Shown here: in pieces, positions 1 through 64,000 of the stretch
Position numbering within the stretch: position 1 is the first letter of the stretch
Layout: every line of letters starts with the position of its first letter
Assembly (NCBI GenBank): GCA_964534625.1
Contig: CAZHRF010000001.1
Coordinates: 3,562 to 67,561, forward strand
From: an uncultured archaeon
GTDB taxonomy: Archaea > Asgardarchaeota > Heimdallarchaeia > Heimdallarchaeales > Heimdallarchaeaceae
Length of the DNA stretch: 64,000 bases
Direction of reading: 5' to 3'
Program-made: the position numbers and the translations under genes
The notes under the pieces: model-generated
Databases searched by the model: none
What the model saw: the letters and a program-made list of their open reading frames with translations, nothing else
Told to the model about the DNA's origin: nothing

Positions 1-215
1 TGTGAATGATGTAATACCCAATATATGTATTTATATATTGATATATATATTATTTATAAATACCACTTTTAGTATTTTTTTTGTAAAAATCACTGAAAGA
101 TTGTAATTATGTTATAAATTACTGATCACAAGAGTAACTTGTCAAAATTAAAGTTATTAACACAACATAATTAAACGATTATCATAAGCTTTTTTTAGAA
201 ATAGTTTAAGGATGC

Positions 216-647
216 ATGATAATTATGCCAGCAAATCCCAATAGAGAATTTCTTTTAGAATTAGGCACGTTATTGAACAAGAGAGTTAGAGTGATACTTG
301 ATAATGGTCGTAATTACAAAGGTATTTTACGTGGAATTCAAGATAGTTCATTAAACTTAGTATTAGCTGATGCTCAGTCAGATGATGGAGATCATTTTCG
401 AGTATTTCTTACAGGACATAATATTTGCGAGATTACACTTGCAGAAGAACCATTTGATCTTGCTGGTCTTGCAAAAGAACTTGCACAACAATTTCAATTA
501 CATAACGTAAAAGTAGTAGAAGAAGCAGGTATAATCCGGGTATTGGATCGATTTACTGTTAGCGAAGAGGGAGTACAAGGCAGTGGTCCTATAGCTGAAA
601 AGATAAAGAAAATATTCTATAAATATAAAGCAGAACAAGAAGAATAA
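216..647 (+). CDS. Sm-like (LSm) RNA-binding protein with a C-terminal extension
   Basis: 143-aa ORF. The N-terminal Sm-fold-like stretch LNKRVRVILDNGRNYKGILRGIQDSSLNLVLADA is followed by about 70 extra residues. Confidence 0.55.
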   Translation: MIIMPANPNREFLLELGTLLNKRVRVILDNGRNYKGILRGIQDSSLNLVLADAQSDDGDHFRVFLTGHNICEITLAEEPFDLAGLAKELAQQFQLHNVKVVEEAGIIRVLDRFTVSEEGVQGSGPIAEKIKKIFYKYKAEQEE

Positions 648-679
648 CTATCTCTTTTCTTTTTTTTTGTATTTATCAA

Positions 680-2230
680 GTGATTTTTATGTTAGAGACG
701 CTCGAAACTGATTTAAATGGTCGTATTGCAAGATACTATCTACCTAGAGGTACTGTAGAAACGCCCACTATCCTTCCCGTACTTGATCCACGAAACAACC
801 ATGTACCTCCAAATGAGATTAAGGAAAAATTTGGTTTTAACTTTATAATAACAAGTGCCTATTTATTCTTAAAACGATATGGAAAACCACAAGGCGACAA
901 AAATATTCATCAGATAATGGATTTTGAGGGAAATATAATGATGGATAGCGGTGCCTATCAAATTTTAGCTTATGGAGATGTTGAAGTAAAACCTATGGAA
1001 TCCCTTCAGATACAAACTATATTGAAACCAGATGTTGGTGTTATTCTTGATGTACCTACTCCCCCCTCAGATAGTTATTTACAAGCAAAAGATAAGACAA
1101 TTGAAACTGTAAAAAGAGTGAAACTAGCGTTAGATTATATTAGTAATAATAAAGAAATCATTTGGACCCTGCCTATTCAAGGTGGTCAATATACAAATTT
1201 GATTCTAGAGTATATTAATGAAATTAAGAGTAATAATTACTTACCGTATTTTAACTTCCATGCTCTAGGAAGTGTCGCCCCATTAATGTCAAACTATGAG
1301 TATCGCACTTTATTTGAGATGATTTATACTACAAGGAGAAATTTACCTAAAAATATTCCTTTACATTTATTTGGTGCAGGGCATCCCATGGTTTTTCCTT
1401 TCATCGTTGCTTTAGGGTGTGATACATTTGATAGTGCAGCATATGTGCTATTTGGAAAAAGTAGAAGATATATGACAATCAATAGCACATATCAGTTTGA
1501 AGATTTGGAAGAATTTCCTTGTAGTTGTAAAGTATGTACCGATTGGACACCAAAAGAACTTAGAAAAGAAAGTGAAGATGAAATCACTAGACAACTAGCT
1601 CTTCATAACTTATATATCACAAAGCAAGAGCTTAATAATGTTAAAAATGCTATTAGAAGAGGTGCATTATGGGAATTACTAGAACAAAGAGCTCTTTCAC
1701 ATCCAAAATTATATGAAGGGTTTATATGGATTCTTAATAACATAAAAAATGACTTTTTAGAAGAGAACACACAAATCACAAAAACTTTTGGATTAAAGTT
1801 ATTTAATACTTATTCATTTAGAAGACCTGAATTGACAAAAGCTAGAAATAAAGTAGTTGAAAATTATTCTCAAAAAAACAAAAATATCGTTTTAATTATT
1901 ATATCAGGAGACCCAAATCCCATAATAAAAATAAAACAAGATCAGCAGATAATGGAATACATAAGTGATTATTGTACTGAAAAAGATATTTTCATATTAA
2001 TACCTTACCTAGGAATAATTCCCGTGGGTTTAATTGAAACTTATCCTTTTACCCAATCTATCTTTTCAGGAATAATTACTAATGAATTAATTGATAATGT
2101 TATAGAAAATGCAACCCAATTTATTATGAAAAATAATTACCAAAAAATAGAAATACTGAATAAAGACCAAAAAAACATTTCAAATAGCATATTTAATAAA
2201 ATTAAAAATAGTTTAGAAGATTTATTCTAA
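680..2230 (+). CDS. tgtA: tRNA-guanine transglycosylase family protein (archaeosine TGT-like)
   Basis: 516-aa ORF with TGT hallmarks MMDSGAYQ and HLFGAGHP and a CSCKVC zinc motif. It is shorter than classical ArcTGT, so the nature of the C-terminal domains is unclear. Confidence 0.7.
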   Translation: MIFMLETLETDLNGRIARYYLPRGTVETPTILPVLDPRNNHVPPNEIKEKFGFNFIITSAYLFLKRYGKPQGDKNIHQIMDFEGNIMMDSGAYQILAYGDVEVKPMESLQIQTILKPDVGVILDVPTPPSDSYLQAKDKTIETVKRVKLALDYISNNKEIIWTLPIQGGQYTNLILEYINEIKSNNYLPYFNFHALGSVAPLMSNYEYRTLFEMIYTTRRNLPKNIPLHLFGAGHPMVFPFIVALGCDTFDSAAYVLFGKSRRYMTINSTYQFEDLEEFPCSCKVCTDWTPKELRKESEDEITRQLALHNLYITKQELNNVKNAIRRGALWELLEQRALSHPKLYEGFIWILNNIKNDFLEENTQITKTFGLKLFNTYSFRRPELTKARNKVVENYSQKNKNIVLIIISGDPNPIIKIKQDQQIMEYISDYCTEKDIFILIPYLGIIPVGLIETYPFTQSIFSGIITNELIDNVIENATQFIMKNNYQKIEILNKDQKNISNSIFNKIKNSLEDLF

Positions 2231-2350
2231 TACAAAAGGGCTTTGAAAGTTAATAAAATTTAGCAGAAATACTTCAATTAATGCTTATCTTTTTCCAGTT
2301 GTAAAATATTTAATATATCTTGAGAATTTATTTTAATCCCTTGTTAAATG

Positions 2351-2692
2351 TTAAAGGATATTTTTTATTTTTTTTAATTCCTTCTTTCTTCTTTCTAGTT
2401 TACTAACCGTATTTCCTATTTTAATTCTATTCTCTATGTTATCTGGAACTTTTTTTCCTATATAATTATTATATTTATACTCTGGTTCTGTTCTTAAATA
2501 GTAATATGGTCCATGATAATACTCCTTTCCTTTTCTACATTTACAGTTTTTTTTCCCACATCTGATCCATTTTTCTGATATAAAACCAAATATTGGTTCT
2601 TTTTTCATAAGTATCTCAATTCTTATCTCAATTTTTTTGATTTCTTTTTGAATCATTTTCTTATCCAGTATTATTTCTTTCATAACTGACAA
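2351..2692 (-). CDS. hypothetical small basic protein with a Cys-rich CGKKNCKCRKG...HGPYYY motif
   Basis: 113-aa ORF, Lys-rich, with a C-x4-C-x-C cluster followed by HGPYYYL. Function is unknown. Confidence 0.4.
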   Translation of the reverse strand: MSVMKEIILDKKMIQKEIKKIEIRIEILMKKEPIFGFISEKWIRCGKKNCKCRKGKEYYHGPYYYLRTEPEYKYNNYIGKKVPDNIENRIKIGNTVSKLERRKKELKKIKNIL

Positions 2693-2733
2693 GTATATAT
2701 ACTAATTTCAACATAAAAGACTTAGATATTATT

Positions 2734-2757
2734 GTGATATTTTCCAGATTATATCAC
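2734..2757. promoter_or_regulatory. inverted repeat GTGATAT-N10-ATATCAC, a candidate operator
   Basis: A perfect 7-bp inverted repeat lies in the divergent intergenic region between 2351..2692(-) and the wHTH gene at 2802(+). A third GTGATAT copy at 2794..2800 abuts the ATG of the wHTH gene. Confidence 0.3.
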
Positions 2758-2801
2758 TATATTTAATTTAATAATTAATACTCAGTATAGAACGTGATAT
2801 T

Positions 2802-3125
2802 ATGCGTCAAGATAAAGAATTAACAGAAAAAAGAGAGAAAAAAATAACTGAAAGTGAACTCAATCCTGGTATTGTAATAAGTAGCAGGCGGAAGTACATA
2901 TATTCTGAAGAATCTGATGAAACAATTAAACTAGAGAAATTGCTGTTAAATCTTCTTGCAGAGCACGGTCCATTAACACGTAATGAACTTGTTAAGCTAA
3001 CAAAATTACCTAGATCTACTCTTTATGACAATTTAGTCAAATTAATTGATAGAGGTTTAGTAAAAAAGGAATCTTTACCGCGAAAAACTCGTGGAAGACC
3101 AAAAGTGGTATTTAAACTTAATTAG
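2802..3125 (+). CDS. small winged-helix DNA-binding protein
   Basis: 107-aa ORF. The C-terminal LTRNELVKLTKLPRSTLYDNLVKLIDRGLVKK is a typical wHTH recognition-helix pattern (MarR/TrmB-like). Confidence 0.5.
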   Translation: MRQDKELTEKREKKITESELNPGIVISSRRKYIYSEESDETIKLEKLLLNLLAEHGPLTRNELVKLTKLPRSTLYDNLVKLIDRGLVKKESLPRKTRGRPKVVFKLN

Positions 3126-3209
3126 TTTGTATTATTTATAATGGTTATACTTATCTACATTATGCTAATTTATTAAGTGCACATCTATCGACAAAGTTAA
3201 ACATTTATC

Positions 3210-4469
3210 TTGTTGTGTAATTTCTGCAGTTATGAGATGGGTATTATGAATAAAGAATCCGATTCACGTATAGACGCAATTTTTGATAGATATTTAGATG
3301 ATTCCAATCCAATTTTCATTAAACGTGAGGTTTTAAGTCCTCATTATGTACCTGAAGTTTTACCCCATCGTGATGATAAGTTTGAAGAATTAGCAAAAAT
3401 TTTAGGTCCCTCTTTACGTGGGGGAACGCCTAGTAATATTTTTATTTATGGAACTACTGGTACTGGAAAAACTGCTGTTTCAAAGTATATTCTTAATATT
3501 TTAAGAGATAAAGCTGAATCCCGTGATTTGCCTTTTAAATATAGTTTTATGAATTGTCAACATGTTGATACTAAATATCGCGTTTTTTCTCAATTGTGTG
3601 AAGATATTGGTATAGATGTACCATTTACTGGTCTTCATTTCGATATTGTTTATCAAAAATTTAGAGAAGAGTTAGATAATCTTGCAACACTACATGTTGT
3701 TGTTTTAGATGAAGTTGATATGCTGTATAATAAAAGCACAGATGCATTATATATACTTACAAGAATTAATAGTGACTTAAAACGTTCCCGAGTTAGTATT
3801 ATAGGGATAACCAATGATGTGAATTTTAAAGATACTCTTGATCCTAGAATTAGGAGCAGTTTAAGTGAGGAAGAGATTGTTTTTTCTCCATATACAGCTG
3901 AACAATTAAAGGACATTTTATCCCAAAGAGCTAATGTTGCTTTTCGACCTGATGTTTTAGGTTCTGGTGTTATTGGTCTTTGTGCAGCTATAGGTGCTCA
4001 ACAACACGGAGACGCTCGCAGATCACTTGATCTTTTACGTGTTGCTGCGGAACTTGCTGAAAGAGATACAAAAACTAGTATTAAAGAGGAACATGTTAGA
4101 AAAGCCCAACAAGTTATCGAACGCAATACTGTACATGAGGTCTTGAAATCGTTACCCATTCAAACTAAGGTTGTTTTACAAGCAATATATCTTGCTGAAG
4201 GAAAATATGAAGAAGTGACAACAGGTACTGTTTATGAGCTATATGAACAAATATGTGGTTTAGTTAGATTAGACCCTTTAACCTCGCGTCGTATAGGCGA
4301 CTTAATTAACGAACTTGATATGTTGGGTATTCTAAATGCACAAGTGATTAGTAAAGGGCGATATGGTAGAACTAAAAAAATTCATATAACCGTTCCTCCT
4401 GTTCAAGTTCGAGAAGTTTTAGTTAATGATTTTAGACTTTCTAAAATTTTTAATAAAGATGAAGTTTAA
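3210..4469 (+). CDS. cdc6: Orc1/Cdc6 replication initiator (paralog 1)
   Basis: Walker A GTTGTGKTA, Walker B VVLDEVD, sensor region GDARRSLDLLR and a C-terminal winged helix. The true start may be the ATG at 3237 or 3246. Confidence 0.85.
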   Translation: MLCNFCSYEMGIMNKESDSRIDAIFDRYLDDSNPIFIKREVLSPHYVPEVLPHRDDKFEELAKILGPSLRGGTPSNIFIYGTTGTGKTAVSKYILNILRDKAESRDLPFKYSFMNCQHVDTKYRVFSQLCEDIGIDVPFTGLHFDIVYQKFREELDNLATLHVVVLDEVDMLYNKSTDALYILTRINSDLKRSRVSIIGITNDVNFKDTLDPRIRSSLSEEEIVFSPYTAEQLKDILSQRANVAFRPDVLGSGVIGLCAAIGAQQHGDARRSLDLLRVAAELAERDTKTSIKEEHVRKAQQVIERNTVHEVLKSLPIQTKVVLQAIYLAEGKYEEVTTGTVYELYEQICGLVRLDPLTSRRIGDLINELDMLGILNAQVISKGRYGRTKKIHITVPPVQVREVLVNDFRLSKIFNKDEV

Positions 4470-4700
4470 ACTTAATCATAATATTTTTGAAAAGACTTAA
4501 AGAAATGATGTTCCTATCGTAGATTTAATGTAAAATTAAGAATTAAGTAATTTGAAAAAATAGCTGTTCTGTTTTCCAGTTCTTCAATCCAAAAATAAAA
4601 ATATCTGTTTATGCTTATTAGACATGGCAATGATATTACTAGCCCTTGACTGAGTATCCATTCATGATATAATGATGATGATCTTGAGTATTGAGCCACC

Positions 4701-6686
4701 TTATTCCTTTTTTTGATATCCTTTAAAACTGAATTGCCAAAACGCGTATCCATCTGAAGCTGATCTTAGGTCATTCGCGACATCTAATGATTTTTTCACG
4801 GACATTTCCCCTTCTATGACAGATCGTGATCCTAAATTATTTATATTTTCTACCTTACATCTATATTTTTCTGTAATGTTCAATATTTTTCCTAGATAGT
4901 GTGTTGGTGTTGTTATAGTATATTCATAAACAGGTTCATGAACACATGATCCTCCTTTGACTAATCCTTTATGAATTGCTTTTTTTATTGTTGGTACAAC
5001 TATTTCATATCTTAAACTATTTTCTTTCAGTTGGCGGATATTTTTTATTTTTACGGTTAAATTTCTAATTGGATATGCACTATCTGCCCCTCTAAAAACT
5101 GCATTTTTAAATGCTATTAGAATCATTTCTTTAGTTCTACTTTCATATTCTTCATTATCATGTATCAATATATTGTTTCTTTTATCCTTATAGTTGTATT
5201 TTTCTATCTTTTGTGGCGTTTTTCTACACTCTAATTCTATTTTCATTAATTCTAGACTGTCAACAAATTCTAATTGAACGTTTTCGTTAATCTGCTCAAC
5301 AAGTGCAACTTCTGGTTCTGATACCTCTAATTCAATACCTTCTTTTCGTATTTCGTTAATAATTATTTCCAATTGTAGCTCACCAATTCCATATATCTTA
5401 ATTTGACCTGTATCTCCCTCTATAGAGTATTGAAAATTTGGTTTAATTAGAGAAAAAACGTCTAATTTTTCTTGTAATTTCGGTATATTTGCAATTTTTA
5501 ATGGTTCTATTCTTCTTTCTATAACTGGTTCTTGTAAATATGATATCTGCTTAAATTTTATCTGCTTATCTTGGGTGTTTTTTTCAATCAGAGTATCTCC
5601 AATTATTACGTCTTTTAAACCAATTAAAGCCCCAATATTTCCTGCATTAATTTCCTTTGCTGCTATCAATTTTTCCCCTTTATATACTGCTACTTGTAAA
5701 ACTTTAGCAATTTCATTAGTCCTCTTATTCAATAATTCTTTTCCAGTTTTAATAGTCCCAGAAAAGACTCTTGCTACAGCTATTATTCCTTTATGTTTTT
5801 CATATAACATTTTTCCAATACATAGTATAATCTCATTATCTCCATCACATTCTTTAATTTTTTCAAGATTCTTTTCATCTATATATTCTGTAATATAATT
5901 TACCCTCATGGTTTGTGCTTCTATTGGATTAGGTATTCTTTCAATGATAGCTGGCATCATTGTTTTTATTATTTTATATTCTTCTGTCAATTTATTCTGC
6001 ATATTTTTTTTGTATAATCCAATTATTTCGCTAAATTTTGGAATATTTTTTTGATAGTTCGCTATAGCCCATCCATCTAATGCAGAACCTATTAAGATTC
6101 CACCCGTTTTGAATGATATTTCCCACTTTTGTTTGTATTCTTCATATATATATTGATTAACTAATTCGTTTACCATCTGTATAATATTTGAAAGTCTTTG
6201 TTCTATTTCTTTTTCTTTTAACTTTAATTCATTAATTAATCTGTCAATTTTATTTATAAATAAAATTGGTTTCAATCCCTCTCTCATTGCTTGTTTTATC
6301 ACAGATTCAGTTTGTGCCATTACTCCTTCAACAGAATCCACTACAATAATAACCCCATCAACCAACCTTAAGGCTTGAGATACATTACCTGAAAAATCAA
6401 CATGCCCGGGTGAGTCGACTAGGTTTATTAAATATTTTTTATTGTAATAATTGTATGTAAAAGAGATATTAGCTGTTTTTATAGTGATTCCTCTCTTTTG
6501 TTCCTCTTCAAGATAATCTAAAGCTCTAGCGGTTCCCACCATAGTTTTAGATAGTAACCCTCCTGCTTGGAGAAGATGATCAGATAGTGTTGTTTTCCCA
6601 TGATCAACATGACTTACAATACAAATATTTCGAATGTTTTTTTTGTCTTTCATTATATTTTGGATTGTTTGAATATATCGACTCAT
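4701..6686 (-). CDS. EF-2-like translational GTPase paralog lacking the diphthamide loop
   Basis: 661 aa with G1 HVDHGKTT, G3 DSPGHVDF and G4 NKID in EF-2-like domain order. The domain IV region (IKNIRQLKENSLRYEIVVP) has no H-x-D-x-x-HRG motif, and the protein is shorter than canonical aEF-2. Confidence 0.75.
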   Translation of the reverse strand: MSRYIQTIQNIMKDKKNIRNICIVSHVDHGKTTLSDHLLQAGGLLSKTMVGTARALDYLEEEQKRGITIKTANISFTYNYYNKKYLINLVDSPGHVDFSGNVSQALRLVDGVIIVVDSVEGVMAQTESVIKQAMREGLKPILFINKIDRLINELKLKEKEIEQRLSNIIQMVNELVNQYIYEEYKQKWEISFKTGGILIGSALDGWAIANYQKNIPKFSEIIGLYKKNMQNKLTEEYKIIKTMMPAIIERIPNPIEAQTMRVNYITEYIDEKNLEKIKECDGDNEIILCIGKMLYEKHKGIIAVARVFSGTIKTGKELLNKRTNEIAKVLQVAVYKGEKLIAAKEINAGNIGALIGLKDVIIGDTLIEKNTQDKQIKFKQISYLQEPVIERRIEPLKIANIPKLQEKLDVFSLIKPNFQYSIEGDTGQIKIYGIGELQLEIIINEIRKEGIELEVSEPEVALVEQINENVQLEFVDSLELMKIELECRKTPQKIEKYNYKDKRNNILIHDNEEYESRTKEMILIAFKNAVFRGADSAYPIRNLTVKIKNIRQLKENSLRYEIVVPTIKKAIHKGLVKGGSCVHEPVYEYTITTPTHYLGKILNITEKYRCKVENINNLGSRSVIEGEMSVKKSLDVANDLRSASDGYAFWQFSFKGYQKKE

Positions 6687-6739
6687 TATTTTTAGTTAAT
6701 CATAATATGTTTAAAGGGTTTTGAAAAATGTCCTATCTA

Positions 6740-6815
6740 TGTAGGCGAAGCCCGAAGACGATCTCTCATTCAATGCAATATACATTTTGTCAAGATCACG
6801 GAGGTAGCTTCGCCT
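6740..6815 (-). ncRNA. candidate H/ACA-type guide sRNA (or structured leader of the EF-2-like gene)
   Basis: Read on the minus strand, a 9-bp lower stem AGGCGAAGC/GCUUCGCCU is followed immediately by ACA. Above it are an internal pocket, an upper stem GAUCU/AGAUC, an asymmetric GA-containing internal loop and an apical stem AAUGUA/UGCAUU. I found no target. Confidence 0.35.
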
Positions 6816-6900
6816 ATTTTTCTATTAATATAATATTTAATAAATTCTCTTATTGTGGTTTATTAGATATGCTTATTATTCTGAATAATATCATTATTTT

Positions 6901-7521
6901 ATGATTCTTGAAATACGCGAATTATTAGAAAAAATTGATCTCTTAGTAGATGCAGAAGAAAGACGTTTAACCGATAAAATTGACGAATTGAAGGAAGAAT
7001 TGGCTCAACAAAGATTCAACCAAAACCAATCAAATAAAATGGAAAATACTATCACAAATTTGAAACAACAATTAAGTAGTTTGAAAGAAAAATGCACTGG
7101 TTATGAAAAAACACTAGATGATTATTCAAATATAGAGAATCAAATTACCAAACTATCTCAAAAGAATGAAGATCTAGAAAACAAGGTTCAAGAATATACG
7201 TTTCAACTAGAGCAATTCGAAAAAATACAACAGGACTATAATTTTCTTGTTGAAAATCATAATAAACTAAAACAAGAACAAACAGGTTACAAATTTACTA
7301 TAAAAGTAATCTCTGATTGGATACCTAGTCAAAAAGAGAATATATCTATTTTACTTGCTTTATCGTCTGCACCTGAACATAAGTTATCGTATAAAGACTT
7401 GAATGAAAGAACAACAATCCCTCAAGTTACTTTAAAAAATAGAATAATTCCATTGCTTGAAGAAAAATCTCTAGTAGATGTAAAAAAACCATTTATAATC
7501 TTGAGTATCGGAGACGACTAA
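6901..7521 (+). CDS. coiled-coil protein with a C-terminal winged-helix-like module
   Basis: 206-aa ORF. The first ~130 residues are heptad-like and rich in E, K, Q and L. The C-terminal LSYKDLNERTTIPQVTLKNRIIPLLEEKSLV resembles a wHTH. Confidence 0.4.
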   Translation: MILEIRELLEKIDLLVDAEERRLTDKIDELKEELAQQRFNQNQSNKMENTITNLKQQLSSLKEKCTGYEKTLDDYSNIENQITKLSQKNEDLENKVQEYTFQLEQFEKIQQDYNFLVENHNKLKQEQTGYKFTIKVISDWIPSQKENISILLALSSAPEHKLSYKDLNERTTIPQVTLKNRIIPLLEEKSLVDVKKPFIILSIGDD

Positions 7522-7589
7522 TAGTTCTATATTTATGGACTTTGGTATTCTCAACAAATTTAAATAAGTTGCAATCTTATATTATTTGC

Positions 7590-8402
7590 ATGAAAAGATT
7601 ATTCCGTAAACGACGTGGTGTAAGTAATATAATTGCTACTTTGATAATATTTACTGTAATGATAGCTGCGCTCTCACTAGCCTTTTCCCAAATAATCCCT
7701 ACTCTAGAACGTTTTCAAACACAAAGTGATTTAACTTTAGCGACAAATACTTTCCTAAATTTCGATTCTGCCATTACTAGATTAATTAATTCTCCTGATA
7801 ATAGTTCATCAGTGGTTAGATATCCTTTACCAAGTGGAGAATTGAATTTGAAACCAGGTACCCCCATTTCTTTATTAGTGATGTCAAATGGCGATGAAAT
7901 CTTTAGTACTTCTATCACAAAAGGTGAACTCATTTTTACTTTGTATGGTAATTACAGAAGTCAGGGGGGTCCTATTTATGATATTGGTGATCCAACTATT
8001 CTCGCCTATTCAACAAATAATACAGAGAGGATGACAAATATTGTTAGACAGACTTTTGATAACTATAAGGCGTTAAAACTATTCTATAATGTATTTGCTA
8101 CAATCGAAGAAACAGCAACATTTGATATAGTTGTTAATTTTTTTGTGCTTGAACTTGATACTGTTTCAAAGAGTGATGAAACAAATGAATACTTTCCAAT
8201 TATTAATTCACAAACCAATATCAAAATTCTAAAAGCGTCCCATGAGTTGGAAAGCAATACCTTTGATTTGATAAATGGTGATTTAAGTATAGGTGGTCAA
8301 AGTAGTACTTTTTTCCAAGAAGAAACATATGAACCTAGATATTCAACATTTGGGTTGACGGTTAATATACACACTATCAAAATTCTTTTTTCAACAATAT
8401 AG
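7590..8402 (+). CDS. archaeal type IV pilin-like protein (class III signal peptide)
   Basis: Starting from the ATG at 7590, the N-terminus reads MKRLFRKRRGVSNIIATLIIFTVMIAAL. This is a basic stretch, an RG|VS prepilin-peptidase-like site and a hydrophobic helix. Confidence 0.55.
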   Translation: MKRLFRKRRGVSNIIATLIIFTVMIAALSLAFSQIIPTLERFQTQSDLTLATNTFLNFDSAITRLINSPDNSSSVVRYPLPSGELNLKPGTPISLLVMSNGDEIFSTSITKGELIFTLYGNYRSQGGPIYDIGDPTILAYSTNNTERMTNIVRQTFDNYKALKLFYNVFATIEETATFDIVVNFFVLELDTVSKSDETNEYFPIINSQTNIKILKASHELESNTFDLINGDLSIGGQSSTFFQEETYEPRYSTFGLTVNIHTIKILFSTI

Positions 8403-8527
8403 TAAATTCGCTGTTTGTAATATTATTATCATCATTTATATTTGGTGTAATATCTATTAAGGTAAAGTATATATAATAAGTCATACTATAGTAAACTTAC
8501 CACGAAAGTGGATGTAGCCATGTCTGT

Positions 8528-8556
8528 AAAGGTATGAGGTTTTTCCTCATACCTTT
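8528..8556 (+). terminator. hairpin downstream of the pilin-like gene
   Basis: AAAGGTATGAGG-TTTTT-CCTCATACCTTT is a perfect 12-bp stem, with T-runs shortly after. The terminator function is assumed, not shown. Confidence 0.25.
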
Positions 8557-8854
8557 CTTTAGATTATTGTTTTTCATTTAATGTTCTCAAAGCATAAATT
8601 TTTTATAATTTATGTTTTGCCATTCCTACTGATAGAATTGGATGAAATTTTTTTTGTATATTGTATTGGATTAGTTATATGACTGCTATATTCGTTTGAC
8701 TATAAGACGTCAATCAACAGACATAAATAGCTTGTTAATTCTCTTGATTATAGTAAAAATTCATTGGTATAAAAAAACAAAAAATGCCAATGAACGATAA
8801 CTTAAAAAACCCATATAAAACATAGAGATTGCAATTAAAAATGCAATATCACCT

Positions 8855-8880
8855 CCACAGAATACAAGAACTCTAGGCAA
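8855..8880 (+). repeat. 5' half of the pre-16S processing stem
   Basis: CCACAGAATACAAGAACTCTAGGCAA pairs over 26 positions (2 G-U) with 10541..10566. Confidence 0.85.
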
Positions 8881-8993
8881 ATTATGTGTAACTATAAGGC
8901 CACAAACGAGTACAATCGTTGGGAATGTATTTGTGGTGTTAATACTGTTTTAATTTATGTTAATAAGGTTATGCGAGCCGTACAGAATAATAG

Positions 8994-10473
<1,480 letters not shown>

Positions 10474-10540
10474 ATGTTTGGAATAAAAGTTCAAGAGGTC
10501 ATCTGACCTTTGAACTTCCATTCCCTTATTATTACAATAT

Positions 10541-10566
10541 TTGCTTAGGGTTCTTGTATTCTGTGG
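10541..10566 (+). repeat. 3' half of the pre-16S processing stem
   Basis: TTGCTTAGGGTTCTTGTATTCTGTGG is the reverse complement partner of 8855..8880. Confidence 0.85.
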
Positions 10567-10706
10567 TTTTTTGATTAAAAATTATTTCTTCAATTTTTTG
10601 ACTTTTTATTCTCTTGTTGTTTTTATTAGTTTTTTATAGTATTCTTTTCTTCATATTTCTTCATCTTTCCATAAAAATTATTATAGAGAACGTTTTAACT
10701 TTAATT

Positions 10707-11108
10707 ATGAACTTTCAATCATCTCTCCCCACTCTAATTAAACAAGCAAAAAAAGCCTATTCTTTGGCTTTTGCGCCTTATAGTAATTTTAAAGTTGGAG
10801 CTGCTTTACTGACAGAAGATGGAAACATTTATTCTGGTTGTAATGTTGAATTTGCAGATTATTTAGTTTTACATGCTGAGTTAAACGCAATTGGGTCTGC
10901 AGTAACTTCAGGCGAAACTAGTTTTGTAGCTATGGTTATTTATTCTAATCGCGAACCTCCTGTTCTCCCTTGTGGTTCTTGTAGACAAAAAATTTATGAA
11001 TTTTCGGCTCTTCATAATACTGATATTAGAGTTATTGCTATTAATAATAATACTCAGATAAGTTCTTCGATAAAAACGCTTTTACCTGATGCAGATATTT
11101 TTAATTGA
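10707..11108 (+). CDS. cdd: cytidine deaminase
   Basis: Zinc-ligand motifs HAELNA and PCGSCRQ are present. The protein is about 133 aa from the ATG at 10707. The upstream part of the listed ORF is hydrophobic low-complexity sequence and probably not translated. Confidence 0.75.
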   Translation: MNFQSSLPTLIKQAKKAYSLAFAPYSNFKVGAALLTEDGNIYSGCNVEFADYLVLHAELNAIGSAVTSGETSFVAMVIYSNREPPVLPCGSCRQKIYEFSALHNTDIRVIAINNNTQISSSIKTLLPDADIFN

Positions 11109-11151
11109 TTTTTTAAAGTATTAAACACTTAAACGAAATCTACTTTTATGT

Positions 11152-11298
11152 TTATTCTATTACTTTATAATTCATACAATTAGCACATAACCAGAAATCC
11201 TTCACTTCTTTCAATTCTATATCATCTGGAAGATAATCGTGTTTTTTGATCATTGTTCCCCCACATTTTGGACATTTTTTTACATTTTCGTCATTCAT
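11152..11298 (-). CDS. small zinc-ribbon protein (below the ORF-track size cut-off)
   Basis: My translation gives MNDENVKKCPKCGGTMIKKHDYLPDDIELKEVKDFWLCANCMNYKVIE, with a CxxC...CxxC pair, an ATG start and a TAA stop. Confidence 0.35.
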   Translation of the reverse strand: MNDENVKKCPKCGGTMIKKHDYLPDDIELKEVKDFWLCANCMNYKVIE

Positions 11299-11368
11299 TT
11301 GTTTTCACGAGATAATATTGAATACCACTATAAATTATTTCTGCATCTTAAGTTTTTTTCCTTCCTTA

Positions 11369-11406
11369 GTAGTTACAAAATAGTACTGTAGTTACAAAAT
11401 AGTACT
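11369..11406. repeat. perfect tandem direct repeat, 2 x 19 bp (GTAGTTACAAAATAGTACT)
   Basis: Two identical adjacent copies are read directly, at 11369..11387 and 11388..11406. They lie about 85 bp upstream of the GC-rich RNA block. Confidence 0.9.
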
Positions 11407-11489
11407 CTATTTGTATGATTTTTGTGATGAGTTTTTTAGGCAGTTTTAGGAACTTACCTAAAAATGTAGCACTTCACCCAACTGGCAAC

Positions 11490-11905
11490 GTGACGAAGAG
11501 GAACATGATGTACCTGTAGTCAAGGAGTATACGAGAAGAATCCGGGAACAAAAGGACATACTGGTCCTGTGGCGATAGAAGCACAGATGATACGGACAAG
11601 GCTAAATGGCACGACCTTAGCGCCCGTAAGCGGGTTCATTGCACTATTGACCCTGGGACTCATGGGTGGCCCAACTAGGTTTAGTCAGTCATCCTTAGGA
11701 AGACTACCACCTCCAGGGCGACAGACTGGTCATTCACGGAGAAGAACCAGAAACTGTCTGGTACTGCGACCAATGGCCGAGTACGGTGAAAGAACGGTAT
11801 AAAGAGAGGGGGAAATAAGAGTGAGAATGAAGGTCTTTAATCGTTGAATACTTGGCCATAATTACATAGTTAACAAACCGCCTGGCTATGTTCTTGGCAC
11901 CATTT
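11490..11905 (+). ncRNA. rnpB: candidate RNase P RNA
   Basis: This is a GC-rich structured block without a credible ORF. It contains a CR-I-like AGAAGAAUCCGGGAAC at 11534..11549 and a CR-V/P4-like ACAAACCGCCUGGCUAU at 11873..11889. A P2-like pairing joins AGGAACAU and AUGUUCUU, with a P3-like hairpin between P2 and CR-I. A CCCG-UAAG-CGGG hairpin sits at the P9-like position. Boundaries are approximate. Confidence 0.5.
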
Positions 11906-12343
11906 AAGTCAGCATGGCATAGGCTAAAATTTTCTTTAAGTGGATGGAATCCTTAAATGTTTTCTTAATTCGGATTAGTACTATTACTAAAGCTAATTAT
12001 GAATAAAAATCTGTTTTTTTACCATACGTCTTCTAGCGGGTGTAGAACAAACCAAGATTATAACATTTATACTAAAATAGAGCGTTTTGTAACAAACACA
12101 AATAAGGTGATGAATAAAAATGCCATAAGCATTAAGGTTCTATGAAAATGGAATTTGAGAGAAAAAAAAGATTGTGTGGAAAATATGCTGTGATTCAGTT
12201 TTAAAGCTTCCAATTAAGTAATGGAGTTTTCACATATTCAGAGCGTAACCTTCTTAAACACAACAATGCTTTATCTCGTGTTTGATATATCTAGGTATGT
12301 CTGATTTAAATTAACAAGTATATACCTAGTTTATTGATGTAAA

Positions 12344-14251
12344 TTGAAGGTGAATATATTGAATCTTGAACAATGGATCAACGAAAAAGATTTACAAAAA
12401 CTTGAATCTCTTAATAATGAAAAAATTATGAAAGTAATCCATGATTTTTTATCCCTCTGTAAACCAAAAGAAGCTAAAGTAATAGATGACTCAAAAGAAG
12501 ACATTGCTTCTGTTCGTCAATTAGCTATTAAAAATAGTGAAGAGCAGCAGTTGAAAATGGAAGGACATACGATACATTTTGATGGTTTTTATGACCAAGC
12601 TAGGGACAAAAAAAACACTTGTATTTTAATTGATCCTGAAGAAAAGGATAAGTATGGTCCTCATCTTAATACACTTCCTAGAACTGAAGGTTTAGATGAA
12701 ATTTTAAATATCATGGATGGTTGTATGAAGAACAAAATTGCTCTAATCAGATTTTTCTGTTTAGGACCAACTAACTCTTCATTCTCTCAATGTGCACTCC
12801 AAATTACTGATTCTGCTTATGTTGCTCATTCTGAAGACTTATTATATAGACGAGGATATGAAGAATTTAAAAGGCTTAAGGATCCTAATGATTTTTTTTA
12901 TTTTATTCATTCAGCTGGTGAGTTGACCGATGCAAATGTCACTAAGAATGTAGATAAAAGGCGTATTTATGTTGATTTACAAGAAAATCGTGTTCTTTCT
13001 GTAAATAATCAATATGCAGGTAATAGTCTTGGATTAAAGAAGCTTGCACTTCGATTGGCTATTAATAAAGCTATTTACAATGGATGGTTAACTGAACACA
13101 TGTTTATTTCTGGTATTCATTCTCCATTCAAAGAAAGAAAAAGTTATTTTTTGGGTGCATTTCCAAGTGCATGTGGAAAAACTTCTACTGCCATGGTACC
13201 TGGGAATACTATAGTTGGAGACGATATTGCATATCTTCGTTTAGATAATAAGAATATCCCAAAAGCTGTGAATATTGAAAGTGGTATATTTGGAATTATA
13301 AAAGATGTTAATCCTAAAGATGACCCTGTTATATATAATACTCTCACTACAGAAAATGAATTGATATTTTCAAATGTTTTGATTAATGATGGAACCCCCT
13401 ATTGGATTGGAATGGGAGATCAAGTAGATATTCCCCAAAAAGGAACGAATTGGTCTTCATCTTTATTAGGTGAGTGGTATAAAGGAAAAAAAGGTCCAGA
13501 TGGTAATGAATTACCCCCATCCCATCCAAATGCTAGATATACTATAAAAATTGAAGATCTTGAGAACTTTGATGAAACTTTACATGATCCCGAAGGCGTA
13601 ATTGTTTCAGGAATTATTTATGGTGGTAGAGATTCTGATACTTCAGTACCTGTTTTTGAGTCATTTGATTGGGAACATGGAGTTTACGTAGGTGCAACAA
13701 TTGAATCCGAAACTACTTCTGCGACATTAGGTAAAACTGGTGTAAGAAAGCATAATCCAATGGCAAACCTTGATTTCATTGTTGTTCCTCTTGGTGATTA
13801 TATCAAGTCTCATCTAGATTTTGGAAAGAAAATACCTGATGACAATAGACCATGTATATTTTCAACTAACTATTTCTTGAAAGATGAAGATGGTCAATAT
13901 TATGATGAAATTCTTGACAAGAAAGTTTGGTTATCTTGGGCAGAAGGGAGATATCATGGCGATTATGAAGCAATTGAAACACCTATAGGTTACCTTCCAA
14001 AATATGAGGACTTAGTAGATCTTTTTCAAAACATTTTTGATAAACCATATGATAAAAAAAGATACCAAAAGGAATTTTCTATAAGAGTTGATAAATTCCT
14101 CGAAAAATGTGATAGAATTGAAGAAAGTTTCAAACACGAGAACCTCCCCAATGAATTTTATACCCAGCATGACCTTCAGAAAAAAAGATTGTTAGATATA
14201 AAGAAAAAATATAACAAATCTATAATCTTTCCTTCCGATTTTATCAAATAG
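12344..14251 (+). CDS. pckG: phosphoenolpyruvate carboxykinase (GTP)
   Basis: 635 aa with the kinase-1a motif FPSACGKTS and an overall GTP-PEPCK pattern (NARYT, YGGRDSD). Confidence 0.85.
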   Translation: MKVNILNLEQWINEKDLQKLESLNNEKIMKVIHDFLSLCKPKEAKVIDDSKEDIASVRQLAIKNSEEQQLKMEGHTIHFDGFYDQARDKKNTCILIDPEEKDKYGPHLNTLPRTEGLDEILNIMDGCMKNKIALIRFFCLGPTNSSFSQCALQITDSAYVAHSEDLLYRRGYEEFKRLKDPNDFFYFIHSAGELTDANVTKNVDKRRIYVDLQENRVLSVNNQYAGNSLGLKKLALRLAINKAIYNGWLTEHMFISGIHSPFKERKSYFLGAFPSACGKTSTAMVPGNTIVGDDIAYLRLDNKNIPKAVNIESGIFGIIKDVNPKDDPVIYNTLTTENELIFSNVLINDGTPYWIGMGDQVDIPQKGTNWSSSLLGEWYKGKKGPDGNELPPSHPNARYTIKIEDLENFDETLHDPEGVIVSGIIYGGRDSDTSVPVFESFDWEHGVYVGATIESETTSATLGKTGVRKHNPMANLDFIVVPLGDYIKSHLDFGKKIPDDNRPCIFSTNYFLKDEDGQYYDEILDKKVWLSWAEGRYHGDYEAIETPIGYLPKYEDLVDLFQNIFDKPYDKKRYQKEFSIRVDKFLEKCDRIEESFKHENLPNEFYTQHDLQKKRLLDIKKKYNKSIIFPSDFIK

Positions 14252-14479
14252 CATCTTAATTTGTCAATGAATATAGTAGCCTTTAAAATTAGGCTCTATT
14301 ATTTATTTTTTATACAAAATTCAAAAACTCTAATCTCATAAATGGTGTCTCGAATATTTAACGTACCGATTAAAATGATCAAAACGTACACAGCAAAATT
14401 TTGAAACGTTTCATTTTTCTATTGAAATAATAAAGGTAAAAATATTTTTTAATGGTTGAATTTATTGTAGATTGATAAT

Positions 14480-15007
14480 ATGACTGTTTTATGGAAACAA
14501 CTAGAAACTGGTCCAAATCCACCTGAAGAGATTTATTGTATAATTGAAAATCCAAAAAATAATAAAAATAAATATGAAATGAGTAAAGATGGTATAATTT
14601 ATTTAGACCGGGTTTTACATTCCTCTGTTCATTTTCCTGGTGATTATGGATTAATCCCCCAAACGTATTATGAGGATGGTGATCCTCTTGATGTATTGGT
14701 CCTAATAACTGAACCAACATTTCCTGGTTGTGTGTTAATGGCGCGTCCTATTGGTGTTTTAAAGATGAAAGATGAGAAGGGATCTGATGATAAAATTTTA
14801 GCTGTAGCTTCTAATGATCCTTTATATATGAAGGTTCACTCTTTGAATGATATTTATCCTCATACAATAATTGAAATCGCTGAGTTTTTTAGAAGCTACA
14901 AAGGTCTTGAACCTTCAAAAAAAACTGAGGTTAAAGGTTGGGAATCTAAAGAAGCTGCTCTAAAAACGATAGTTGATTCAATGAAATTATATAATGAGCT
15001 ATTTTAA
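14480..15007 (+). CDS. ppa: inorganic pyrophosphatase
   Basis: 175 aa with the family I PPase signature YPGDYGLIPQT-like FPGDYGLIPQTYYEDGDPLDVLVL. Confidence 0.85.
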   Translation: MTVLWKQLETGPNPPEEIYCIIENPKNNKNKYEMSKDGIIYLDRVLHSSVHFPGDYGLIPQTYYEDGDPLDVLVLITEPTFPGCVLMARPIGVLKMKDEKGSDDKILAVASNDPLYMKVHSLNDIYPHTIIEIAEFFRSYKGLEPSKKTEVKGWESKEAALKTIVDSMKLYNELF

Positions 15008-15914
15008 GGATAGCGCCTTATGCTTTCAATTTTTAAAATCTATAATTATTAAATCGAAACACACGATGAATAGTTCTGATATACTCACTATATGCTTAAT
15101 CCATCTTATTCTTAACCAAATGTCTTTTTTTAATAATGATCCCTTCATTGTTTGATTTATTGAGACTCAATCAGAACTAATAATGACTTAATATCCAGTT
15201 ACAAGACGTGTACTTGGTATAGGAGCCACTATACAATATATCAAGCAAGGTATAGTGTATCAACTATTCATTGAAACATAGTAAAAATGCATCTAGGCCT
15301 CACTCAACCTAACAAACGTAAATTTTTCAAAAGTTTAAAAAAAAGTATAAAAAAACATTAAGGTTTTTATAGTTTTCCTATACCATACTTTAATCTATAG
15401 GAACTAATGTAAAAGGACTTTGTCCGTCATGTCCATCATTTCTATGAGGACCATCGAATTTAGCTTTCATTTTGATTTCACCCAATTTTTATTGGTAATT
15501 GAATAATAGAAGAAACATTCAAGATACCAACAGAAAAAAAGTGACAGTACATATGTAGAAATTATAGCTAGTTGGATTAAATCATAGTTGAAACAATCAA
15601 AGGAATCATAGAACAATATCTTTTTATCTTAGGCGAGATAAGTAAATATACGAACATCAAGTTCGTAAATTCTGATATCTTACTTTAACCAGTAAGAAAA
15701 TATTAATTTAAAATATTCATATCAATATGTATTTGTTGTTGATAATTGGTGTTTATGATCAAAACTCAAAGTATAGTGGTAGTAATTTATATACTTACTT
15801 GAAAAAGTTAATGAACACTAATTTTATATATGTAACAAAAACAACAAAGAATGCATATAAGATTAGTATCAAATCACCTCCTAGGATGAAAATCCACTAG
15901 TAATTACAATATCA

Positions 15915-15965
15915 AACTAGTTAGCTAACAAGAACTCTCCAAATAGGCGAAAACTGAATTATTAC
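15915..15965 (+). repeat. 5' half of the pre-23S processing stem
   Basis: AACTAGTTAGCTAACAAGAACTCTCCAA...AACTGAATTATTAC pairs with 19363..19412 as two helices separated by an internal loop. Confidence 0.85.
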
Positions 15966-15978
15966 TATTTTAAAGTAA

Positions 15979-18900
15979 CCTCAACTATGCATACGCCATG
16001 CAGTGGATGACTAGGCTAGGGTGCCGATGAAGGACGTGGTAAGCGGCGAAACGCTACGGGGAGGCGCATACAGCCATCGATCCGTAGGTCTCCGAATCGG
16101 ATTTCCGGTTACAGTTGATAAGACTGTAACAACCAGTAATGGTGGGGAACGGCGGGAACCAAAACATTCAAGTACCGCCAGGAAAAGAAAACAATCGTGA
16201 TTCCGGTAGTAACGGCGAGTAAACCCGGAACAGGTCAAACCGAATGCCTATATTAATAATATGGGTGGATGTGGTGTTTTTGACTATCAAAGGATCGTCA
16301 GAGCTAAGTCGAAATAGCTTATGAAAGCTATGCCAAAGAAGGTAATAGCCCTGTAGACGTAAACTCTCGACCTGATAGATTTCAAGATTAATGTGGCTTG
16401 GATTTGTCGCATGAATTTGGGAAAACTTAGTCCCAAACCTAAATACATCCCTAGACCGATAGCGAACTAGTAACGTGAGTGAAAGTTGAAAAGTATTCGA
16501 AATACGAGAGTGAAAAGTCCCTGAAACTGTATGGTAACAGACGTGAATGGCTTAAAAGAGTAGATTCTGAGTGAAGGAAATCATTGTGAAGTGTGAGTAC
16601 GAATTCAGAGGATCGAGGTCATTCGTTCCGTCTCGAAACACGGGCCGAGGAGTTTAAATCTGTGGCAAGACAAAACATTAGTGGTGTCGTAGCGAAAGCA
16701 ACCAGCACGCAGCCGTAAGGTCAGGTGCGACGTCCGACAAGGGCGTGAAGTCACAGGTTTAAGACCCGAAAGCAGTTGATCTATCCCTGGTCAAGATGAA
16801 GCGCTTCGAAAGGGGCGTGGAGGTCTGAAGAGGTATTGATATGCAATTCATTCTTCTGAATTGGGGATAGTGGCAAAAGACCAATCTAAACTGCTGATAG
16901 CTGGTTCCTCCCGAAGTATAACCACAGTATAGCGTCATTGGAGGTCGTATGTGCGGTAGAGCGACGGGTGGGGGTTTCCGTGGAGTGAAATCTGCGCGCC
17001 CCTTTCCAACTCCGAACTTGCATACACCATAGAAGATGATAGACGGGCGCATATCCGCAAGGGATATGGCCGAAAGGGGATCAACCCTACGATGGGTTAA
17101 GGGCCCTAAATCCCGGTTAAATGTTAAACAGAATGGCGTCCAACAGCGAAGACAATGAGGCGGTAAGCTTAGAAGCAGCTAACCGTTAAAAAAAGCGTAA
17201 CAGCTTACTCATCGAGTTGTTGGGCCCAGAAAATGGACGGGGCTAAACCGGGTCCCGATACCTGTCCGGACTTCAAAAGAGTCTCGGGTAGGGAGGCGAT
17301 CGGATTGGACAGAAGCTGGGAAGTGATTTCCAGTGGACCGTTCTGATTTGCAGATCTCGGCGGTAGTAGGAGCATAGTGAGGTGGGAATCCTCATCGCCA
17401 AAAGCCCAAGGGTTCCTTGGCACTGTTCGTCAGCCAAGGGTTAGTCGGTCCTAAGGTGGAACTTAATACGACAAACCGAAAGGGAAACAGGTTCATATTC
17501 CTGTACCATACGTATAGTCGCGGCAACGCAAGTTCCGAGCTGACACTAGTGGGTAGGTGGTCTAAAAATCAAATTTTAGTTAAATCAAGAAATCTGGGAA
17601 GAACCGTTATGGTGAGAACCAGACGAATTGATGAATAGGCGAGCCATTGGTTGCTTGCTACCATTGATCCCAATAGTCCGTGAAAAAGCGAAGAAAAATA
17701 CGATTACGTATGACCGTACCCAGAACCGACACAGGTGTGGCTAGCTGAGAAGGCTAAGGCGTGTTAGGATAGTTTAGGTGAAGGAAATCGGCAAATTGGC
17801 CCCGTACCTTGGGTATAAGGGGTGCCTGGAAAGGTGAATGCCTTACCAGGTCGCAGTGACAAGGGGCACCCGACTGTTTAATAAAAACATAGCAAACTGC
17901 AAGGGTGAAAACCTGTGTACAGTTTGTGAATCCTGGCCAGTGCAGGTGATTGAAACCGGGGTACAACTCGGCTAAGACCCTGTAAACGCCGGAGCTAACT
18001 ATGAGCTTCTTAAGGTAGGCAAATGCCTAGTCTGCTAATTACAGACGTCCATGAAGGGACCAACGAGGTGCCCGCTGTCTCCACCTAAAACCTACTGAAC
18101 CCACAGTCCAGCGAACAGTCTGGAACGCACCATCGGGAAGAGAAGACCCTGTGGAGCTTTACTGCTGTCAGGGGCTGTTATACTGGTGTGCATGCATAGA
18201 ATAGTCAGGAGATGTTGATGGTGTGTTCTCCGGGACACACTGAAGTTGATCTTGAAATACTGACCATGTGCATTGGTATGACTTACCTCTTGCGAGGGGG
18301 ACACCCCCTGCCTGGCAGTTTCACTGGGGCGGTAGCCTTTTGAAAAGATATCAAAAGGGCCCAAAGCCGAGCTCAACCGGGACAGAAATCCGGTGTAGAG
18401 TGCAAGGGCAAAAGCTCGGTTGACTGTGAATCCAATTAAACGGTTCGCAGATGTTAACGCAGGGCCTAGCGATCTTTCGCATTTGCCATATGTAGGCGGC
18501 GGAAGTGACAGAAAAGTTACCCCAGGGGTAACTGCACTTCTAAACGGAAGTGGCTTAAAAACTGGGTAACAATTACATTTATTATCTTTCAAAAAGGTTT
18601 ATCAAAAAGGCAAAAATTTTTGGGTCTTCCTAAACGATTTATATAGTGAGGAAATAGTCAAGTAACTTCAGTTACAGGCCTATTGATTTGAGCAGATAGA
18701 TTAACCTGATATTAAGAAACCATCAGAACACAGTAAAACTATAAGAGCCATTATTCCGTGAGTGAACGATAGATAGGTTAAGAGATTGGTAACTTGCCTT
18801 TACAGGCCGACAACTGGTCTCTAATAACCGATGTGCAAAAATATTTTGTGCAAGTGCAGCCCTGAACAGAGTTGTCGTGGGTAAGAGTTCACATCGACCT

Positions 18901-19351
18901 CACGGCTTGCTACCTCGATGTCGGCTCTTCCTAGCTTGGTGGTGATTAAGCCACCAAGAGTGGGGTTGTTCGCCCATTAAAAGGGAACGTGAGCTGGGTT
19001 TAGACCGTTGTGAGACAGGTTGGATTCTATCTGATGGTGCTGGCGGGCGATTGAGAGCAAAATCTCCACAGTACGAGAGGAACAGGCGGTTGGGGCCGCT
19101 GGTGTACCGGTTGTTCTAAAGAGCATTGCCGGGTAGCTAAGCCCTTGACGATAAGAGCGGAAAGCATCTATGCTCGAAGCGTTTCTCAAAACGAGTCGCC
19201 CATTCTGCTCTATTCTGGGGACTGGTGACAGTAACCTTAAGAGTAGACGAGAGCGCGGAAAAAAGATCCGTTTGATAGAGCGGGGGTGTAAGCGTCGAGC
19301 TTTGGCGAGATGTTTAGCCTACCGCTACTAACTGCTCAAGCATAGTTAGGC
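15979..19351 (+). rRNA. rrl: 23S rRNA (interrupted by a 335-nt intron)
   Basis: The block is GC-rich. Terminal helix 1 pairs CCTCAACTATGC with GCATAGTTAGG. The sarcin-ricin loop AGTACGAGAGGAAC is at 19070..19083, and a conserved CTCGATGTCGGCTC is present. Ends are approximate to about 10 nt. Confidence 0.95.
18531..18865 (+). other. intervening sequence (intron) in 23S rRNA at the GGGGUA|ACAG peptidyl-transferase-region site
   Basis: An AT-rich 335-nt insert splits the universally conserved CCCC(A/G)GGGGUAACAG...AAGAGUUCA sequence. The junctions fold into an 8-bp inner helix (18532-18539/18852-18859), a 3-nt bulge UAA, a 4-bp helix (18525-18528/18860-18863) and a 3-nt bulge GAA. There is no ORF inside. 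Confidence 0.65.
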
Positions 19352-19362
19352 CAAATGAAGTG

Positions 19363-19412
19363 GTAATATTCAGTTGCTAAATACTTGGAGAGTTCTTGTT
19401 AATTAACTAGTT
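19363..19412 (+). repeat. 3' half of the pre-23S processing stem
   Basis: This is the reverse complement partner of 15915..15965. Confidence 0.85.
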
Positions 19413-19524
19413 ATTTTTTATTTATTGCTTTTAAATTTCAAAGTGAGACATACAGATTTATTTTTGTAAAATTTTTATAAAAATGCGTGATGTGGAGTTT
19501 TTATATAATAAATAGATACTAATT

Positions 19525-22341
19525 TTGATTAACTCAAAGAGAAGATATAAATTGATATCAAAAAAATATAAAAACAATTCATCCGGAAATCATTCAATCA
19601 TTGCATTACTCTGGAAATTATTTTGTGGTTTTTTGAGGTTCCTTTTACCATACATTAATTCGTTTTTAGTGGGTTTTTTTATTCTATTAGTATTATTTCC
19701 TTCTACAATTGACTATTTTCCTAAAAGTAACTTTAGAAATGTTTTTCTCATTTTTAAAAGTATATTATCATTGAACTTAACCATGTATATATTTTCCTAT
19801 GAGTGGATCCATTATTTTTGTATAACTATAGTTGTAATTTTATTTTTATTTTGTACTAAATTTTTACCATACAGGGTATGTATCAAAGATAATGTGTATT
19901 ACCAGAAGAAAACTTTTTTCCCCTTATATCGCTCTTTTAGTATTATTGCCGTGAAATCTCCTTTAGACTCTTACTTTCTTAAAAATGATCGTTATGCAAA
20001 AACAATTCATCATGACTTTATTGAGCATCTCTCAAAAAATCTATCAAAGTATAACTTATTGATTACTAAGATTCAATCTAACGATGGGTCTATATTTGGT
20101 TCTGATGTTCCTTTTTTTTTGGTTATACCAACGACAAGTTTTTTTAGACATAATCTCATTAAAAAAACAGAAGCCAATCTACTATTTGTAAAACACTCAT
20201 TGAAAGTTTTCTACGATGCCACTTCGACCGTTTTAACACCGGATGAAATTGACTGGTTCTTCAATTTTTTAAACAGTTATAAACACCGAACTGTATTTTC
20301 TCCATCATATAAAGAAACAAAGATCCCAAATTTGACTGAACATATTTATTCATTATTTATAAATGAAACTATAGGCGATGCACAGTTTCTTTTCCATATT
20401 TCAAAAATAAATGAACATGACTATTATTTATGTGCTTCATGTCTAACTAGTAACAAAGAAACTAGTACTAAAATATATGAAACCATTGGTTTTAAACACA
20501 AAAAAAATTATCATATCCCCTTCAATAGAATTCAAAACATTCAAGCATTTTTTTCAACAGCGATCTCTAAAAAAACAAGATTTAAAATAAGTCTAAATAA
20601 TTTAAGTAATTATATTCATATACCCAATGGATATCTTGGTACTATAATAAAAAGAAAAGAGTTTTTAAGTACAAGTTTGACTTCAGAAAAGGATAAAATA
20701 GTTCTAGGGAATACTACTGATAATTTATCTTTTCCTATTTGTTTAAAAAAAGAAGATTTACTTTTCAACATAGAAATTTATGGCATGGTTGGGCGCGGAA
20801 AGACTCAATTAGTTAGTCTGATTTTAAAACAACTAATTAGTATAGATGTAAATATGTTAATTTTTGATATCAAAGGAGAATATGCCAGAGAATATGTTCA
20901 AAATCCAAATGTAGAAATTTATACTATAGGGCGTCCAAATCCCTTGTGTGTTAATGTTTTTGAGACTCAAGATGAAGACGATGTTCGTAGCACATTACTG
21001 ATCTTAGAAGAAATGCTGAAAACATCTAATCAAGATTTTTCTCCTGCTATGAAAAATCTATTCGAAACTGCACTATTTTTAACACATAAAACTAAAAGAA
21101 GACATCTTAAAACGTTTATAGAAAATCTAATAGACGTCACATCAAATCTCCGTATTCAAGGCAACAGTAATTATGTCCAACAGACATTAGATGCTGTTTT
21201 AAATCGGTTAAATTTTATTTTCAATCCTATAAATTTTGATATATTTGGTGTTTCAAGAACCACTCTCGATTTTACTAAATTTGAAAATGGAAAAACTATA
21301 ATATTGGATTTTTCAGAGTTCCAAAGGAGGGCAGCAAGACCTTCTGATATATATCTCATTTGTAATATAATATTAAAAATGTTCTATAGATATGCAACGA
21401 GTAGAGGTGTGACAAATAAACTTAGATATCTAGTTGTACTTGAAGAGGCGGTAAATATTATTCCTAGAATATATACGAATGAAAGTTCGGCTTCTTTAAT
21501 AAGCTCAGAAAACAACTTTTTGTTGGGAAGAAACCTTGGAATTGGCCATATAACTATTTCACAAATGTGGGATAGCGTTAGTAAGATTGTTCATGGTAAT
21601 TCTTCTACAAAAATTATTTTTAGAAGTAGTGAAAAAACCGATAAAATAGCTCGTGCATTGAATATTGGAGAAGATGAAATAAATAATTTACATAAATTAC
21701 CAATTCAGCATTGTTATGTATTCAAAGACGGTTTTGAAAAAGCTTTGGAACTTAAAACAAATAATATTTCAACGAACTCTTACAATTACTCTAATTATCT
21801 CTCTCTACTAAGAAGAAAATATCCATCACGTCAATATCCCTTGTTGTATGAAAATTTTATTGAAATGCGAACATCACTTTATAAACAAGTAAATAAAATT
21901 CAGACTTTTGAAAAGGACAAATCTTCTCAATCGGACCATTATCCTATAGAGCGAAATAAGAATGAAAATCTATCATCTGTTAATAGATCAATATATCATA
22001 ATCAAAGTACTATTACTATAGATCAATTATATCAAGATGATATTTGTAACCAATTATGCCAATTAAGTAATCATTCTGTTCACTGTTATAAGGGCAAATA
22101 CATTGCTATGATGTTTGTTGGAGAACTTCAAAAAAGATATAAGGATAAAGAATTACTAAATATAGTATTTAATTGCGACCTCTTTAATTCTGTTACTAGC
22201 CATGTAGAAAAAAATATTGGTATAAATATAGATCAACCAATAAAATTTTGTATCATTCAAAACCTAATATTCGACTTACTAAAAAAAACGAATCTGTCTG
22301 AAAATAATGCAGTACAAATACTGAGAAAATATGTAGAATAA
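19525..22341 (+). CDS. membrane-anchored HerA/FtsK-superfamily (DUF87-like) P-loop ATPase
   Basis: 938 aa with N-terminal hydrophobic helices. It has Walker A YGMVGRGKTQLV and Walker B LVVLEEA, then GIGHITISQMW...KIIFRS as in HerA/VirB4-like ATPases. The C-terminal tail contains Cys residues. Confidence 0.55.
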   Translation: MINSKRRYKLISKKYKNNSSGNHSIIALLWKLFCGFLRFLLPYINSFLVGFFILLVLFPSTIDYFPKSNFRNVFLIFKSILSLNLTMYIFSYEWIHYFCITIVVILFLFCTKFLPYRVCIKDNVYYQKKTFFPLYRSFSIIAVKSPLDSYFLKNDRYAKTIHHDFIEHLSKNLSKYNLLITKIQSNDGSIFGSDVPFFLVIPTTSFFRHNLIKKTEANLLFVKHSLKVFYDATSTVLTPDEIDWFFNFLNSYKHRTVFSPSYKETKIPNLTEHIYSLFINETIGDAQFLFHISKINEHDYYLCASCLTSNKETSTKIYETIGFKHKKNYHIPFNRIQNIQAFFSTAISKKTRFKISLNNLSNYIHIPNGYLGTIIKRKEFLSTSLTSEKDKIVLGNTTDNLSFPICLKKEDLLFNIEIYGMVGRGKTQLVSLILKQLISIDVNMLIFDIKGEYAREYVQNPNVEIYTIGRPNPLCVNVFETQDEDDVRSTLLILEEMLKTSNQDFSPAMKNLFETALFLTHKTKRRHLKTFIENLIDVTSNLRIQGNSNYVQQTLDAVLNRLNFIFNPINFDIFGVSRTTLDFTKFENGKTIILDFSEFQRRAARPSDIYLICNIILKMFYRYATSRGVTNKLRYLVVLEEAVNIIPRIYTNESSASLISSENNFLLGRNLGIGHITISQMWDSVSKIVHGNSSTKIIFRSSEKTDKIARALNIGEDEINNLHKLPIQHCYVFKDGFEKALELKTNNISTNSYNYSNYLSLLRRKYPSRQYPLLYENFIEMRTSLYKQVNKIQTFEKDKSSQSDHYPIERNKNENLSSVNRSIYHNQSTITIDQLYQDDICNQLCQLSNHSVHCYKGKYIAMMFVGELQKRYKDKELLNIVFNCDLFNSVTSHVEKNIGINIDQPIKFCIIQNLIFDLLKKTNLSENNAVQILRKYVE

Positions 22342-22434
22342 TTATTGTGATTACTTTCGACCATTGAATCTTTTCGAAACTTTTAAATTATAACTGAATA
22401 CGATTGATTTAACTACAATAGATATAAAAATGTT

Positions 22435-22520
22435 GCCAGGATAGCCAAGCGGACTAAGGCGCTGGTCTTGAAAACCAGTTTTCTTTGAAAGCCGGGGTTC
22501 AAATCCCCGTCCTGGCTCCA
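22435..22520 (+). tRNA. tRNA-Ser(UGA), CCA encoded
   Basis: Acceptor stem GCCAGGA/TCCTGGC, anticodon arm CTGGT-CTTGAAA-ACCAG, a long variable arm and T-loop TTCAAAT. Confidence 0.9.
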
Positions 22521-22552
22521 GTTCTATCTAAATATATAAGGAACTTATTCTT

Positions 22553-24637
22553 ATGATTGATCTACCAACATTTTACACAATAGGTATATCAGAAAAACCT
22601 CAAGCTGCAAGAAGGATTGCTTGGGCTTTGGATGAAAAAAATGATCCTCAGTTTTATCGTCTTAATGGTGTTCCAATCTATCAATGTGAGAGAGGAGGAA
22701 GAATAATTATTATCGTTCCTGCTGTTGGTCATCTATTCACTCTTGATCAAATTGGGAAAACATGGAACTATCCAATCTTGGATTATGAATGGCTTCCTAC
22801 TTATAAAAAATCTTCAAAATCTTATACAAAAAAATTCGTTGAAGTTTTTAAATTATTAGCTGAAGAAGCTAATGATGCAATAGTAATGACTGACTATGAT
22901 AGGGAGGGTGAAGTAATTGGATACTTGATTTTAAAATATCTTCTTAAGAAAAAAGTTGCGGAAAGAATGAAATTTTCAACTTTAACTAAACGCGATATAA
23001 TAGATGCATATAAGAAAAAAGATCCATATTTAAACAAAGGACTATTAAATTCAGGGCTCATTAGACATTATGTAGATTGGCTTTTTGGCATAAATTATAC
23101 AACAGCATTGAGTACATCACTAAAAAAAACCACAGATAAGTTTAAAACCATTTCAATCGGTCGCGTTCAAGGTCCAACTTTAGGGTTCGTTATTGATAAA
23201 GAGGAAGAAATTAATTTGTTTATGCCTACTCCTTATTGGAGGATTCATTCATCAGTACTTATTGATGGTGAGACCTATGAACCCATATATGAAAAAAAAG
23301 AAATAGAAACTAAAAATGCAGCGAATGAAATAGTAAATGATTGCTTCAGATTGAAAGGTGTTGTTAATGAAATTACTGAAAAAAAGAATGTTCTCTATCC
23401 TTTCCCTCCTTATAATCTTAGCCACTTACAACGTGATGCGTATTTTTATCTTAAATACTCGCCAAGTAAAACTCTTGAATTAGCAGAAAAACTATATCTA
23501 AAAGCATTAATATCTTATCCTAGAACTGATAGTCAAAAATTACCTATGAAACTAGGTCATAAAAAAATCTTAATAAAACTAAAAACGCAAAACGAATATT
23601 CAGATTTTATCTCGGAAATTTTAAAACGAAAAAAATTCAAGCCAATAGAAGGAAAAAAAACTGATGCTGCGCATCCCGCTATTCATCCAACTGGGAAAAA
23701 ACCTAGTGCTACCCTATCTGAAGAAGAGAAGAAAATATATGACATGATTATTAAAAAATATCTCTCTTTATTTGGTCCAAAGGCGATTCAAAGGGTAGTA
23801 AACTTCGAAATTATGATAGATTTTCATAAGTTTTCAATTGAAGGTAAAAAAATTACCACTAAAGGTTGGATAAAATATGCAACACCTTATGTTTTCTATA
23901 CTGATACACCTATTCCCAATTTGGAACTAAAACAGATTATAAAATTTGATCTTATAGAAAGTAAAGAAGAGTTTTCTGAACCACCCAGACGGTATAATGA
24001 ATCTTCTCTTCTTCAAGAGATGGAAGCGAATGGACTTGGAACTAAAGCAACAAGAGCTTCTATTATTGAAACTTTATTTAAAAGGGGCTACATAGGAGGA
24101 GGTATTATTACTCCTACTGAATTGGGTATTGCAGTTGTTGATGTTCTTAAAATACATTATTCTATTATAGTGCAGACAAAAATGACAAAGAAGTTAGAAA
24201 CATTGATGGAAGACATTAAAAACCGAGAAACAAATGTAGAAGAAGAAATATTAAGGATCAAGCAGGATTTGTTTAAAGATCTAAAATCCTTTCATGATAA
24301 AGAAACAGAAATTGGACTTTCACTCTATGAAAATATTAGAGAACTTGAGGAACATGACATTATTATCTTAGGTCAATGTCCAAGATGTAAAACTGGTAAT
24401 TTAAGAGTTTTAAAATCTAAAAAGTCTGGAAAGTTATTCGTAGGTTGTAGTTCTTATTATGAATCAGATATTAAGTGTGAACTAACTTTTCCAGTACCTT
24501 ATGGAACAAATTTCAAACCCACTAATGAAATTTGTCCTCATGATAATTTACCATTAATCGAAAAGAGAAATAATGGAAATAAAAAGTTAGTATGTATCTC
24601 TCCTGATTGTGATTATTGTATTGATAGGAGTGATTAA
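22553..24637 (+). CDS. topA: DNA topoisomerase IA
   Basis: 694 aa with the Toprim motif DYDREGE, the active-site Tyr context ISYPRTDSQ and C-terminal CxxC zinc-ribbon repeats. Confidence 0.85.
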   Translation: MIDLPTFYTIGISEKPQAARRIAWALDEKNDPQFYRLNGVPIYQCERGGRIIIIVPAVGHLFTLDQIGKTWNYPILDYEWLPTYKKSSKSYTKKFVEVFKLLAEEANDAIVMTDYDREGEVIGYLILKYLLKKKVAERMKFSTLTKRDIIDAYKKKDPYLNKGLLNSGLIRHYVDWLFGINYTTALSTSLKKTTDKFKTISIGRVQGPTLGFVIDKEEEINLFMPTPYWRIHSSVLIDGETYEPIYEKKEIETKNAANEIVNDCFRLKGVVNEITEKKNVLYPFPPYNLSHLQRDAYFYLKYSPSKTLELAEKLYLKALISYPRTDSQKLPMKLGHKKILIKLKTQNEYSDFISEILKRKKFKPIEGKKTDAAHPAIHPTGKKPSATLSEEEKKIYDMIIKKYLSLFGPKAIQRVVNFEIMIDFHKFSIEGKKITTKGWIKYATPYVFYTDTPIPNLELKQIIKFDLIESKEEFSEPPRRYNESSLLQEMEANGLGTKATRASIIETLFKRGYIGGGIITPTELGIAVVDVLKIHYSIIVQTKMTKKLETLMEDIKNRETNVEEEILRIKQDLFKDLKSFHDKETEIGLSLYENIRELEEHDIIILGQCPRCKTGNLRVLKSKKSGKLFVGCSSYYESDIKCELTFPVPYGTNFKPTNEICPHDNLPLIEKRNNGNKKLVCISPDCDYCIDRSD

Positions 24638-24638
24638 G

Positions 24639-24884
24639 ATGACGGAACTAGAAAAAAGAAAAAGATGTGTTATCTGTAATAGAAGAAAACTTAACCATTC
24701 AATATATTGTATTAAGCATTTTGATGCAAAAAAGATTTTGATGAAATATTATGAGCAATGGCAAAGAGCTTATGGAGTTTTATCTTGGGAATCTTATATT
24801 CAAAAAGTGCTAAAAATTGAAGATAAAGTAGGTATTTGGATAATAGAAGTTATCAAACACGAATTATATTTCAAACCATCGTAA
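24639..24884 (+). CDS. hypothetical small protein
   Basis: 81 aa from the ATG at 24639, which lies 1 nt after the topA stop. It has an N-terminal CVICN...C..H motif. I recognised no family. Confidence 0.35.
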   Translation: MTELEKRKRCVICNRRKLNHSIYCIKHFDAKKILMKYYEQWQRAYGVLSWESYIQKVLKIEDKVGIWIIEVIKHELYFKPS

Positions 24885-25230
24885 TATCTAAAACGTTTAT
24901 TAAAAAGTAATTATTGCGTATAAAATCATAATCAGACAACACATAGGGAAACAAGATAAAAGGCAAAAAGTAGTACGAAATACTAATGGTTGATATTGTA
25001 AAGTATAGATTTTGGTGAAAATTTAGTACTTGCGAAATAGTGCTTTACTTGTATAATTTATGTGGTAGAATACGCTAAATACACTTTAAATGGATAGAAC
25101 ATTGAATATTTTCTTCATTTGGAAGTACTAAAATATAACTATACAAGAAATTGAACCAATTGCTCGAGATCACATTAATTTTTACTATAAATTAATGTGA
25201 TATATTTACTCTAGATCCTTCCTTAATAAT

Positions 25231-25500
25231 CTAAGAGAAAAGTGCAGTATGTATTTGATCCAATTCTGGTATTCCTTCAAGCATTACATCACCAACAATA
25301 ATTGTTGGTAGTGATTTTATTGATTTTACTCTAGTATTATGTTTTTGTTTTTTTTTATCTATGTGAATACTAGTATAAGTAAATAACCCTTTATACTGTT
25401 CAATAGCTTCTCTTAATCGTTCTTCTGCTAAAGTACAATATGGGCATTCACTTGAAGTATATAAAATGATTTTTTTCATTTTTTGTTCATTTATTTTCAC
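25231..25500 (-). CDS. glutaredoxin/thioredoxin-fold protein
   Basis: 89 aa with the active-site CPYC within ILYTSSECPYCTLAEERL. Confidence 0.6.
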   Translation of the reverse strand: MKINEQKMKKIILYTSSECPYCTLAEERLREAIEQYKGLFTYTSIHIDKKKQKHNTRVKSIKSLPTIIVGDVMLEGIPELDQIHTALFS

Positions 25501-25574
25501 TTAACGTTCCTTAAAAAAATCATCAATAAAAACTGGACTCAAAACTTTCTTTTTTGTGTTAGTTTAGACTTGAT

Positions 25575-25835
25575 TTATATCTTACATCTACATGGATTAA
25601 AATGGCATTTTGGACAGTTTTTATTATATTTTTCTGTTGTGACCATCTGTGTATCAATTTCAAGCAAATTTGCCAGACTTAGTGTCCATGCTATAACATC
25701 TGCAATCTCTTCTTCTATTTTTCTTCTGTCCTTTAGTAAAAGTGCTTCTGATAGTTCTCCAATCTCTTCAATAAGTTTTAAAAAAGTTTTATATAAGCCT
25801 CTGTTTTTATCTTTTTCATAAAATAATTCCATCAT
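25575..25835 (-). CDS. MazG-like nucleotide pyrophosphohydrolase domain protein
   Basis: 86 aa with an EEIGELSEAL...EEIADVIAWTLSLANLL pattern typical of small MazG/NTP-PPase proteins. The overlapping plus-strand ORF 25483..25821 is judged spurious. Confidence 0.55.
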   Translation of the reverse strand: MMELFYEKDKNRGLYKTFLKLIEEIGELSEALLLKDRRKIEEEIADVIAWTLSLANLLEIDTQMVTTEKYNKNCPKCHFNPCRCKI

Positions 25836-25888
25836 GAGTTTTTGTAAGTTTTTTATTTATCTCACCCTCTGTAAAAACTCTTAAAATG

Positions 25889-26077
25889 TTATTGAAATGT
25901 TATTGTGATATTACCTACAAACACAGCTATGATTAGTATAATGGCTGTAGCAACAACAAACCACGGACCTACTTTTACACCTGGTAAATCTTCGTCATAA
26001 TACCTCATGAGCCCAGCACCTGTTGCTGGCATTGGACTTGATTCTTTTTTCTTTGTTCTTCTCCTTGACTTACTCAT
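25889..26077 (-). CDS. Sec61-beta / archaeal SecG translocon subunit
   Basis: 62 aa with a basic N-terminus, the motif GAGLMRYYDED and a single C-terminal TM helix. Confidence 0.65.
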   Translation of the reverse strand: MSKSRRRTKKKESSPMPATGAGLMRYYDEDLPGVKVGPWFVVATAIILIIAVFVGNITITFQ

Positions 26078-26154
26078 TTTTAACCATGTTCATCCTTTGA
26101 ATATATATTTATATGGTTTTTCATAATCAATAAATTTTGTAAAAAAAATATTGT

Positions 26155-26231
26155 TGGCGATCCCGATGAGATTTGAACTCACGACCCCCAACTTAGAAGG
26201 CTGGTGCTCTATCCTGCTGAGCTACGGGATC
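26155..26231 (-). tRNA. tRNA-Arg(UCU), CCA encoded
   Basis: The reverse complement folds with acceptor GATCCCG/CGGGATC, D arm GCTC..GAGC, anticodon arm CCAGC-CTTCTAA-GTTGG and T-loop TTCAAAT. Confidence 0.9.
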
Positions 26232-26352
26232 TATTTTCTCTTTTAACTTTACTTCAATCTTTTTGATTGCTATATTAAACTTTTTGATTCTAGGCTACTA
26301 TTTTATTTCGAAAATTATATAATGATATGTTCTCTCTTCTTTTTGTATATTA

Positions 26353-27879
26353 ATGGATTCCTCTCAGATTTTAAAGAAATTATTCGCTGCTGGATATCAA
26401 CTGACACCAGAGGCTTATGAATTTCTTGTATCGTTATCTTCTAAAAGAGTTATTATCGAAAGAATAATTAAATCTAAATCAGATTCTTTTTTACTAACAA
26501 TAGACGAAATAAATAGTTTTAGAGAACAGGCAATAGATGAAAGTAATTCTAAAAAAAAGAATATTCTTGAAACAGAACAATCTCCGTTTAGCGAAGATAA
26601 AAAAACAAATCAATTCTCCAATTTGATATCAAATAAACAAGAAATAAATATTGAAATAATTTATTCACCAAATGCAGTTCCACCACCTCCTTCTACAACA
26701 AGTTTCCAAAAATATTTTACAAGTCGATATTTGCAAGTATCATCATTATTTAAAGGAAGAAAAGATATTACAAACATTGTTGGATCTTCAAGCTTATTAA
26801 ATAAAATCAAGATAAACTCTATGTCTTTTATTGGTCTGATTAAATCAAAGACATTCACTCGGAAGGGATCTTTTATTCTTGAAATAGAAGATTTGGAAGG
26901 TTCGATTAAGGCATTGATTCCTTCTTCAAAACCTGATCTAATTCAACAATCCCATTATATCCTAAATGATTCGGTTCTCTGTTTTAAAGGTACCTGGTCT
27001 AAAGATATCTTGTTTGTGAATGAAATTAATTGGCCTGATATACCCTATACTCACAAACCCAATCGTTCTGATATTGATGTTTGTGCACTTTTTCTTTCTG
27101 ACATACACATTGGTTCAAAGCAGTTTTCAAATGTTCTTTTTCAAAAAGTAATTGATTTCGTCAATGGAAAACTAAAAGATTCACAATATAGATCTGTAGG
27201 TGAAAAAATAAAATATATTTTTATTGCAGGTGATTTAGTTGAAGGTGTAGGTGTGTATCCAGGTCAAGAAAATGATTTAGTAGTAGATAATATTCATATG
27301 CAATATTTTTTGGCGAGTGAATTTATAGAGAAAATCAGATCTGACATAGAAATTTTTGTTATACCGGGAAACCACGATGGTGCAAGATTTGCTGAACCCC
27401 AAACACCTATCTTGAGAGATTATGCTAATGAATTATATGAGTTGAAGAATGTACGTCTTTTAGGCAGTCCAGCTTATATTAAAGTTTCAGGAGTTGAAAT
27501 TCTTATGAACCATGGAAATTCCATAATAGATATTAATGCTGCTATACCCAATATTAACCATGCAAGTTCAGTTCCTGCGATGGTTGAAATATTGCGCAAT
27601 AGACATTTGGTTCCTATATATGGCCAAAGAACCCCAATTGCACCAGAAGCTGAGGATTCCTTATTCTTATCCCGAATACCTGATGTTTTTCATACAGGAC
27701 ATACTCATTTAGCTGCAGATGGGTATTATAAGGGAATAACTCTGATAAATTCGGGAACATTTCAACTACAAACAGATTATCAAAAAAGTATGAATATAAA
27801 TCCAAATACGGGTATTTCATACATTATGAACTTAAAGACCCTCCAACGGACACGAATCGATTTTAACCAAATTATGTAA
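26353..27879 (+). CDS. DNA polymerase D small (DP1, exonuclease) subunit
   Basis: 508 aa with calcineurin-like phosphoesterase motifs (LSDIHIGS, IAGDLVEG, GNHD, GHTH) and a DP1-like N-terminal helical region. Confidence 0.8.
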   Translation: MDSSQILKKLFAAGYQLTPEAYEFLVSLSSKRVIIERIIKSKSDSFLLTIDEINSFREQAIDESNSKKKNILETEQSPFSEDKKTNQFSNLISNKQEINIEIIYSPNAVPPPPSTTSFQKYFTSRYLQVSSLFKGRKDITNIVGSSSLLNKIKINSMSFIGLIKSKTFTRKGSFILEIEDLEGSIKALIPSSKPDLIQQSHYILNDSVLCFKGTWSKDILFVNEINWPDIPYTHKPNRSDIDVCALFLSDIHIGSKQFSNVLFQKVIDFVNGKLKDSQYRSVGEKIKYIFIAGDLVEGVGVYPGQENDLVVDNIHMQYFLASEFIEKIRSDIEIFVIPGNHDGARFAEPQTPILRDYANELYELKNVRLLGSPAYIKVSGVEILMNHGNSIIDINAAIPNINHASSVPAMVEILRNRHLVPIYGQRTPIAPEAEDSLFLSRIPDVFHTGHTHLAADGYYKGITLINSGTFQLQTDYQKSMNINPNTGISYIMNLKTLQRTRIDFNQIM

Positions 27880-27928
27880 AATATCAACCCACAAAAAATA
27901 AATAATAAGTGTATAATATTTAACTAAG

Positions 27929-28351
27929 ATGAGACTTGAAAGAAAAATAGCAATAGCTTTAGCAAAAGAGTTGAAACGCATAACACAAAAAGCAAAATTA
28001 GAAGCATTGGCTGTTTTAACCGCAACAGGAGATAGAATTGCTTTTTATGCTGGTGACAAACGTGCTAATTCAACGGAACTCTCGGCAATAGGTGCTGCAT
28101 TGGTTGCAGCAGCTCGTTTGGCATTAGAACGCTTAAATTTTTCACCTATTAATGATGTGATGGTTAGAGGTAAAAAGGGCTTTTTGATTTTGAAATCAAT
28201 TGGTGACTTTCACTTGGTTGGTGGAACCAGTGACATTGAAGAGTTCAAATCGGCCATCTCTGTTCTATCACAACACGCACCAAAAATTGCAGATATCCTA
28301 ACATATGTGAATATTGATGAAGATGGTGGAATTATTGTTGATACAGATTAA
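27929..28351 (+). CDS. Roadblock/LC7 (MglB-like) domain protein
   Basis: 140 aa with the pattern LEALAVLTATGDRIAF...LSAIGAAL...GFLILKSIGDFHLVG, characteristic of the Roadblock/LC7 fold. Confidence 0.55.
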   Translation: MRLERKIAIALAKELKRITQKAKLEALAVLTATGDRIAFYAGDKRANSTELSAIGAALVAAARLALERLNFSPINDVMVRGKKGFLILKSIGDFHLVGGTSDIEEFKSAISVLSQHAPKIADILTYVNIDEDGGIIVDTD

Positions 28352-28355
28352 GTCT

Positions 28356-28375
28356 AAAGGCTACTTTTAGCCTTT
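28356..28375 (+). terminator. hairpin directly after the Roadblock gene
   Basis: AAAGGCTA-CTTT-TAGCCTTT is an 8-bp stem. Function is assumed only. Confidence 0.2.
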
Positions 28376-28554
28376 TATGTATGTTGTTCTTCTATTATGA
28401 TAAGTTTTGGATATTATCAGAATTACATTCTAGATTGTACTAAAAACGTTTTTTGTATTTTCTTTCCATAAGTAATCTTTTTAAATATCCGTAATTAGAC
28501 ATCACTAAAGTAAAATCTATTATATTAGGATAGATTACAATAGGTGAATGATGC

Positions 28555-30813
28555 GTGTCTGGTAGAACTGAAATGTCTGGTATATTCGGTAACTTTTGGG
28601 AAAAAGTCGTTGATCATTTTGAAGACTATGAAATTGATAAAGAATTTTTATTACACAAACTTGCTCTAATTTGTATACTAACTGCAGGTATCATTATTCG
28701 ACTTTTTTCTTTAATCAAGGGTTATGATATTATTATTAAAGCATTTGATCCCTATGTTCAATTTATAAGTGCCAACTATATTGAACGGAATGGTTTTATA
28801 GATTTTGTTCATTGGGTAAAAAATGATTCTTGGTATCCTTTTGGGTTCCATATAGGTAGGGAATTGTATTGGGGCGTACCTATTAGTGCTATTGTTCTCC
28901 ATTGGTTTCTTAATCTTCTTACTTTTAATGTAACAATGCAACAAGTTGCATATTTTATTCCCGTTATTTATGGTGGATTAACAATTATTGCCTCTTATTA
29001 TTTGGGAAAAGAAACGATCAGTTCGAGAGCTGGACTGTTGACTGCACTATTTATGTCTATACTTCCCTCTTATGCCTCCCGTAGTGTAGCTGGCTTTTTT
29101 GATAATGAATATATTGGAATACTTTTTGTTGTATTGTCTTTATACTTCTTTTTGCGTGCCCTAAAAAGAGATGATACCTTATCAGCATTTTTAGCTGGCA
29201 TATGCTTAGCTGTGCTTATGGGCAGTTGGGGTGCATATAGATATGTGCTTGATTTACTGCCTCTTTGTGTGTTGTTCTTACTTTTATCGAGAAAAGTGAC
29301 TTATAATCTAATAAAAACTTATACTATTACTAATTTTGTTGCTATAAGTTTGGGATTTATTGTTAAAAGAGTTATTATGAATAAATTCTTTGGTATAGAA
29401 GTAATGATACCCATTTTAATGATAGCTTTGTTAATCTTTGTTGGGATAATACAAAATATATCAAGAAGTTTGCCTGAAAAAACATTCAAACAAGTACTTC
29501 TGATAGGGGCAATAAGTTCAATTTTATTACTTAGTATCATTGTGGGTGTGTTACTTTCTGTTGGTATATTTGATAACATAGCTGCCAAATTCTGGGCTGT
29601 GATTATTCCACGGGGTAGGGTAGATATACCTATTATTAATTCAGTGAGTGAGCACCAACCTATGCCTTGGGGTTCACTATTCAGAAACTTCCACATACTA
29701 ACATTTTTCATGCCGTTAGGGATATATTATTGTTTAAAAAAGCCAACTGATGTTAATATATTTATTCTAGTTTTTGGTGTTTCTGCTATCTATTTCACTG
29801 GATCTATGATACGGTTGGTCTTACTTTTAGCACCCGCTGCATCATTATTAAGTGCATTAGCTATAGATAGGATACTATACCCTTATTCGTTGAGTGCTCA
29901 TGGAAAAATAGCTTTAACTCGAAGGAAAGTACGTATTTCCAAATCAATAGGGCGGGATGAAGCAATGATTGCCTATATTGTGATATCCTTACTCTTGTTG
30001 ACTTTTGTCTTCCACTGTGTAAAAATCTCTGAAGGTTATGCTGCACCGGAGATGGCACCGCCGTCACCATATGGGAATTCTGTACCTATGACTGATTGGC
30101 AAGATGCATTAGCTTGGTTAAGAGAAAATGCTCAAGGACCTGGTGTTATTCCTAATAGCCCTTCTGTTGTTTTGAGTTGGTGGGATTATGGTTATTGGAT
30201 AACCAATTATGGTAATGCTACTACTCTAGTAGATAATGCTACGACAAACAAAACGCAGATTGGTACTGTGGGTACTATGCTTATGTGGAACCTCACCGAA
30301 TCTATACGGTTAATGTATAGATATAATGTCAAATACGTGTTGGTCAATAGTCAAGCTGGTGTTACTTGGTTGGGTTCTGATCTAGGAAAATCTGCTTGGT
30401 GTATCCGTATTGCAGAAGCCGATGTCCCTCATTATGGGATTAAAGAATCTGATTACATTGTAGAAGAAAGTGATGGGAGGCGCATTTATGCGAAACCTTT
30501 CTATGAATCAGTTCTATATAGATTATCGGCATATGACAAAGACACTGGTTTTGCATTTGACGGGCAGTATGGGCCCACAGGCCAAAATGCTCCATCTATA
30601 TTTGCAAAAGCATCAGATTATCCTGTTAAAGATTTAAAAGGGCCTGATGGTCATATATACTTTACTGAGGTTTATAGAAGTTACGGATTGGGAACTGACT
30701 CCGCAGGTACAGGAAGAGCCTTTCCGGGTGTGCGTATTTATGAAGTTATTTATCCTCCAAATATAGCCCAATTAGCAGCTGAACTTGATATGTTATATCC
30801 TAAAAATGGATAA
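28555..30813 (+). CDS. aglB: oligosaccharyltransferase STT3/AglB
   Basis: 752 aa with a multi-TM N-terminal domain. The catalytic WWDYGYW motif is followed by a soluble C-terminal domain. Confidence 0.85.
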   Translation: MSGRTEMSGIFGNFWEKVVDHFEDYEIDKEFLLHKLALICILTAGIIIRLFSLIKGYDIIIKAFDPYVQFISANYIERNGFIDFVHWVKNDSWYPFGFHIGRELYWGVPISAIVLHWFLNLLTFNVTMQQVAYFIPVIYGGLTIIASYYLGKETISSRAGLLTALFMSILPSYASRSVAGFFDNEYIGILFVVLSLYFFLRALKRDDTLSAFLAGICLAVLMGSWGAYRYVLDLLPLCVLFLLLSRKVTYNLIKTYTITNFVAISLGFIVKRVIMNKFFGIEVMIPILMIALLIFVGIIQNISRSLPEKTFKQVLLIGAISSILLLSIIVGVLLSVGIFDNIAAKFWAVIIPRGRVDIPIINSVSEHQPMPWGSLFRNFHILTFFMPLGIYYCLKKPTDVNIFILVFGVSAIYFTGSMIRLVLLLAPAASLLSALAIDRILYPYSLSAHGKIALTRRKVRISKSIGRDEAMIAYIVISLLLLTFVFHCVKISEGYAAPEMAPPSPYGNSVPMTDWQDALAWLRENAQGPGVIPNSPSVVLSWWDYGYWITNYGNATTLVDNATTNKTQIGTVGTMLMWNLTESIRLMYRYNVKYVLVNSQAGVTWLGSDLGKSAWCIRIAEADVPHYGIKESDYIVEESDGRRIYAKPFYESVLYRLSAYDKDTGFAFDGQYGPTGQNAPSIFAKASDYPVKDLKGPDGHIYFTEVYRSYGLGTDSAGTGRAFPGVRIYEVIYPPNIAQLAAELDMLYPKNG

Positions 30814-31108
30814 ACTCTTTTCTTCTTATTTTTTCTATTTTTTATTGGAATATTTGAAGAGATGTTTTAGATTATTCTTATTTGTAATATAATCTTGGTA
30901 CTTTCGCTCCGTTAGTCTTTGTAGTCTTAGTACTATTTGTTACACTTTTTACATAAAGAATTGAAATTAATCAGAAATATAGAAGATATGTATGTGTTCA
31001 GTATAGAACCTCTCTTTCAATTAGTGTTCAAAGATGGGACTAATTTTAGTTAAGCTAATAGGTTGCTCTTTAATAGTAAAATTTTAATTGTTTTGATGAT
31101 GAAATAAA

Positions 31109-31879
31109 TTGAATAATATGACTAATTTTATCCATAAAATCATAAATCTATTTAAAACAGAGGAAACAAAATTTAAAACAGAAATGACAGAGAGACTAGA
31201 AAAAGAAAAACATATTAATTTAAAGACCGTCAATACAAAACTGCCCATAGATAACCGTATTTGTTTATTTCAAGAAATTGTGAAAAAAAGAAGAATTAAC
31301 GGTGTTTATCTTTCGAAACACTATCATTTCTTTTTAATGTCTGAAATGGATATTTCAAATATAAAAACAAAATTAAAAAGAGAAGGAAGAATAGAAATAA
31401 AAGATTTTTTCCAAAAGTGGAATGTAGACAAGAAAGTAATCGCTAGTTTACTAAACCAATTTGAGCGGGGAATTATGGGTAAGAGAGAATATTACGCTAT
31501 CTCTCACCTAGAGAATAGTTATTATTCAAAACTTAGGAACGTTGATGAATATGAACTTGAAAAACTAGAGGACGAAAACAAAGATTTGTCTATGGAACAA
31601 ATTCATAGCATCATAAATAACCTTATTGAGACAAAAAGATTAAAGGGCACTATACAAAGCAATTCAAAATATCTTAGTGGTTCTAAATTCAGAGAGATTA
31701 TGACCGAATATCTAGAAAAATTAGCAGAAAAATTTATTGAAATTTCTTTTAGTAAAATTAGCAGAGAACTAGAAATAAAAAAATCAGAAATTGAAACATT
31801 TCTGATTGAATATGTAAAAAAGAATCCCAGCAAAATTACTATATATCCCTTAGACCAAAAGATTATATTCAAAATATAA
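31109..31879 (+). CDS. hypothetical protein with winged-helix-like (PCI-like) C-terminal module
   Basis: 256 aa. The C-terminal ISFSKISRELEIKKSEIETFLIEYVKKNPSKITIYPLDQKIIFK resembles the WH part of PCI-type domains. This is weak, pattern-level evidence only. Confidence 0.35.
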   Translation: MNNMTNFIHKIINLFKTEETKFKTEMTERLEKEKHINLKTVNTKLPIDNRICLFQEIVKKRRINGVYLSKHYHFFLMSEMDISNIKTKLKREGRIEIKDFFQKWNVDKKVIASLLNQFERGIMGKREYYAISHLENSYYSKLRNVDEYELEKLEDENKDLSMEQIHSIINNLIETKRLKGTIQSNSKYLSGSKFREIMTEYLEKLAEKFIEISFSKISRELEIKKSEIETFLIEYVKKNPSKITIYPLDQKIIFKI

Positions 31880-32023
31880 GATAATAGGTACATATCTTTA
31901 ATAGAATAGATCTCTTTCTATCAAAAACCACTAAAATAAGATGGGATTTAGAAACGGATTAAAATTAATCTTGAAAAAGTGTTGAGTTTATTTACTAAAG
32001 TTGTTTTATTATAACAGATACAA

Positions 32024-32941
32024 ATGGAAAACAAAAAAAGAATTTCTTCAGGCATCACAGGTTTGGATGCCCTAATGTATGGAGGGCTAGTAAAAAATAC
32101 AGTTAACTCTATTGTGGGAGGCAGTGGAACAGGGAAAACAACATTTTGTTTATCATATATGCTTCAAGGATTACGCGAGGATGATCATATTCTATATCTG
32201 TCATTTGAAGAAACACCATCTAAATTGCTTGTTGAAGCAAAATCATTAGGAATAAACTTGGACAAATATGTATCAGATATAACTAATGTAATACACTTAG
32301 TGGAAAGCGAGAAAATTGTTGAATTCATTGTTGATATTTTACCTAGTTTAACAAAAAAGTTGAAAGACCAATATATCAAACATACAAGGATTATAATAGA
32401 TCCATTAACACCCGTTTTATGGGAATTTCCTTCAGAAAAAGATCAGAGAAAAGTATTAACAAAAGCATACCGGTATTTGAGTTCTTTAGGTACAGTCTTA
32501 CAAACTGTTGAAGAAGCCAACCCTTTCGGACAAGACAACATAGGAACAAGTGAAACTAGGGTCCCCATTTACCTATCAGATAGCGTAATCCAAATTCAGA
32601 ACTTAGGCTTTGGAGGTAAATATAGTAGAACATGCAAAGTCATAAAATCAAGACAAACTGCTCATTACGAAGGTATTTACTCAATGAATTTTGCGTATGG
32701 ATCCGGGATATCGATTGATGTAGAAACTAGAGATAATCACATCTCAAATGAAATAAATACGGAATATGAACGGATTTTGACAGTTCTTCAAACTTGGTCC
32801 AGAGCTAAGGATCCAAAAAAGAAACTAGTGTCTCAAATTGCAAATAATCTTTTAGATAAATCAAAGAGAACGGTTACTAATAAGGAAGTCGAGTTAGTCA
32901 AAACCTTAACGGATCCAAAAATACTGCAAGAGGTAAAATAA
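32024..32941 (+). CDS. KaiC/RecA-like single-domain ATPase
   Basis: 305 aa with GITGLDALMYGGLVKNTVNSIVGGSGTGKTTFCLSYMLQG (Walker A), Walker B-like RIIIDPL and a KaiC-like layout. Confidence 0.7.
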   Translation: MENKKRISSGITGLDALMYGGLVKNTVNSIVGGSGTGKTTFCLSYMLQGLREDDHILYLSFEETPSKLLVEAKSLGINLDKYVSDITNVIHLVESEKIVEFIVDILPSLTKKLKDQYIKHTRIIIDPLTPVLWEFPSEKDQRKVLTKAYRYLSSLGTVLQTVEEANPFGQDNIGTSETRVPIYLSDSVIQIQNLGFGGKYSRTCKVIKSRQTAHYEGIYSMNFAYGSGISIDVETRDNHISNEINTEYERILTVLQTWSRAKDPKKKLVSQIANNLLDKSKRTVTNKEVELVKTLTDPKILQEVK

Positions 32942-33303
32942 TGGATTGCGTTTGTACCATAAAATCTGATTTAATGGATATTGTCAATTTAGAAGATGTC
33001 AATGCAGCATTATTATTTAGAATAGATGGCAATGTGATTAGATCCTGTTTTAAATCAGAGTATGAACAAACACTAGTCCATATTCTTCAATGGTGTAAAG
33101 CGAATGTAAAAAAAGTTTCTGGAGAAATGAAAGACAATAATCTTGAGAAAGTGACCTATGAGCTAAGTAATGCTTGTATAATTTTTAATCTGGTTAATGA
33201 TGTCTGTTTACTCACGACAATTGCAAAATCAGATGTTAATGATACATTATTATCTATTGAATCAAAAAGGAAATCAATAGACATTGCAAAAAAGATGGGG
33301 TGA
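32941..33303 (+). CDS. Roadblock/LC7 domain protein
   Basis: 120 aa with VNAALLFRIDGNVIRS ... ACIIFNLVNDVCLLTTIAKSDVNDTLL. The start overlaps the upstream stop (TAATG). Confidence 0.55.
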   Translation: MDCVCTIKSDLMDIVNLEDVNAALLFRIDGNVIRSCFKSEYEQTLVHILQWCKANVKKVSGEMKDNNLEKVTYELSNACIIFNLVNDVCLLTTIAKSDVNDTLLSIESKRKSIDIAKKMG

Positions 33304-34619
33304 TTATCATTCAGATAAGTTCAAATACATTTTCTCATCGAAGCATGGATAAAATAATAGCAGATATTAAAAAAGAAATAATTGGAGATATAAATGGAAA
33401 ACCCGATTTTTTATTACTAGCTTTCACAACAGGATATAAAGTCCAAGAATATAAGAAAGCACTATCAATAATAAAAAATGAGAGTGGGGCTAAAAATATC
33501 ATTGGAGGGACTTTTCCAGGTGTTACAACATCAAACAGTAATCCAACGACCCAAGGTGCCTCTATCATGGCGATAAAATCAAATGATATTCACTTTGATG
33601 ATCTTATTTCTTATTCGAATGTTAGAGTCAAACAGAAACATATTATTGGAGAATTTAATGAATTATACAGAAATAACAACAGAAAATCAAAGGTTGGATT
33701 TGCAATTTCAGCTGGACCAACATTAGAAAAAAAGGCTATGAAACAAATGAAAGTATTAGATACTTTCTTTGCACAAAAGTTTAAAAGGATATTTAATGCT
33801 TTGGGAAAAGTTATTGAAAAAAGCATGGGAAGAAAAGGTTTTGGAACAAATGGATATATTGATACTATAATATATGAACTGGCAAAAAACAATTTTAACC
33901 ACTTAATTGGGGGAGCAACAGTAGATTTAAACTTAGATTCTATTAACTATCAATTTTTCAATCAAGAACTTATGAAAAATGCCTTTGTTGGGACTATTAT
34001 CTCATCAGATAAATACAGATTTGGGCAAAACTGGACATTTGACATGTCAAAAAGAACAAATACTTACAGAATCAATGATTATTTAAAATCGGGTTATTTA
34101 CAAAAAATTAATGATAAAAAAGCCAGTCAAGCATATCTTGATTTAATTGGAATGGAGAGGGATTTTTATAATGATGTTTTTGAGAGCTATTCTTATACAA
34201 ATCTATTATATCTGTCTGCTTTTAAGGAAAAAAAGGGTAATTATTTACCATTTTTAACAATAAATCATCCTTCTTTAGACGGGATAATTTCTTCAATTAC
34301 AAAAAATCAATTTAAGAAAAATAATTTTGATGCTAAATTATTTACACAATCAGGTAAAGGCATCAAAAAATCTGCTGCAAACTGTGCTTCAAGAGCAAAA
34401 GCTGGGCTCAAAACCCTAAAATTAGGTCTATTCATAAATTGTTCTAACAGATTACTAATAGCGGGAGATAAAATTTATGAAGAAAATAAAGCGATCAAAG
34501 ACGTTCTGGGTACCGATGTACCATTTATGACTTTATACACAGGTGGAGAATTCGCCATAATAAATGGAAAACCAATTAACTCAACTGTTTCTGTACATGG
34601 TTTAATCATTGGTAAATAA
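33300..34619 (+). CDS. FIST-like sensor domain protein
   Basis: 439 aa. The N-terminal PDFLLLAFTTGY...NIIGGTFPGVTTS and the C-terminal LYTGGEFAIINGKP...NSTVSVHGLIIG match FIST_N/FIST_C patterns as I remember them. The GTG start overlaps the upstream TGA (GTGA). An alternative ATG lies at 33345. Confidence 0.5.
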   Translation: MIIIQISSNTFSHRSMDKIIADIKKEIIGDINGKPDFLLLAFTTGYKVQEYKKALSIIKNESGAKNIIGGTFPGVTTSNSNPTTQGASIMAIKSNDIHFDDLISYSNVRVKQKHIIGEFNELYRNNNRKSKVGFAISAGPTLEKKAMKQMKVLDTFFAQKFKRIFNALGKVIEKSMGRKGFGTNGYIDTIIYELAKNNFNHLIGGATVDLNLDSINYQFFNQELMKNAFVGTIISSDKYRFGQNWTFDMSKRTNTYRINDYLKSGYLQKINDKKASQAYLDLIGMERDFYNDVFESYSYTNLLYLSAFKEKKGNYLPFLTINHPSLDGIISSITKNQFKKNNFDAKLFTQSGKGIKKSAANCASRAKAGLKTLKLGLFINCSNRLLIAGDKIYEENKAIKDVLGTDVPFMTLYTGGEFAIINGKPINSTVSVHGLIIGK

Positions 34620-34651
34620 AATTTGTGGAGTTTTAAAAGAATAATGGAGTA

Positions 34652-35257
34652 ATGAACATGATGATGACACATATCAATTCAAATCAATATGGCAAGGCTG
34701 ATGTTTTAAAGATTGCATTGCTTGGATTAGGTTCGGTAGGAAAAACTACGATAACAAAAAGATATACAGGAGATATTACGGACCTAGGAAATATCTCAAT
34801 GACAAAGGGTGTAGATATTTCAATTAAAAGACTTTTTTATAAAAATAAACCTATCGTTATCCAAATTTGGGATTTTGCGGGACAAAAACAATTTAAGTTT
34901 ATGCTTGATATTTTTTTGAAAGGTGTAAAAGGAATACTTTATGTCTATGATATAACAGATATTGAAACATTGTTTGATTTGGATGAGTTCGTTCTTTTAG
35001 CAAGAAACTTTTTGAAAGATAATGGTCTTCAAAGTATACCCGAAGTATTGGTTGGTAACAAAATTGATCTTGGTGAAAGTGAGATAAACATGAACGATAT
35101 TAACTATTTTCTTGCTGAACATAATATCTCAAAACATTACTTAACAAGTGGACTATATGCAACTAGTGTTTCAGAACCTTTCACATACATCATATCAAAA
35201 ATCCAAAATAAAGAATCAGATAAAAAACTGTTAAGTGTATTAAAATCAAGAGATTAA
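34652..35257 (+). CDS. Ras-superfamily (Rab/Ras-like) small GTPase
   Basis: 201 aa with G1 GLGSVGKTT, a switch I Thr (SMTKGVD), G3 WDFAGQ and G4 GNKIDL. Confidence 0.8.
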   Translation: MNMMMTHINSNQYGKADVLKIALLGLGSVGKTTITKRYTGDITDLGNISMTKGVDISIKRLFYKNKPIVIQIWDFAGQKQFKFMLDIFLKGVKGILYVYDITDIETLFDLDEFVLLARNFLKDNGLQSIPEVLVGNKIDLGESEINMNDINYFLAEHNISKHYLTSGLYATSVSEPFTYIISKIQNKESDKKLLSVLKSRD

Positions 35258-35267
35258 GGTAAACAAG

Positions 35268-35576
35268 ATGGAAGATAAATATATAAAGAAAACTTTCACC
35301 TGTGATTGTTGTGGTCAAAAATTGCTATTCAAAATTGAGAAGAATAAGTTAGAGGAAATATCTAGAAGTCAATTAATGAATTTTGTGATCATGCATGCAG
35401 ATGATCACACGCTCATTCTATCATTAGATGCTAGGGGTGAAATCCGACGAAAAAAAGTGGCAACTATCGGTGAGGTAGAAAATAACAGTTTAAATCAATC
35501 TTATCAAAAAATCAAGGCAATTTCGGAAGCAAAAAATCTCACTGAAGCCTTTAACATCTGGCTAAAGAACTGCTGA
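35268..35576 (+). CDS. hypothetical small protein with an N-terminal CDCCG motif
   Basis: 102 aa, starting 10 nt after the GTPase stop. I recognised no family. Confidence 0.35.
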   Translation: MEDKYIKKTFTCDCCGQKLLFKIEKNKLEEISRSQLMNFVIMHADDHTLILSLDARGEIRRKKVATIGEVENNSLNQSYQKIKAISEAKNLTEAFNIWLKNC

Positions 35577-35605
35577 AATAAAAAAAAATAAAAAATAAAG
35601 AAGTA

Positions 35606-36889
35606 TTATTTTGGTGTTAAGTCTATCACTGTTCCAACTGCAACAGTCTGACCCATATCTCTAACGGCAAATCGACCTAATTGAGGAATTTCTTGGAATT
35701 TCTCAATAACCATATCCCTAGTAGGTATGAACTTAACCTTTGCAGATTCACCATTTTTTAAGAACTGTGGGTTTTTTTCCACTCCGTCTTTACCTCTCTT
35801 CTCTAACAACTCTGCAAATCTTACAGCTATTTGTGCCGTACCCGCATGGATAACGGGAGTATAGCCTTGTGCTATTACAGAAGGATGGCGAATTACAATT
35901 ACCTGTGCAGTAAAATCTTTGACTACTGTTGGTGGATTAGAAGCTGGTCCAACAACATCACCACGGCGAACATCTTTCTTTGATAAACCTTTGCAGCTAA
36001 AACCTACATTGTCACCAGGCATGGCTTCTTGTATGGTTTCGTGGTGCATCTCTATAGACATTACAGCAGCTTCTTTTCCAGTAGGTTGGAAAACCACACG
36101 ATCTTTTGGTTTTAAAACTCCAGTTTCAACACGGCCGACAGGAACAGTTCCAATACCAGTAATTGTATAAACATCTTGTATAGGTAATCTGAGTGGTTTA
36201 TCAATTGGTTTTTCTGGAACTTCAAAGTCATCTAAAGCATCTATTAATGTTGGACCATCATACCATGGTGTGTTTTCGGATTTTTCTCTAAGATTATCGC
36301 CTTTCATACCACTTACAGGAATGAATTTTACATTATCGATTTTATAACCGAATTTCTGTAGTTCTCGTGACATCTCGCTTTTAATTTCATCATAACGTTC
36401 TTGCTTGTAGTTTGCAAGATCCATTTTATTGACTGCAACAATTATCTGGCTTACACCTAATGTTTTTGCTAACAATGCGTGCTCTCTTGTTTGTCCCGTT
36501 GCACTAATACCAGCTTCAAACTCACCAGTACCGGCACTAACAACAAGTATAGCCGCATCAGCTTGAGATGTACCCGTAATCATGTTTTTTACGAAATCAC
36601 GATGTCCTGGAGCATCAATTATAGTGAAATAATACTTTCGAGTAGAGAATTTATAGAAAGCCAAATCGATGGTAACGCCTCTTTCTCGTTCTTCTTTAAG
36701 CTTGTCTAAAACCCAAGCAAATTTGAAGCTACCTCGACCGATCAATTCTGCTTCTTTCTCAAACTTTTGGATCTCACGATCACTAATGCTTCCACATAGA
36801 TAGAGTAAATGTCCTGTCATAGTGGACTTACCATGATCTACATGACCAATAATTACTAAATTCAAATGATCTAAGTTTTTTGAGCTCAT
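35606..36889 (-). CDS. tuf: translation elongation factor EF-1 alpha
   Basis: 427 aa with [17 protein letters not shown] and NKMD. It is conserved along its whole length. Confidence 0.95.
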
Positions 36890-37019
36890 TTTTTATACAC
36901 CTTTTCGACATCTTGGACATACGATAGCTCAAGTTGTACTTGAATGGTACCGCTATTTTTATTTTTAAAAGCATTTTGGTTTTGTTGTTTTTTATTATAA
37001 ATGATGTCGTAAAATTGGG

Positions 37020-37400
37020 CTAAGGGGAGGAAAGGGCGTTAAACCAAGTCAGAGCGAGATAACGAGAATCTTCACATGACGAGAAGGAAAAACAAGAGCC
37101 AAGATGAGGGGAGAAGGCGATGATCACGTGGAACTTGTGAGTTATAGGTTGGTGGTTACAGCGAAACAAGAACCTATTTGTTTATATACAACTTGAAATT
37201 ATACCAAATGAAAGGAGCAAGAAGCGTTTTAATACGGTTAGACGGTTCTCTATCAAACATACGTACATCTTCTAGTTTAAAAAGTCCAAACACATGTTTA
37301 ACCGCTGCACGTAATTCAGGATGATTAAGGATATACAAACCAATATGGTGGTGAAACGCCCGCAAAATAAGATCTTGGGAAGAAGCGGTTCCATAGTGAT
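37020..37400 (-). pseudogene. GC-elevated patch with broken reading frames (possible gene remnant or ncRNA)
   Basis: A purine-rich (plus strand) ~160-nt block at 37020..37175 has clearly higher GC than its surroundings. On the minus strand, a 63-aa ORF (37174..37365) and a second 47-codon open frame (HKFHVIIAFSPHLGSC...) lie in different frames. I recognised no family. Confidence 0.25.
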
Positions 37401-37731
37401 ACTAACTTGTTTATTTAAGTTCCTTTACAAAAGTTTTCATACTCAATTATGTAAAATATTTCCTAGATAGTCTCTGTGGAACAAGAAGAATTCAATGAGG
37501 ACACTTGTAAGTTAATTCTGTGTTTTATGTGATCAATAACATCCTCTTGTTTGTTAATGACTAAAAACTCATAATCAAGGGATAACGAAATTTTTGTGAA
37601 GGAACTTTTATTTATTTCTTCGAACAATTTTTGTTGTCATGTTAATTTAGTGACAAAAAATCACACAGTATGCGAAATCTTTAAAATAGTTTTTAAAATG
37701 TTGAAAAATAGAGAAATACAGGTAGATATAT

Positions 37732-38157
37732 ATGATAAAAAAATTACCATGGATTTTCCCGGGCATGAGAAGACCTAATTTTAATTTACACCGGCTTACA
37801 TTTCGTATTCCGACAAAAGTTCCAAATAGTGTACTATATGTGATTATATATACAATAATATTTTATATATACGCTGGTGGAGCTTACAATATTGTTAACA
37901 GAGACACTCTAATTAGCATTGGTAGTTCTGGAAGTCAACCTGTTTTTATACATACCTCGGTTCAAGCTCAATTTTTAATTGAAGGCTTGGTTGCAGGATT
38001 TGTTTTTGCTCTTGCTTCTTTAAGTTTGTATCTGCTGGATTATGCAACGAAATTCGCATTTGATGTAAATACAGCACAAAAAATAGAAGTTTTAGCTGCA
38101 TTACTTTTGACTATATGGTATGTTGTGATCCTTTTAATGTATAATGCAAAAGGCTGA
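37732..38157 (+). CDS. OSTC/DC2-like (OST3/OST6-family) oligosaccharyltransferase accessory membrane protein
   Basis: 141 aa with 3 predicted TM helices. It aligns by eye with the human OSTC sequence as I recall it: YAGGAYNIV vs ITGGIIYDVI, SQPVFI vs QRPVAF, and QFLIEGLVAGFVFALASLSLYLLD vs [24 protein letters not shown]. Confidence 0.55.
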   Translation: MIKKLPWIFPGMRRPNFNLHRLTFRIPTKVPNSVLYVIIYTIIFYIYAGGAYNIVNRDTLISIGSSGSQPVFIHTSVQAQFLIEGLVAGFVFALASLSLYLLDYATKFAFDVNTAQKIEVLAALLLTIWYVVILLMYNAKG

Positions 38158-38589
38158 TTTTAACTCTTCCTATTTATATAACAGAGTTAAATCACATCAG
38201 TTGAATTCCACTTAAGTAGGAACAGAAAAAATCACACAGTAATTTAGTTAAGAGGTATAGAAAAAACAATATAATATCTCCAAAGATGTGCTTGAAGTAT
38301 CGTTTCTACTTACTGAAGTATCTTTTTTGTTTAGTATATATACTGTCTTATACTAATAAATCTTGTATGTCAAAGATCCCTCTAGACTTAATAGTGTTTT
38401 TTAGTTTAACAGAAAAAGTACTTCTTATTATTATCTTTGTTACTAAAATTTTATTGCTTGTTAGTTTAATGTCTATCTCTTATTATTTGACCAAAATAAT
38501 TATATCTAAACATTTCAAAAAATATAATGCAAATTTTTTTAAGAGCTTATTCCTATTGTTTACATCATTAATAATATTATCATATTATT

Positions 38590-39273
38590 TTAATATTTTG
38601 ATGTAATTCTTATCCCTTCTTTTGTGATGAAATATGTAATTTCATCATTTTCACATTTTGCCTTCCATTTATTCTTACTAGGCACTACTTCTGATAAGAA
38701 TATTGTTTTATCCACATAATACTCAAATGCTGCTTTTGCTACGGGTTTATATTCATATTTTGTTTTTGTTCCGCTTATTTGGTTACTTATAACGATGGAT
38801 AGATTTTTGTTTTTTCTGATTTGTTTGAGATATGCAAGTTGCATTGTTATTAGTTTTTGTTTTTTGATAAAATTTGTGTTAAGTATGCTTCTATATTGTG
38901 TTGTTAATCCGTTTATTATTATAAGTTCTATATTTGATTTTGTTAAAAAGTTTTTGAGATTCATAACAATTTGAAGTTGTTTGTGTATGCTCTCAATTGG
39001 CATTAAAATAATATTTTCAAGTATTTCACTTTCGGAGACAATATTATTTAATCTTCTTCCACTAAAATTTGCCTCACAATCCAATACACAAACTCTATCA
39101 ATTTTTTTTATATTTGAACAAATATGATACAAAAATATCCTTTTTCCAGATTTTGGTGGACCTGTTATTTGTGTTATCCCTTCTGGTATTTTTTTGTTCT
39201 TAAATATATCTAAAAACATGATTGTCATTAGTAGTTGGATACTAAAACTTTTTTGGTGGATTTCTATGTACAT
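38590..39273 (-). CDS. RadB/KaiC-like RecA-superfamily protein with deviant Walker A
   Basis: 227 aa with KKIPEGITQITGPPKSGKRIFLYHI, where GPPKSGKR replaces the expected GPPGSGKT, and a RecA-like beta-strand pattern. The start is uncertain (an internal Met lies at 39228). Confidence 0.5.
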   Translation of the reverse strand: MYIEIHQKSFSIQLLMTIMFLDIFKNKKIPEGITQITGPPKSGKRIFLYHICSNIKKIDRVCVLDCEANFSGRRLNNIVSESEILENIILMPIESIHKQLQIVMNLKNFLTKSNIELIIINGLTTQYRSILNTNFIKKQKLITMQLAYLKQIRKNKNLSIVISNQISGTKTKYEYKPVAKAAFEYYVDKTIFLSEVVPSKNKWKAKCENDEITYFITKEGIRITSKY

Positions 39274-39286
39274 TTTTTATTTAGAA

Positions 39287-39385
39287 TGGAGCCTCGAGGG
39301 GGAGTTGAACCCCCGACCTCTACCTTTTTGGAATCCATTTCGGATCTTACCAAGGTAGCGCATCTACCTACTGAGCTACCGAGGC
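39287..39385 (-). tRNA. tRNA-Thr(GGU) with a 22-nt canonical intron (39326..39347), CCA encoded
   Basis: Acceptor GCCTCGG/TCGAGGC, anticodon stem CTACC/GGTAG and T arm GGGGG-TTCAACT-CCCCC. The BHB is textbook: a 4-bp TTGG/CCAA central helix, bulges TAA and AAA, and an inner helix GATCC/GGATT. The D-stem 3' strand reads GATGC, one extra T relative to GAGC. Confidence 0.85.
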
Positions 39386-39526
39386 TTTCTTGAAATCTAC
39401 TTATTATTTCGTTTTTAAACGTTCCGTTTTTATCTATTTCCATACTCTTCAATAAAATCCTCAGAAGGCGAAAAGTCTAAATATAGTTTCATTTATTGGC
39501 AGTTAAATCAGTAACAGTGAATAATT

Positions 39527-40549
39527 ATGGGTAAAAAAGCGATTATATGGTTTCTGTTATTTTCATCATTGTTTATTGGTAACTTAGTACAAGTTCATGG
39601 GGCGAATTCTGACGAATATATAGTACTATTTGATGAATCTCACGGACAGTATTTCAATAGTACAAGAATGGAAACAGCTCTAAGTTATCTTAGTGAGAGT
39701 GATAATGTGAATGTTACTATTCTAACCCAAAATAATGGCTTTAACTCCACAAATCTCCAAGGTATAGACTTGTTAATTATAGCTAATCCTGGATCCTATG
39801 ATAATTATAATTTGTCTTCAAGTGAAGTAGAATCTATCTTAGATTTTGTTGAACTAGGTGGCTCGTTATTTTTATTAACTAACCCCCTAAGTCATGATTC
39901 AAACATAACTGGAAATCCAAGAACATTCAACAATGATTTATTGAGCGCTAGAAATAATTTTTTGACGCCCGCAGATTTTGATGAAAAGAATGGATTCCCA
40001 TCCGTAATATCTAATGATTTTATTGCTCCTTTACAAAATGAGAGTTATCTTTTACTGAATAATTTTGAAAGTGATTCTCATGAAATATTCAAAGAAGGAT
40101 CAATAGATGAAGTGTTTTTGTACTCTTCTCCAATATCTATGAATGGAGAACTCGATTCAAGTTCTATTGGACTTGTTCCTAAATCTTCTTATTCAATTTA
40201 CTATGATAATACTTACAATTTCCCTTTCGACTCCTTAACTTGGTTTTTAGCAAAGGAAATCGGTGAAGCAAGACTAGTTTTATCTGGTTCATCAATTATG
40301 TTTAGTGATTTAGATTCTATTTTTAATAACACAAAGTGTATTGAAACTGCGAATAATAAACAATTATGGAAAAACACTGTTTTTTGGTTACTTGGTATTG
40401 ATCTTTTAGAAGAAGAAGTAAAGATAGTCATTCCTACTTTTCAATATTTGACATTTTCGGTAATCGGTACGTCTATTGTCGTTCTTATAATGTCTTTACT
40501 TCTGTATAAATTTAAATTGGAAAAAACAAAGCCCATTGACTTAAAGTAG
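39527..40549 (+). CDS. secreted, C-terminally membrane-anchored glycoprotein candidate
   Basis: 340 aa with a signal peptide (MGKKAIIWFLLFSSLFIGNLVQVHG) and a C-terminal TM helix. I count seven N-x-S/T sequons. The family is not recognised with confidence. Confidence 0.5.
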   Translation: MGKKAIIWFLLFSSLFIGNLVQVHGANSDEYIVLFDESHGQYFNSTRMETALSYLSESDNVNVTILTQNNGFNSTNLQGIDLLIIANPGSYDNYNLSSSEVESILDFVELGGSLFLLTNPLSHDSNITGNPRTFNNDLLSARNNFLTPADFDEKNGFPSVISNDFIAPLQNESYLLLNNFESDSHEIFKEGSIDEVFLYSSPISMNGELDSSSIGLVPKSSYSIYYDNTYNFPFDSLTWFLAKEIGEARLVLSGSSIMFSDLDSIFNNTKCIETANNKQLWKNTVFWLLGIDLLEEEVKIVIPTFQYLTFSVIGTSIVVLIMSLLLYKFKLEKTKPIDLK

Positions 40550-40772
40550 TTTTTTTCTTTTTGTCTTTATTCCTAATCTTTTAACTGGATGTTTTTATAA
40601 ATTCTGTTTTAGTTCATTAAAAACACAGTCAGTCCATAGACAATTTATTATATTCAGCCTAAAGTGGATTTAATTATTTACAAAACAAGACGATAACATG
40701 TTTTCAATTGAATTCCTAGTTTAGTTAGCGTTTTTTTTGGGGTATATATAATTCTCTCTCATTAGATTAATA

Positions 40773-42086
40773 ATGAGCAATAATAAAGAGAATCAAAGAA
40801 GAACAGATTTCTTATCTGTCTTAAAGAGAGGAGAACATAGAAAACTAATACTTTTGATTGAATCGTTGTTAGATGGTAGTTTGAAAGCGTGTGATTTTCG
40901 ATTAGTTGTATCGCAATATTCACCGAAAACTGCGACAACACTATTTAGGGATATGTTACCTCGTTTTTCCTCTGATTTAAAAAAGAAATTGGGCATTATT
41001 TTTGAAAGGTTCTTTTTTTGTAATTCAAAAAAAAATGTTAAAACACTTTGGAAACTCGTTAACCATAGTACTTTTTGGACTGATTTGAAGAATTTTCATG
41101 ATTACTCAACAAAAAATATAATTGACTATGGTGACATCAAATCCTTTTTGTCGCAAGCTTATAATAATTGTACTTATAAGCGGCCTTTAACTTATGTTCA
41201 ACGTAAGCTAGTAGAATCACTTGAAAAAAGTCCTACTCTCACTTATAGTAAGATATCTGAAGAAATCCAAGTTTCAAAGAAGAAGCTTTCTTTTGAAGTT
41301 AAAAATCTAAGAAATAGAGGTATATTTTTGGGAAGTTTTATTGATTATCGTAGTCTAGGTTTTTTTGAATATTTTACGTTCAATGAAGCATTAAAAGGCA
41401 TTGATTCTATTTTACTGAAGAAAACTTATACCCTCTTTCCGAATTTTATATTGAACCAATTTGTGTGTAATAAATTACCTAAAGATACTTGTTATTACGC
41501 TATTGATAAAAAAGTTGTTATAAGTAATTCTGTCTTATTATCTAATAATATTAATTTTGACCAATGTAAATCTGGTCTGCGTTTGAATCCTCCTGGTCGT
41601 ATTACGTTCTCTGAAAACCAAGACATCGTTTGTAATTTGAACGTTGACAAACCCTATGGATTGGATCTGGTAGAGAATTGCAAAATAGATTTTCGGCATC
41701 CTGATTTCCAGTCTATTGCGAGTCGTTATGATGTTTCTATTAGGACATTGATCAGAATGAAAAAAATGCTTATAAAAAACAAAGTCGTTCAACCACACAT
41801 AAGTATTAAGGATAAATCACTAAGTAAAATTGTGTTTCTTTCGCAACAAGAGATTCCTTTCTTATATAATAAACTTCCTTATATTGAGGCTTATAAATTA
41901 AATTCAGGAAACAATGAGTCTCTTTGGCTTAGTATGGCTTTGATCCTCCCACATGACATTGGTCCTTTGCATAACTTTTTTAGAAAAAAGTCTGAAATGT
42001 TTATTGTTACCGAAGAAAAAGTTAGCAAAATATCAGCTATTGACGGAATTTCTTATAACAATTATCATAAAACTTATACAAAATAA
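40773..42086 (+). CDS. protein with multiple HTH/winged-helix modules
   Basis: 437 aa with AsnC/Lrp-type HTH-like segments (LTYSKISEEIQVSKKKLSFEVKNLRNRGIF; IASRYDVSIRTLIRMKKMLIKNKVV). Confidence 0.4.
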   Translation: MSNNKENQRRTDFLSVLKRGEHRKLILLIESLLDGSLKACDFRLVVSQYSPKTATTLFRDMLPRFSSDLKKKLGIIFERFFFCNSKKNVKTLWKLVNHSTFWTDLKNFHDYSTKNIIDYGDIKSFLSQAYNNCTYKRPLTYVQRKLVESLEKSPTLTYSKISEEIQVSKKKLSFEVKNLRNRGIFLGSFIDYRSLGFFEYFTFNEALKGIDSILLKKTYTLFPNFILNQFVCNKLPKDTCYYAIDKKVVISNSVLLSNNINFDQCKSGLRLNPPGRITFSENQDIVCNLNVDKPYGLDLVENCKIDFRHPDFQSIASRYDVSIRTLIRMKKMLIKNKVVQPHISIKDKSLSKIVFLSQQEIPFLYNKLPYIEAYKLNSGNNESLWLSMALILPHDIGPLHNFFRKKSEMFIVTEEKVSKISAIDGISYNNYHKTYTK

Positions 42087-42103
42087 AAAGGATTGTATAT
42101 TGT

Positions 42104-44221
42104 ATGTCTAATAATCACTCTTTAAATGAGATTGTAGAAGCCATTGTATCTAAAACTAATTACTCAAAGGCTCAAATTCAAAATATGATTAATGAAAAAA
42201 TGGATGAGTTTGAAGATTTAGTTACTGAATTAGGTGCAGCTCATATTGTGGCGAAAGAATTAGGTGTTACTTTTTCTACAGAATCGAGCTCTCAACTTGT
42301 TCCCTCTATTACTTCTATTCACAGTTTAACTCCACAGCTAAATAATGTAAGTATTCAGGGGCGTATTCAAAAAATTTATAGTCACATAACCTTCAATAGA
42401 AAAGATGGTGAAGAGGGTATTTTGCAACCCTTTTTAATTGAAGACAAATCCGGTTCAATTAGGGTTGTTCTTTGGGGAAAAAAAGTCTATGAATTTCAAC
42501 AATCAGAGAGAGAGATTGGAACTCCGGTTAGATTAATTAATGGATATACTAGAGAAGGTAAATATCAACCTATTGAATTTCATTTAAATGATCAGTCGCA
42601 TTTTCAATTTAATCCTAGTGATCTAAATTCAAGCGATCTACCTCCTGTAAATAAAACATATACAAAGATCAATCAAGTAAAAGAAAATAGTATGGATATT
42701 TCTCTTCGATGTAAAATTATTGATATATCTGAAGTAACTGAATTTGTGAGAAATGATGGCAGTAAAGGTAAAGTCCGTAATATTTTTGTTGGTGATGAAA
42801 CTGGTCGGATAAGAATAAGTTTATGGGATGAAAAAACTGATTTGATTGATCCAGACAATAATGATCAAGTTATATGTGTTTTTGGTATAAATGCAAAAAG
42901 GAACAATAAAGGATATTTAGAATTACACTCATCAAAATTGACCAATATAAAAAAAGTTAAACTTCGGGAGGAGGAGGATTTTCACATTAAAAAAGAGACC
43001 AAAACTGTTGTATCTCAACCAGAAGAAGTAGGTTCTCTTTCTAAAATCAAATATGAAAATAAACTTATTTCTGTTACTGGATTAATTGTTTCAATTAGAC
43101 CCCTTCATAAATTTCAAAGAACTGATGATTCTGATGGCATGGTCAGGAATATACGGCTATCTGATAGAAGTGGAACAATTCGTGTTGTACTTTGGGATGA
43201 AAATGCACAGAAGATAACCGATGCTAACTTAAATACGATCGTTACTATAAGTGGAGGTTATACAAAAAAGAATCAGTATGGCGATATAGAAGTACATTGT
43301 GGCAATAAAAGTTTAATCAATACTGAAATATCTGAAACTCTCTCGAGAAGTAAATATGAGGTTGAATTTAAACCTATAAGTGATATATCATCAGAACTAA
43401 AGGAAGTACATATAAAAGGACTGGTGACTAATATTTATCCAATTAAATCTATTGTTACAAAAGATGGTAAGAATATACAATTACAATCTTTTCGATTAGC
43501 TGATAGTAGTGGTGAGATACGTTTAACTTGCTGGCGAAACAATATTAAAAAGTTAAATAATATAGGTGAAAATGAGCATATAAAAATTTTAAATGCTAGG
43601 GTGAAGAGTAATGATGAGTATGGAACGGAACTAACAATAACTGGAAAAACAATTGTAAAAAAAGTTGATGAAGTAGAACGAGAAAACTTTGGATTTATTT
43701 CAAGTGACTTGGTTAAAGATAATAGATCTGTTTATTCACACATTAAAAATATTGCCGATATAAACGAAAATGAGGAAGTAACTATTCAGGCCAGCATTGC
43801 AAAAGTAATAGACAGACCATTTGTATTTCCTCTCTGTCCCGATTGTAAAAAGAAATTACATGAAAATGAGGATGGTTTTGAATGTAAAACTCATGGTAAA
43901 TTAGAGATACCTGAATATTTGCTTTTATTTTCTTTCATTGCTAATGATGGTACGGGCAATGTACGTGTTGTATGTGGTGGTTCTTTAGCAGAGAAGATTG
44001 TTAATATGAGTGCAAATGAAGCGGCAAGTTTTGTAAACAAGGAAGGTTCAACGCGCGCTCCTTATTTATATTTAAAGGAGCAAGATTTTGAAGATAATGA
44101 ATATATAATTACAGGTTTAGTAAAAAATAATAGCTATTTCGATGCACTAGAATTAAAAGCAAAGGCAATTGATGTTATAGACTATACACCAATGACAAGG
44201 CAAATTATAAAACAAGTTTAA
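42104..44221 (+). CDS. rpa: replication protein A (multi-OB-fold ssDNA-binding protein with zinc ribbon)
   Basis: 705 aa. The N-terminal LGAAHIVAKELGV helix motif is typical of archaeal RPA. Four repeated OB-like units carry the G.IR..LW pattern, followed by a C-terminal CPDCKKKL...CKTHG zinc motif. Confidence 0.75.
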   Translation: MSNNHSLNEIVEAIVSKTNYSKAQIQNMINEKMDEFEDLVTELGAAHIVAKELGVTFSTESSSQLVPSITSIHSLTPQLNNVSIQGRIQKIYSHITFNRKDGEEGILQPFLIEDKSGSIRVVLWGKKVYEFQQSEREIGTPVRLINGYTREGKYQPIEFHLNDQSHFQFNPSDLNSSDLPPVNKTYTKINQVKENSMDISLRCKIIDISEVTEFVRNDGSKGKVRNIFVGDETGRIRISLWDEKTDLIDPDNNDQVICVFGINAKRNNKGYLELHSSKLTNIKKVKLREEEDFHIKKETKTVVSQPEEVGSLSKIKYENKLISVTGLIVSIRPLHKFQRTDDSDGMVRNIRLSDRSGTIRVVLWDENAQKITDANLNTIVTISGGYTKKNQYGDIEVHCGNKSLINTEISETLSRSKYEVEFKPISDISSELKEVHIKGLVTNIYPIKSIVTKDGKNIQLQSFRLADSSGEIRLTCWRNNIKKLNNIGENEHIKILNARVKSNDEYGTELTITGKTIVKKVDEVERENFGFISSDLVKDNRSVYSHIKNIADINENEEVTIQASIAKVIDRPFVFPLCPDCKKKLHENEDGFECKTHGKLEIPEYLLLFSFIANDGTGNVRVVCGGSLAEKIVNMSANEAASFVNKEGSTRAPYLYLKEQDFEDNEYIITGLVKNNSYFDALELKAKAIDVIDYTPMTRQIIKQV

Positions 44222-44256
44222 TTACTTATGAATCATGTATTATGAATTGTTTTGAT

Positions 44257-44334
44257 TGGTGCCCCGACCGGGATTTGAACCCGGGTCTGTGGAGTGAGAG
44301 TCCACAATTCTTGGCCGAACTATACTATCGGGGC
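44257..44334 (-). tRNA. tRNA-Glu(CUC), CCA encoded
   Basis: The reverse complement has acceptor GCCCCGA/TCGGGGC, anticodon arm GTGGA-CTCTCAC-TCCAC and T arm CCGGG-TTCAAAT-CCCGG. Confidence 0.85.
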
Positions 44335-44420
44335 TATAATAACACAAAAAGTGAAGGATTTTTTAAGTTTTCTTTTTAGTATAGTCTATCAGAAATTTAT
44401 GAAAATATGAGTTGATTAAT

Positions 44421-45257
44421 ATGCGTTATTTCATTAAAGTTTTTTATGATGGAACACAATATTTTGGATATCAAAGACAGCCAAAATTTCCTACAGTAGA
44501 AGAAAATATAATTAAAGGATTAAAAAATACTGGTTTTATAGATTCAGCAAAACAGAGTAATTTTAAAAGTGCAAGTAGAACAGACAAACACGTATCAGCA
44601 ATTGGTAATGTTTTTGCATTTAACACGGAGGATGAACCTCTTCTTGGTTTAATAAATTCAAAGATATCATTAGATTATTCAATTCTTTGCTGGGCTAAAA
44701 GTAAAGTTCCATCAACTTTATCGCCTAGAACTTCAATATCCAAAAAATATTGGTATGTGCTTCCTTGGGAGTATCTGAATAATACAACTGATTTATCTAT
44801 TATTCGGAGTTTATGTAAAAAATTTGAAGGTACTCATAATTTCAAGCTTTTTTGTAAAAATGATCATCGTAACACAATTAGATCAATTGATCAAGTGAAT
44901 GTGAAAAAATTCATGAACATTGTTATTTTTGAATTTGTTGGGGAATCATTCTTGTGGGCTCAAATAAGGCGCATAATGTTTTACCTCTTAAATTATTCCA
45001 CGTTTTCTTCTAAATATCAAGACGTCGAACATCTCTTAGAAAAGCCCGAACAAGTAAAAAATTTATATTTAAGGTCTGCAGATCCACATTATCTTGTACT
45101 AATTGACCATTATTTTGAAAATATTGAATGGACTGTTAATGACATAATTATTAATAAACTGAAAAAGATAATAAAGAATAAGTTACTTAACTATAAAAAG
45201 CAGTATTCTTTGTTTAACGCATTACATTTTCATGTTGATAATTTTATTAAAAAATAA
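44421..45257 (+). CDS. truA: tRNA pseudouridine synthase A
   Basis: YFIKVFYDGTQYFGYQRQP at the N-terminus and the catalytic-Asp motif SASRTDKHVSA. The ATG at 44421 is preferred over the listed upstream start. Confidence 0.75.
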   Translation: MRYFIKVFYDGTQYFGYQRQPKFPTVEENIIKGLKNTGFIDSAKQSNFKSASRTDKHVSAIGNVFAFNTEDEPLLGLINSKISLDYSILCWAKSKVPSTLSPRTSISKKYWYVLPWEYLNNTTDLSIIRSLCKKFEGTHNFKLFCKNDHRNTIRSIDQVNVKKFMNIVIFEFVGESFLWAQIRRIMFYLLNYSTFSSKYQDVEHLLEKPEQVKNLYLRSADPHYLVLIDHYFENIEWTVNDIIINKLKKIIKNKLLNYKKQYSLFNALHFHVDNFIKK

Positions 45258-45272
45258 GCTGATTATCTTTCT

Positions 45273-45890
45273 TTATTTGAAAAATTGTGAAAGAAACGTA
45301 CTGATGGCCACTATTATTATTAAATGAATAAATGAGATAATTATTAACTGAACTTTGATTTTATTTTTATTAGTTAGTTTAAGTAAAAAATAATTATTGA
45401 GTACGTTAAACATCAAATATGATAAAGAAAAATAGTTAATTAGAGAGATTTGAAACTCTTGAATTTGATAATTCAAAATTGAATAAAGAAATGAAAATAA
45501 AGGTGAAAAACCTGCAATAATAGCAATTGTTAGTGTTGTCACATATCTTATTAATGAGATTCGTTTTTGGTATATGGCAAGTGTATTTTCTTTTTCTTTC
45601 AAAGCTTTTTTTCTGTTTTTTATAAGATTTGATGTGATATTGATATCTTTGATTGCATTTTTTTTCTTTGTATTACTTAATGAAAGTAGTAATGTTTGGA
45701 TTAGTGGGAATTCAAAATCTATATCTTTTAATATTTCATTTAAACTTTTCCCAAACTGTAATTTAAAAGTTAATTCTTTAGGTATGTATCTTGACAAAAA
45801 AAATGCGCCCTCCATATTTTCCTCTTCTTGAAGACTATTCAATAAGTCATCTAATATTATATCATCACTATGTTCTAATTTCATTTTCAT
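45273..45890 (-). CDS. polytopic membrane protein (candidate pilus-assembly platform subunit)
   Basis: 205 aa, with a soluble N-terminal half and then TM helices. It lies downstream of the secretion ATPase in the same orientation. The assignment rests on context only. Confidence 0.35.
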   Translation of the reverse strand: MKMKLEHSDDIILDDLLNSLQEEENMEGAFFLSRYIPKELTFKLQFGKSLNEILKDIDFEFPLIQTLLLSLSNTKKKNAIKDINITSNLIKNRKKALKEKENTLAIYQKRISLIRYVTTLTIAIIAGFSPLFSFLYSILNYQIQEFQISLINYFSLSYLMFNVLNNYFLLKLTNKNKIKVQLIIISFIHLIIIVAISTFLSQFFK

Positions 45891-46677
45891 TACCTATTAT
45901 AGTTTTATTTTGTATGTATTGCAAAATATATGTACCAAAGAACCCATAAAAAACAGGAAAAAGAATGATTAAGAGGGAATCGTTGGGAACAACAAGTGAT
46001 ATGACCAAACTTAAAATTAATGGAAATAAGCAAGAAATTGCTATAAAAATGCTTATATTGTCTTCAATAAGAGCAATCTCTCTTTTTATATTAAGTAAAA
46101 ACTCGGGTTCTGACTCAATTATTATCGTTTGTTTTTTGATGTTTCTTAACATTCTTCTGTATTTTTCATTCAAAAAGATAGCACTTATCTCTTCAATTAT
46201 TTGATCTTCTTTACTGTTCCCAATATTCAGTTTGAATATTGCTTTTTGAAATGCTTTTTGATAATTTTCTTCTTCTAATTGATATTCGATAATATTTTCT
46301 AGTGCATGAGGAAATGAGTTTAAAACTGTCATATTAATGGAAAGGGAATTTAAAGTAAGAAATGCTTTTTCATCAAATTTTTGGTGTTTTTGTATTATCT
46401 TGCTTCTAGTATAATGAATGCAGATTAGCATGTTTAGTATGCCCATAAATAATGAAAGAATTAGTGCATTAGCTATTTTCCATTTCAATAACTGTGTGAA
46501 AAAGATAAATAGTGTGAGTGTGATACTGCCTGAAATATTTCTGAATTGCATTAATCTTTTTTTATCTTCATTTGTGAAGAAATGTTTTGTCTTATTATTC
46601 ATGTTTTTTACTGTTAAATACTCTAAAAAGGTTAATTCTTCATTAAAAATCTCTTTTAATTCATTGTCTTGTTTCAA
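45868..46677 (-). CDS. polytopic membrane protein (candidate TadB/TadC/FlaJ-like platform subunit)
   Basis: 269 aa with alternating TM and cytoplasmic segments. It lies immediately downstream of the ATPase gene and overlaps the next gene. The assignment rests on context only. Confidence 0.35.
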   Translation of the reverse strand: MKQDNELKEIFNEELTFLEYLTVKNMNNKTKHFFTNEDKKRLMQFRNISGSITLTLFIFFTQLLKWKIANALILSLFMGILNMLICIHYTRSKIIQKHQKFDEKAFLTLNSLSINMTVLNSFPHALENIIEYQLEEENYQKAFQKAIFKLNIGNSKEDQIIEEISAIFLNEKYRRMLRNIKKQTIIIESEPEFLLNIKREIALIEDNISIFIAISCLFPLILSLVISLVVPNDSLLIILFPVFYGFFGTYILQYIQNKTIIGNENEIRT

Positions 46678-46697
46678 GCAAATTTTCCTCCGTTTGT

Positions 46698-48044
46698 TTA
46701 TTTATTATAAACTGTTTTTTTTTGTCCAAAATCACAAATCTCTTTTTCTTTAATAGCCTCAAAAAATCTTTTTTCATCCCATCCTCTTTCAAATATTTTG
46801 AAAAAATTTGGTCGTTCCTGTTTTTTTTCATTCGTGTTTTTTTGTATTTCAAATATTTGTTTTATCTGTCTAGCAATCCCATCTGTTCTAACATTTTTTT
46901 CCATTACAATTATTAAATCTAACGAAAAAAAATCACTTGGTTTAATGCTGTGAATATTTTCCCATCTTCTCAATATTTTTTCTAATTTATCGGAATGTGT
47001 AGTCTGAATACCTTTTAATCCCGCATTTAGTGCTTCAAACATGGCTTGAGTATGTTCTTTTGATTGGATTTCTCCCAAATATATCCAATCCGGTGATCTA
47101 TGTAGTAATCTTAATATTTCTGATGTTTTAGTATACTTTTTATCAATAACTTCAAATGAATCAACTTGTATTCTGAGTTGTTTATACCCCATCTCAGTTT
47201 GATCTATTGATTCAATAGCATCCTCAATTGTTATCTTCCGCCAATGTTTTGGAGTATGTAAATCTAGTGCGTTAGCTAATGTGGTTTTTCCAGAATTTGG
47301 TTCTCCCACGATAGTTATGTTGCGTCTTTTATTTATCATAGTCACAAGATATTGAGCAATAAAAGATGGTAAGGTCTTGGCTTTCACTAAATCATGTAAT
47401 TGTAACGGTTTTCTTTTTAGTTTTCTAATATTAAATGTAGGGCCATTTGGTGATAATGGGGGAAAATCAATAGCTATACGTGAATGAAATTTTTTAGTTT
47501 GCCATTCTATTTTTACTGATGGATTAGATTGATTTATCCAAATGGGATGTTCTAGTTTAATTCTTGTTACAAGAGCATCAAATTCTTCTTCCTGTAATAT
47601 AATTTCTGTATTGCATCTTCCAAATATTTGATGATCAATATAGATTTCGGTACCTTTTTTATCCATATAAATCTCATCAACAAGATCATCAATAAGAAAA
47701 GGCATTAATCTATCTAATTTAGTAATGTGATAAACAAAAAGTTCTAAGATTTCCTCTGTCTCTAAATCGCTTTTTTCTTCTATTATTCTCCATAGTCCTA
47801 TCGATTTAATTTTTGAAATTAATTCATCAAAAGATAATACTCTGTTACAAAAGAGGTTTTTATTGGTAAGTAATATATCATATAATTCCGTTTTCAATAT
47901 TGGTTTTGCGTCAAAATCTAGTTTTGCTTTAAAGTAATAGCTAGTTTTATCACCAATGGATTTTATTCTAATATTATATCCGTCTATTGAATACTCTCGG
48001 TAACACCTTTTATCCAATTGAGTTTTGTTATATAAGATTTTCAT
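46698..48044 (-). CDS. type II/IV secretion-family ATPase (FlaI/PilB/TadA-like)
   Basis: 448 aa with Walker A GEPNSGKTTLANAL, Walker B-like DWIYLGEI and the motif HTQAMFEALNAG...TTH, typical of VirB11/FlaI-type ATPases. Confidence 0.75.
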   Translation of the reverse strand: MKILYNKTQLDKRCYREYSIDGYNIRIKSIGDKTSYYFKAKLDFDAKPILKTELYDILLTNKNLFCNRVLSFDELISKIKSIGLWRIIEEKSDLETEEILELFVYHITKLDRLMPFLIDDLVDEIYMDKKGTEIYIDHQIFGRCNTEIILQEEEFDALVTRIKLEHPIWINQSNPSVKIEWQTKKFHSRIAIDFPPLSPNGPTFNIRKLKRKPLQLHDLVKAKTLPSFIAQYLVTMINKRRNITIVGEPNSGKTTLANALDLHTPKHWRKITIEDAIESIDQTEMGYKQLRIQVDSFEVIDKKYTKTSEILRLLHRSPDWIYLGEIQSKEHTQAMFEALNAGLKGIQTTHSDKLEKILRRWENIHSIKPSDFFSLDLIIVMEKNVRTDGIARQIKQIFEIQKNTNEKKQERPNFFKIFERGWDEKRFFEAIKEKEICDFGQKKTVYNK

Positions 48045-48156
48045 TCATCTCTTTTACTCATTAATCCTTTATCAACTCCTCATTTTTTATTATGATTTTC
48101 AGTTCTGCTATCAAAAGTTTAAATAATCAAAACTTTCTTTTTTTGTTGTGAAATAA

Positions 48157-49122
48157 ATGAATTTGCAGTATGATATCATGTGGACAGAAAAATATCGACC
48201 TAAAAGTCTTAAGAGCATTATAGGCCATAGCGACATTATTAGTCGATTGAATGGTTTTGTAGAAAAAAACAATTTACCCCATCTGCTGTTTGCTGGACCA
48301 CCTGGAACAGGAAAAACAACTGCGGTTTTGGCTTTGGCAAATGATCTTTTTAAAAAAACAAATGTATCACGTAATTTACTTGAGCTTAATGCTTCTGATG
48401 AAAGAGGTATTGATATTGTGAGAACCAAAATTAAAGAATTTGCTCGAACCATGCCATATGGAAATGCCCCATTTAAGATTATATGTTTAGATGAAGCAGA
48501 TAGCTTAACTTCAGCAGCACAACATGCTTTAAGAAGAACAATGGAACAATATGTGCGAACTAGTCGTTTTGCTCTTATTTGTAACTATTCAAGTAAAATT
48601 ATTGAACCTGTTCAATCACGTTGTGCCACTTTCAGATTTGGACCTTTGGAACCAACAGCTGTTCGGAGTTTTATAGAAGATATCTGTGAGCGAGAAAATA
48701 TTCCCTTTACAAAGGGGGGAATTGATGCTATCCTTTATATTTCAGAAGGGGATTTAAGGAAGTGTATAAACATATTGCAAGCAACTGCTGCATCAGGTAA
48801 CTCAATCGAACATGAAAATGTACTTAAGACTGTTGGTCATGCAAATCCCGAAAAAATAAAACTAATGTTAAAAACAGCTTTAGATGGTCGTTTTGAAGAA
48901 TCACGAAAAAATCTAAATGAGTTAACACTTGAATATGGTTTATCCGCAAATGATGTTATAAAACAAATTTATAGAGAATTATCGTCTTTACCCATCAGTT
49001 CTCAAAAAAAATTAGTTATATTGGAGTATCTTGCTGAAGTTGACTTCCGTATTACCGAAGGTGCGTCGGGTAATATTCAAATTGGTGCGTTTTTGGCTCG
49101 TTTATCAAGAGAAGGCATTTAA
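48157..49122 (+). CDS. rfcS: replication factor C small subunit
   Basis: 321 aa with WTEKYRP, GPPGTGKTT, LDEAD and the SRC motif (QSRCATFRF). Confidence 0.9.
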   Translation: MNLQYDIMWTEKYRPKSLKSIIGHSDIISRLNGFVEKNNLPHLLFAGPPGTGKTTAVLALANDLFKKTNVSRNLLELNASDERGIDIVRTKIKEFARTMPYGNAPFKIICLDEADSLTSAAQHALRRTMEQYVRTSRFALICNYSSKIIEPVQSRCATFRFGPLEPTAVRSFIEDICERENIPFTKGGIDAILYISEGDLRKCINILQATAASGNSIEHENVLKTVGHANPEKIKLMLKTALDGRFEESRKNLNELTLEYGLSANDVIKQIYRELSSLPISSQKKLVILEYLAEVDFRITEGASGNIQIGAFLARLSREGI

Positions 49123-50168
49123 GTATTATTAAATTGTTTTTTCCAATTACTCGACAATTTTTTATATATTTGGTCAACAGCTTTTTGGTGATTATAAGAA
49201 TAAATAAATTCTGCATGATCTCTGATTGTAAACTCTGCAACTTTTGTTGATTTAGATACTAACTTTTGTGTCAGTACGGAAGAACTACTTAATCTTTTTG
49301 CGAATAATTTGTCTGCTACATATGCGCTTGCAGCTGCAAATGACAATGGTCTCCTTCCGCCCCTGTCCTTGTTTGGTATTTTTTGTAGTATTCTAAAACA
49401 AAGAAGTTGTAAGATATTTTCATATACATATGGATCTATTCCATATTTTTTCTTTAACCTTTTTTTAATTTCATCATTTGTACTAATTGAGGCGCAGATT
49501 CTTGCTATATATTCTTCACTTCTCCTGATTTTTGTTGTATGCATTTTAACGTTTAAATCTTGCATAAGACCGAGTAGATTTTTACCCATTACTCTGTGAC
49601 CCAATTTTTCGTATGTTGAAACCATTTCTCTCAAAGTTATGGGACAATTTCTGCCTTGTTCCCTTATTGCAAGCAATAAACACATAGCAGATAAGAGGAC
49701 ATGATTTGTGATTTTTTCTGCTTTTTCTTTTTGATATTTTTTATATAAATAAACAGCTCTATATCTTGTTTGTTCTGATATATGATGTTGAGAACATACA
49801 TTTTCTAGAATTTTGAATACTCTATGATCAGTCTCTTTTCCTTGTAAAGCAACAGGAACATGATAAAATGATTTGAATTTGCGGAATTTTTGTTGTTTTG
49901 TTTTACTAATCATGTTTCCATTTACATCCCTAAAAAAGTATTCTTCTATCGCTCCAATTGATGTACCTAATGAACTTGCAGCACCCAAATGGTTATTTAC
50001 TGCAGTATATTGTTGTTTTGTCCTATTGTCTTGTTTTACTACATTTCCCAGTTGATAAGTTGAGTCCTCTAGTACTGTCTCACAAACCAAACCACACTGT
50101 TCACAAACATATAGTCCATCTTTTTTAATTGTTCGTGATCCACATTCATCACACATGTAATCATTCAT
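49119..50168 (-). CDS. tfb: transcription initiation factor TFB (TFIIB homolog)
   Basis: 349 aa with an N-terminal zinc ribbon CDECGS...CEQCG followed by two cyclin-like repeats. Confidence 0.8.
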   Translation of the reverse strand: MNDYMCDECGSRTIKKDGLYVCEQCGLVCETVLEDSTYQLGNVVKQDNRTKQQYTAVNNHLGAASSLGTSIGAIEEYFFRDVNGNMISKTKQQKFRKFKSFYHVPVALQGKETDHRVFKILENVCSQHHISEQTRYRAVYLYKKYQKEKAEKITNHVLLSAMCLLLAIREQGRNCPITLREMVSTYEKLGHRVMGKNLLGLMQDLNVKMHTTKIRRSEEYIARICASISTNDEIKKRLKKKYGIDPYVYENILQLLCFRILQKIPNKDRGGRRPLSFAAASAYVADKLFAKRLSSSSVLTQKLVSKSTKVAEFTIRDHAEFIYSYNHQKAVDQIYKKLSSNWKKQFNNT

Positions 50169-50404
50169 ATTATCTACTAAAATCAGTCATTTCTAATACT
50201 TTATAGCTTTTTGTGATTGAAATGTTGGTTAAATGACGGTGGCCTCCGAAGGATTATATAAGTAATCTTTTTGACTTTACTTTATTAGTTATATGTGAGA
50301 GATAATTGAAAGTAAAGCCAGAAAAAATAGATATATTATCCAGACCATTTTACGAAATCGAAAAATTGTGTGGTTTTTAAAAAAACGTGCATATTAACAT
50401 CAAG

Positions 50405-53281
50405 ATGAAAAAAGTATTTACATTACTATTATTGGTAGTCATTACAATTTATTCGTTTTCTGATTTAAATATATCATCGTCGCAAGGGATGAATTCGATT
50501 CAAGCATTCGAAAAACCTGATATTCAGCAAATTAATTTTCCTATAGTTGAACATAAGGAGAATGTTTCAAAATCTTCCTCCTCGACGGATTTATATCAAG
50601 GTTTTTCTTCCACTGATCATGTGTTAAATTCTGAATCATATGACACAAATGAAACACAAAGACTTCTCTCTTCTCTAAATGAGACTTATAATCCCTCTAT
50701 TTCTATTTCTGGGAACTATGAAAAGGAAAATTTCATAGAAAACATGGGCACAAACCTGAATGTTTTGGATCTTCCGTATAAAGGGAATTATAGTGTTAAT
50801 GCAAATATAACAAATCTCTGCGCAAAACACATCAAAAACGGTGATGCGGAGAAAAACCAACCGTTTTATAGTGATACAGTAAGTGTGGCTGGTGAACAGT
50901 TATCTAGAACATTTAACAGCGCAGAAGAAAATTGGGTTTGGGCATTAGATGTACAAAACACAGAACAGTTAAAATATGCGATTTATCCTGAAAAATTGCC
51001 TCTATTTCACCATGACATCATGGTTAGTTATGACTTCTATTTAAATTCGAGTTCTTCCATTAAAGATGTTGCAAATGCTTCTCTCTTGGTTGACTTAATT
51101 TTTGATGAGTTACGGATTATTATTGTTAACTGGCATTCTTATACTGATGTGAGCTATCTTGGAGTAAATGAAACTGCCAATTATAAATTGGTTCAAGATA
51201 ATACAAATTGGGATAACAATTGGTATTCTTATTCATTGAATATTTCACAGTTGATAATAAATAATCAATTGGAAAAACCAATGACACTAGACTCAGTAGG
51301 TTTTTTTGTGACATCTCCCGAATATTCAGAGAGCAAAATTCTTTTTGATAATTTTCAAATAAATTCGAATTTTGCTCCCTCTGATGTTGATTTACATATC
51401 AATAACATTCCTGTTTTAAATACGTATAACGGGGGTGAATTTCAACTAGATATTGGTTTTATTGATAATCTTGAAAATACAGCATATGATCTTGATTGGT
51501 TCCACAATTGTACTTATGAAATAGAGTTTGATCATATATATCTTATACATGGGACGATTTATTTTGAATATTTTATTGATTTTAATCTCAGAGATTCTGA
51601 TTATTTCGTGTACAATATTACATCTGCAAGTTTAGATATACCTGTCCAAGAAATTTTTCTTATCTTTCCTTCTTACTGGATTTTAGATTCTTTAAAGAGC
51701 CCAAGTTTAATTACTAATTGTAATGTGATGAATGATACTCATTGTATTGCTTTTTTTATCTTAAATGGTAGTTCTACTTTTAGTTGTTCTTTTAATATTT
51801 TTAATACGATTGTAGATTATTTAGTAGATAAGGTGTCCATTTTTGAAACTCTCAACGTTTCTTTTGATTTAGGAGGTATTAATATCCCTTCAATGCATAT
51901 TTTTTGGTTTGGTTCTGATTCTGGTTACTATTCTTTTTCATTGGATACCCATTTTATTTCTTATACATTTCCTTCGACAATTTTGAATGGTACATATTTA
52001 ATCCATTTTGCATGCATTTATGACAATTATATTGGATATAGAACTATAGAAATTCAACTGAATCGCATACCCGCAAATTTTTTATATAAAGACAACTTAT
52101 TGTTACCGCAATATGGCTTAAAGAATTTCACCTTTGCTTATCTAGATTTCTTTAATTCAAAGAAAATTACTAATACCACAGTATTAGCTATGTTGGGTGA
52201 ATATACTATAGATGTAAAAGAATTGCCTGAGTATTATGTTTTACCGATTTCAGCCTATTATCTCACAACTGGTAATTATACCATTAAAATTTTTATAAAA
52301 TCGCCCACTCACGCTACTGTCTCACACCAACTGACTTTTTTTGTTTATAATAGTGTGATTAATATATCTTTTTCTCACTATCCTCTGAATTATAGGTACT
52401 ATGAATTAGAGTTTAACTTGTCTAGTAGTAATACTCCAGTAGCTTTCGCATCCTTAAAGTTGTCTATTTGTAATAATCTAACTTTTTATGGATCTTCTGA
52501 TAATTTTGGAACTTATAAAGTGATGATCCCTTTTTCCTTTTATGGTGAATCTTTGTCAATTGAATTGAGTTTTTTGAATCAACATTCCATATTTTTGAAA
52601 AAAACGTTTCAGGTCAACTTCATGTTTTCCAATGTTGATTATAATCGAAGTAATGATGAGTTACTCATAACAAACAATTTAACCTTAGTATATGATTTGT
52701 TCTATCCAGAAGGAGATTCAATTTGGTTTCTTAGTGTTGAAGATGAAATGTTACCTATTTTAGATGCTTACATTACCACAAAAACTGATTATATACCTGT
52801 GATAGTTGAGGACGAGGTAATTTATTGGCATACGTCAAAAGAACAAAATTTAAAGGGACACAAACTTGTTATACTAACTAATGGTTTTTCTTATGATGCA
52901 GAAGAAAACCTATCTGGCGATTCTCCTACTATTTCTTTTAAATTTATAGCAACTAAAAATTTGCATAATCTCTCTTTTATATATTCAATAAATGAATCTT
53001 TCAACTTTTTTGAATATGATTGGGTATTAATGGCAACTGATAATCAAGATGTGAGTAAACATCATTCAATGATAATTACAAAACGTTATCTTTATCTGAC
53101 GAATATCTCTCTAGGTGAGGATGTTTCTTTGGCTTTATATCTTATTGGTAGTAAAACAGAAACTAATTCTTTTCCCATCGTTGTTCCCCTTCTCTCTTCT
53201 GGCAGTCTTTTATTGGTTGTTGGGTCATTACTGGTTTCTAAAATATATATGAAGAGAAAAGCGATGATTATTGAACTTTAG
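50405..53281 (+). CDS. large secreted, C-terminally anchored glycoprotein candidate (surface/S-layer-like)
   Basis: About 958 aa from the ATG at 50405, with a signal peptide (MKKVFTLLLLVVITIYSF) and a C-terminal TM helix plus a basic tail. N-x-S/T sequons are very frequent. No family was recognised. Confidence 0.5.
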   Translation: MKKVFTLLLLVVITIYSFSDLNISSSQGMNSIQAFEKPDIQQINFPIVEHKENVSKSSSSTDLYQGFSSTDHVLNSESYDTNETQRLLSSLNETYNPSISISGNYEKENFIENMGTNLNVLDLPYKGNYSVNANITNLCAKHIKNGDAEKNQPFYSDTVSVAGEQLSRTFNSAEENWVWALDVQNTEQLKYAIYPEKLPLFHHDIMVSYDFYLNSSSSIKDVANASLLVDLIFDELRIIIVNWHSYTDVSYLGVNETANYKLVQDNTNWDNNWYSYSLNISQLIINNQLEKPMTLDSVGFFVTSPEYSESKILFDNFQINSNFAPSDVDLHINNIPVLNTYNGGEFQLDIGFIDNLENTAYDLDWFHNCTYEIEFDHIYLIHGTIYFEYFIDFNLRDSDYFVYNITSASLDIPVQEIFLIFPSYWILDSLKSPSLITNCNVMNDTHCIAFFILNGSSTFSCSFNIFNTIVDYLVDKVSIFETLNVSFDLGGINIPSMHIFWFGSDSGYYSFSLDTHFISYTFPSTILNGTYLIHFACIYDNYIGYRTIEIQLNRIPANFLYKDNLLLPQYGLKNFTFAYLDFFNSKKITNTTVLAMLGEYTIDVKELPEYYVLPISAYYLTTGNYTIKIFIKSPTHATVSHQLTFFVYNSVINISFSHYPLNYRYYELEFNLSSSNTPVAFASLKLSICNNLTFYGSSDNFGTYKVMIPFSFYGESLSIELSFLNQHSIFLKKTFQVNFMFSNVDYNRSNDELLITNNLTLVYDLFYPEGDSIWFLSVEDEMLPILDAYITTKTDYIPVIVEDEVIYWHTSKEQNLKGHKLVILTNGFSYDAEENLSGDSPTISFKFIATKNLHNLSFIYSINESFNFFEYDWVLMATDNQDVSKHHSMIITKRYLYLTNISLGEDVSLALYLIGSKTETNSFPIVVPLLSSGSLLLVVGSLLVSKIYMKRKAMIIEL

Positions 53282-53602
53282 TTTATTCGGGTTCTTCACT
53301 TTTTCCTATTTCATATGTGTGATAAAATAGTGTAAATATAACTCCTAAAATCACCAATGCTATTACAATTGTTTTTATTACTGTAAAGTCCATTTCTATC
53401 TTGTTAATTCATATATATAGATTAATAAGCTTTTCTTTTTACCATTATTTTTTGATATTTATTGTTGATAATCATTCAAGTTTTGTATCACTTTCTACTA
53501 AGTTTATTCTCTAACTGTTACTTGTATTTATTATGTTTTTTTATTTTTCACTTTTACATTACTCCCTCTGTGTTTTATTAATTAACTATTGTTAATGTAA
53601 TA

Positions 53603-54856
53603 ATGGAGCTGATTAATGTGCCTATATCTGATGAAGACTACTTTGATTCTTTGCTTAAAAAGCCGTCTGTTTTTAAAAATCCTCAATATTTATCTGTAAA
53701 TTATATCCCTCATGAATTACCTCATAGAGAAGAAGAATTTAGATCACTTGCGCGGATTTTTAGACATGTATTTGAGGAAAATAATGAACCGATGTCAAAA
53801 GTAATTCTTTCAGGCTCTACTGGTTCTGGAAAAACTACCCTGGCAAAACGATTTGGAAGTGTTTTAGAAAATATCGGCAAAGAAAAAAAGTTTATGAAGA
53901 TTTACATAAACTGTCGAATATATAAAAGTCCTTATCTCATTATCAATACTATAGCTAGAAAAATAAATGATGCTATCCCATCTAGAGGATATTCGTTTGA
54001 AGAATTGCAATCACTACTTGTTGAAATTCTCGATTATTATAAGCCTAAAATTCTTTTAATATTGGATGAAGTGGATTATTTAATCTCAAGGTCTGGAACT
54101 GATATTCTTTATGCACTATTGCGAATTAGTGAAATGACAACGAGACAATTCCTATCATATATCTTTATTGCAAAGAGTCTTGATTTTTTAGAAGCTTTGG
54201 ATGATAGTACGTTAAGTAGTTTTAATACAAATCACATAGCTCTTGATCGCTATTCTGAGAATAATTTGATTGATATCCTTCGGACTAGAGTTAAACTTGC
54301 ATTTTACAATGGAATTGTAACCAATGATGCGGTTAAACTAATTGCAGATATCGCGAGTAAATCGGGAGATGCTAGATATGCAATCGAATTATTGTGGGGT
54401 GCAGGAAATTGTGCTGATGATAAGGGTTCACCCATTGTTTATCCTGACCATGTTAGAAAAGCAAAATCACTTATTCATCCTGAATTGAGTAGGGAAGTTA
54501 TTGTTGCCCTTTCTCTTCACCAAAAACTTGTTTTGCTTGCCATTATTAGAAAACTAAAATATACCAAAAATGCTTACGTTTCTACTAGTGATGCCATATC
54601 AGCATATCAGATTGCATGTGAAGAATATCAACAAGAACCCAGAAAACACACACAATTATGGTCGTATTTACAAGAACTGTCAAAACAGTCAGTGATTGAA
54701 ACAAGGCTTTCAGGTGAGGGATTGCGTGGTAAGACGACTCTTATTAGTCTTCCTGATGTCTCCGTTGAAACAATTGAGGCATATCTAGTTAAACAAATAG
54801 AACTAAAACAAGATGGGGACAAGAATCTAAAAAAAATTGACAAGGGGGGTAATTAG
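53603..54856 (+). CDS. cdc6: Orc1/Cdc6 replication initiator (paralog 2)
   Basis: 417 aa with Walker A GSTGSGKTT, Walker B LILDEVD, GDARYAIELL and a C-terminal winged helix. Confidence 0.85.
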   Translation: MELINVPISDEDYFDSLLKKPSVFKNPQYLSVNYIPHELPHREEEFRSLARIFRHVFEENNEPMSKVILSGSTGSGKTTLAKRFGSVLENIGKEKKFMKIYINCRIYKSPYLIINTIARKINDAIPSRGYSFEELQSLLVEILDYYKPKILLILDEVDYLISRSGTDILYALLRISEMTTRQFLSYIFIAKSLDFLEALDDSTLSSFNTNHIALDRYSENNLIDILRTRVKLAFYNGIVTNDAVKLIADIASKSGDARYAIELLWGAGNCADDKGSPIVYPDHVRKAKSLIHPELSREVIVALSLHQKLVLLAIIRKLKYTKNAYVSTSDAISAYQIACEEYQQEPRKHTQLWSYLQELSKQSVIETRLSGEGLRGKTTLISLPDVSVETIEAYLVKQIELKQDGDKNLKKIDKGGN

Positions 54857-55156
54857 ATGATAATTAACAATTCTTCCAATGATGAACTTAATGTTGAGTT
54901 AGAAGGTATCTTATCAAGTCGTGGTCGTGTGAGGATATTGAAACTCTTAGCAAAAGAGGGTGAATTAAATATTTCGGCAATATCAAAGAAAACAAAATTG
55001 AACCATAGTTCTGTTAAATCGCATTTGGAATTTCTTGTTGAAGTAGGTTTAATTAAAGAGAAAAAATTTGGTAGGATTAAAATCTATCAGTATCTAGACA
55101 CAAATATTAAAGCCCATTCTCTAAAACAATTGTTTTGCATATGGGAAGAAATATAA
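54857..55156 (+). CDS. ArsR-type winged-helix regulator
   Basis: 99 aa with RILKLLAKEGELNISAISKKTKLNHSSVKSHLEFLVEVGLI. It starts 1 nt after the cdc6 stop. Confidence 0.6.
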   Translation: MIINNSSNDELNVELEGILSSRGRVRILKLLAKEGELNISAISKKTKLNHSSVKSHLEFLVEVGLIKEKKFGRIKIYQYLDTNIKAHSLKQLFCIWEEI

Positions 55157-55223
55157 TTGTATTCTTTCTTTTCCTCCTATCGACAAATTTTTAAATTTAT
55201 TAAAAAGGATTAGATACAAATAA

Positions 55224-55308
55224 GCGGGGATTGCCGAGTGGACAAAGGCGCTGGAATGAGGATCCAGTCCTTAGTGGTCCGGGAGTTCGAATCTCCCTCT
55301 CCGCACCA
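55224..55308 (+). tRNA. tRNA-Leu(GAG), CCA encoded
   Basis: Acceptor GCGGGGA/TCTCCGC, anticodon arm CTGGA-ATGAGGA-TCCAG, a long variable arm and T arm GGGAG-TTCGAAT-CTCCC. Confidence 0.9.
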
Positions 55309-55314
55309 CTTAAA

Positions 55315-55503
55315 CTATCTAAAAAAATCTTCAATTGATAAAGCTGTCCACTCAATTAAGTTTAATATGATGCCAAATATTATGGCGAAAATTACCATTC
55401 CAACCCCTATTAACAGTATTTCTTCTAAAATTGGAGAGGCTTTTTTGTTCTTAAGAATATTCATATATGCTCTTATCATGTTTAACATGTGTTTAATATT
55501 CAA
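55315..55503 (-). CDS. small class III signal peptide (pilin-like) protein
   Basis: 62 aa. KNKKASPILEEILLIGVGMVIFAIIFGII resembles archaeal class III signal peptide proteins. The overlapping plus-strand ORF 55238..55507 runs through the tRNA and is judged spurious. Confidence 0.4.
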   Translation of the reverse strand: MNIKHMLNMIRAYMNILKNKKASPILEEILLIGVGMVIFAIIFGIILNLIEWTALSIEDFFR

Positions 55504-55780
55504 TTAAACTTTATAAACCTCACAAATTCTAGCATTTACTTATATTATTGAGAAGAAATTTTAATTTCATTAACTCGAATTAGAATTCCGTTATAATCAA
55601 AGTAAATAAAATAATCAGATCTTATGAGAAATCGTTTTCTCTATTTCTTCTTAACAAATTTGACAATAGCAATACTATCATAACCTTTCCATTAATATTA
55701 CTAATAATATCATTTATGGAAAACCTTTTTTATTATGCTACTCGCTGCGATACAGTAACATCCAAAGATTTGGTGCAATT

Positions 55781-56620
55781 ATGGACATTAAACTTATAGA
55801 GATATTTGATGATTCAATCAAATTTATACTTACTGAAAGTACAATAGCGTTTGCTAATGCTGTTAGAAGAATTGTATTAGCTAATGTTCCGACCTTGGTG
55901 ATAGAGGATGTTTATGTTTTAAAAAATACTTCTCCCCTTTTTGATGAATTTATTGCGCAAAGATTGGGTTTGGTGCCTCTTAAGTATAATGAGGATTTTG
56001 AGTTAAATTTTAGAGATAAGTGTGAATGTGGTGGTATTGGATGCAATTTATGTACTGTCACTTTTACAATATCAAAAAAGGCTACCGATAGCCCTACAAC
56101 GATTTATAGTGGAGATTTAATATCATCACAGGAGGGGGTTGAACCTATAAATCGTAATATTCCCATTGTAAAAATTGGCCCAAATCAGAGTGTCGAATTG
56201 GAATGTATGGCACAATTGGGAACTGGGAAAGATCATGCTAAATGGCAACCCGTTTCAGCTATTGGTTATCAACTAGTCCCTCTCGTTGAAATTGATCAAT
56301 TAAAATGTAATAATTGTAATGAATGTATTAATTCTTGTTATAGGGATGTTTTTGATGAGGATTCTGGAACGATTAAAGTTGTGAATTCCCTAAATTGCAA
56401 TTTATGCAAATATTGTGTAGAAATGTGTGACGAGGGAGCCATATCAATAAGTGAGGATCCCTCTCAAATAATTATTTCATTCGATATCAATACTGGAACC
56501 CCAGCATCATCGATTTTAGTAAAAGCTGGTGAACTACTTTTAGCTAAAACCGACGAATTCAAAAATGCATTACAGAAAGCTATTATTGAAAAGGAAGAAA
56601 AGGAAAAAAATAAGGAGTAA
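55781..56620 (+). CDS. rpoD: DNA-directed RNA polymerase subunit D (Rpo3) with ferredoxin-like Fe-S domain
   Basis: 279 aa with N-terminal FANAVRRIVLANVPTLVIEDV and two Cys clusters, CNNCNECINSC and CNLCKYCVEMC. Confidence 0.85.
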   Translation: MDIKLIEIFDDSIKFILTESTIAFANAVRRIVLANVPTLVIEDVYVLKNTSPLFDEFIAQRLGLVPLKYNEDFELNFRDKCECGGIGCNLCTVTFTISKKATDSPTTIYSGDLISSQEGVEPINRNIPIVKIGPNQSVELECMAQLGTGKDHAKWQPVSAIGYQLVPLVEIDQLKCNNCNECINSCYRDVFDEDSGTIKVVNSLNCNLCKYCVEMCDEGAISISEDPSQIIISFDINTGTPASSILVKAGELLLAKTDEFKNALQKAIIEKEEKEKNKE

Positions 56621-56626
56621 TATGAA

Positions 56627-56992
56627 ATGCCAAACGTAACTGGACCTAGCGATCCAAATGTAGTAAGCTTAATTAATAAACTAAGGAAAACATCTTCAGA
56701 GAATAATACAGAATTATGGAAAACAATCGCTGAAAAACTAGGAAAATCTAGACGAAAAAACATTGCAGTCAATCTCAGTAAAATCAATAGATTTACAAAG
56801 AAAAACGATGTTGTTGTAGTTCCTGGTTCAGTACTTAGTGCTGGTTATTTAGATCATAAAGTGAAAATTGCTGCACTAAGATTTTCTGAAAGAGCAAAAC
56901 AAAAAATAAACGAATTTAAGGGTGAATCCCTCACTATTGCTGAGTTATTAGAGGAAAAACCTGATGAAAGTACAGTCAAAATTATAATTTAA
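56627..56992 (+). CDS. rpl18e: ribosomal protein L18e
   Basis: 121 aa with the pattern NPNVVSLINKLRK...VNLSKINR...VVVPGSVLSAGYLDHKV. Confidence 0.85.
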   Translation: MPNVTGPSDPNVVSLINKLRKTSSENNTELWKTIAEKLGKSRRKNIAVNLSKINRFTKKNDVVVVPGSVLSAGYLDHKVKIAALRFSERAKQKINEFKGESLTIAELLEEKPDESTVKIII

Positions 56993-57004
56993 GGTGGTAA
57001 AAAC

Positions 57005-57457
57005 ATGCAAAAAGAAGCAGAATTAAATCATGCAAATGTATTTGTAGATGCAACTGATGCAATATTAGGGAGATTATCAACAAAAGTAGCAAAATATCTC
57101 CTTGAAGGAAAGAAAGTTAATATTATCAATTGTGAGAAAGCTGTAATTTCGGGTAAAAAACATTCTATAGTTAATGAATATAAAAAGAAACACGAGATTC
57201 ACACAGCTTCTAATCCAAGACGAGGACCTTTTCATCAGAAACGTCCAGATAGATTGGTTCGAAAAACTATTCGTGGAATGTTACCATACAAAAAAAGTTC
57301 AGGTCGTGCCGCTTATAGCCGACTAAGAGTGTATATTGGAATTCCAGAAGAATTTAAAGAGAAAGAATATATTAAGCCAACTTCAAACGTAAATAAATTG
57401 GATTGTAAATTTCTCTCAATTGGCGATTTGTGTAGGGAACTAGGATGGCAATCATAA
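57005..57457 (+). CDS. rpl13: ribosomal protein uL13
   Basis: 150 aa with VDATDAILGRLSTKVAKYLLEGKKV and MLPYKKSSGRAAYSRLRVY. Confidence 0.9.
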   Translation: MQKEAELNHANVFVDATDAILGRLSTKVAKYLLEGKKVNIINCEKAVISGKKHSIVNEYKKKHEIHTASNPRRGPFHQKRPDRLVRKTIRGMLPYKKSSGRAAYSRLRVYIGIPEEFKEKEYIKPTSNVNKLDCKFLSIGDLCRELGWQS

Positions 57458-57464
57458 GGGTGAA

Positions 57465-57875
57465 ATGAAATTGAGTAAAGTAATAGTATCGTCAGGAAAA
57501 CGTAAAACTGCAATTGCACGGATTACTATCAAGGAAGGTAAAGGAAGAATAAGAGTTAATGGCGTTCCGCTTGAAGTAATTCCAAATGAGTTGTATAGAG
57601 CAAAGATTAAGGAAATATTCATACTTGCTGGGCAAGAGATGCATGATTCGGTTGATATCAAAGTTAATGTTTCTGGTGGCGGATTTATGGGACAAGCAGA
57701 AGCCATACGTACTGCAATTGGTAGGGGACTTGTTGAGTATTTTGAGGATCAAGTATTAAAAGAAAAGATGGTTGAATATGATAAAACAATCATTTCAGGT
57801 GATCCAAGAAGAACAGAATCAAAACATTTCGGTGGTCCTAGTTCAAGATCTAGATTTCAAAAATCCTACCGTTAA
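57465..57875 (+). CDS. rps9: ribosomal protein uS9
   Basis: 136 aa with SGKRKTAIAR, GGGFMGQAEAIRTAIGRGL and a C-terminal RFQKSYR. Confidence 0.9.
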   Translation: MKLSKVIVSSGKRKTAIARITIKEGKGRIRVNGVPLEVIPNELYRAKIKEIFILAGQEMHDSVDIKVNVSGGGFMGQAEAIRTAIGRGLVEYFEDQVLKEKMVEYDKTIISGDPRRTESKHFGGPSSRSRFQKSYR

Positions 57876-57896
57876 TCTTTTTTTTTCTTATTAAAA

Positions 57897-58937
57897 ATGA
57901 CATTAAGTATTGATGGGTCAATGGGAGAGGGTGGTGGTTCTATTGTACGACTGTCTGTTGCTTTAGCCGCTGGTTTGGATATCCCTGTGTCCCTATATAA
58001 CATTCGTAAAAAAAGAACCTCTCCTGGTTTAAAATCACAGCACATTAATGCAATTAAGGCCATAAAACAATTTTGTGGGTGCTCTGTTGAAGGCTTGAAA
58101 CTTGGAAACCAATCAATTTTATTAGGTCATAATGGTCGGAAAAAAAACTTTGCTTCTGTTAATGTTCAGACAGCTGGAAGTGTTGGATTAATATGCCAAG
58201 CAGCATTATATTATTCGCTAAATAGACATGACGATATCGATTTACAAATTACTGGTGGTGCAACTCATGGAAAATGGGCCCCATCAATAGAATATGTAAA
58301 ACATATTATTTTTCCAATAGTTGAAAAGATGGGAAAGAAAATAGAAATCACTTTACATAGATACGGTTTTTTCCCAAAAGGAGGGGCAAAGTTATCTTTT
58401 ATGTTTAAAGGACATAAAAATCTTTCTTCACTCGATTTAAGAGAGGCAGGTGATCTAGAAACTGTTGATGTTTATTCCATTGCATCAAAATCTCTAAAAG
58501 GGAGAGAGGTAGCTGAAAGACAATATAAGGCTTTTGTGAACAATACTAATATAACTATTGATTTTTCTCCACATATTCATTATGTAGATACTATCTGTAC
58601 TGGCACTGGATTAACTGCAGTTGGTCAGTTATCCGGGGGTGGTATAATAGGTCATTCGGTAATTGGCGAAAGAAACTTAACATCTGAAGAAGTTGGTAAA
58701 AAATGTTCAAAAGAGTGGATAAAAATTCACGAAAGCAAAGTTCCTATTGACTATCATGCCGCTGATCAACTGATCCTACCAATGATTTTTGCTGAAGGTA
58801 AATCTACTATTTTCACAAATAAAATAACCAATCACACACGAACTAATATTAATGTCGTTAAACACTTCCTTGAACGCAACATTACTATTAAAAAAGAAAA
58901 TCGTGTTTATTCTATTATTGTAAATGGTGACTATTAA
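57897..58937 (+). CDS. rtcA: RNA 3'-terminal phosphate cyclase
   Basis: 346 aa with IDGSMGEGGGSIVRLSVALA and IRKKRTSPGLKSQHINAIKA motifs. Confidence 0.8.
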   Translation: MTLSIDGSMGEGGGSIVRLSVALAAGLDIPVSLYNIRKKRTSPGLKSQHINAIKAIKQFCGCSVEGLKLGNQSILLGHNGRKKNFASVNVQTAGSVGLICQAALYYSLNRHDDIDLQITGGATHGKWAPSIEYVKHIIFPIVEKMGKKIEITLHRYGFFPKGGAKLSFMFKGHKNLSSLDLREAGDLETVDVYSIASKSLKGREVAERQYKAFVNNTNITIDFSPHIHYVDTICTGTGLTAVGQLSGGGIIGHSVIGERNLTSEEVGKKCSKEWIKIHESKVPIDYHAADQLILPMIFAEGKSTIFTNKITNHTRTNINVVKHFLERNITIKKENRVYSIIVNGDY

Positions 58938-59198
58938 TAATTAACTTCTTTCTTCTCATCTGTTTTTTTGATGAACAGAATTTAAATTCTAATTATACGA
59001 AAAAAATCTATAAACAGGTTATTATTACTTATTTTATCCTTCGCTTGCTATTTGCTAATAATACTTGATGAACGACAGCTTTATATGAAGCTAATAATGT
59101 CGGAGTACAGCCTTAAAGACTAGTATAAGCTAGTTATTAATTGAAGGCACTTTAAATAAGTAAAGAAATAAATCAATAGAAAATTAGGAAGTGAAAAA

Positions 59199-60200
59199 AT
59201 GGGTCATCGAAAGGTAAGTGCTCCCCACCGTTCTTCTCTAGGCTATCGGCGGGCAAGAGCGAAACGTATGGTACCTTCACCTCGTGCTTGGCCAGAGTAT
59301 ACTGGAAATCCCAAACTACTTGGATTTTTGGGTATTAAAGCTGGAATGACACACTGTGTGTGTATTGAAGATAGACCGAGGAGCCATTTAGTAAATAGAG
59401 AAGTCATTGTACCTCTCACAGTAATTGAAACACCACCTATTGTGGTATTTGGAATGAGAGGATACAAAAAAACCCCTTATGGTTTAAAGATTGTTGCAGA
59501 TCTTCAAGCAGAGGAAACAAAAGAAGAATTGAACAGAAGAATAAAACCACCCAAAGAATATGACTATGAAAAAGCAAAAGATATTTTTAATAATTATATT
59601 GAAGAGATGATCGAAGTTCGGGCTGTTGTCCATACCCAACCTTATTTGACGGGCATTGGGGCAAAGACACCGAATATTGCTGAAATTAAAATAGGTTGTA
59701 ATAATATTCAAGAAGGTGTGGAATATGGAATGTCCTTGTTAGGAAAAGAAGTTTTATTACGTGAAATTTTCAAAGCAGGACAATTTATTGACACTATGGG
59801 TGTAACAAAAGGTAAAGGATTTCAAGGTCCTGTGAAACGTCATGGAATAAAAATTCTTCAACACAAGTCAAAACACACCAAACGCGGTGTTGGTTCAATT
59901 GGACCATGGCATCCTGCTAGGACAATGTGGACTATACCTAGACACGGACAAATGGGTTACAACACACGAACTGAGTATAATAAACGAATTATGCAAATTG
60001 GTGCTGATAGTGAAAAAATTATCCCCAATGGCGGTTTTGTAAATTATGGACTTGTTAAAAATGATTACGCTTTAATAAAAGGTTCTGTACCTGGGTCAAA
60101 AAAGAGAACAATTGTTTTAAGACATGGTATGAGAAAACCACCTATACCTGAAAAACCACCTCAGATATTATATATATCTACTGAGAGTCAACAAAGATAA
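59199..60200 (+). CDS. rpl3: ribosomal protein uL3
   Basis: 333 aa with MGHRKVSAPHRSSLGY and GVTKGKGFQGPVKRHG. Confidence 0.9.
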   Translation: MGHRKVSAPHRSSLGYRRARAKRMVPSPRAWPEYTGNPKLLGFLGIKAGMTHCVCIEDRPRSHLVNREVIVPLTVIETPPIVVFGMRGYKKTPYGLKIVADLQAEETKEELNRRIKPPKEYDYEKAKDIFNNYIEEMIEVRAVVHTQPYLTGIGAKTPNIAEIKIGCNNIQEGVEYGMSLLGKEVLLREIFKAGQFIDTMGVTKGKGFQGPVKRHGIKILQHKSKHTKRGVGSIGPWHPARTMWTIPRHGQMGYNTRTEYNKRIMQIGADSEKIIPNGGFVNYGLVKNDYALIKGSVPGSKKRTIVLRHGMRKPPIPEKPPQILYISTESQQR

Positions 60201-60217
60201 TGTGGAGGAAATGAAAA

Positions 60218-61000
60218 ATGCAAATTTCTATTTATACTATCACAGGACAAGAAAAAGATAAAATGGATTTACCTGAGGTTTTTAATGCTGCATTAAGACC
60301 TGATGTTATAAAAAGAGCTGTTTTAGCTGAACAAACATGGAAAAAACAACCCAAAGGTGTTAAGCCTCTTGCTGGCAAACTAGTTTCTGTTGAAAACTGG
60401 GGTCCGGGTAGAGGGGCTGCGCGTGTTCCTAGAACAAAGGGTAGTAGAACACACAGTGGTTCAAGAGGGGCTTTTGTACCTCAAGCCAGAGGTGGGCATA
60501 AAGCACATCCTCCTAAATCAGAAAAAAAGATTATTGAAAAAATAAATCGAAAAGAACATAGGTTGGCTATTCAATCGGCTATTTCTTATACAGGTCACAA
60601 AGATCATGTTATGAACCGAGGTCACAATTTTGAAGAAAATGTTATCTTTCCTATAATTGTAGAATCCAAAGCTGAGGAAATCGAAAAAACAAAAGATGCG
60701 GTACGCTTATTAAGAAATTTAGGTTTATATCCTGATTTGGAAAGAGTAAAGAAAGGTAAAAATGTACGTGCTGGAAAAGGAAAATTAAGAGGAAGGAAGT
60801 ATAAAATTCCTATTGGACCACTCATTATAGTGGGAGAAGAAGACTGTCCCTTGATTAGAGCTGGAAGAAATATACTAGGAACACAAGTATTGCCTCTCAA
60901 AGACATTAATACTGAAGTCTTAGCTCCTGGTACCCATCCTGGTCGTTTAACTGTGTGGACAGAAAATGCAGTAAATTTATTGAATGAAAGATATAGGTGA
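60218..61000 (+). CDS. rpl4: ribosomal protein uL4
   Basis: 260 aa with NWGPGRGAARVPR and RAGKGKLRGRKYK. Confidence 0.9.
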   Translation: MQISIYTITGQEKDKMDLPEVFNAALRPDVIKRAVLAEQTWKKQPKGVKPLAGKLVSVENWGPGRGAARVPRTKGSRTHSGSRGAFVPQARGGHKAHPPKSEKKIIEKINRKEHRLAIQSAISYTGHKDHVMNRGHNFEENVIFPIIVESKAEEIEKTKDAVRLLRNLGLYPDLERVKKGKNVRAGKGKLRGRKYKIPIGPLIIVGEEDCPLIRAGRNILGTQVLPLKDINTEVLAPGTHPGRLTVWTENAVNLLNERYR

Positions 61001-61266
61001 TACTGATGGATCCATACAAAATAATCAAAAAACCGTTAATAAGCGAAAAAGACTTTGAGTTAATAGAAAATGAAAATAAATTAGTAATACTAGTTGATCT
61101 TAAAGCTACAAAAGGACAAATAAAGGAAGCTATGGAAAAACTTTATGATGTTAAAGTATTGAAAGTCAATACTTTAATAACTCCAAGAGGAGAAAAGAAA
61201 GCTTATGTTAGACTTAGTGATTATGATGATGCAGCTGACATTGCCTCCCGTATGGGATTATTCTAA
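60997..61266 (+). CDS. rpl23: ribosomal protein uL23
   Basis: 89 aa with IIKKPLISEKDFELIE and KKAYVRL. It overlaps the rpl4 stop. Confidence 0.85.
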   Translation: MILMDPYKIIKKPLISEKDFELIENENKLVILVDLKATKGQIKEAMEKLYDVKVLKVNTLITPRGEKKAYVRLSDYDDAADIASRMGLF

Positions 61267-61279
61267 CGTGGTGATATAA

Positions 61280-62020
61280 ATGGGTAAAAAGATTTTAGTA
61301 CAAAGACGTGGTCGTGGAACATCACAATTTCGCGCAGCATCTAACAAGAAGAAAGGAAGTGTAAAATACAGAAAAATATCAAAACTTGAATATTCAGACA
61401 AACTGACTGGTATTATCACTGATATTGTACATGATCCTGGTAGAGGAGCACCTGTTGCAAAAGTACTGTTTGAAGACGGATTAAAGAAAATTATTCTCCC
61501 CTCTGAAGGCATAAGAGTGAATCAAAAAATCTTTTATGGGGCAACTTCTGAGATTGAAGTGGGTAATACTTTACCTTTAAAATTTATCCCTGATGGAACG
61601 CCAGTTTTTTGTATTGAATTGACACCTGGTGACGGTGGTAGAATTGTTAGGTCAAGTGGGGGTTATGCTACTATCTTAGGTAGAGGTAAAGGGAAAGTTT
61701 CATTACAGTTATCTAGTGGTGAAATAAAGCCCATCCCAGAAAGATGCAGAGCTACTATCGGTGTTGTAGCTGGTGGAGGAAGGACTGAGAAACCTTTCGT
61801 AAAGGCTGGAAATAAACATCATCTTATGAAGGCAAAGGGGCATAAATATCCTCGTGTTAGAGGGACTGCTATGAATGCTGTGTCACATCCTCACGGTGGC
61901 GGTGCTCATCAAAGTCCACCCCGATCAACAACAGTTTCAAGAAACGCCCAAAGAGGGCGAAAGGTTGGTCTTATAGCAGCAAAACGAAGTGGTAAAAGAA
62001 AAGGTAGAAAGAAGCAATAA
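61280..62020 (+). CDS. rpl2: ribosomal protein uL2
   Basis: 246 aa with GRGAPVAKV, RVRGTAMNAVSHPHGGG and a basic C-terminus. Confidence 0.9.
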   Translation: MGKKILVQRRGRGTSQFRAASNKKKGSVKYRKISKLEYSDKLTGIITDIVHDPGRGAPVAKVLFEDGLKKIILPSEGIRVNQKIFYGATSEIEVGNTLPLKFIPDGTPVFCIELTPGDGGRIVRSSGGYATILGRGKGKVSLQLSSGEIKPIPERCRATIGVVAGGGRTEKPFVKAGNKHHLMKAKGHKYPRVRGTAMNAVSHPHGGGAHQSPPRSTTVSRNAQRGRKVGLIAAKRSGKRKGRKKQ

Positions 62021-62083
62021 GGCTTTCAATTTTTCTCTTTTATTTTTACTACGTTAAATGTTAATCCCAACGGTGAAATTAGT

Positions 62084-62827
62084 ATGAATATTGTGGAAGA
62101 GTTTAATTCAATTCAATTTATATTTAAAGAAGAACAAAATTTTGAGAATTGTATCTTGCTTAATGGATGGCATGGTATTGGTGAATGTGGTTTTATTTCT
62201 ATGAGTCATTTGGTAGATAAATTGAAGGCAAAGAGAATCGGTTTTATAATTACTGATAATTTACCTCAATTTATTACAGTTAAAAAAGAAACCATTACTT
62301 TCCCTTTTGAAATTTACAGAAAAGATAATGTGGTTATTGTACTACCAATATTTGAGCCAGTAAAATCTGAACATCAAACTTTTACTAGAACACTAGTTCA
62401 ATGGTCGATCAATAGAAAGTTCAATAAAGCCCTTTTAGTGGGGGGACTAGATAACAGATTAAAGGATAAAACGTCATTAAAGATTATATGTACAAAATCT
62501 TTTAAAAATAAATATCCGTTAGTTGATCTTGAAATCCTAGAAGAAGGTCTTTATGTTACAGGACCACTAGCTTATATGTTATTGTTTTATGAACTAGAAG
62601 ATTTTCCTGCCATAGCTATATTACCATATTCTGAAAGATCTAGACCAGATCCAATTGCTGCTAGTATAGCTATAAAACAAATTAATGCATTACTTAATCT
62701 TAATGTCAACGTTGATGAGCTATTAGAAGAAGCAGAAAGAATAGAAAAAGAAATTGAATCTTTATTAAATGCAAGAAAACAACCAAAAGAACAAGAAGAA
62801 TCAAAAGACAGAGGTATGTTTGTATAA
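62084..62827 (+). CDS. PAC2-family proteasome assembly chaperone-like protein
   Basis: 247 aa with LLNGWHGIGECGFISMSHLVDKL near the N-terminus and an acidic coiled C-terminal tail. This matches the PAC2-family pattern as I remember it. Confidence 0.55.
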   Translation: MNIVEEFNSIQFIFKEEQNFENCILLNGWHGIGECGFISMSHLVDKLKAKRIGFIITDNLPQFITVKKETITFPFEIYRKDNVVIVLPIFEPVKSEHQTFTRTLVQWSINRKFNKALLVGGLDNRLKDKTSLKIICTKSFKNKYPLVDLEILEEGLYVTGPLAYMLLFYELEDFPAIAILPYSERSRPDPIAASIAIKQINALLNLNVNVDELLEEAERIEKEIESLLNARKQPKEQEESKDRGMFV

Positions 62828-62850
62828 AACATCAAATACTCTTCTTTGAT

Positions 62851-62970
62851 GGGTTGGTAGTTCAGTGGATAGAAAAAAATTTGGTTGTTACCAGTTTTCT
62901 AGAATGGTTGCCTCCGGTGAAATTCGGGGAAAGCAACAGGTCGCCCGTTCAAATCGGGCCCAACCCGCCA
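62851..62970 (+). tRNA. tRNA-Arg(CCG) with two introns (D-arm 62875..62904, anticodon loop 62918..62931), CCA encoded
   Basis: The gene is 120 nt. Its parts are acceptor GGGTTGG/CCAACCC, D stem GTTC/GAAT, anticodon stem GTTGC/GCAAC and T arm GCCCG-TTCAAAT-CGGGC. Removing the 30-nt and 14-nt inserts gives a standard 76-nt tRNA. The anticodon-loop insert has a 4-bp CTCC/GGGG helix flanked by bulges GGT and AAA. Confidence 0.7.
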
Positions 62971-62973
62971 AAT

Positions 62974-63999
62974 TTAATAACCATATTTATTTTCTTCGTT
63001 AATTTCTTCTTTAAACTCTTCTGCAATCTGTAACTTTCTATATTCTTCAAACTTTTCTTTTGTCTTTAAAATGTTAATAATGAGAACATCCAAATCTTTA
63101 GCAAAATTTTTTATACCATCCATGTTTTTCGTAGAAAAAGTATATTTTATGTCATATTTTTCCTTAACATAATCAACATCTTTTATTGTCAGAATATCTG
63201 TCTTATTTAATGTTTTTATGGTGGGTACTTCAGGATATTCGTTTTGAATATCTTTCAAAAGGTTTAATTGCTCCTCCTTTGATAATGTTGTATCTTTACT
63301 AAAATCAAAAATAAATACTATAATGTCTGCTATATATCTTATAGTTGCAATGCTTTTTTTTTCTATCAAATTTTTCTCGGAAAATGGACGATCCAATAAT
63401 CCTGGCGTGTCCACTATTTGGGCATTCCCAAATAGTAATTTTCTATGTCCAAATATAACTTTCTTTGTAGTAAACGGATATTCTGCTATTTCCGGAGTGC
63501 CAGATGAAATTATATTGATAAGTGATGATTTACCCACATTAGGTGCACCAGCTATTACAACAGTTGGAACGCTTATATCAAAATCCGGAACTTCTTTCAA
63601 TTTTTTTATAATGTATATTAGATATTCAACATCTGATCCTATTTTTTTTAATAAAGATACAAATCTTCCACCAGCTTCTCTCCTTATTTTAGCCATGTTT
63701 TTTGGGTGTTTTGTCTCAAAAATCTGTTTAATAAGCTCTAGTTCTATTTTTTTAATTTGTTTTGAAATTCCATCGATCCTTCCAAGTATATTTTTTACTC
63801 TGTCAATATCTGCGATTAGATCACATAACTCCACGTAAAACTTGTGTAGAGTATCAATAGACGGAAATTGTTTGACAATTATATCTAATTTTTGAGTCAT
63901 TTCCTCTGCTAGTATTTCTATCCTTTGATGTTCAATAGTAGCAATTTTTTCTTCTCTTGACATTCCCTTTCTGATAGATTTTGGTTTGTGTTTGTTCAC
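62974..63999 (-). CDS. NOG1-like (MMR/HSR1 family) GTP-binding protein
   Basis: 341 aa with G1 GAPNVGKSS, G3 DTPGLLDRP and G4 LNKTD, plus a helical N-terminal domain. The listed first codon is GTG, 1 nt from the window edge, so the 5' end is uncertain. An internal ATG gives MSREEK. Confidence 0.7.
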   Translation of the reverse strand: MNKHKPKSIRKGMSREEKIATIEHQRIEILAEEMTQKLDIIVKQFPSIDTLHKFYVELCDLIADIDRVKNILGRIDGISKQIKKIELELIKQIFETKHPKNMAKIRREAGGRFVSLLKKIGSDVEYLIYIIKKLKEVPDFDISVPTVVIAGAPNVGKSSLINIISSGTPEIAEYPFTTKKVIFGHRKLLFGNAQIVDTPGLLDRPFSEKNLIEKKSIATIRYIADIIVFIFDFSKDTTLSKEEQLNLLKDIQNEYPEVPTIKTLNKTDILTIKDVDYVKEKYDIKYTFSTKNMDGIKNFAKDLDVLIINILKTKEKFEEYRKLQIAEEFKEEINEENKYGY

Positions 64000-64000
64000 T

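Follow-up and report, generated by a model that had tools for sequence, protein, structure and literature searches.

The window analysed here, a stretch of 64,000 nt taken as a whole, carries the only 23S rRNA gene found in the assembly, where a 1001-nt 23S probe returned a single match. Apart from one insert, this gene is intact and single-copy. Immediately 3' of GGGGUAAC, alignment to the Rfam archaeal 23S model (RF02540) places 362 nt where 27 are expected, a net insert of 335 nt with a G+C content of 36% compared to 49% in the exons (Table 1). This covariance-model alignment, suggested together with the original prediction, confirms its claim that a 335-nt insert splits a conserved LSU sequence, with the interruption at 18531-18865. 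Sequence alone leaves the insert ends ambiguous by up to 3 nt, with AAC present at both junctions. Under the bulge-helix-bulge (BHB) rule, the cut separates E. coli A2450 from A2451, within the peptidyl-transferase centre, in a numbering that takes the textbook positions D2449 and Psi2457 as its anchors; the earlier estimate of roughly 2449-2452 was right.

Does the insert encode anything? The longest ORF wholly within the insert region spans 23 aa and the longest stop-free stretch 46 aa, and the absence of a homing-endonuclease ORF asserted at the outset is borne out, with neither an ORF nor a remnant of one in the insert. In some relatives, antisense stop-free frames extend to at most 117 aa within the intron and to 130 aa when running into the exon. 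A hidden or decayed ORF was rejected because indels in the intron ignore the reading frame (12 of 55 are multiples of three) and a Pfam search of the relatives' longer antisense frames gave no family above threshold (best E=0.11).

Table 1. Features of the 23S rRNA gene and its insert, in window coordinates
Feature	Position	Strand	Basis or remark
23S rRNA gene (host gene)	15979..19351	+	RF02540, 2419 bits, model 1-2987
Exon 1 segment AAGUUACC, proposed partner of block 1	18514..18521	+	Watson-Crick complementary to 18788-18795 over 8 nt
Central 4-bp helix H, exon strand GGGG	18525..18528	+	pairs with CCCU 18860-18863
5' bulge UAA; predicted cut 18530/18531	18529..18531	+	sequence; rule from PMC12397907
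Predicted intron, non-coding, 335 nt	18531..18865	+	covariance-model insert; excision leaves GGGGUAACAGAGUUGUCG
Closing helix h', 5' strand CUGCACUU	18532..18539	+	compensatory changes at four pairs; pairing in 98.3% of cells
Second internal copy GGGUAAC	18564..18570	+	complementary to exon 1 GUUACCC
Block 1 GGUAACUU, 5' side of 3'-domain loop	18788..18795	+	complementary to exon 1
Spacer hairpin GCCU-UUAC-AGGC between blocks	18796..18807	+	minimum-energy and consensus folds; stem covaries
Block 2 CGACAACU, 3' side of loop	18808..18815	+	complementary to exon 2
Closing helix h', 3' strand AAGUGCAG	18852..18859	+	same covariation set as 5' strand
Central helix H, intron strand CCCU	18860..18863	+	variant CCCC in relative G013
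3' bulge GAA; predicted cut 18865/18866	18864..18866	+	sequence; length kept in relatives
Exon 2 segment AGUUGUCG, proposed partner of block 2	18870..18877	+	8-nt complement of 18808-18815

The bulge-helix-bulge motif and the splicing enzymes

The original prediction described a four-part BHB at the junctions (an inner helix, the bulge TAA, the helix GGGG/CCCT and the bulge GAA), and all of these parts are present where it had placed them. Across 15 distinct relatives, 98.9% of cells are paired in this register, compared to 32-51% in slid registers. Helix H is paired in 100% of cells in the 15 relatives, its sole change being G-U to G-C, while the 8-bp closing helix h' has compensatory changes at four pairs. 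In four families the bulges are uniformly 3 nt long, and the variants of the 3' bulge seen in relatives (AAA, GUA and ACA) keep to this length. Because pairing is this specific to the register and four pairs are compensated, the motif at the junctions is not a chance match. A rival register returned by RNAalifold, CAGGG:CCCUG with one bulge of 4 nt, was rejected because each of the two natural variants disrupts it; the CCCC variant of G013 does so while improving the pairing in the 3-4-3 register.

In a solved enzyme-RNA complex, both strands are cut between the second and third nucleotides of the bulge (PMC12397907). The predicted ligation, GGGGUA+ACAGAGUUGUCG (GGGGUA+ACAGAG), is the contiguous sequence of f3 and f4, sister families without an insert at this site, of the Heimdallarchaeum-containing host family f1; the claim that symmetric cleavage regenerates GGGGUA+ACAG thus agrees with the uninterrupted sequence of these families. 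The full hBHBh' motif also has an exon-exon outer helix; none is present locally, either in the sequence or in the folds, as had been remarked originally. Because this helix is absent, the substrate is of the reduced (B)HBh' form, with h' as its one flanking helix, a form counted as canonical in a preprint on Asgard tRNA introns (bioRxiv 10.64898/2026.10.13.758758). The insertion site lies in a multi-helix junction without an exon-exon helix to close the BHB. The pairing UUACCC:GGGUAA of the minimum-energy fold was not adopted as an outer helix, since a 15-nt loop would replace a 3-nt bulge; nor can covariation test it, the exon 2 partner, GUGGGUAA, being invariant across f1. The four central pairs, two 3-nt bulges and single flanking helix are also those of the relaxed BHB/BHL substrates of (alpha-beta)2 endonucleases (PMC12397907, PMC2738675), which are tRNAs, whereas the host substrate is a 23S precursor.

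The host genome encodes two EndA genes (PF01974, 92.7 and 45.6 bits) and RtcB (564 bits). The two EndA products measure 183 and 191 aa. One EndA paralogue matches crenarchaeal catalytic chains and keeps the Tyr/His/Lys residues; the other, with Glu at the position of the catalytic His, finds its matches in the structural subunits NEQ261 and PAE0789. Such a combination of one catalytic and one structural paralogue occurs in 44 of 60 Asgard genomes (bioRxiv 10.64898/2026.10.13.758758). In the splicing pathway that we propose, exon GGGG and intron CCCU would pair in the precursor, flanked by the UAA and GAA bulges and the 8-bp closing helix on the intron side; the two-subunit EndA would cut between bulge nucleotides 2 and 3 on both strands, and RtcB would join the exons to GGGGUA-ACAGAG. 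The predicted ligated junction reads ...CCCCAGGGGUA-ACAGAGUUGUCGUGGG..., and the intron would probably be circularised, with the predicted circle junction ...GCAGCCCUGA-ACUGCACUUC... The same enzyme pair joins exons after BHB cuts elsewhere (PMC4496867; PMC3326292), and stable circular rRNA introns have precedents in Desulfurococcus and Pyrobaculum (summarised in PMC3326292). The motif, its covariation, the uninterrupted allele of the sister families, the enzymes and the family-wide fixation described below are computational observations; from sequence, we infer that cutting and joining at the BHB take place.

The BHB reading of the insert is supported, all computational tests available having upheld it, and we put the probability that 18531-18865 is an archaeal BHB intron, lying in the one 23S gene of this Heimdall-group Asgard archaeon, at about 0.88. 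A tRNA within the window that bears an intron counts, with the enzymes, in favour of this reading.

Introns at the same site across Asgard families

Archaeal rRNA introns are textbook elements, with published cases mostly from Crenarchaeota, and Asgard archaea are the closest archaeal relatives of eukaryotes. The host intron is an element of this known type in a lineage and at a site for which no description was found; we found no literature report of an intron between A2450 and A2451. Every f1 genome that holds the region is interrupted at this site (17/17), and both closed, single-copy Ca. Heimdallarchaeum genomes carry the intron. Because a fixed intron splits the peptidyl-transferase adenine A2451 from its neighbouring nucleotide, each ribosome of these cells would need the tRNA-splicing enzymes. 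The intron also accounts for 23S length anomalies and will hamper the use of primers and probes and the automated annotation of Heimdallarchaeia rRNA.

Unrelated introns occupy the identical site, with the same 3-4-3 geometry, in three further families (f7, f12 and f31). One of the same-site introns in f12 contains a LAGLIDADG homing endonuclease ORF, and its deletion derivative is present in the same family. A single site in different Asgard families thereby holds a homing-endonuclease intron, the deletion derivative of that intron and old introns that encode nothing, which form a compact natural series in which intron arrival, decay and fixation can be followed. A metagenome scan for the genomic junction added only five new introns, L116 among them. 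Introns in helix 89 (site B) and helix 93 (site C) showed no similarity by blastn to the intron studied here (site A), and on this basis a common origin with them was rejected.

The closest known counterparts are the non-coding BHB rRNA introns of Thermoproteales and Desulfurococcales, including the remnants or deletion derivatives in Aeropyrum and Pyrobaculum (PMC4496867, PMC2738675), which resemble the host intron in the enzymatic splicing predicted for it, in lacking an ORF and in having a BHB at the junction at a conserved rRNA site. Both probably descend from an endonuclease-bearing ancestor. In contrast to these crenarchaeal introns, the host intron is found in a Heimdall-group Asgard archaeon at A2450/A2451, is fixed rather than patchy in the sampled f1 genomes with the region, and has a conserved interior and no exon-exon helix. 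The 23S introns of Desulfurococcus mobilis (I-DmoI) and Pyrobaculum organotrophum (PMC3326292) share the splicing chemistry predicted for the host intron, and circularisation is expected here as well. Unlike those homing-endonuclease circles, the host intron has no endonuclease gene and so no homing mechanism of its own; the mobile homing-endonuclease class is recognised by an intron-encoded ORF, which it lacks.

Conserved loop blocks complementary to the exons

How might the motif form where the rRNA supplies no outer helix? Two conserved blocks in the loop of the 3' domain (about 18772-18832) are complementary to the two exons. Among 306 7-nt windows, block 1 ranks 9th and block 2 8th in conservation; counted by conserved block, they rank fourth and fifth, not first. 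Over 19 introns, 94% of cells are paired between block 1 and exon 1 (24-51% when slid) and 97% between block 2 and exon 2 (28-56% when slid). The duplex with exon 1 shows a C:G to G:C compensatory change between f1 and f31 and a G:C to A:U change within f1: the exon 1/block pair AGUUACC/GGUAACU of f1 becomes ACUUACC/GGUAAGU in three f31 genera. These events are few, perhaps two in evolutionary terms. Substitutions in the interior of block 2 are wobble-compatible in a 15-species table; exon 2 is invariant among the module-bearing introns, so block 2 allows no compensatory test. The stem of the spacer hairpin covaries at columns 451-453 and 471-474. The loop module recurs in another Asgard class (f31), in a search in which a reversed-pattern control gave as many matches and only matches in 23S genes were retained. 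Conservation of the second internal copy, GGGUAAC, is limited to this genome together with part of genus g4.

The two complements, 20 nt apart, each span 8 nt. Taken singly, the exon 2 complement has P=0.012, falling to about 0.0007 when combined with that of exon 1 (14-nt windows), and the joint chance is 0.14% with 30-nt exon windows, all figures from tests designed after the pattern was seen. Exon 1 has an 8-nt complement in the unrelated f12 intron as well (P=0.001); no complement to exon 2 was found in f12 introns, and no significant exon complement in the f7 intron.

The exon 1 segment can also fold with the 5' junction into a competing local hairpin, AGUUACCC:GGGUAACU (-10.5 kcal/mol), of which it supplies the 5' strand; in mature rRNA the exon 2 segment is the 5' strand of helix 89. 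In minimum-energy folds of every lineage, the competing hairpin of exon 1 and the junction forms and helix H does not. The blocks GGUAACU(U) and (C)GACAACU might pair with exon 1 and exon 2, respectively, which would free the 5' splice site from the exon 1 fold-back and hold the exons together. To the idea that such pairing helps the BHB form, in place of the missing exon-exon helix, we give slightly less than even odds on the complementarity described. Evidence against loop-exon pairing comes from the energies: the 3' domain folds on itself at -20.3 kcal/mol here, with GGU:ACU paired across the loop, and in a three-strand fold it stays closed, the exon duplexes reaching only -8.3 and -9.7 kcal/mol. 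Because the hairpins that contain sites B and C provide their own outer helix, the introns there are no test of this splint idea. The wider proposal, of a BHB intron with its own exon-binding guide, in which a two-armed loop common to two Asgard classes replaces the exon-exon helix and tracks the host exon, is tentative, and we lean somewhat against it.

Why would it matter? BHB introns are thought to rely on a local motif alone, and their derivation from group I introns is a long-standing proposal. If true, the loop would have functional counterparts in the group I internal guide and the group II exon-binding sites, guide-like exon pairing would be possible in enzyme-spliced introns, and this would bear on the proposed descent from group I introns. 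It would also explain how an intron persists where the rRNA supplies no outer helix. A compensating intron-exon pairing is not described in PMC12397907, PMC2738675 or the Asgard preprint, and older literature may hold similar pairings.

Other explanations of the insert and its interior

The conserved interior of a BHB intron could instead serve the excised RNA rather than splicing, either as a stable circle acting in trans, which could pair with other 23S precursors through both blocks, or as a protein-binding scaffold, for which the exon complementarity would be incidental. Several conserved blocks and covarying helices exceed what a BHB needs, the closed 3' domain is energetically preferred, and Crenarchaeota are known to have stable circular rRNA introns (PMC3326292). 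We nevertheless consider such a role unlikely, as the intron has no coding signal, an Rfam scan of the insert matched no family, and no strict C box (RUGAUGA) was found in 19 introns. With that result and a sole Rfam C/D match to the insert at E=5.3, an intron-borne box C/D guide RNA was rejected; the conserved GUGAGGA motifs are, by eye, the 3' halves of hairpins. The covariation of block and exon fits rRNA pairing in cis or in trans and does not separate this role from the cis model.

It is very improbable that the BHB is cut without the exons being rejoined, leaving a fragmented 23S rRNA, or that the mature rRNA keeps the insert as an expansion. Ligation is deduced from sequence, and fragmented rRNAs exist in other organisms. 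A break between A2450 and A2451, however, would fall in the buried catalytic core, and RtcB is encoded, a member of the enzyme pair known to join BHB-cut exons (PMC4496867, PMC3326292). Retention is sterically implausible at this site, though the gene is single-copy and otherwise intact.

The least probable reading, a group I intron that splices itself, was rejected on a permissive Rfam scan. The scan with a group I model, proposed along with the original prediction, gave RF00028 a score of 12.5 bits (E=1.2), below the threshold of 50, with coverage limited to 18528-18677, a result that is not absolute given that Rfam's single group I model is insensitive to some subgroups; the BHB reading was unshaken by it. 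A length of 335 nt is normal for an ORF-less group I intron, and group I introns are known in archaeal 23S genes, where those compared from Table 1 of PMC6125680 sit at 1923, 1931, 2500 and 2593 and none at 2449. The boundaries demanded by the group I end rule, with exon 1 ending in GGGGU and the intron in CCCUG, are allowed only through the AAC repeat at the two junctions. Against the group I reading, the insert ends pair in a covarying 8-bp helix adjoining a strict 3-4-3 motif, and inspection by eye of the region near the 5' end showed no internal guide that could pair with GGGGU. LSU 2449 does host group I introns, such as the yeast mitochondrial omega intron, with a guide that pairs both exons (P1/P10). 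That rRNA site is the same within 1-2 nt, and the loop proposed for the host BHB intron would likewise pair both exons. Unlike the group I introns, the host intron has no ribozyme core and would be cut by a protein enzyme, and the pairings proposed for it are not at the splice sites themselves but 10-17 nt upstream and 5-12 nt downstream of them.

Predicted splicing signals in the 23S rRNA insert

Alignment to the Rfam archaeal LSU model, the check proposed with the original prediction, gives 362 nt in the 23S rRNA gene against 27 in the model, directly 3' of GGGGUAAC. The net insert is thus the 335 nt predicted. It is single-copy in the host assembly (3.37 Mb, 120 contigs), with 36% G+C versus 49% in the exons. 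The junctions read ...AAGUUACCCCA-GGGG-UAA-CUGCACUU...[intron]...AAGUGCAG-CCCU-GAA-CAGAGUUGUCG..., and all parts of the predicted bulge-helix-bulge (BHB) motif lie where they had been placed: an 8-bp intron-side closing helix (h'), a 3-nt bulge, a 4-bp central helix (H) and a second 3-nt bulge. The exon strand of H is 5' of the 5' bulge and its intron strand 5' of the 3' bulge, matching the layout published for archaeal introns.

Where would this RNA be cut? The solved structure of the endonuclease-RNA complex (PMC12397907) shows that the phosphate of bulge nucleotide 3 is attacked by the 2'-OH of nucleotide 2. Applied here (UA|A, GA|A), the rule delimits the intron exactly as 18531-18865 and predicts the product GGGGUA+ACAGAG. 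Two sister families in the host's order, f3 and f4, carry the uninterrupted allele GGGGTAACAGAGTTGTCG and read this junction unbroken, in agreement with the symmetric cleavage originally proposed. For numbering, the sole U of GGGAUAAC was assigned to D2449 of E. coli, with U2457 as a further anchor, both textbook positions; the result was cross-checked against an E. coli 23S copy whose own numbering is offset by 4 nt. The predicted cut falls between A2450 and A2451 (site A), within the earlier estimate of 2449-2452, although sequence alone permits any boundary in that range. Members of the host's order have G at the A2448 position (GGGGUAAC rather than GGGAUAAC; window 18525-18532 and relatives), with or without the intron.

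We collected 15 distinct site-A introns (335-423 nt) from f1, the host's Heimdallarchaeum-containing family, and further searches brought the set to 20 (288-423 nt). In the 15-sequence alignment the BHB register is paired in 98.9% of cells versus 32-51% in slid controls, and four pairs of h' have changed on both sides, for example from G-C to A-U in 3 and 5 sequences. RNAalifold prefers a shifted register, CAGGG:CCCUG, which is broken by both natural variants (CCCU to CCCC in G013, and in G002 an A for the G that follows CCCU); both keep the BHB register.

The host genome encodes the ligase RtcB (564 bits) and two paralogues of the splicing endonuclease EndA. The best matches of paralogue 1 (183 aa) are catalytic chains of crenarchaeal heterotetrameric endonucleases (3P1Z_B, 3AJV_B, 2ZYZ_B), and its Tyr...His...Lys pattern is intact. 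Paralogue 2 (191 aa), which matches the structural subunits NEQ261 and PAE0789 among others, has Glu in place of the catalytic His: its NKKEEYV aligns with DKEHSVY in the M. jannaschii enzyme. Such a two-subunit architecture is associated with a broad substrate range (PMC12397907). The anticodon loop of one tRNA in the window is probably interrupted by a canonical intron of about 22 nt. Judged by every defining feature that could be tested in sequence, the site-A element belongs to the archaeal BHB intron class, in a reduced form with one flanking helix; the 3-4-3 geometry, the covariation, the uninterrupted allele of f3 and f4 and the encoded EndA and RtcB support the original interpretation.

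It is unlikely that the insert is instead retained or the 23S rRNA left fragmented, since the gene is single-copy and the site lies in the buried catalytic core. A group I intron, for which a scan had also been proposed, is not supported: the Rfam group I model covers part of the insert with a score of only 12.5 bits (E=1.2), inspection by eye shows no guide for GGGGU near the 5' end, and the two intron ends pair mutually. Nor does the insert appear to be coding, as indels ignore frame (12 of 55 are multiples of three) and no Pfam match exceeds threshold. The expected lack of a homing-endonuclease ORF was borne out, the longest ORF entirely within the insert being 23 aa and the longest stop-free stretch 46 aa. 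Some relatives have antisense stop-free frames of 88-117 aa within the intron (L015:1161-1550:+, which reaches 130 aa when extended into the exon, and L068:5657-6001:-), unusual at 37-40% G+C; these too lack a Pfam match above threshold, and their indels disregard the frame. A box C/D guide RNA is dismissed by the absence of a canonical C box from all 19 introns.

Distribution and history at site A

When one genome from each prokaryotic species was searched with an exact 18-nt probe for the 3' junction, 14 archaeal records matched, all of the Heimdall group, including Ca. Heimdallarchaeum aukensis PM71 (CP084166.1), Ca. H. endolithica PR6 (CP084167.1) and Heimdallarchaeota AB_125. Another 12 matches, in bacteria, lacked the 5' junction and are compatible with chance. 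The results place the host in the Asgard family that contains Heimdallarchaeum. An uninterrupted exon probe (site A at query position 298) was then compared with 400 genomes of the phylum. All 17 f1 genomes with the region, from five genera and including both closed Ca. Heimdallarchaeum genomes of genus g5, break at query 298-306; other lineages mostly read through to about 320-325. The f1 intron is fixed, and its inheritance looks vertical.

Sequences from genomes outside f1 that break at site A were retrieved and inspected (see table). The introns of f12, f7 and f31 all have 3-4-3 geometry, with closing helices unrelated in sequence, and the presence of unrelated introns of this form in several families makes site A a recurrent target. 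The introns there illustrate the expected life cycle, from a mobile endonuclease intron through its deletion derivative to an old non-coding intron.

Features of the window and introns at 23S sites in relatives (f, family; G, genome; L, locus; g, genus)
Feature	Location	Strand	Remarks
16S rRNA gene	window 8994-10473		
Cytidine deaminase	window 10614-11108		
GTP-dependent PEP carboxykinase	window 12344-14251		
Inorganic pyrophosphatase	window 14480-15007		
23S rRNA gene	window 15979-19351		complete, archaeal; Rfam archaeal LSU model
Exon 1 complement of block 1	window 18514-18521		AAGUUACC
Site-A intron	window 18531-18865		335 nt
Block 1	window 18788-18795		GGUAACU(U)
Block 2	window 18808-18815		(C)GACAACU
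Exon 2 complement of block 2	window 18870-18877		AGUUGUCG
tRNA	window 39290-39385	minus	Rfam 45.5 bits, missed by ARAGORN; anticodon loop 24 nt vs 2 in model
Site-A intron, f12	G099, L122	minus	665 nt; BHB; intact 192-aa LAGLIDADG homing-endonuclease ORF, L122:671-1246:- (PF14528, 37.4 bits)
Site-A intron, f12	G106		145 nt; same genus as G099; deletion derivative with ends identical to G099's
Site-A intron, f7	G084		189 nt; second intron in helix 89
Site-A intron, f31	G320		144 nt
Site-A intron, f31	G365		186 nt
Site-A intron, f31	G314, L127/L128		285 nt; 33-nt mini-intron upstream leaves 10-nt micro-exon CCCAGGGGUA
Site B, helix 89 loop	L018-L029 (f3, f4), L124 (G084, f7)		about E. coli 2477/2478, GAGCUCAC/A...AA/AUCGACC; BHB introns, about 75-450 nt
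Site C, helix 93 loop	L014-L017, part of g4 (f1)		G2599/A2600, adjoining A2602; equivalent to window ~19008; BHB intron, about 150 nt

Asgard tRNA introns have been reported (PMC11291895; bioRxiv 10.64898/2026.10.13.758758), and one study stripped 'known intronic regions' from Asgard LSU sequences (PMC7594248). The searchable literature, which does not cover key older work, holds no account of this intron, of a BHB intron at A2450|A2451, or of BHB intron-exon pairing outside the motif. The site-A intron is of a known kind, in a lineage and at a site undescribed in that literature, and the exon-complementary loop is the sole feature that may be new.

A loop complementary to both exons

The original prediction found no local outer, exon-exon helix. 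Site A is situated at domain V's central junction, and no helix there is shared by the two exons. Two further 23S intron sites, B and C, fall within hairpin loops, and the stems of these can act as the outer helix. In the minimum-energy fold of every lineage, an exon 1/5'-junction hairpin, AGUUACCC:GGGUAACU (-10.5 kcal/mol), forms and H does not.

The f1 introns can be aligned over five genera (mean column identity 56%). The blocks AGAGCCA, UUGAGCAG, GGUAACU and GACAACU are common to them, as are covarying helices in both the 3' domain and the terminal hairpin. Blocks 1 and 2 oppose each other across a single loop of the 3' domain. Block 1 is the exact 8-nt complement of an exon 1 segment 3 nt 5' of H, and block 2 that of an exon 2 segment 3 nt 3' of the 3' bulge. 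Joint complementarity arose in 27 of 20,000 shuffles with 30-nt exon windows and in about 0.07% with 14-nt windows, in tests designed post hoc with the pattern already seen. Across 19 introns the two duplexes are paired in 94% and 97% of cells versus 24-56% when slid; mismatches are all terminal, given that the G314 exon is read with its mini-intron removed, and interior substitutions are wobble-compatible. Block 1 of G314 complements exon 1 only after that removal, which would imply an order of splicing.

The three f31 introns, of a different class and from three genera, have by eye only one alignable likeness to f1, the module UGGUAAGU-N10/11-UGACAACUG. Their closing stems differ among themselves with pairing kept. 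Exon 1 ACUUACC occurs there with block 1 GGUAAGU, a compensatory change, and the exon 1 duplex is lengthened to 9 bp (P=0.001 and 0.004). Within f1, exon AGUUACU is accompanied by AGUAACU in three introns. The unrelated f12 introns complement exon 1 over 8 nt (UGGGGUAA, P=0.001 and 0.017) and have no complement to exon 2.

Does the loop bind the exons? Block 1 could displace the exon 1/5'-junction hairpin, and from these comparisons we put a real exon-binding interaction at somewhat under even odds. Because the pairings would form pseudoknots with the BHB, they are beyond the reach of standard folding. Against them, self-folding of the host 3' domain, in which GGU:ACU is paired, is worth -20.3 kcal/mol, compared with only -8.3 and -9.7 kcal/mol for the exon duplexes, and a three-strand calculation leaves the domain closed. 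Moreover, exon 2 is invariant among module-carrying introns, compensatory events are few, and the f7 intron has no significant exon complement. Action in trans by the excised circle would also fit the same complementarity.

Other 23S intron sites and gene arrangement

By blastn, the introns at sites B and C are unrelated to the site-A intron, and both are absent from the host genome. Those at site B are not alignable across genera; at site C, H is UGUG:CGCA and the bulges are AG|A and AA|A. In about 13 genomes (f7, f19, f20, f28 and f31) alignments end at query ~146-193, some 105-150 nt upstream of site A, and these breaks may mark one or more additional 23S intron sites. The host 16S and 23S genes are unlinked, with 5.5 kb and ordinary genes between them.

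Follow-up and report, generated by a model that had tools for sequence, protein, structure and literature searches.

A conserved five-gene locus of Heimdallarchaeota encoding a KaiC-like ATPase, a Roadblock-fold protein, a FIST protein, a Rab-like GTPase and a small predicted zinc protein

Genes, junctions and the upstream neighbour

The window, a 64,000-nt stretch of DNA from an uncultured archaeon (GCA_964534625.1, CAZHRF010000001.1:3562-67561), was found to carry five closely packed open reading frames (ORFs), a further gene upstream of them and two copies of a promoter-like element:

31109..31879, + strand: DDRGK1/UFL1-like tandem winged-helix protein, 256 aa (profile and Pfam matches)
31980..31994, + strand: promoter-like element P1, TGTTGAGTTTATTTA (sequence and position)
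32024-32941, + strand: ORF of a KaiC-like ATPase, 305 aa (domain match to PF06745)
32941-33303, + strand: ORF of a Roadblock/LC7-fold protein, 120 aa (predicted structure match)
33300-34619, + strand: ORF of a FIST_N + FIST_C protein, 439 aa (Pfam match)
34624..34638, + strand: promoter-like element P2, the second copy, TGTGGAGTTTTAAAA (sequence and position)
34652-35257, + strand: ORF of a Rab-like GTPase, 201 aa (PF00071 match)
35268-35576, + strand: ORF of a small CxxC…HxxxH protein, 102 aa (invariant residues)

All five same-strand ORFs of the original prediction were present, and the junctions it had described were reproduced to the nucleotide. The kaiC and roadblock genes overlap in TAATG (32939-32943), the roadblock and FIST genes overlap in GTGA (33300-33303), and gaps of 32 nt and 10 nt separate FIST from the GTPase gene and the GTPase gene from that of the small protein; the upstream gene lies 144 nt from kaiC. 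Homologues align over the first 15 residues of the FIST protein, which supports GTG as its start codon. The public gene call places the FIST start at ATG 33345 and seems to be truncated. The start of the GTPase gene was ambiguous (34652, 34658 or 34661).

The upstream gene had been described as encoding a winged-helix protein, and both this fold and its position were correct; its identity was found to be DDRGK1/UFL1-like. The family profile matched the DDRGK1-UFL1 fusion in PDB 8b9x_A (E 5.8e-8) and DDRGK1 (E 1.4e-4), and the Pfam models E3_UFM1_ligase and DDRGK matched 14 and 11 of the 16 family members, respectively. The gene was the direct upstream neighbour of kaiC in all Heimdallarchaeaceae loci showing that region. 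It is divergently oriented in other genomes, lying on the opposite strand in 23/23 other loci where it was visible, and it is outside the transcription unit. The origin of UFL1 and DDRGK1 has been placed in Asgard archaea, and a UFM1-independent role has been suggested (PMC10183829); an archaeal homologue is now seen adjoining a candidate signalling module.

Domain assignments of the five proteins

The KaiC, Roadblock, FIST and Ras assignments were all recovered in HMM and structure searches. The KaiC-like ATPase matched PF06745 (E 2.9e-33) over 226 of the 231 model positions, and its top matches in the PDB were KaiC proteins (E 1.7e-34). Walker A (GGSGTGKT), Glu62 and the Walker B residue Asp126 were invariant in the alignment; catalytic residues were invariant in both NTPases, this ATPase and the GTPase. 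The protein consists of one KaiC domain and a C-terminal extension of approximately 75 aa, which was missing from the aligned non-Heimdall relatives and was also found in the KaiC of a divergent five-gene cluster (L045). The ATPase is probably ring-forming and autophosphorylating. True circadian KaiC is a tandem CI-CII protein of about 500 aa that acts with KaiA and KaiB. Such an identity was ruled out for this single-domain protein of 305 aa, which scored well below the NCBIfam equivalog cut-offs (97 vs 408 bits), and no KaiA or KaiB genes were found in the locus.

The Roadblock assignment came mainly from structure. The protein scored 19.6 bits against Pfam Robl_LC7, below the cut-off of 23, and the model was matched by 4 of the 27 family members at E <0.1. 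Its AlphaFold2 (AF2) model (pLDDT 89.4, pTM 0.85) has the topology alpha-beta-beta-alpha-beta-beta-beta-alpha, that is, the Roadblock fold with an extra C-terminal helix. In Foldseek, MglB, MglC, Asgard Roadblock proteins and LAMTOR were matched with a probability of 1.00 and TM scores of 0.70-0.82, the top matches being Roadblock3 of MK-D1, MglC, MglB, a Thorarchaeota Roadblock protein and LAMTOR. The family sequence profile additionally matched 7f8m_A (E 0.004), and hhalign gave a probability of 69%. In precomputed annotation, the protein belongs to Pfam PF27410 'AF0774', a KaiC-associated subfamily.

The FIST protein scored 25.0 bits for FIST_N (cut-off 23.2) and 27.5 bits for FIST_C, just below the cut-off of 28.5, and both models matched 13/13 family members with best E-values of 1.6e-8 and 1.5e-6. 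There were 33 close and 4 distant homologues, and all close ones with a source name were labelled Heimdallarchaeota, Heimdallarchaeaceae or Asgard group. No solved relative was found by sequence search. No His was conserved across the wider FIST subfamily. Domain content marks this stand-alone FIST protein as a putative ligand sensor.

The GTPase matched PF00071 with an E-value of 2.4e-26 and contains the predicted motifs GLGSVGKT, DFAGQ and NKID. In the alignment, GLGSVGKT (G1), the switch-I Thr51, WDFAGQ and GNKxD were invariant; the G4 motif reads TKxD in L045 and L047, and G5 is a variant S-G-(L/M/I). The nearest solved structures were Rab11, Rab1, Ypt1 and a Thorarchaeota Rab (E ~1e-19; 5.7e-19 for the Thorarchaeota Rab), and the top 60 PDB matches were nearly all Rab, Ypt or Sec4. 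Eukaryotic Rabs carry a C-terminal Cys motif for prenylation. No such Cys was found in the aligned Heimdallarchaeaceae orthologues, which end in ...LKSRD, ...SKYSNI and similar sequences.

The fifth product had been called a small Cys protein. Cysteines are indeed conserved, but just two are invariant (C12 and C15), together with two invariant His residues (H43 and H47), in 48 sequences. This CxxC…HxxxH signature is a predicted zinc site. The AF2 model (pLDDT 74.9) shows five beta-strands followed by a C-terminal helix; no Pfam match and no PDB match to the fold (best E 0.39) were obtained. Just 14 relatives came out of an exhaustive HMM search that covered 1.8 billion representatives. The protein was always encoded directly 3' of this GTPase subfamily, and for its remote homologues, too, the preceding gene encodes a GTPase of that subfamily.

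Conservation, cassette history and promoter-like elements

The five genes were together in every related genome examined, so that the original prediction passed this check of its own. The same genes, in the same order and with tight junctions (in gene order, -4 or -1, 0-12, 8-42 and 8-55 nt), were identified in 25 species-level Heimdallarchaeota genomes, and this recurrence with conserved junctions means that the arrangement is not due to chance. The set was also present in 10 metagenome contigs and in one divergent lineage (L044/L045) among unrelated flanking genes, with protein identities, in gene order, of 48, 31, 31, 43 and 36%. The locus is single-copy, has housekeeping genes around it and shows vertical conservation throughout an entire family. 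Its flanks vary between genomes (EF-1alpha versus ribosomal protein genes, an inverted winged-helix gene) and the five genes stay together. In most genomes OST3/6 lay no more than 2 kb away; STT3 was adjacent in the window and in Heimdallarchaeum.

Contexts outside this locus revealed a modular history. The roadblock start overlapped the kaiC stop in every genome examined, and the same Roadblock subfamily directly followed a KaiC gene in all seven non-Heimdall contexts sampled, three of which also contained FIST; the kaiC-roadblock-fist set is, for this reason, an older archaeal cassette. None of the seven contained a GTPase gene. This Roadblock subfamily thus has the KaiC-like ATPase, and not a GTPase, as its conserved partner, and the comparative data do not support the analogy with MglA/MglB or Ragulator, by which the original prediction had paired the Roadblock protein with the GTPase. 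An action of the Roadblock protein on the GTPase is only putative. Conversely, the GTPase subfamily and the zinc-domain protein were found elsewhere beside a pair of V4R proteins, in a context where a 5-kb surround contained no gene for KaiC, Roadblock or FIST; the GTPase/zinc-protein pair is therefore an independent cassette. The 66 other loci of that scan contained more distant small GTPases, with no zinc-domain, KaiC, Roadblock or FIST match nearby. A KaiC neighbourhood with an attached Rab-like GTPase and zinc protein seems to be a peculiarity of Heimdall lineages.

A BRE/TATA-like element of 15 nt (consensus TGTGGAGTTTATTTA) precedes both cassettes. P1, whose TATA-like half is TTTATTTA, lies 44 nt before the kaiC ATG in the window and was located at a fixed distance of 43 nt from that codon in 21 of the 24 other loci covering the kaiC upstream region; the exceptions were L015 (one mismatch) and the two Heimdallarchaeum genomes, with a different TATA-like sequence. 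P2 precedes the candidate start codons of the GTPase by 28 to 37 nt and was found upstream of the GTPase gene in 23/24 loci with the region visible, L015 being without it. In most genomes P2 extends over the final FIST codons (KNVVF-stop). It is intergenic in the window and in L016 and L033, and it is conserved there as well, which indicates conservation at the DNA level. The strict element was found nowhere else in 350 kb of sampled loci, and it was missing from the divergent L045 cluster. Relaxed versions were also seen before two further genes of the window, so the element may not be specific to the module. P1 and P2 are candidate promoters. The presence of the element before kaiC and again before the GTPase gene suggests that the locus is transcribed as two co-regulated units and makes the single operon proposed earlier doubtful.

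Proposed module, rival readings and known systems

We lean, with slightly better than even confidence, towards a conserved composite module in which a ligand-sensing input cassette of KaiC, Roadblock and FIST is coupled to an output cassette of GTPase and zinc protein. The domain identities, the conservation of the locus, its modular history and the shared cis element are observed here; the contacts and the direction of signalling that we infer would run as follows. The RecA-type KaiC-like ATPase would be made together with the Roadblock-fold adaptor, and the stand-alone FIST protein would supply the ligand input in a NosP-like manner. The Rab-like GTPase would be the output switch, and the zinc protein would serve it as a dedicated effector or regulator. 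The two cassettes are joined in a single locus in Heimdallarchaeaceae and in one more distant lineage, and in Heimdallarchaeaceae the same promoter-like element precedes both. KaiC and Roadblock would translate the ligand state into a nucleotide state of the GTPase, and the Roadblock dimer might possibly act on the GTPase too. A 'sensor-coupled GTPase switch with ATPase hub', as first proposed, is still the best reading of the locus; the domain set and the co-location behind it held, whereas the pairing of Roadblock with GTPase, the single operon and the descriptions of two genes called for correction.

Characterised Roadblock proteins regulate small GTPases. It could accordingly be argued that the GTPase and the Roadblock protein form the core, the Roadblock dimer serving as GAP, GEF or platform and KaiC and FIST as accessories. 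The superposition of the model, its additional C-terminal helix included, on MglB, MglC and LAMTOR and the constant presence of both genes in the Heimdall locus fit this reading. We nevertheless consider it unlikely, given the stop/start overlap that ties roadblock to kaiC, its GTPase-free contexts in other archaea, the FIST gene and promoter-like element that separate it from the GTPase gene, and the occurrence of the GTPase subfamily elsewhere without a Roadblock gene within 5 kb. Since the cassettes have separate promoter-like elements and are found apart elsewhere, they could act independently. They might even be two unrelated systems side by side without cross-talk, their adjacency being inherited synteny; each occurs alone in other lineages. 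This is rather improbable, as the adjacency is kept down to 31-48% protein identity with wholly different flanks, the flanks in Heimdallarchaeaceae rearrange but the five genes do not, and the 15-nt element is common to both promoter sites and to no other site in the sampled loci.

The constant DDRGK1/UFL1-like neighbour in Heimdallarchaeaceae, the proximity of the glycosylation genes OST3/6 and STT3 and the published Asgard origin and suggested UFM1-independent role of UFL1/DDRGK1 (PMC10183829) would be consistent with a membrane, translocon or protein-modification machine, and not a sensor, that works with these neighbours. We regard this as very improbable: the L045 cluster has no DDRGK1/UFL1-like or OST neighbour, and in the five proteins no membrane segment was predicted and no glycosylation or ubiquitin-like enzyme was matched. 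An anti-virus defence system built on the KaiC-like ATPase and the GTPase is poorly supported and hardly credible. PADLOC returned weak matches at the level of the P-loop (mad8, E 4e-6, for KaiC; LeoA, E 3e-3, for the GTPase) but no full-length match to any defence family. Defence islands are typically patchy in distribution, unlike this single-copy, vertically inherited locus among housekeeping genes.

KaiC-like ATPases have been described as archaeal signal-transduction hubs (Makarova, Galperin and Koonin, mBio 2017, as cited in PMC5847659), a study in which the KaiC-Roadblock-FIST triad may already be catalogued. As in such hubs, a single-domain KaiC-family ATPase with intact catalytic motifs lies beside predicted input and adaptor genes in a conserved neighbourhood; the attached Rab-like GTPase and zinc protein set our locus apart. 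The hub proposal is said to be a computational prediction, with no characterised example of this composition, and full-text searches for KaiC with FIST returned nothing relevant. The MglA/MglB system of Myxococcus and Thermus likewise has a third-helix Roadblock protein encoded near a Ras-superfamily GTPase, and the likeness of our model to MglB/MglC is high (TM 0.78-0.82). However, our GTPase has DxxGQ as its G3 motif and is Rab-like, not MglA-like, roadblock is coupled to kaiC with a 1.3-kb FIST gene before the GTPase gene, and the Mgl system has nothing equivalent to FIST, KaiC or the zinc protein. Ragulator-Rag also combines Roadblock-fold proteins and small GTPases in a sensing context, and LAMTOR subunits are among the structural matches of our model. 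A Rag GTPase has a Roadblock domain of its own at the C-terminus, whereas the present GTPase is a G domain only of 201 aa and fits Gtr1_RagA much more poorly than Ras (E 3.4e-5 versus 2.4e-26); the locus has one Roadblock gene, and no LAMTOR1, FLCN or DENN homologues were found in it.

An Asgard operon of a LAMTOR1-like Roadblock protein, a Rab-like GTPase and a DENN-domain protein has been reported (Liu et al., bioRxiv 10.1101/2020.10.19.343400), in a study that does not mention KaiC, FIST or the zinc protein. Both are conserved Asgard neighbourhoods joining a Roadblock-superfamily protein to a Rab-like GTPase, but none of our six proteins matched DENN at E <=1. For FIST, the closest parallel concerns NosP, whose ligand is haem. 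This bacterial stand-alone FIST protein binds the histidine kinase NosK and tunes its autophosphorylation by ligand (PMC12570481). In both cases a stand-alone FIST protein is encoded beside an ATP-using enzyme, autophosphorylating in NosK and predicted to be so here; in contrast to NosP-NosK, the partner here is a KaiC/RecA-type ATPase, there is no response regulator and haem binding lacks support.

V4R proteins have a TRAPPC3-like fold. A wider reading, which we regard as quite doubtful, would see plug-in GTPase signalling in relatives of the eukaryotic ancestor: the GTPase/zinc output would be combined with interchangeable sensor cassettes, KaiC-Roadblock-FIST in Heimdallarchaeaceae or the V4R pair in another lineage, and in Heimdallarchaeaceae it would work with the DDRGK1/UFL1 ancestor. 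If true, this would represent a prokaryotic forerunner of sensor-Roadblock-GTPase logic, e.g., Ragulator-Rag or TRAPP-Rab, and the first functional context for an archaeal UFL1/DDRGK1 homologue.

Eukaryote-like small GTPases and Roadblock or longin proteins occur by the dozen in Asgard archaea. Most of their eukaryote-like genes lie outside conserved neighbourhoods (bioRxiv 10.1101/2020.10.19.343400), and pairing a GTPase with its regulators is hard because the genes are usually not in operons (PMC10933270; bioRxiv 10.1101/2020.10.19.343400). The locus is an exception, in which one Rab-like GTPase has fixed candidate partners, i.e., the zinc protein, the Roadblock protein, the putative FIST sensor and the KaiC ATPase. 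The five proteins are short and soluble and could be co-expressed and tested together. An old idea holds that Roadblock proteins regulate NTPases generally and not GTPases alone, and the tie of one Roadblock subfamily to KaiC-type ATPases across archaea fits it.

Composition of the gene cluster

The window is archaeal, with 16S and 23S rRNA genes of archaeal type and a G+C content of about 30%. The original prediction described five packed same-strand genes joined by TAATG (32939-32943), GTGA (33300-33303) and gaps of 32 and 10 nt, preceded by a gene at 31109-31879 that ends 144 nt before the first of them. All these ORFs, junctions and distances were recovered.

Open reading frames of the cluster and its upstream neighbour
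31109-31879, DDRGK1/UFL1-like gene, upstream of kaiC, 144 nt between them
32024-32941, + strand, KaiC-like ATPase gene (protein 1)
32941-33303, + strand, Roadblock gene (protein 2)
33300-34619, + strand, FIST gene (protein 3)
34652-35257, + strand, Rab-like GTPase gene (protein 4)
35268-35576, + strand, small zinc protein gene (protein 5)

The proposed KaiC, FIST and Ras-like GTPase identities were borne out by HMM and profile searches. Protein 1 belongs to the KaiC family of ATPases and has a single KaiC domain (PF06745, E = 2.9e-33); its nearest solved structures are KaiC proteins. Neither Walker A nor Glu62 nor Walker B Asp126 varies in the alignment; a C-terminal extension of about 75 residues is missing in the non-Heimdall relatives aligned. 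Protein 3 comprises FIST_N and FIST_C, both Pfam models being matched by 13 of 13 family members. The public gene call begins at ATG 33345, 45 nt downstream of GTG 33300, and gives a product of 424 aa. Since homologues of 446-447 aa align over the first 15 residues, GTG 33300 is favoured as the start, and the deposited protein is probably 15 residues too short. Protein 4 is a Rab-like GTPase closest to the solved structures of Rab11, Rab1, Ypt1 and a Thorarchaeota Rab. Its alignment shows full conservation of the G1 to G4 motifs, the switch-I Thr and the catalytic Gln, and no prenylation Cys was found in the aligned sequences.

The Roadblock assignment of protein 2 fell short at the sequence level (19.6 bits against a Pfam cut-off of 23) and was upheld by profile and structure comparisons. 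The family profile matched an Asgard Roadblock structure (E = 0.004; hhalign probability 69%). The AlphaFold2 model, built with 56 homologues as input (pLDDT 89.4), resembles MK-D1 Roadblock3, MglC, MglB, a Thorarchaeota Roadblock protein and LAMTOR subunits, with TM scores of 0.70-0.82. Given this confident model and these structural matches, the predicted Roadblock fold is considered secure.

Protein 5, originally described as a small Cys protein, gave no match in Pfam or NCBIfam. Its invariant Cys/His residues are C12 and C15 together with H43 and H47 (CxxC…HxxxH), a pattern that suggests zinc binding. The modelled fold (pLDDT 74.9) has five beta-strands and a helix, with CxxC and HxxxH placed in two hairpin turns; a Foldseek search of the PDB returned no solved match (best E 0.39, TM 0.32). 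Profile matches to Cas2 (E 0.017) and to the EnvZ DHp helices (E about 0.05) were short, unsupported by the fold search and set aside. The domain is rare: a search of 1.8 billion proteins yielded just 14 representatives. The C-terminal parts of two longer homologues, P0225 and P0227, appeared Roadblock- or longin-like by eye, a reading rejected by hhalign against the Roadblock profile (probability below 1%); a PDB search with these parts was also without match.

The upstream gene was predicted to encode a winged-helix protein. The product is indeed a tandem winged-helix protein, and profile and Pfam matches place it more exactly as DDRGK1/UFL1-like, homologous to the eukaryotic proteins (PDB 8b9x_A, E 5.8e-8). 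In the Heimdallarchaeota loci the gene is always the upstream neighbour of the cluster, in divergent orientation everywhere but in the window. The origin of UFL1 and DDRGK1 has been placed in Asgard archaea, with a suggested UFM1-independent role (PMC10183829). Glycosylation genes also lie near the cluster in the window: OST3/6 (37732-38157) and STT3/AglB (28555-30813).

Conservation of the cluster and separate occurrence of its parts

The scan covered one genome per species, with a narrow FIST alignment as the query. It recovered 25 Heimdallarchaeota loci, among them those of AB_125 and of the two closed Heimdallarchaeum genomes. The neighbourhood is conserved, as the original claim required: the order KaiC, Roadblock, FIST, GTPase, zinc protein was constant as far as each contig extends, and the junctions were kept (−4 or −1, 0 to 12, 8 to 42 and 8 to 55 nt). 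The cluster was also present on ten further metagenome contigs. The downstream flank varies, with EF-1alpha in the window and Heimdallarchaeum and ribosomal protein genes elsewhere. A remote zinc-protein homologue led to the much more divergent lineage L044/L045, in which all five genes are present (48, 31, 31, 43 and 36% identity). The junctions there measure −4, −17, +7 and +5 nt, the G+C content is higher and the neighbouring genes are unrelated. The persistence of an intact cluster despite such divergence and changed flanks counts strongly against simple inherited synteny. In most Heimdallarchaeaceae genomes the cluster is accompanied by a short Rad51/RadB-like ATPase gene (window 38590-39273, − strand; also at 4608-5237 of locus L001) and by the OST3/6 gene, both of which lie on its opposite side in the window.

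The Roadblock subfamily has 390 relatives. In all seven contexts sampled outside Heimdallarchaeota, including Altiarchaeota, the Roadblock gene lies directly 3' of a single-domain KaiC-like gene, FIST is present in three of the seven, and none of them contains a GTPase or zinc protein gene. At one non-Heimdall locus (L036, 3475-9633) the KaiC-Roadblock-FIST triad is interrupted by inserted genes, some for PIN-domain proteins and some for toxin-antitoxin-type HEPN or HepT nucleotidyltransferases. Conversely, a scan with the GTPase alignment returned 80 loci and identified another sediment lineage that has a same-subfamily GTPase gene (37-40% identity). The next gene overlaps it and encodes a 300-aa protein whose N-terminus is the zinc domain; two V4R-domain genes come after that.

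Tightly overlapping GTPase, 300-aa zinc-domain protein, V4R and V4R genes
L058, 4929-7710
L047, 300-3236
L059 and L060, same arrangement

No KaiC, Roadblock or FIST gene occurs within 5 kb of these loci. The remaining 66 scan loci carry more distant small GTPases, and zinc-domain, KaiC, Roadblock and FIST partners are absent from them. Two cassettes emerge from these separate occurrences, the old KaiC-Roadblock(-FIST) set and the GTPase-zinc protein pair. Heimdallarchaeaceae and the L045 lineage have both, joined at one locus.

A shared element upstream of both cassettes

A promoter-like element, TGTGGAGTTT, occurs before kaiC (P1) and before the GTPase gene (P2), and its second half resembles an archaeal TATA box. 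P1 (TGTGGAGTTTATTTA) is nearly invariant across loci and lies 43 nt 5' of the kaiC ATG; P2 (TGTGGTGTTTTAAAT) lies 21 to 37 nt 5' of the GTPase start, with the start codon chosen locus by locus.

Copies in the window
31980-31994, P1, variant TGTTGAGTTTATTTA
34624-34638, P2, TGTGGAGTTTTAAAA

In most Heimdallarchaeaceae, P2 itself encodes the FIST C-terminus, KNVVF-stop (AAAAATGTGGTGTTTTAAAT; L001 9329-9343 and equivalents). FIST stops earlier in the window and in the two Heimdallarchaeum genomes (L016, L033); P2 is intergenic there, yet still conserved, which indicates that conservation acts at the DNA level. The KNVVF tail may be a by-product of the DNA signal.

A reading of the element as no more than the general promoter consensus was set aside: all 46 occurrences of the strict motif in 350 kb of loci fall at P1 or P2, and relaxed matches there seldom precede ORFs. 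Relaxed copies do, however, lie 5' of two other genes in the window, one HerA-like and one a large ORF, and the element may therefore serve genes beyond the module. No copy was found in L045. From the position of the element, transcripts are predicted to begin at the start codons or shortly before them. P1 and P2 would represent two promoters sharing their upstream half, which would point to two co-regulated units and away from the single operon originally proposed. Scans for sigma-70 promoters and intrinsic terminators were set aside as uninformative for an archaeon. The HerA/DUF87-type ATPase gene (938 aa; window 19525-22341) has a one-mismatch copy, ATGTGGAGTTTTTATA, 35 nt upstream (19490-19505). 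In several other genomes its orthologue is some 3 kb away from the cluster, with a related sequence, AGTGGAGTATAAATA, near the start (L001 about 15361, − strand). The HerA-type gene could belong to the same regulon.

Proposed function and relation to known systems

Among stand-alone FIST proteins, only the NosP proteins have been characterised: they bind an autokinase partner and adjust the autophosphorylation of that kinase in a ligand-dependent manner (PMC12570481). If the cluster works likewise, ligand information would pass from its FIST protein to the KaiC-like ATPase. KaiC would have the Roadblock protein as its fixed adaptor, given the translational coupling of the two genes in every lineage. 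With its full catalytic set, the GTPase would act as the switch on the output side, and its dedicated partner would be the zinc protein; we infer every interaction in this model. V4R domains are generally viewed as binding small molecules. The joining of the GTPase-zinc pair to V4R proteins elsewhere lends support to a scheme in which a sensor cassette is coupled to an output cassette with the GTPase. The V4R fold is akin to TRAPPC3 (PMC10933270).

The cluster is neither an MglA/MglB pair nor of the Ragulator-Rag kind, and it differs from the published Asgard Roadblock-Rab-DENN operon (bioRxiv 10.1101/2020.10.19.343400). Asgard GTPase genes lie mostly outside operons with regulators (PMC10933270; bioRxiv 10.1101/2020.10.19.343400), which makes the cluster a useful exception. 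A defence system was rejected, PADLOC matches being at the P-loop level only. KaiC-like ATPases are reportedly archaeal signalling hubs according to the 2017 KaiC paper of Makarova et al., and the cluster fits this concept. In line with the original statement that no experimentally characterised system is known with this exact five-part make-up, full-text literature searching, with the 2017 KaiC neighbourhood study outside its scope, found no paper describing the cluster and none linking KaiC with FIST.

Among the other features of the window, a 96-nt tRNA at 39290-39385 (− strand) was called by Rfam and not reported by ARAGORN; it may contain an intron. Between the 16S (8994-10473) and 23S (15979-19351) rRNA genes lies a stretch of about 5.5 kb that contains protein-size ORFs (e.g., 12344-14251). 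At 3373 nt, the 23S match is longer than its 2987-position model, and the gene may carry insertions.
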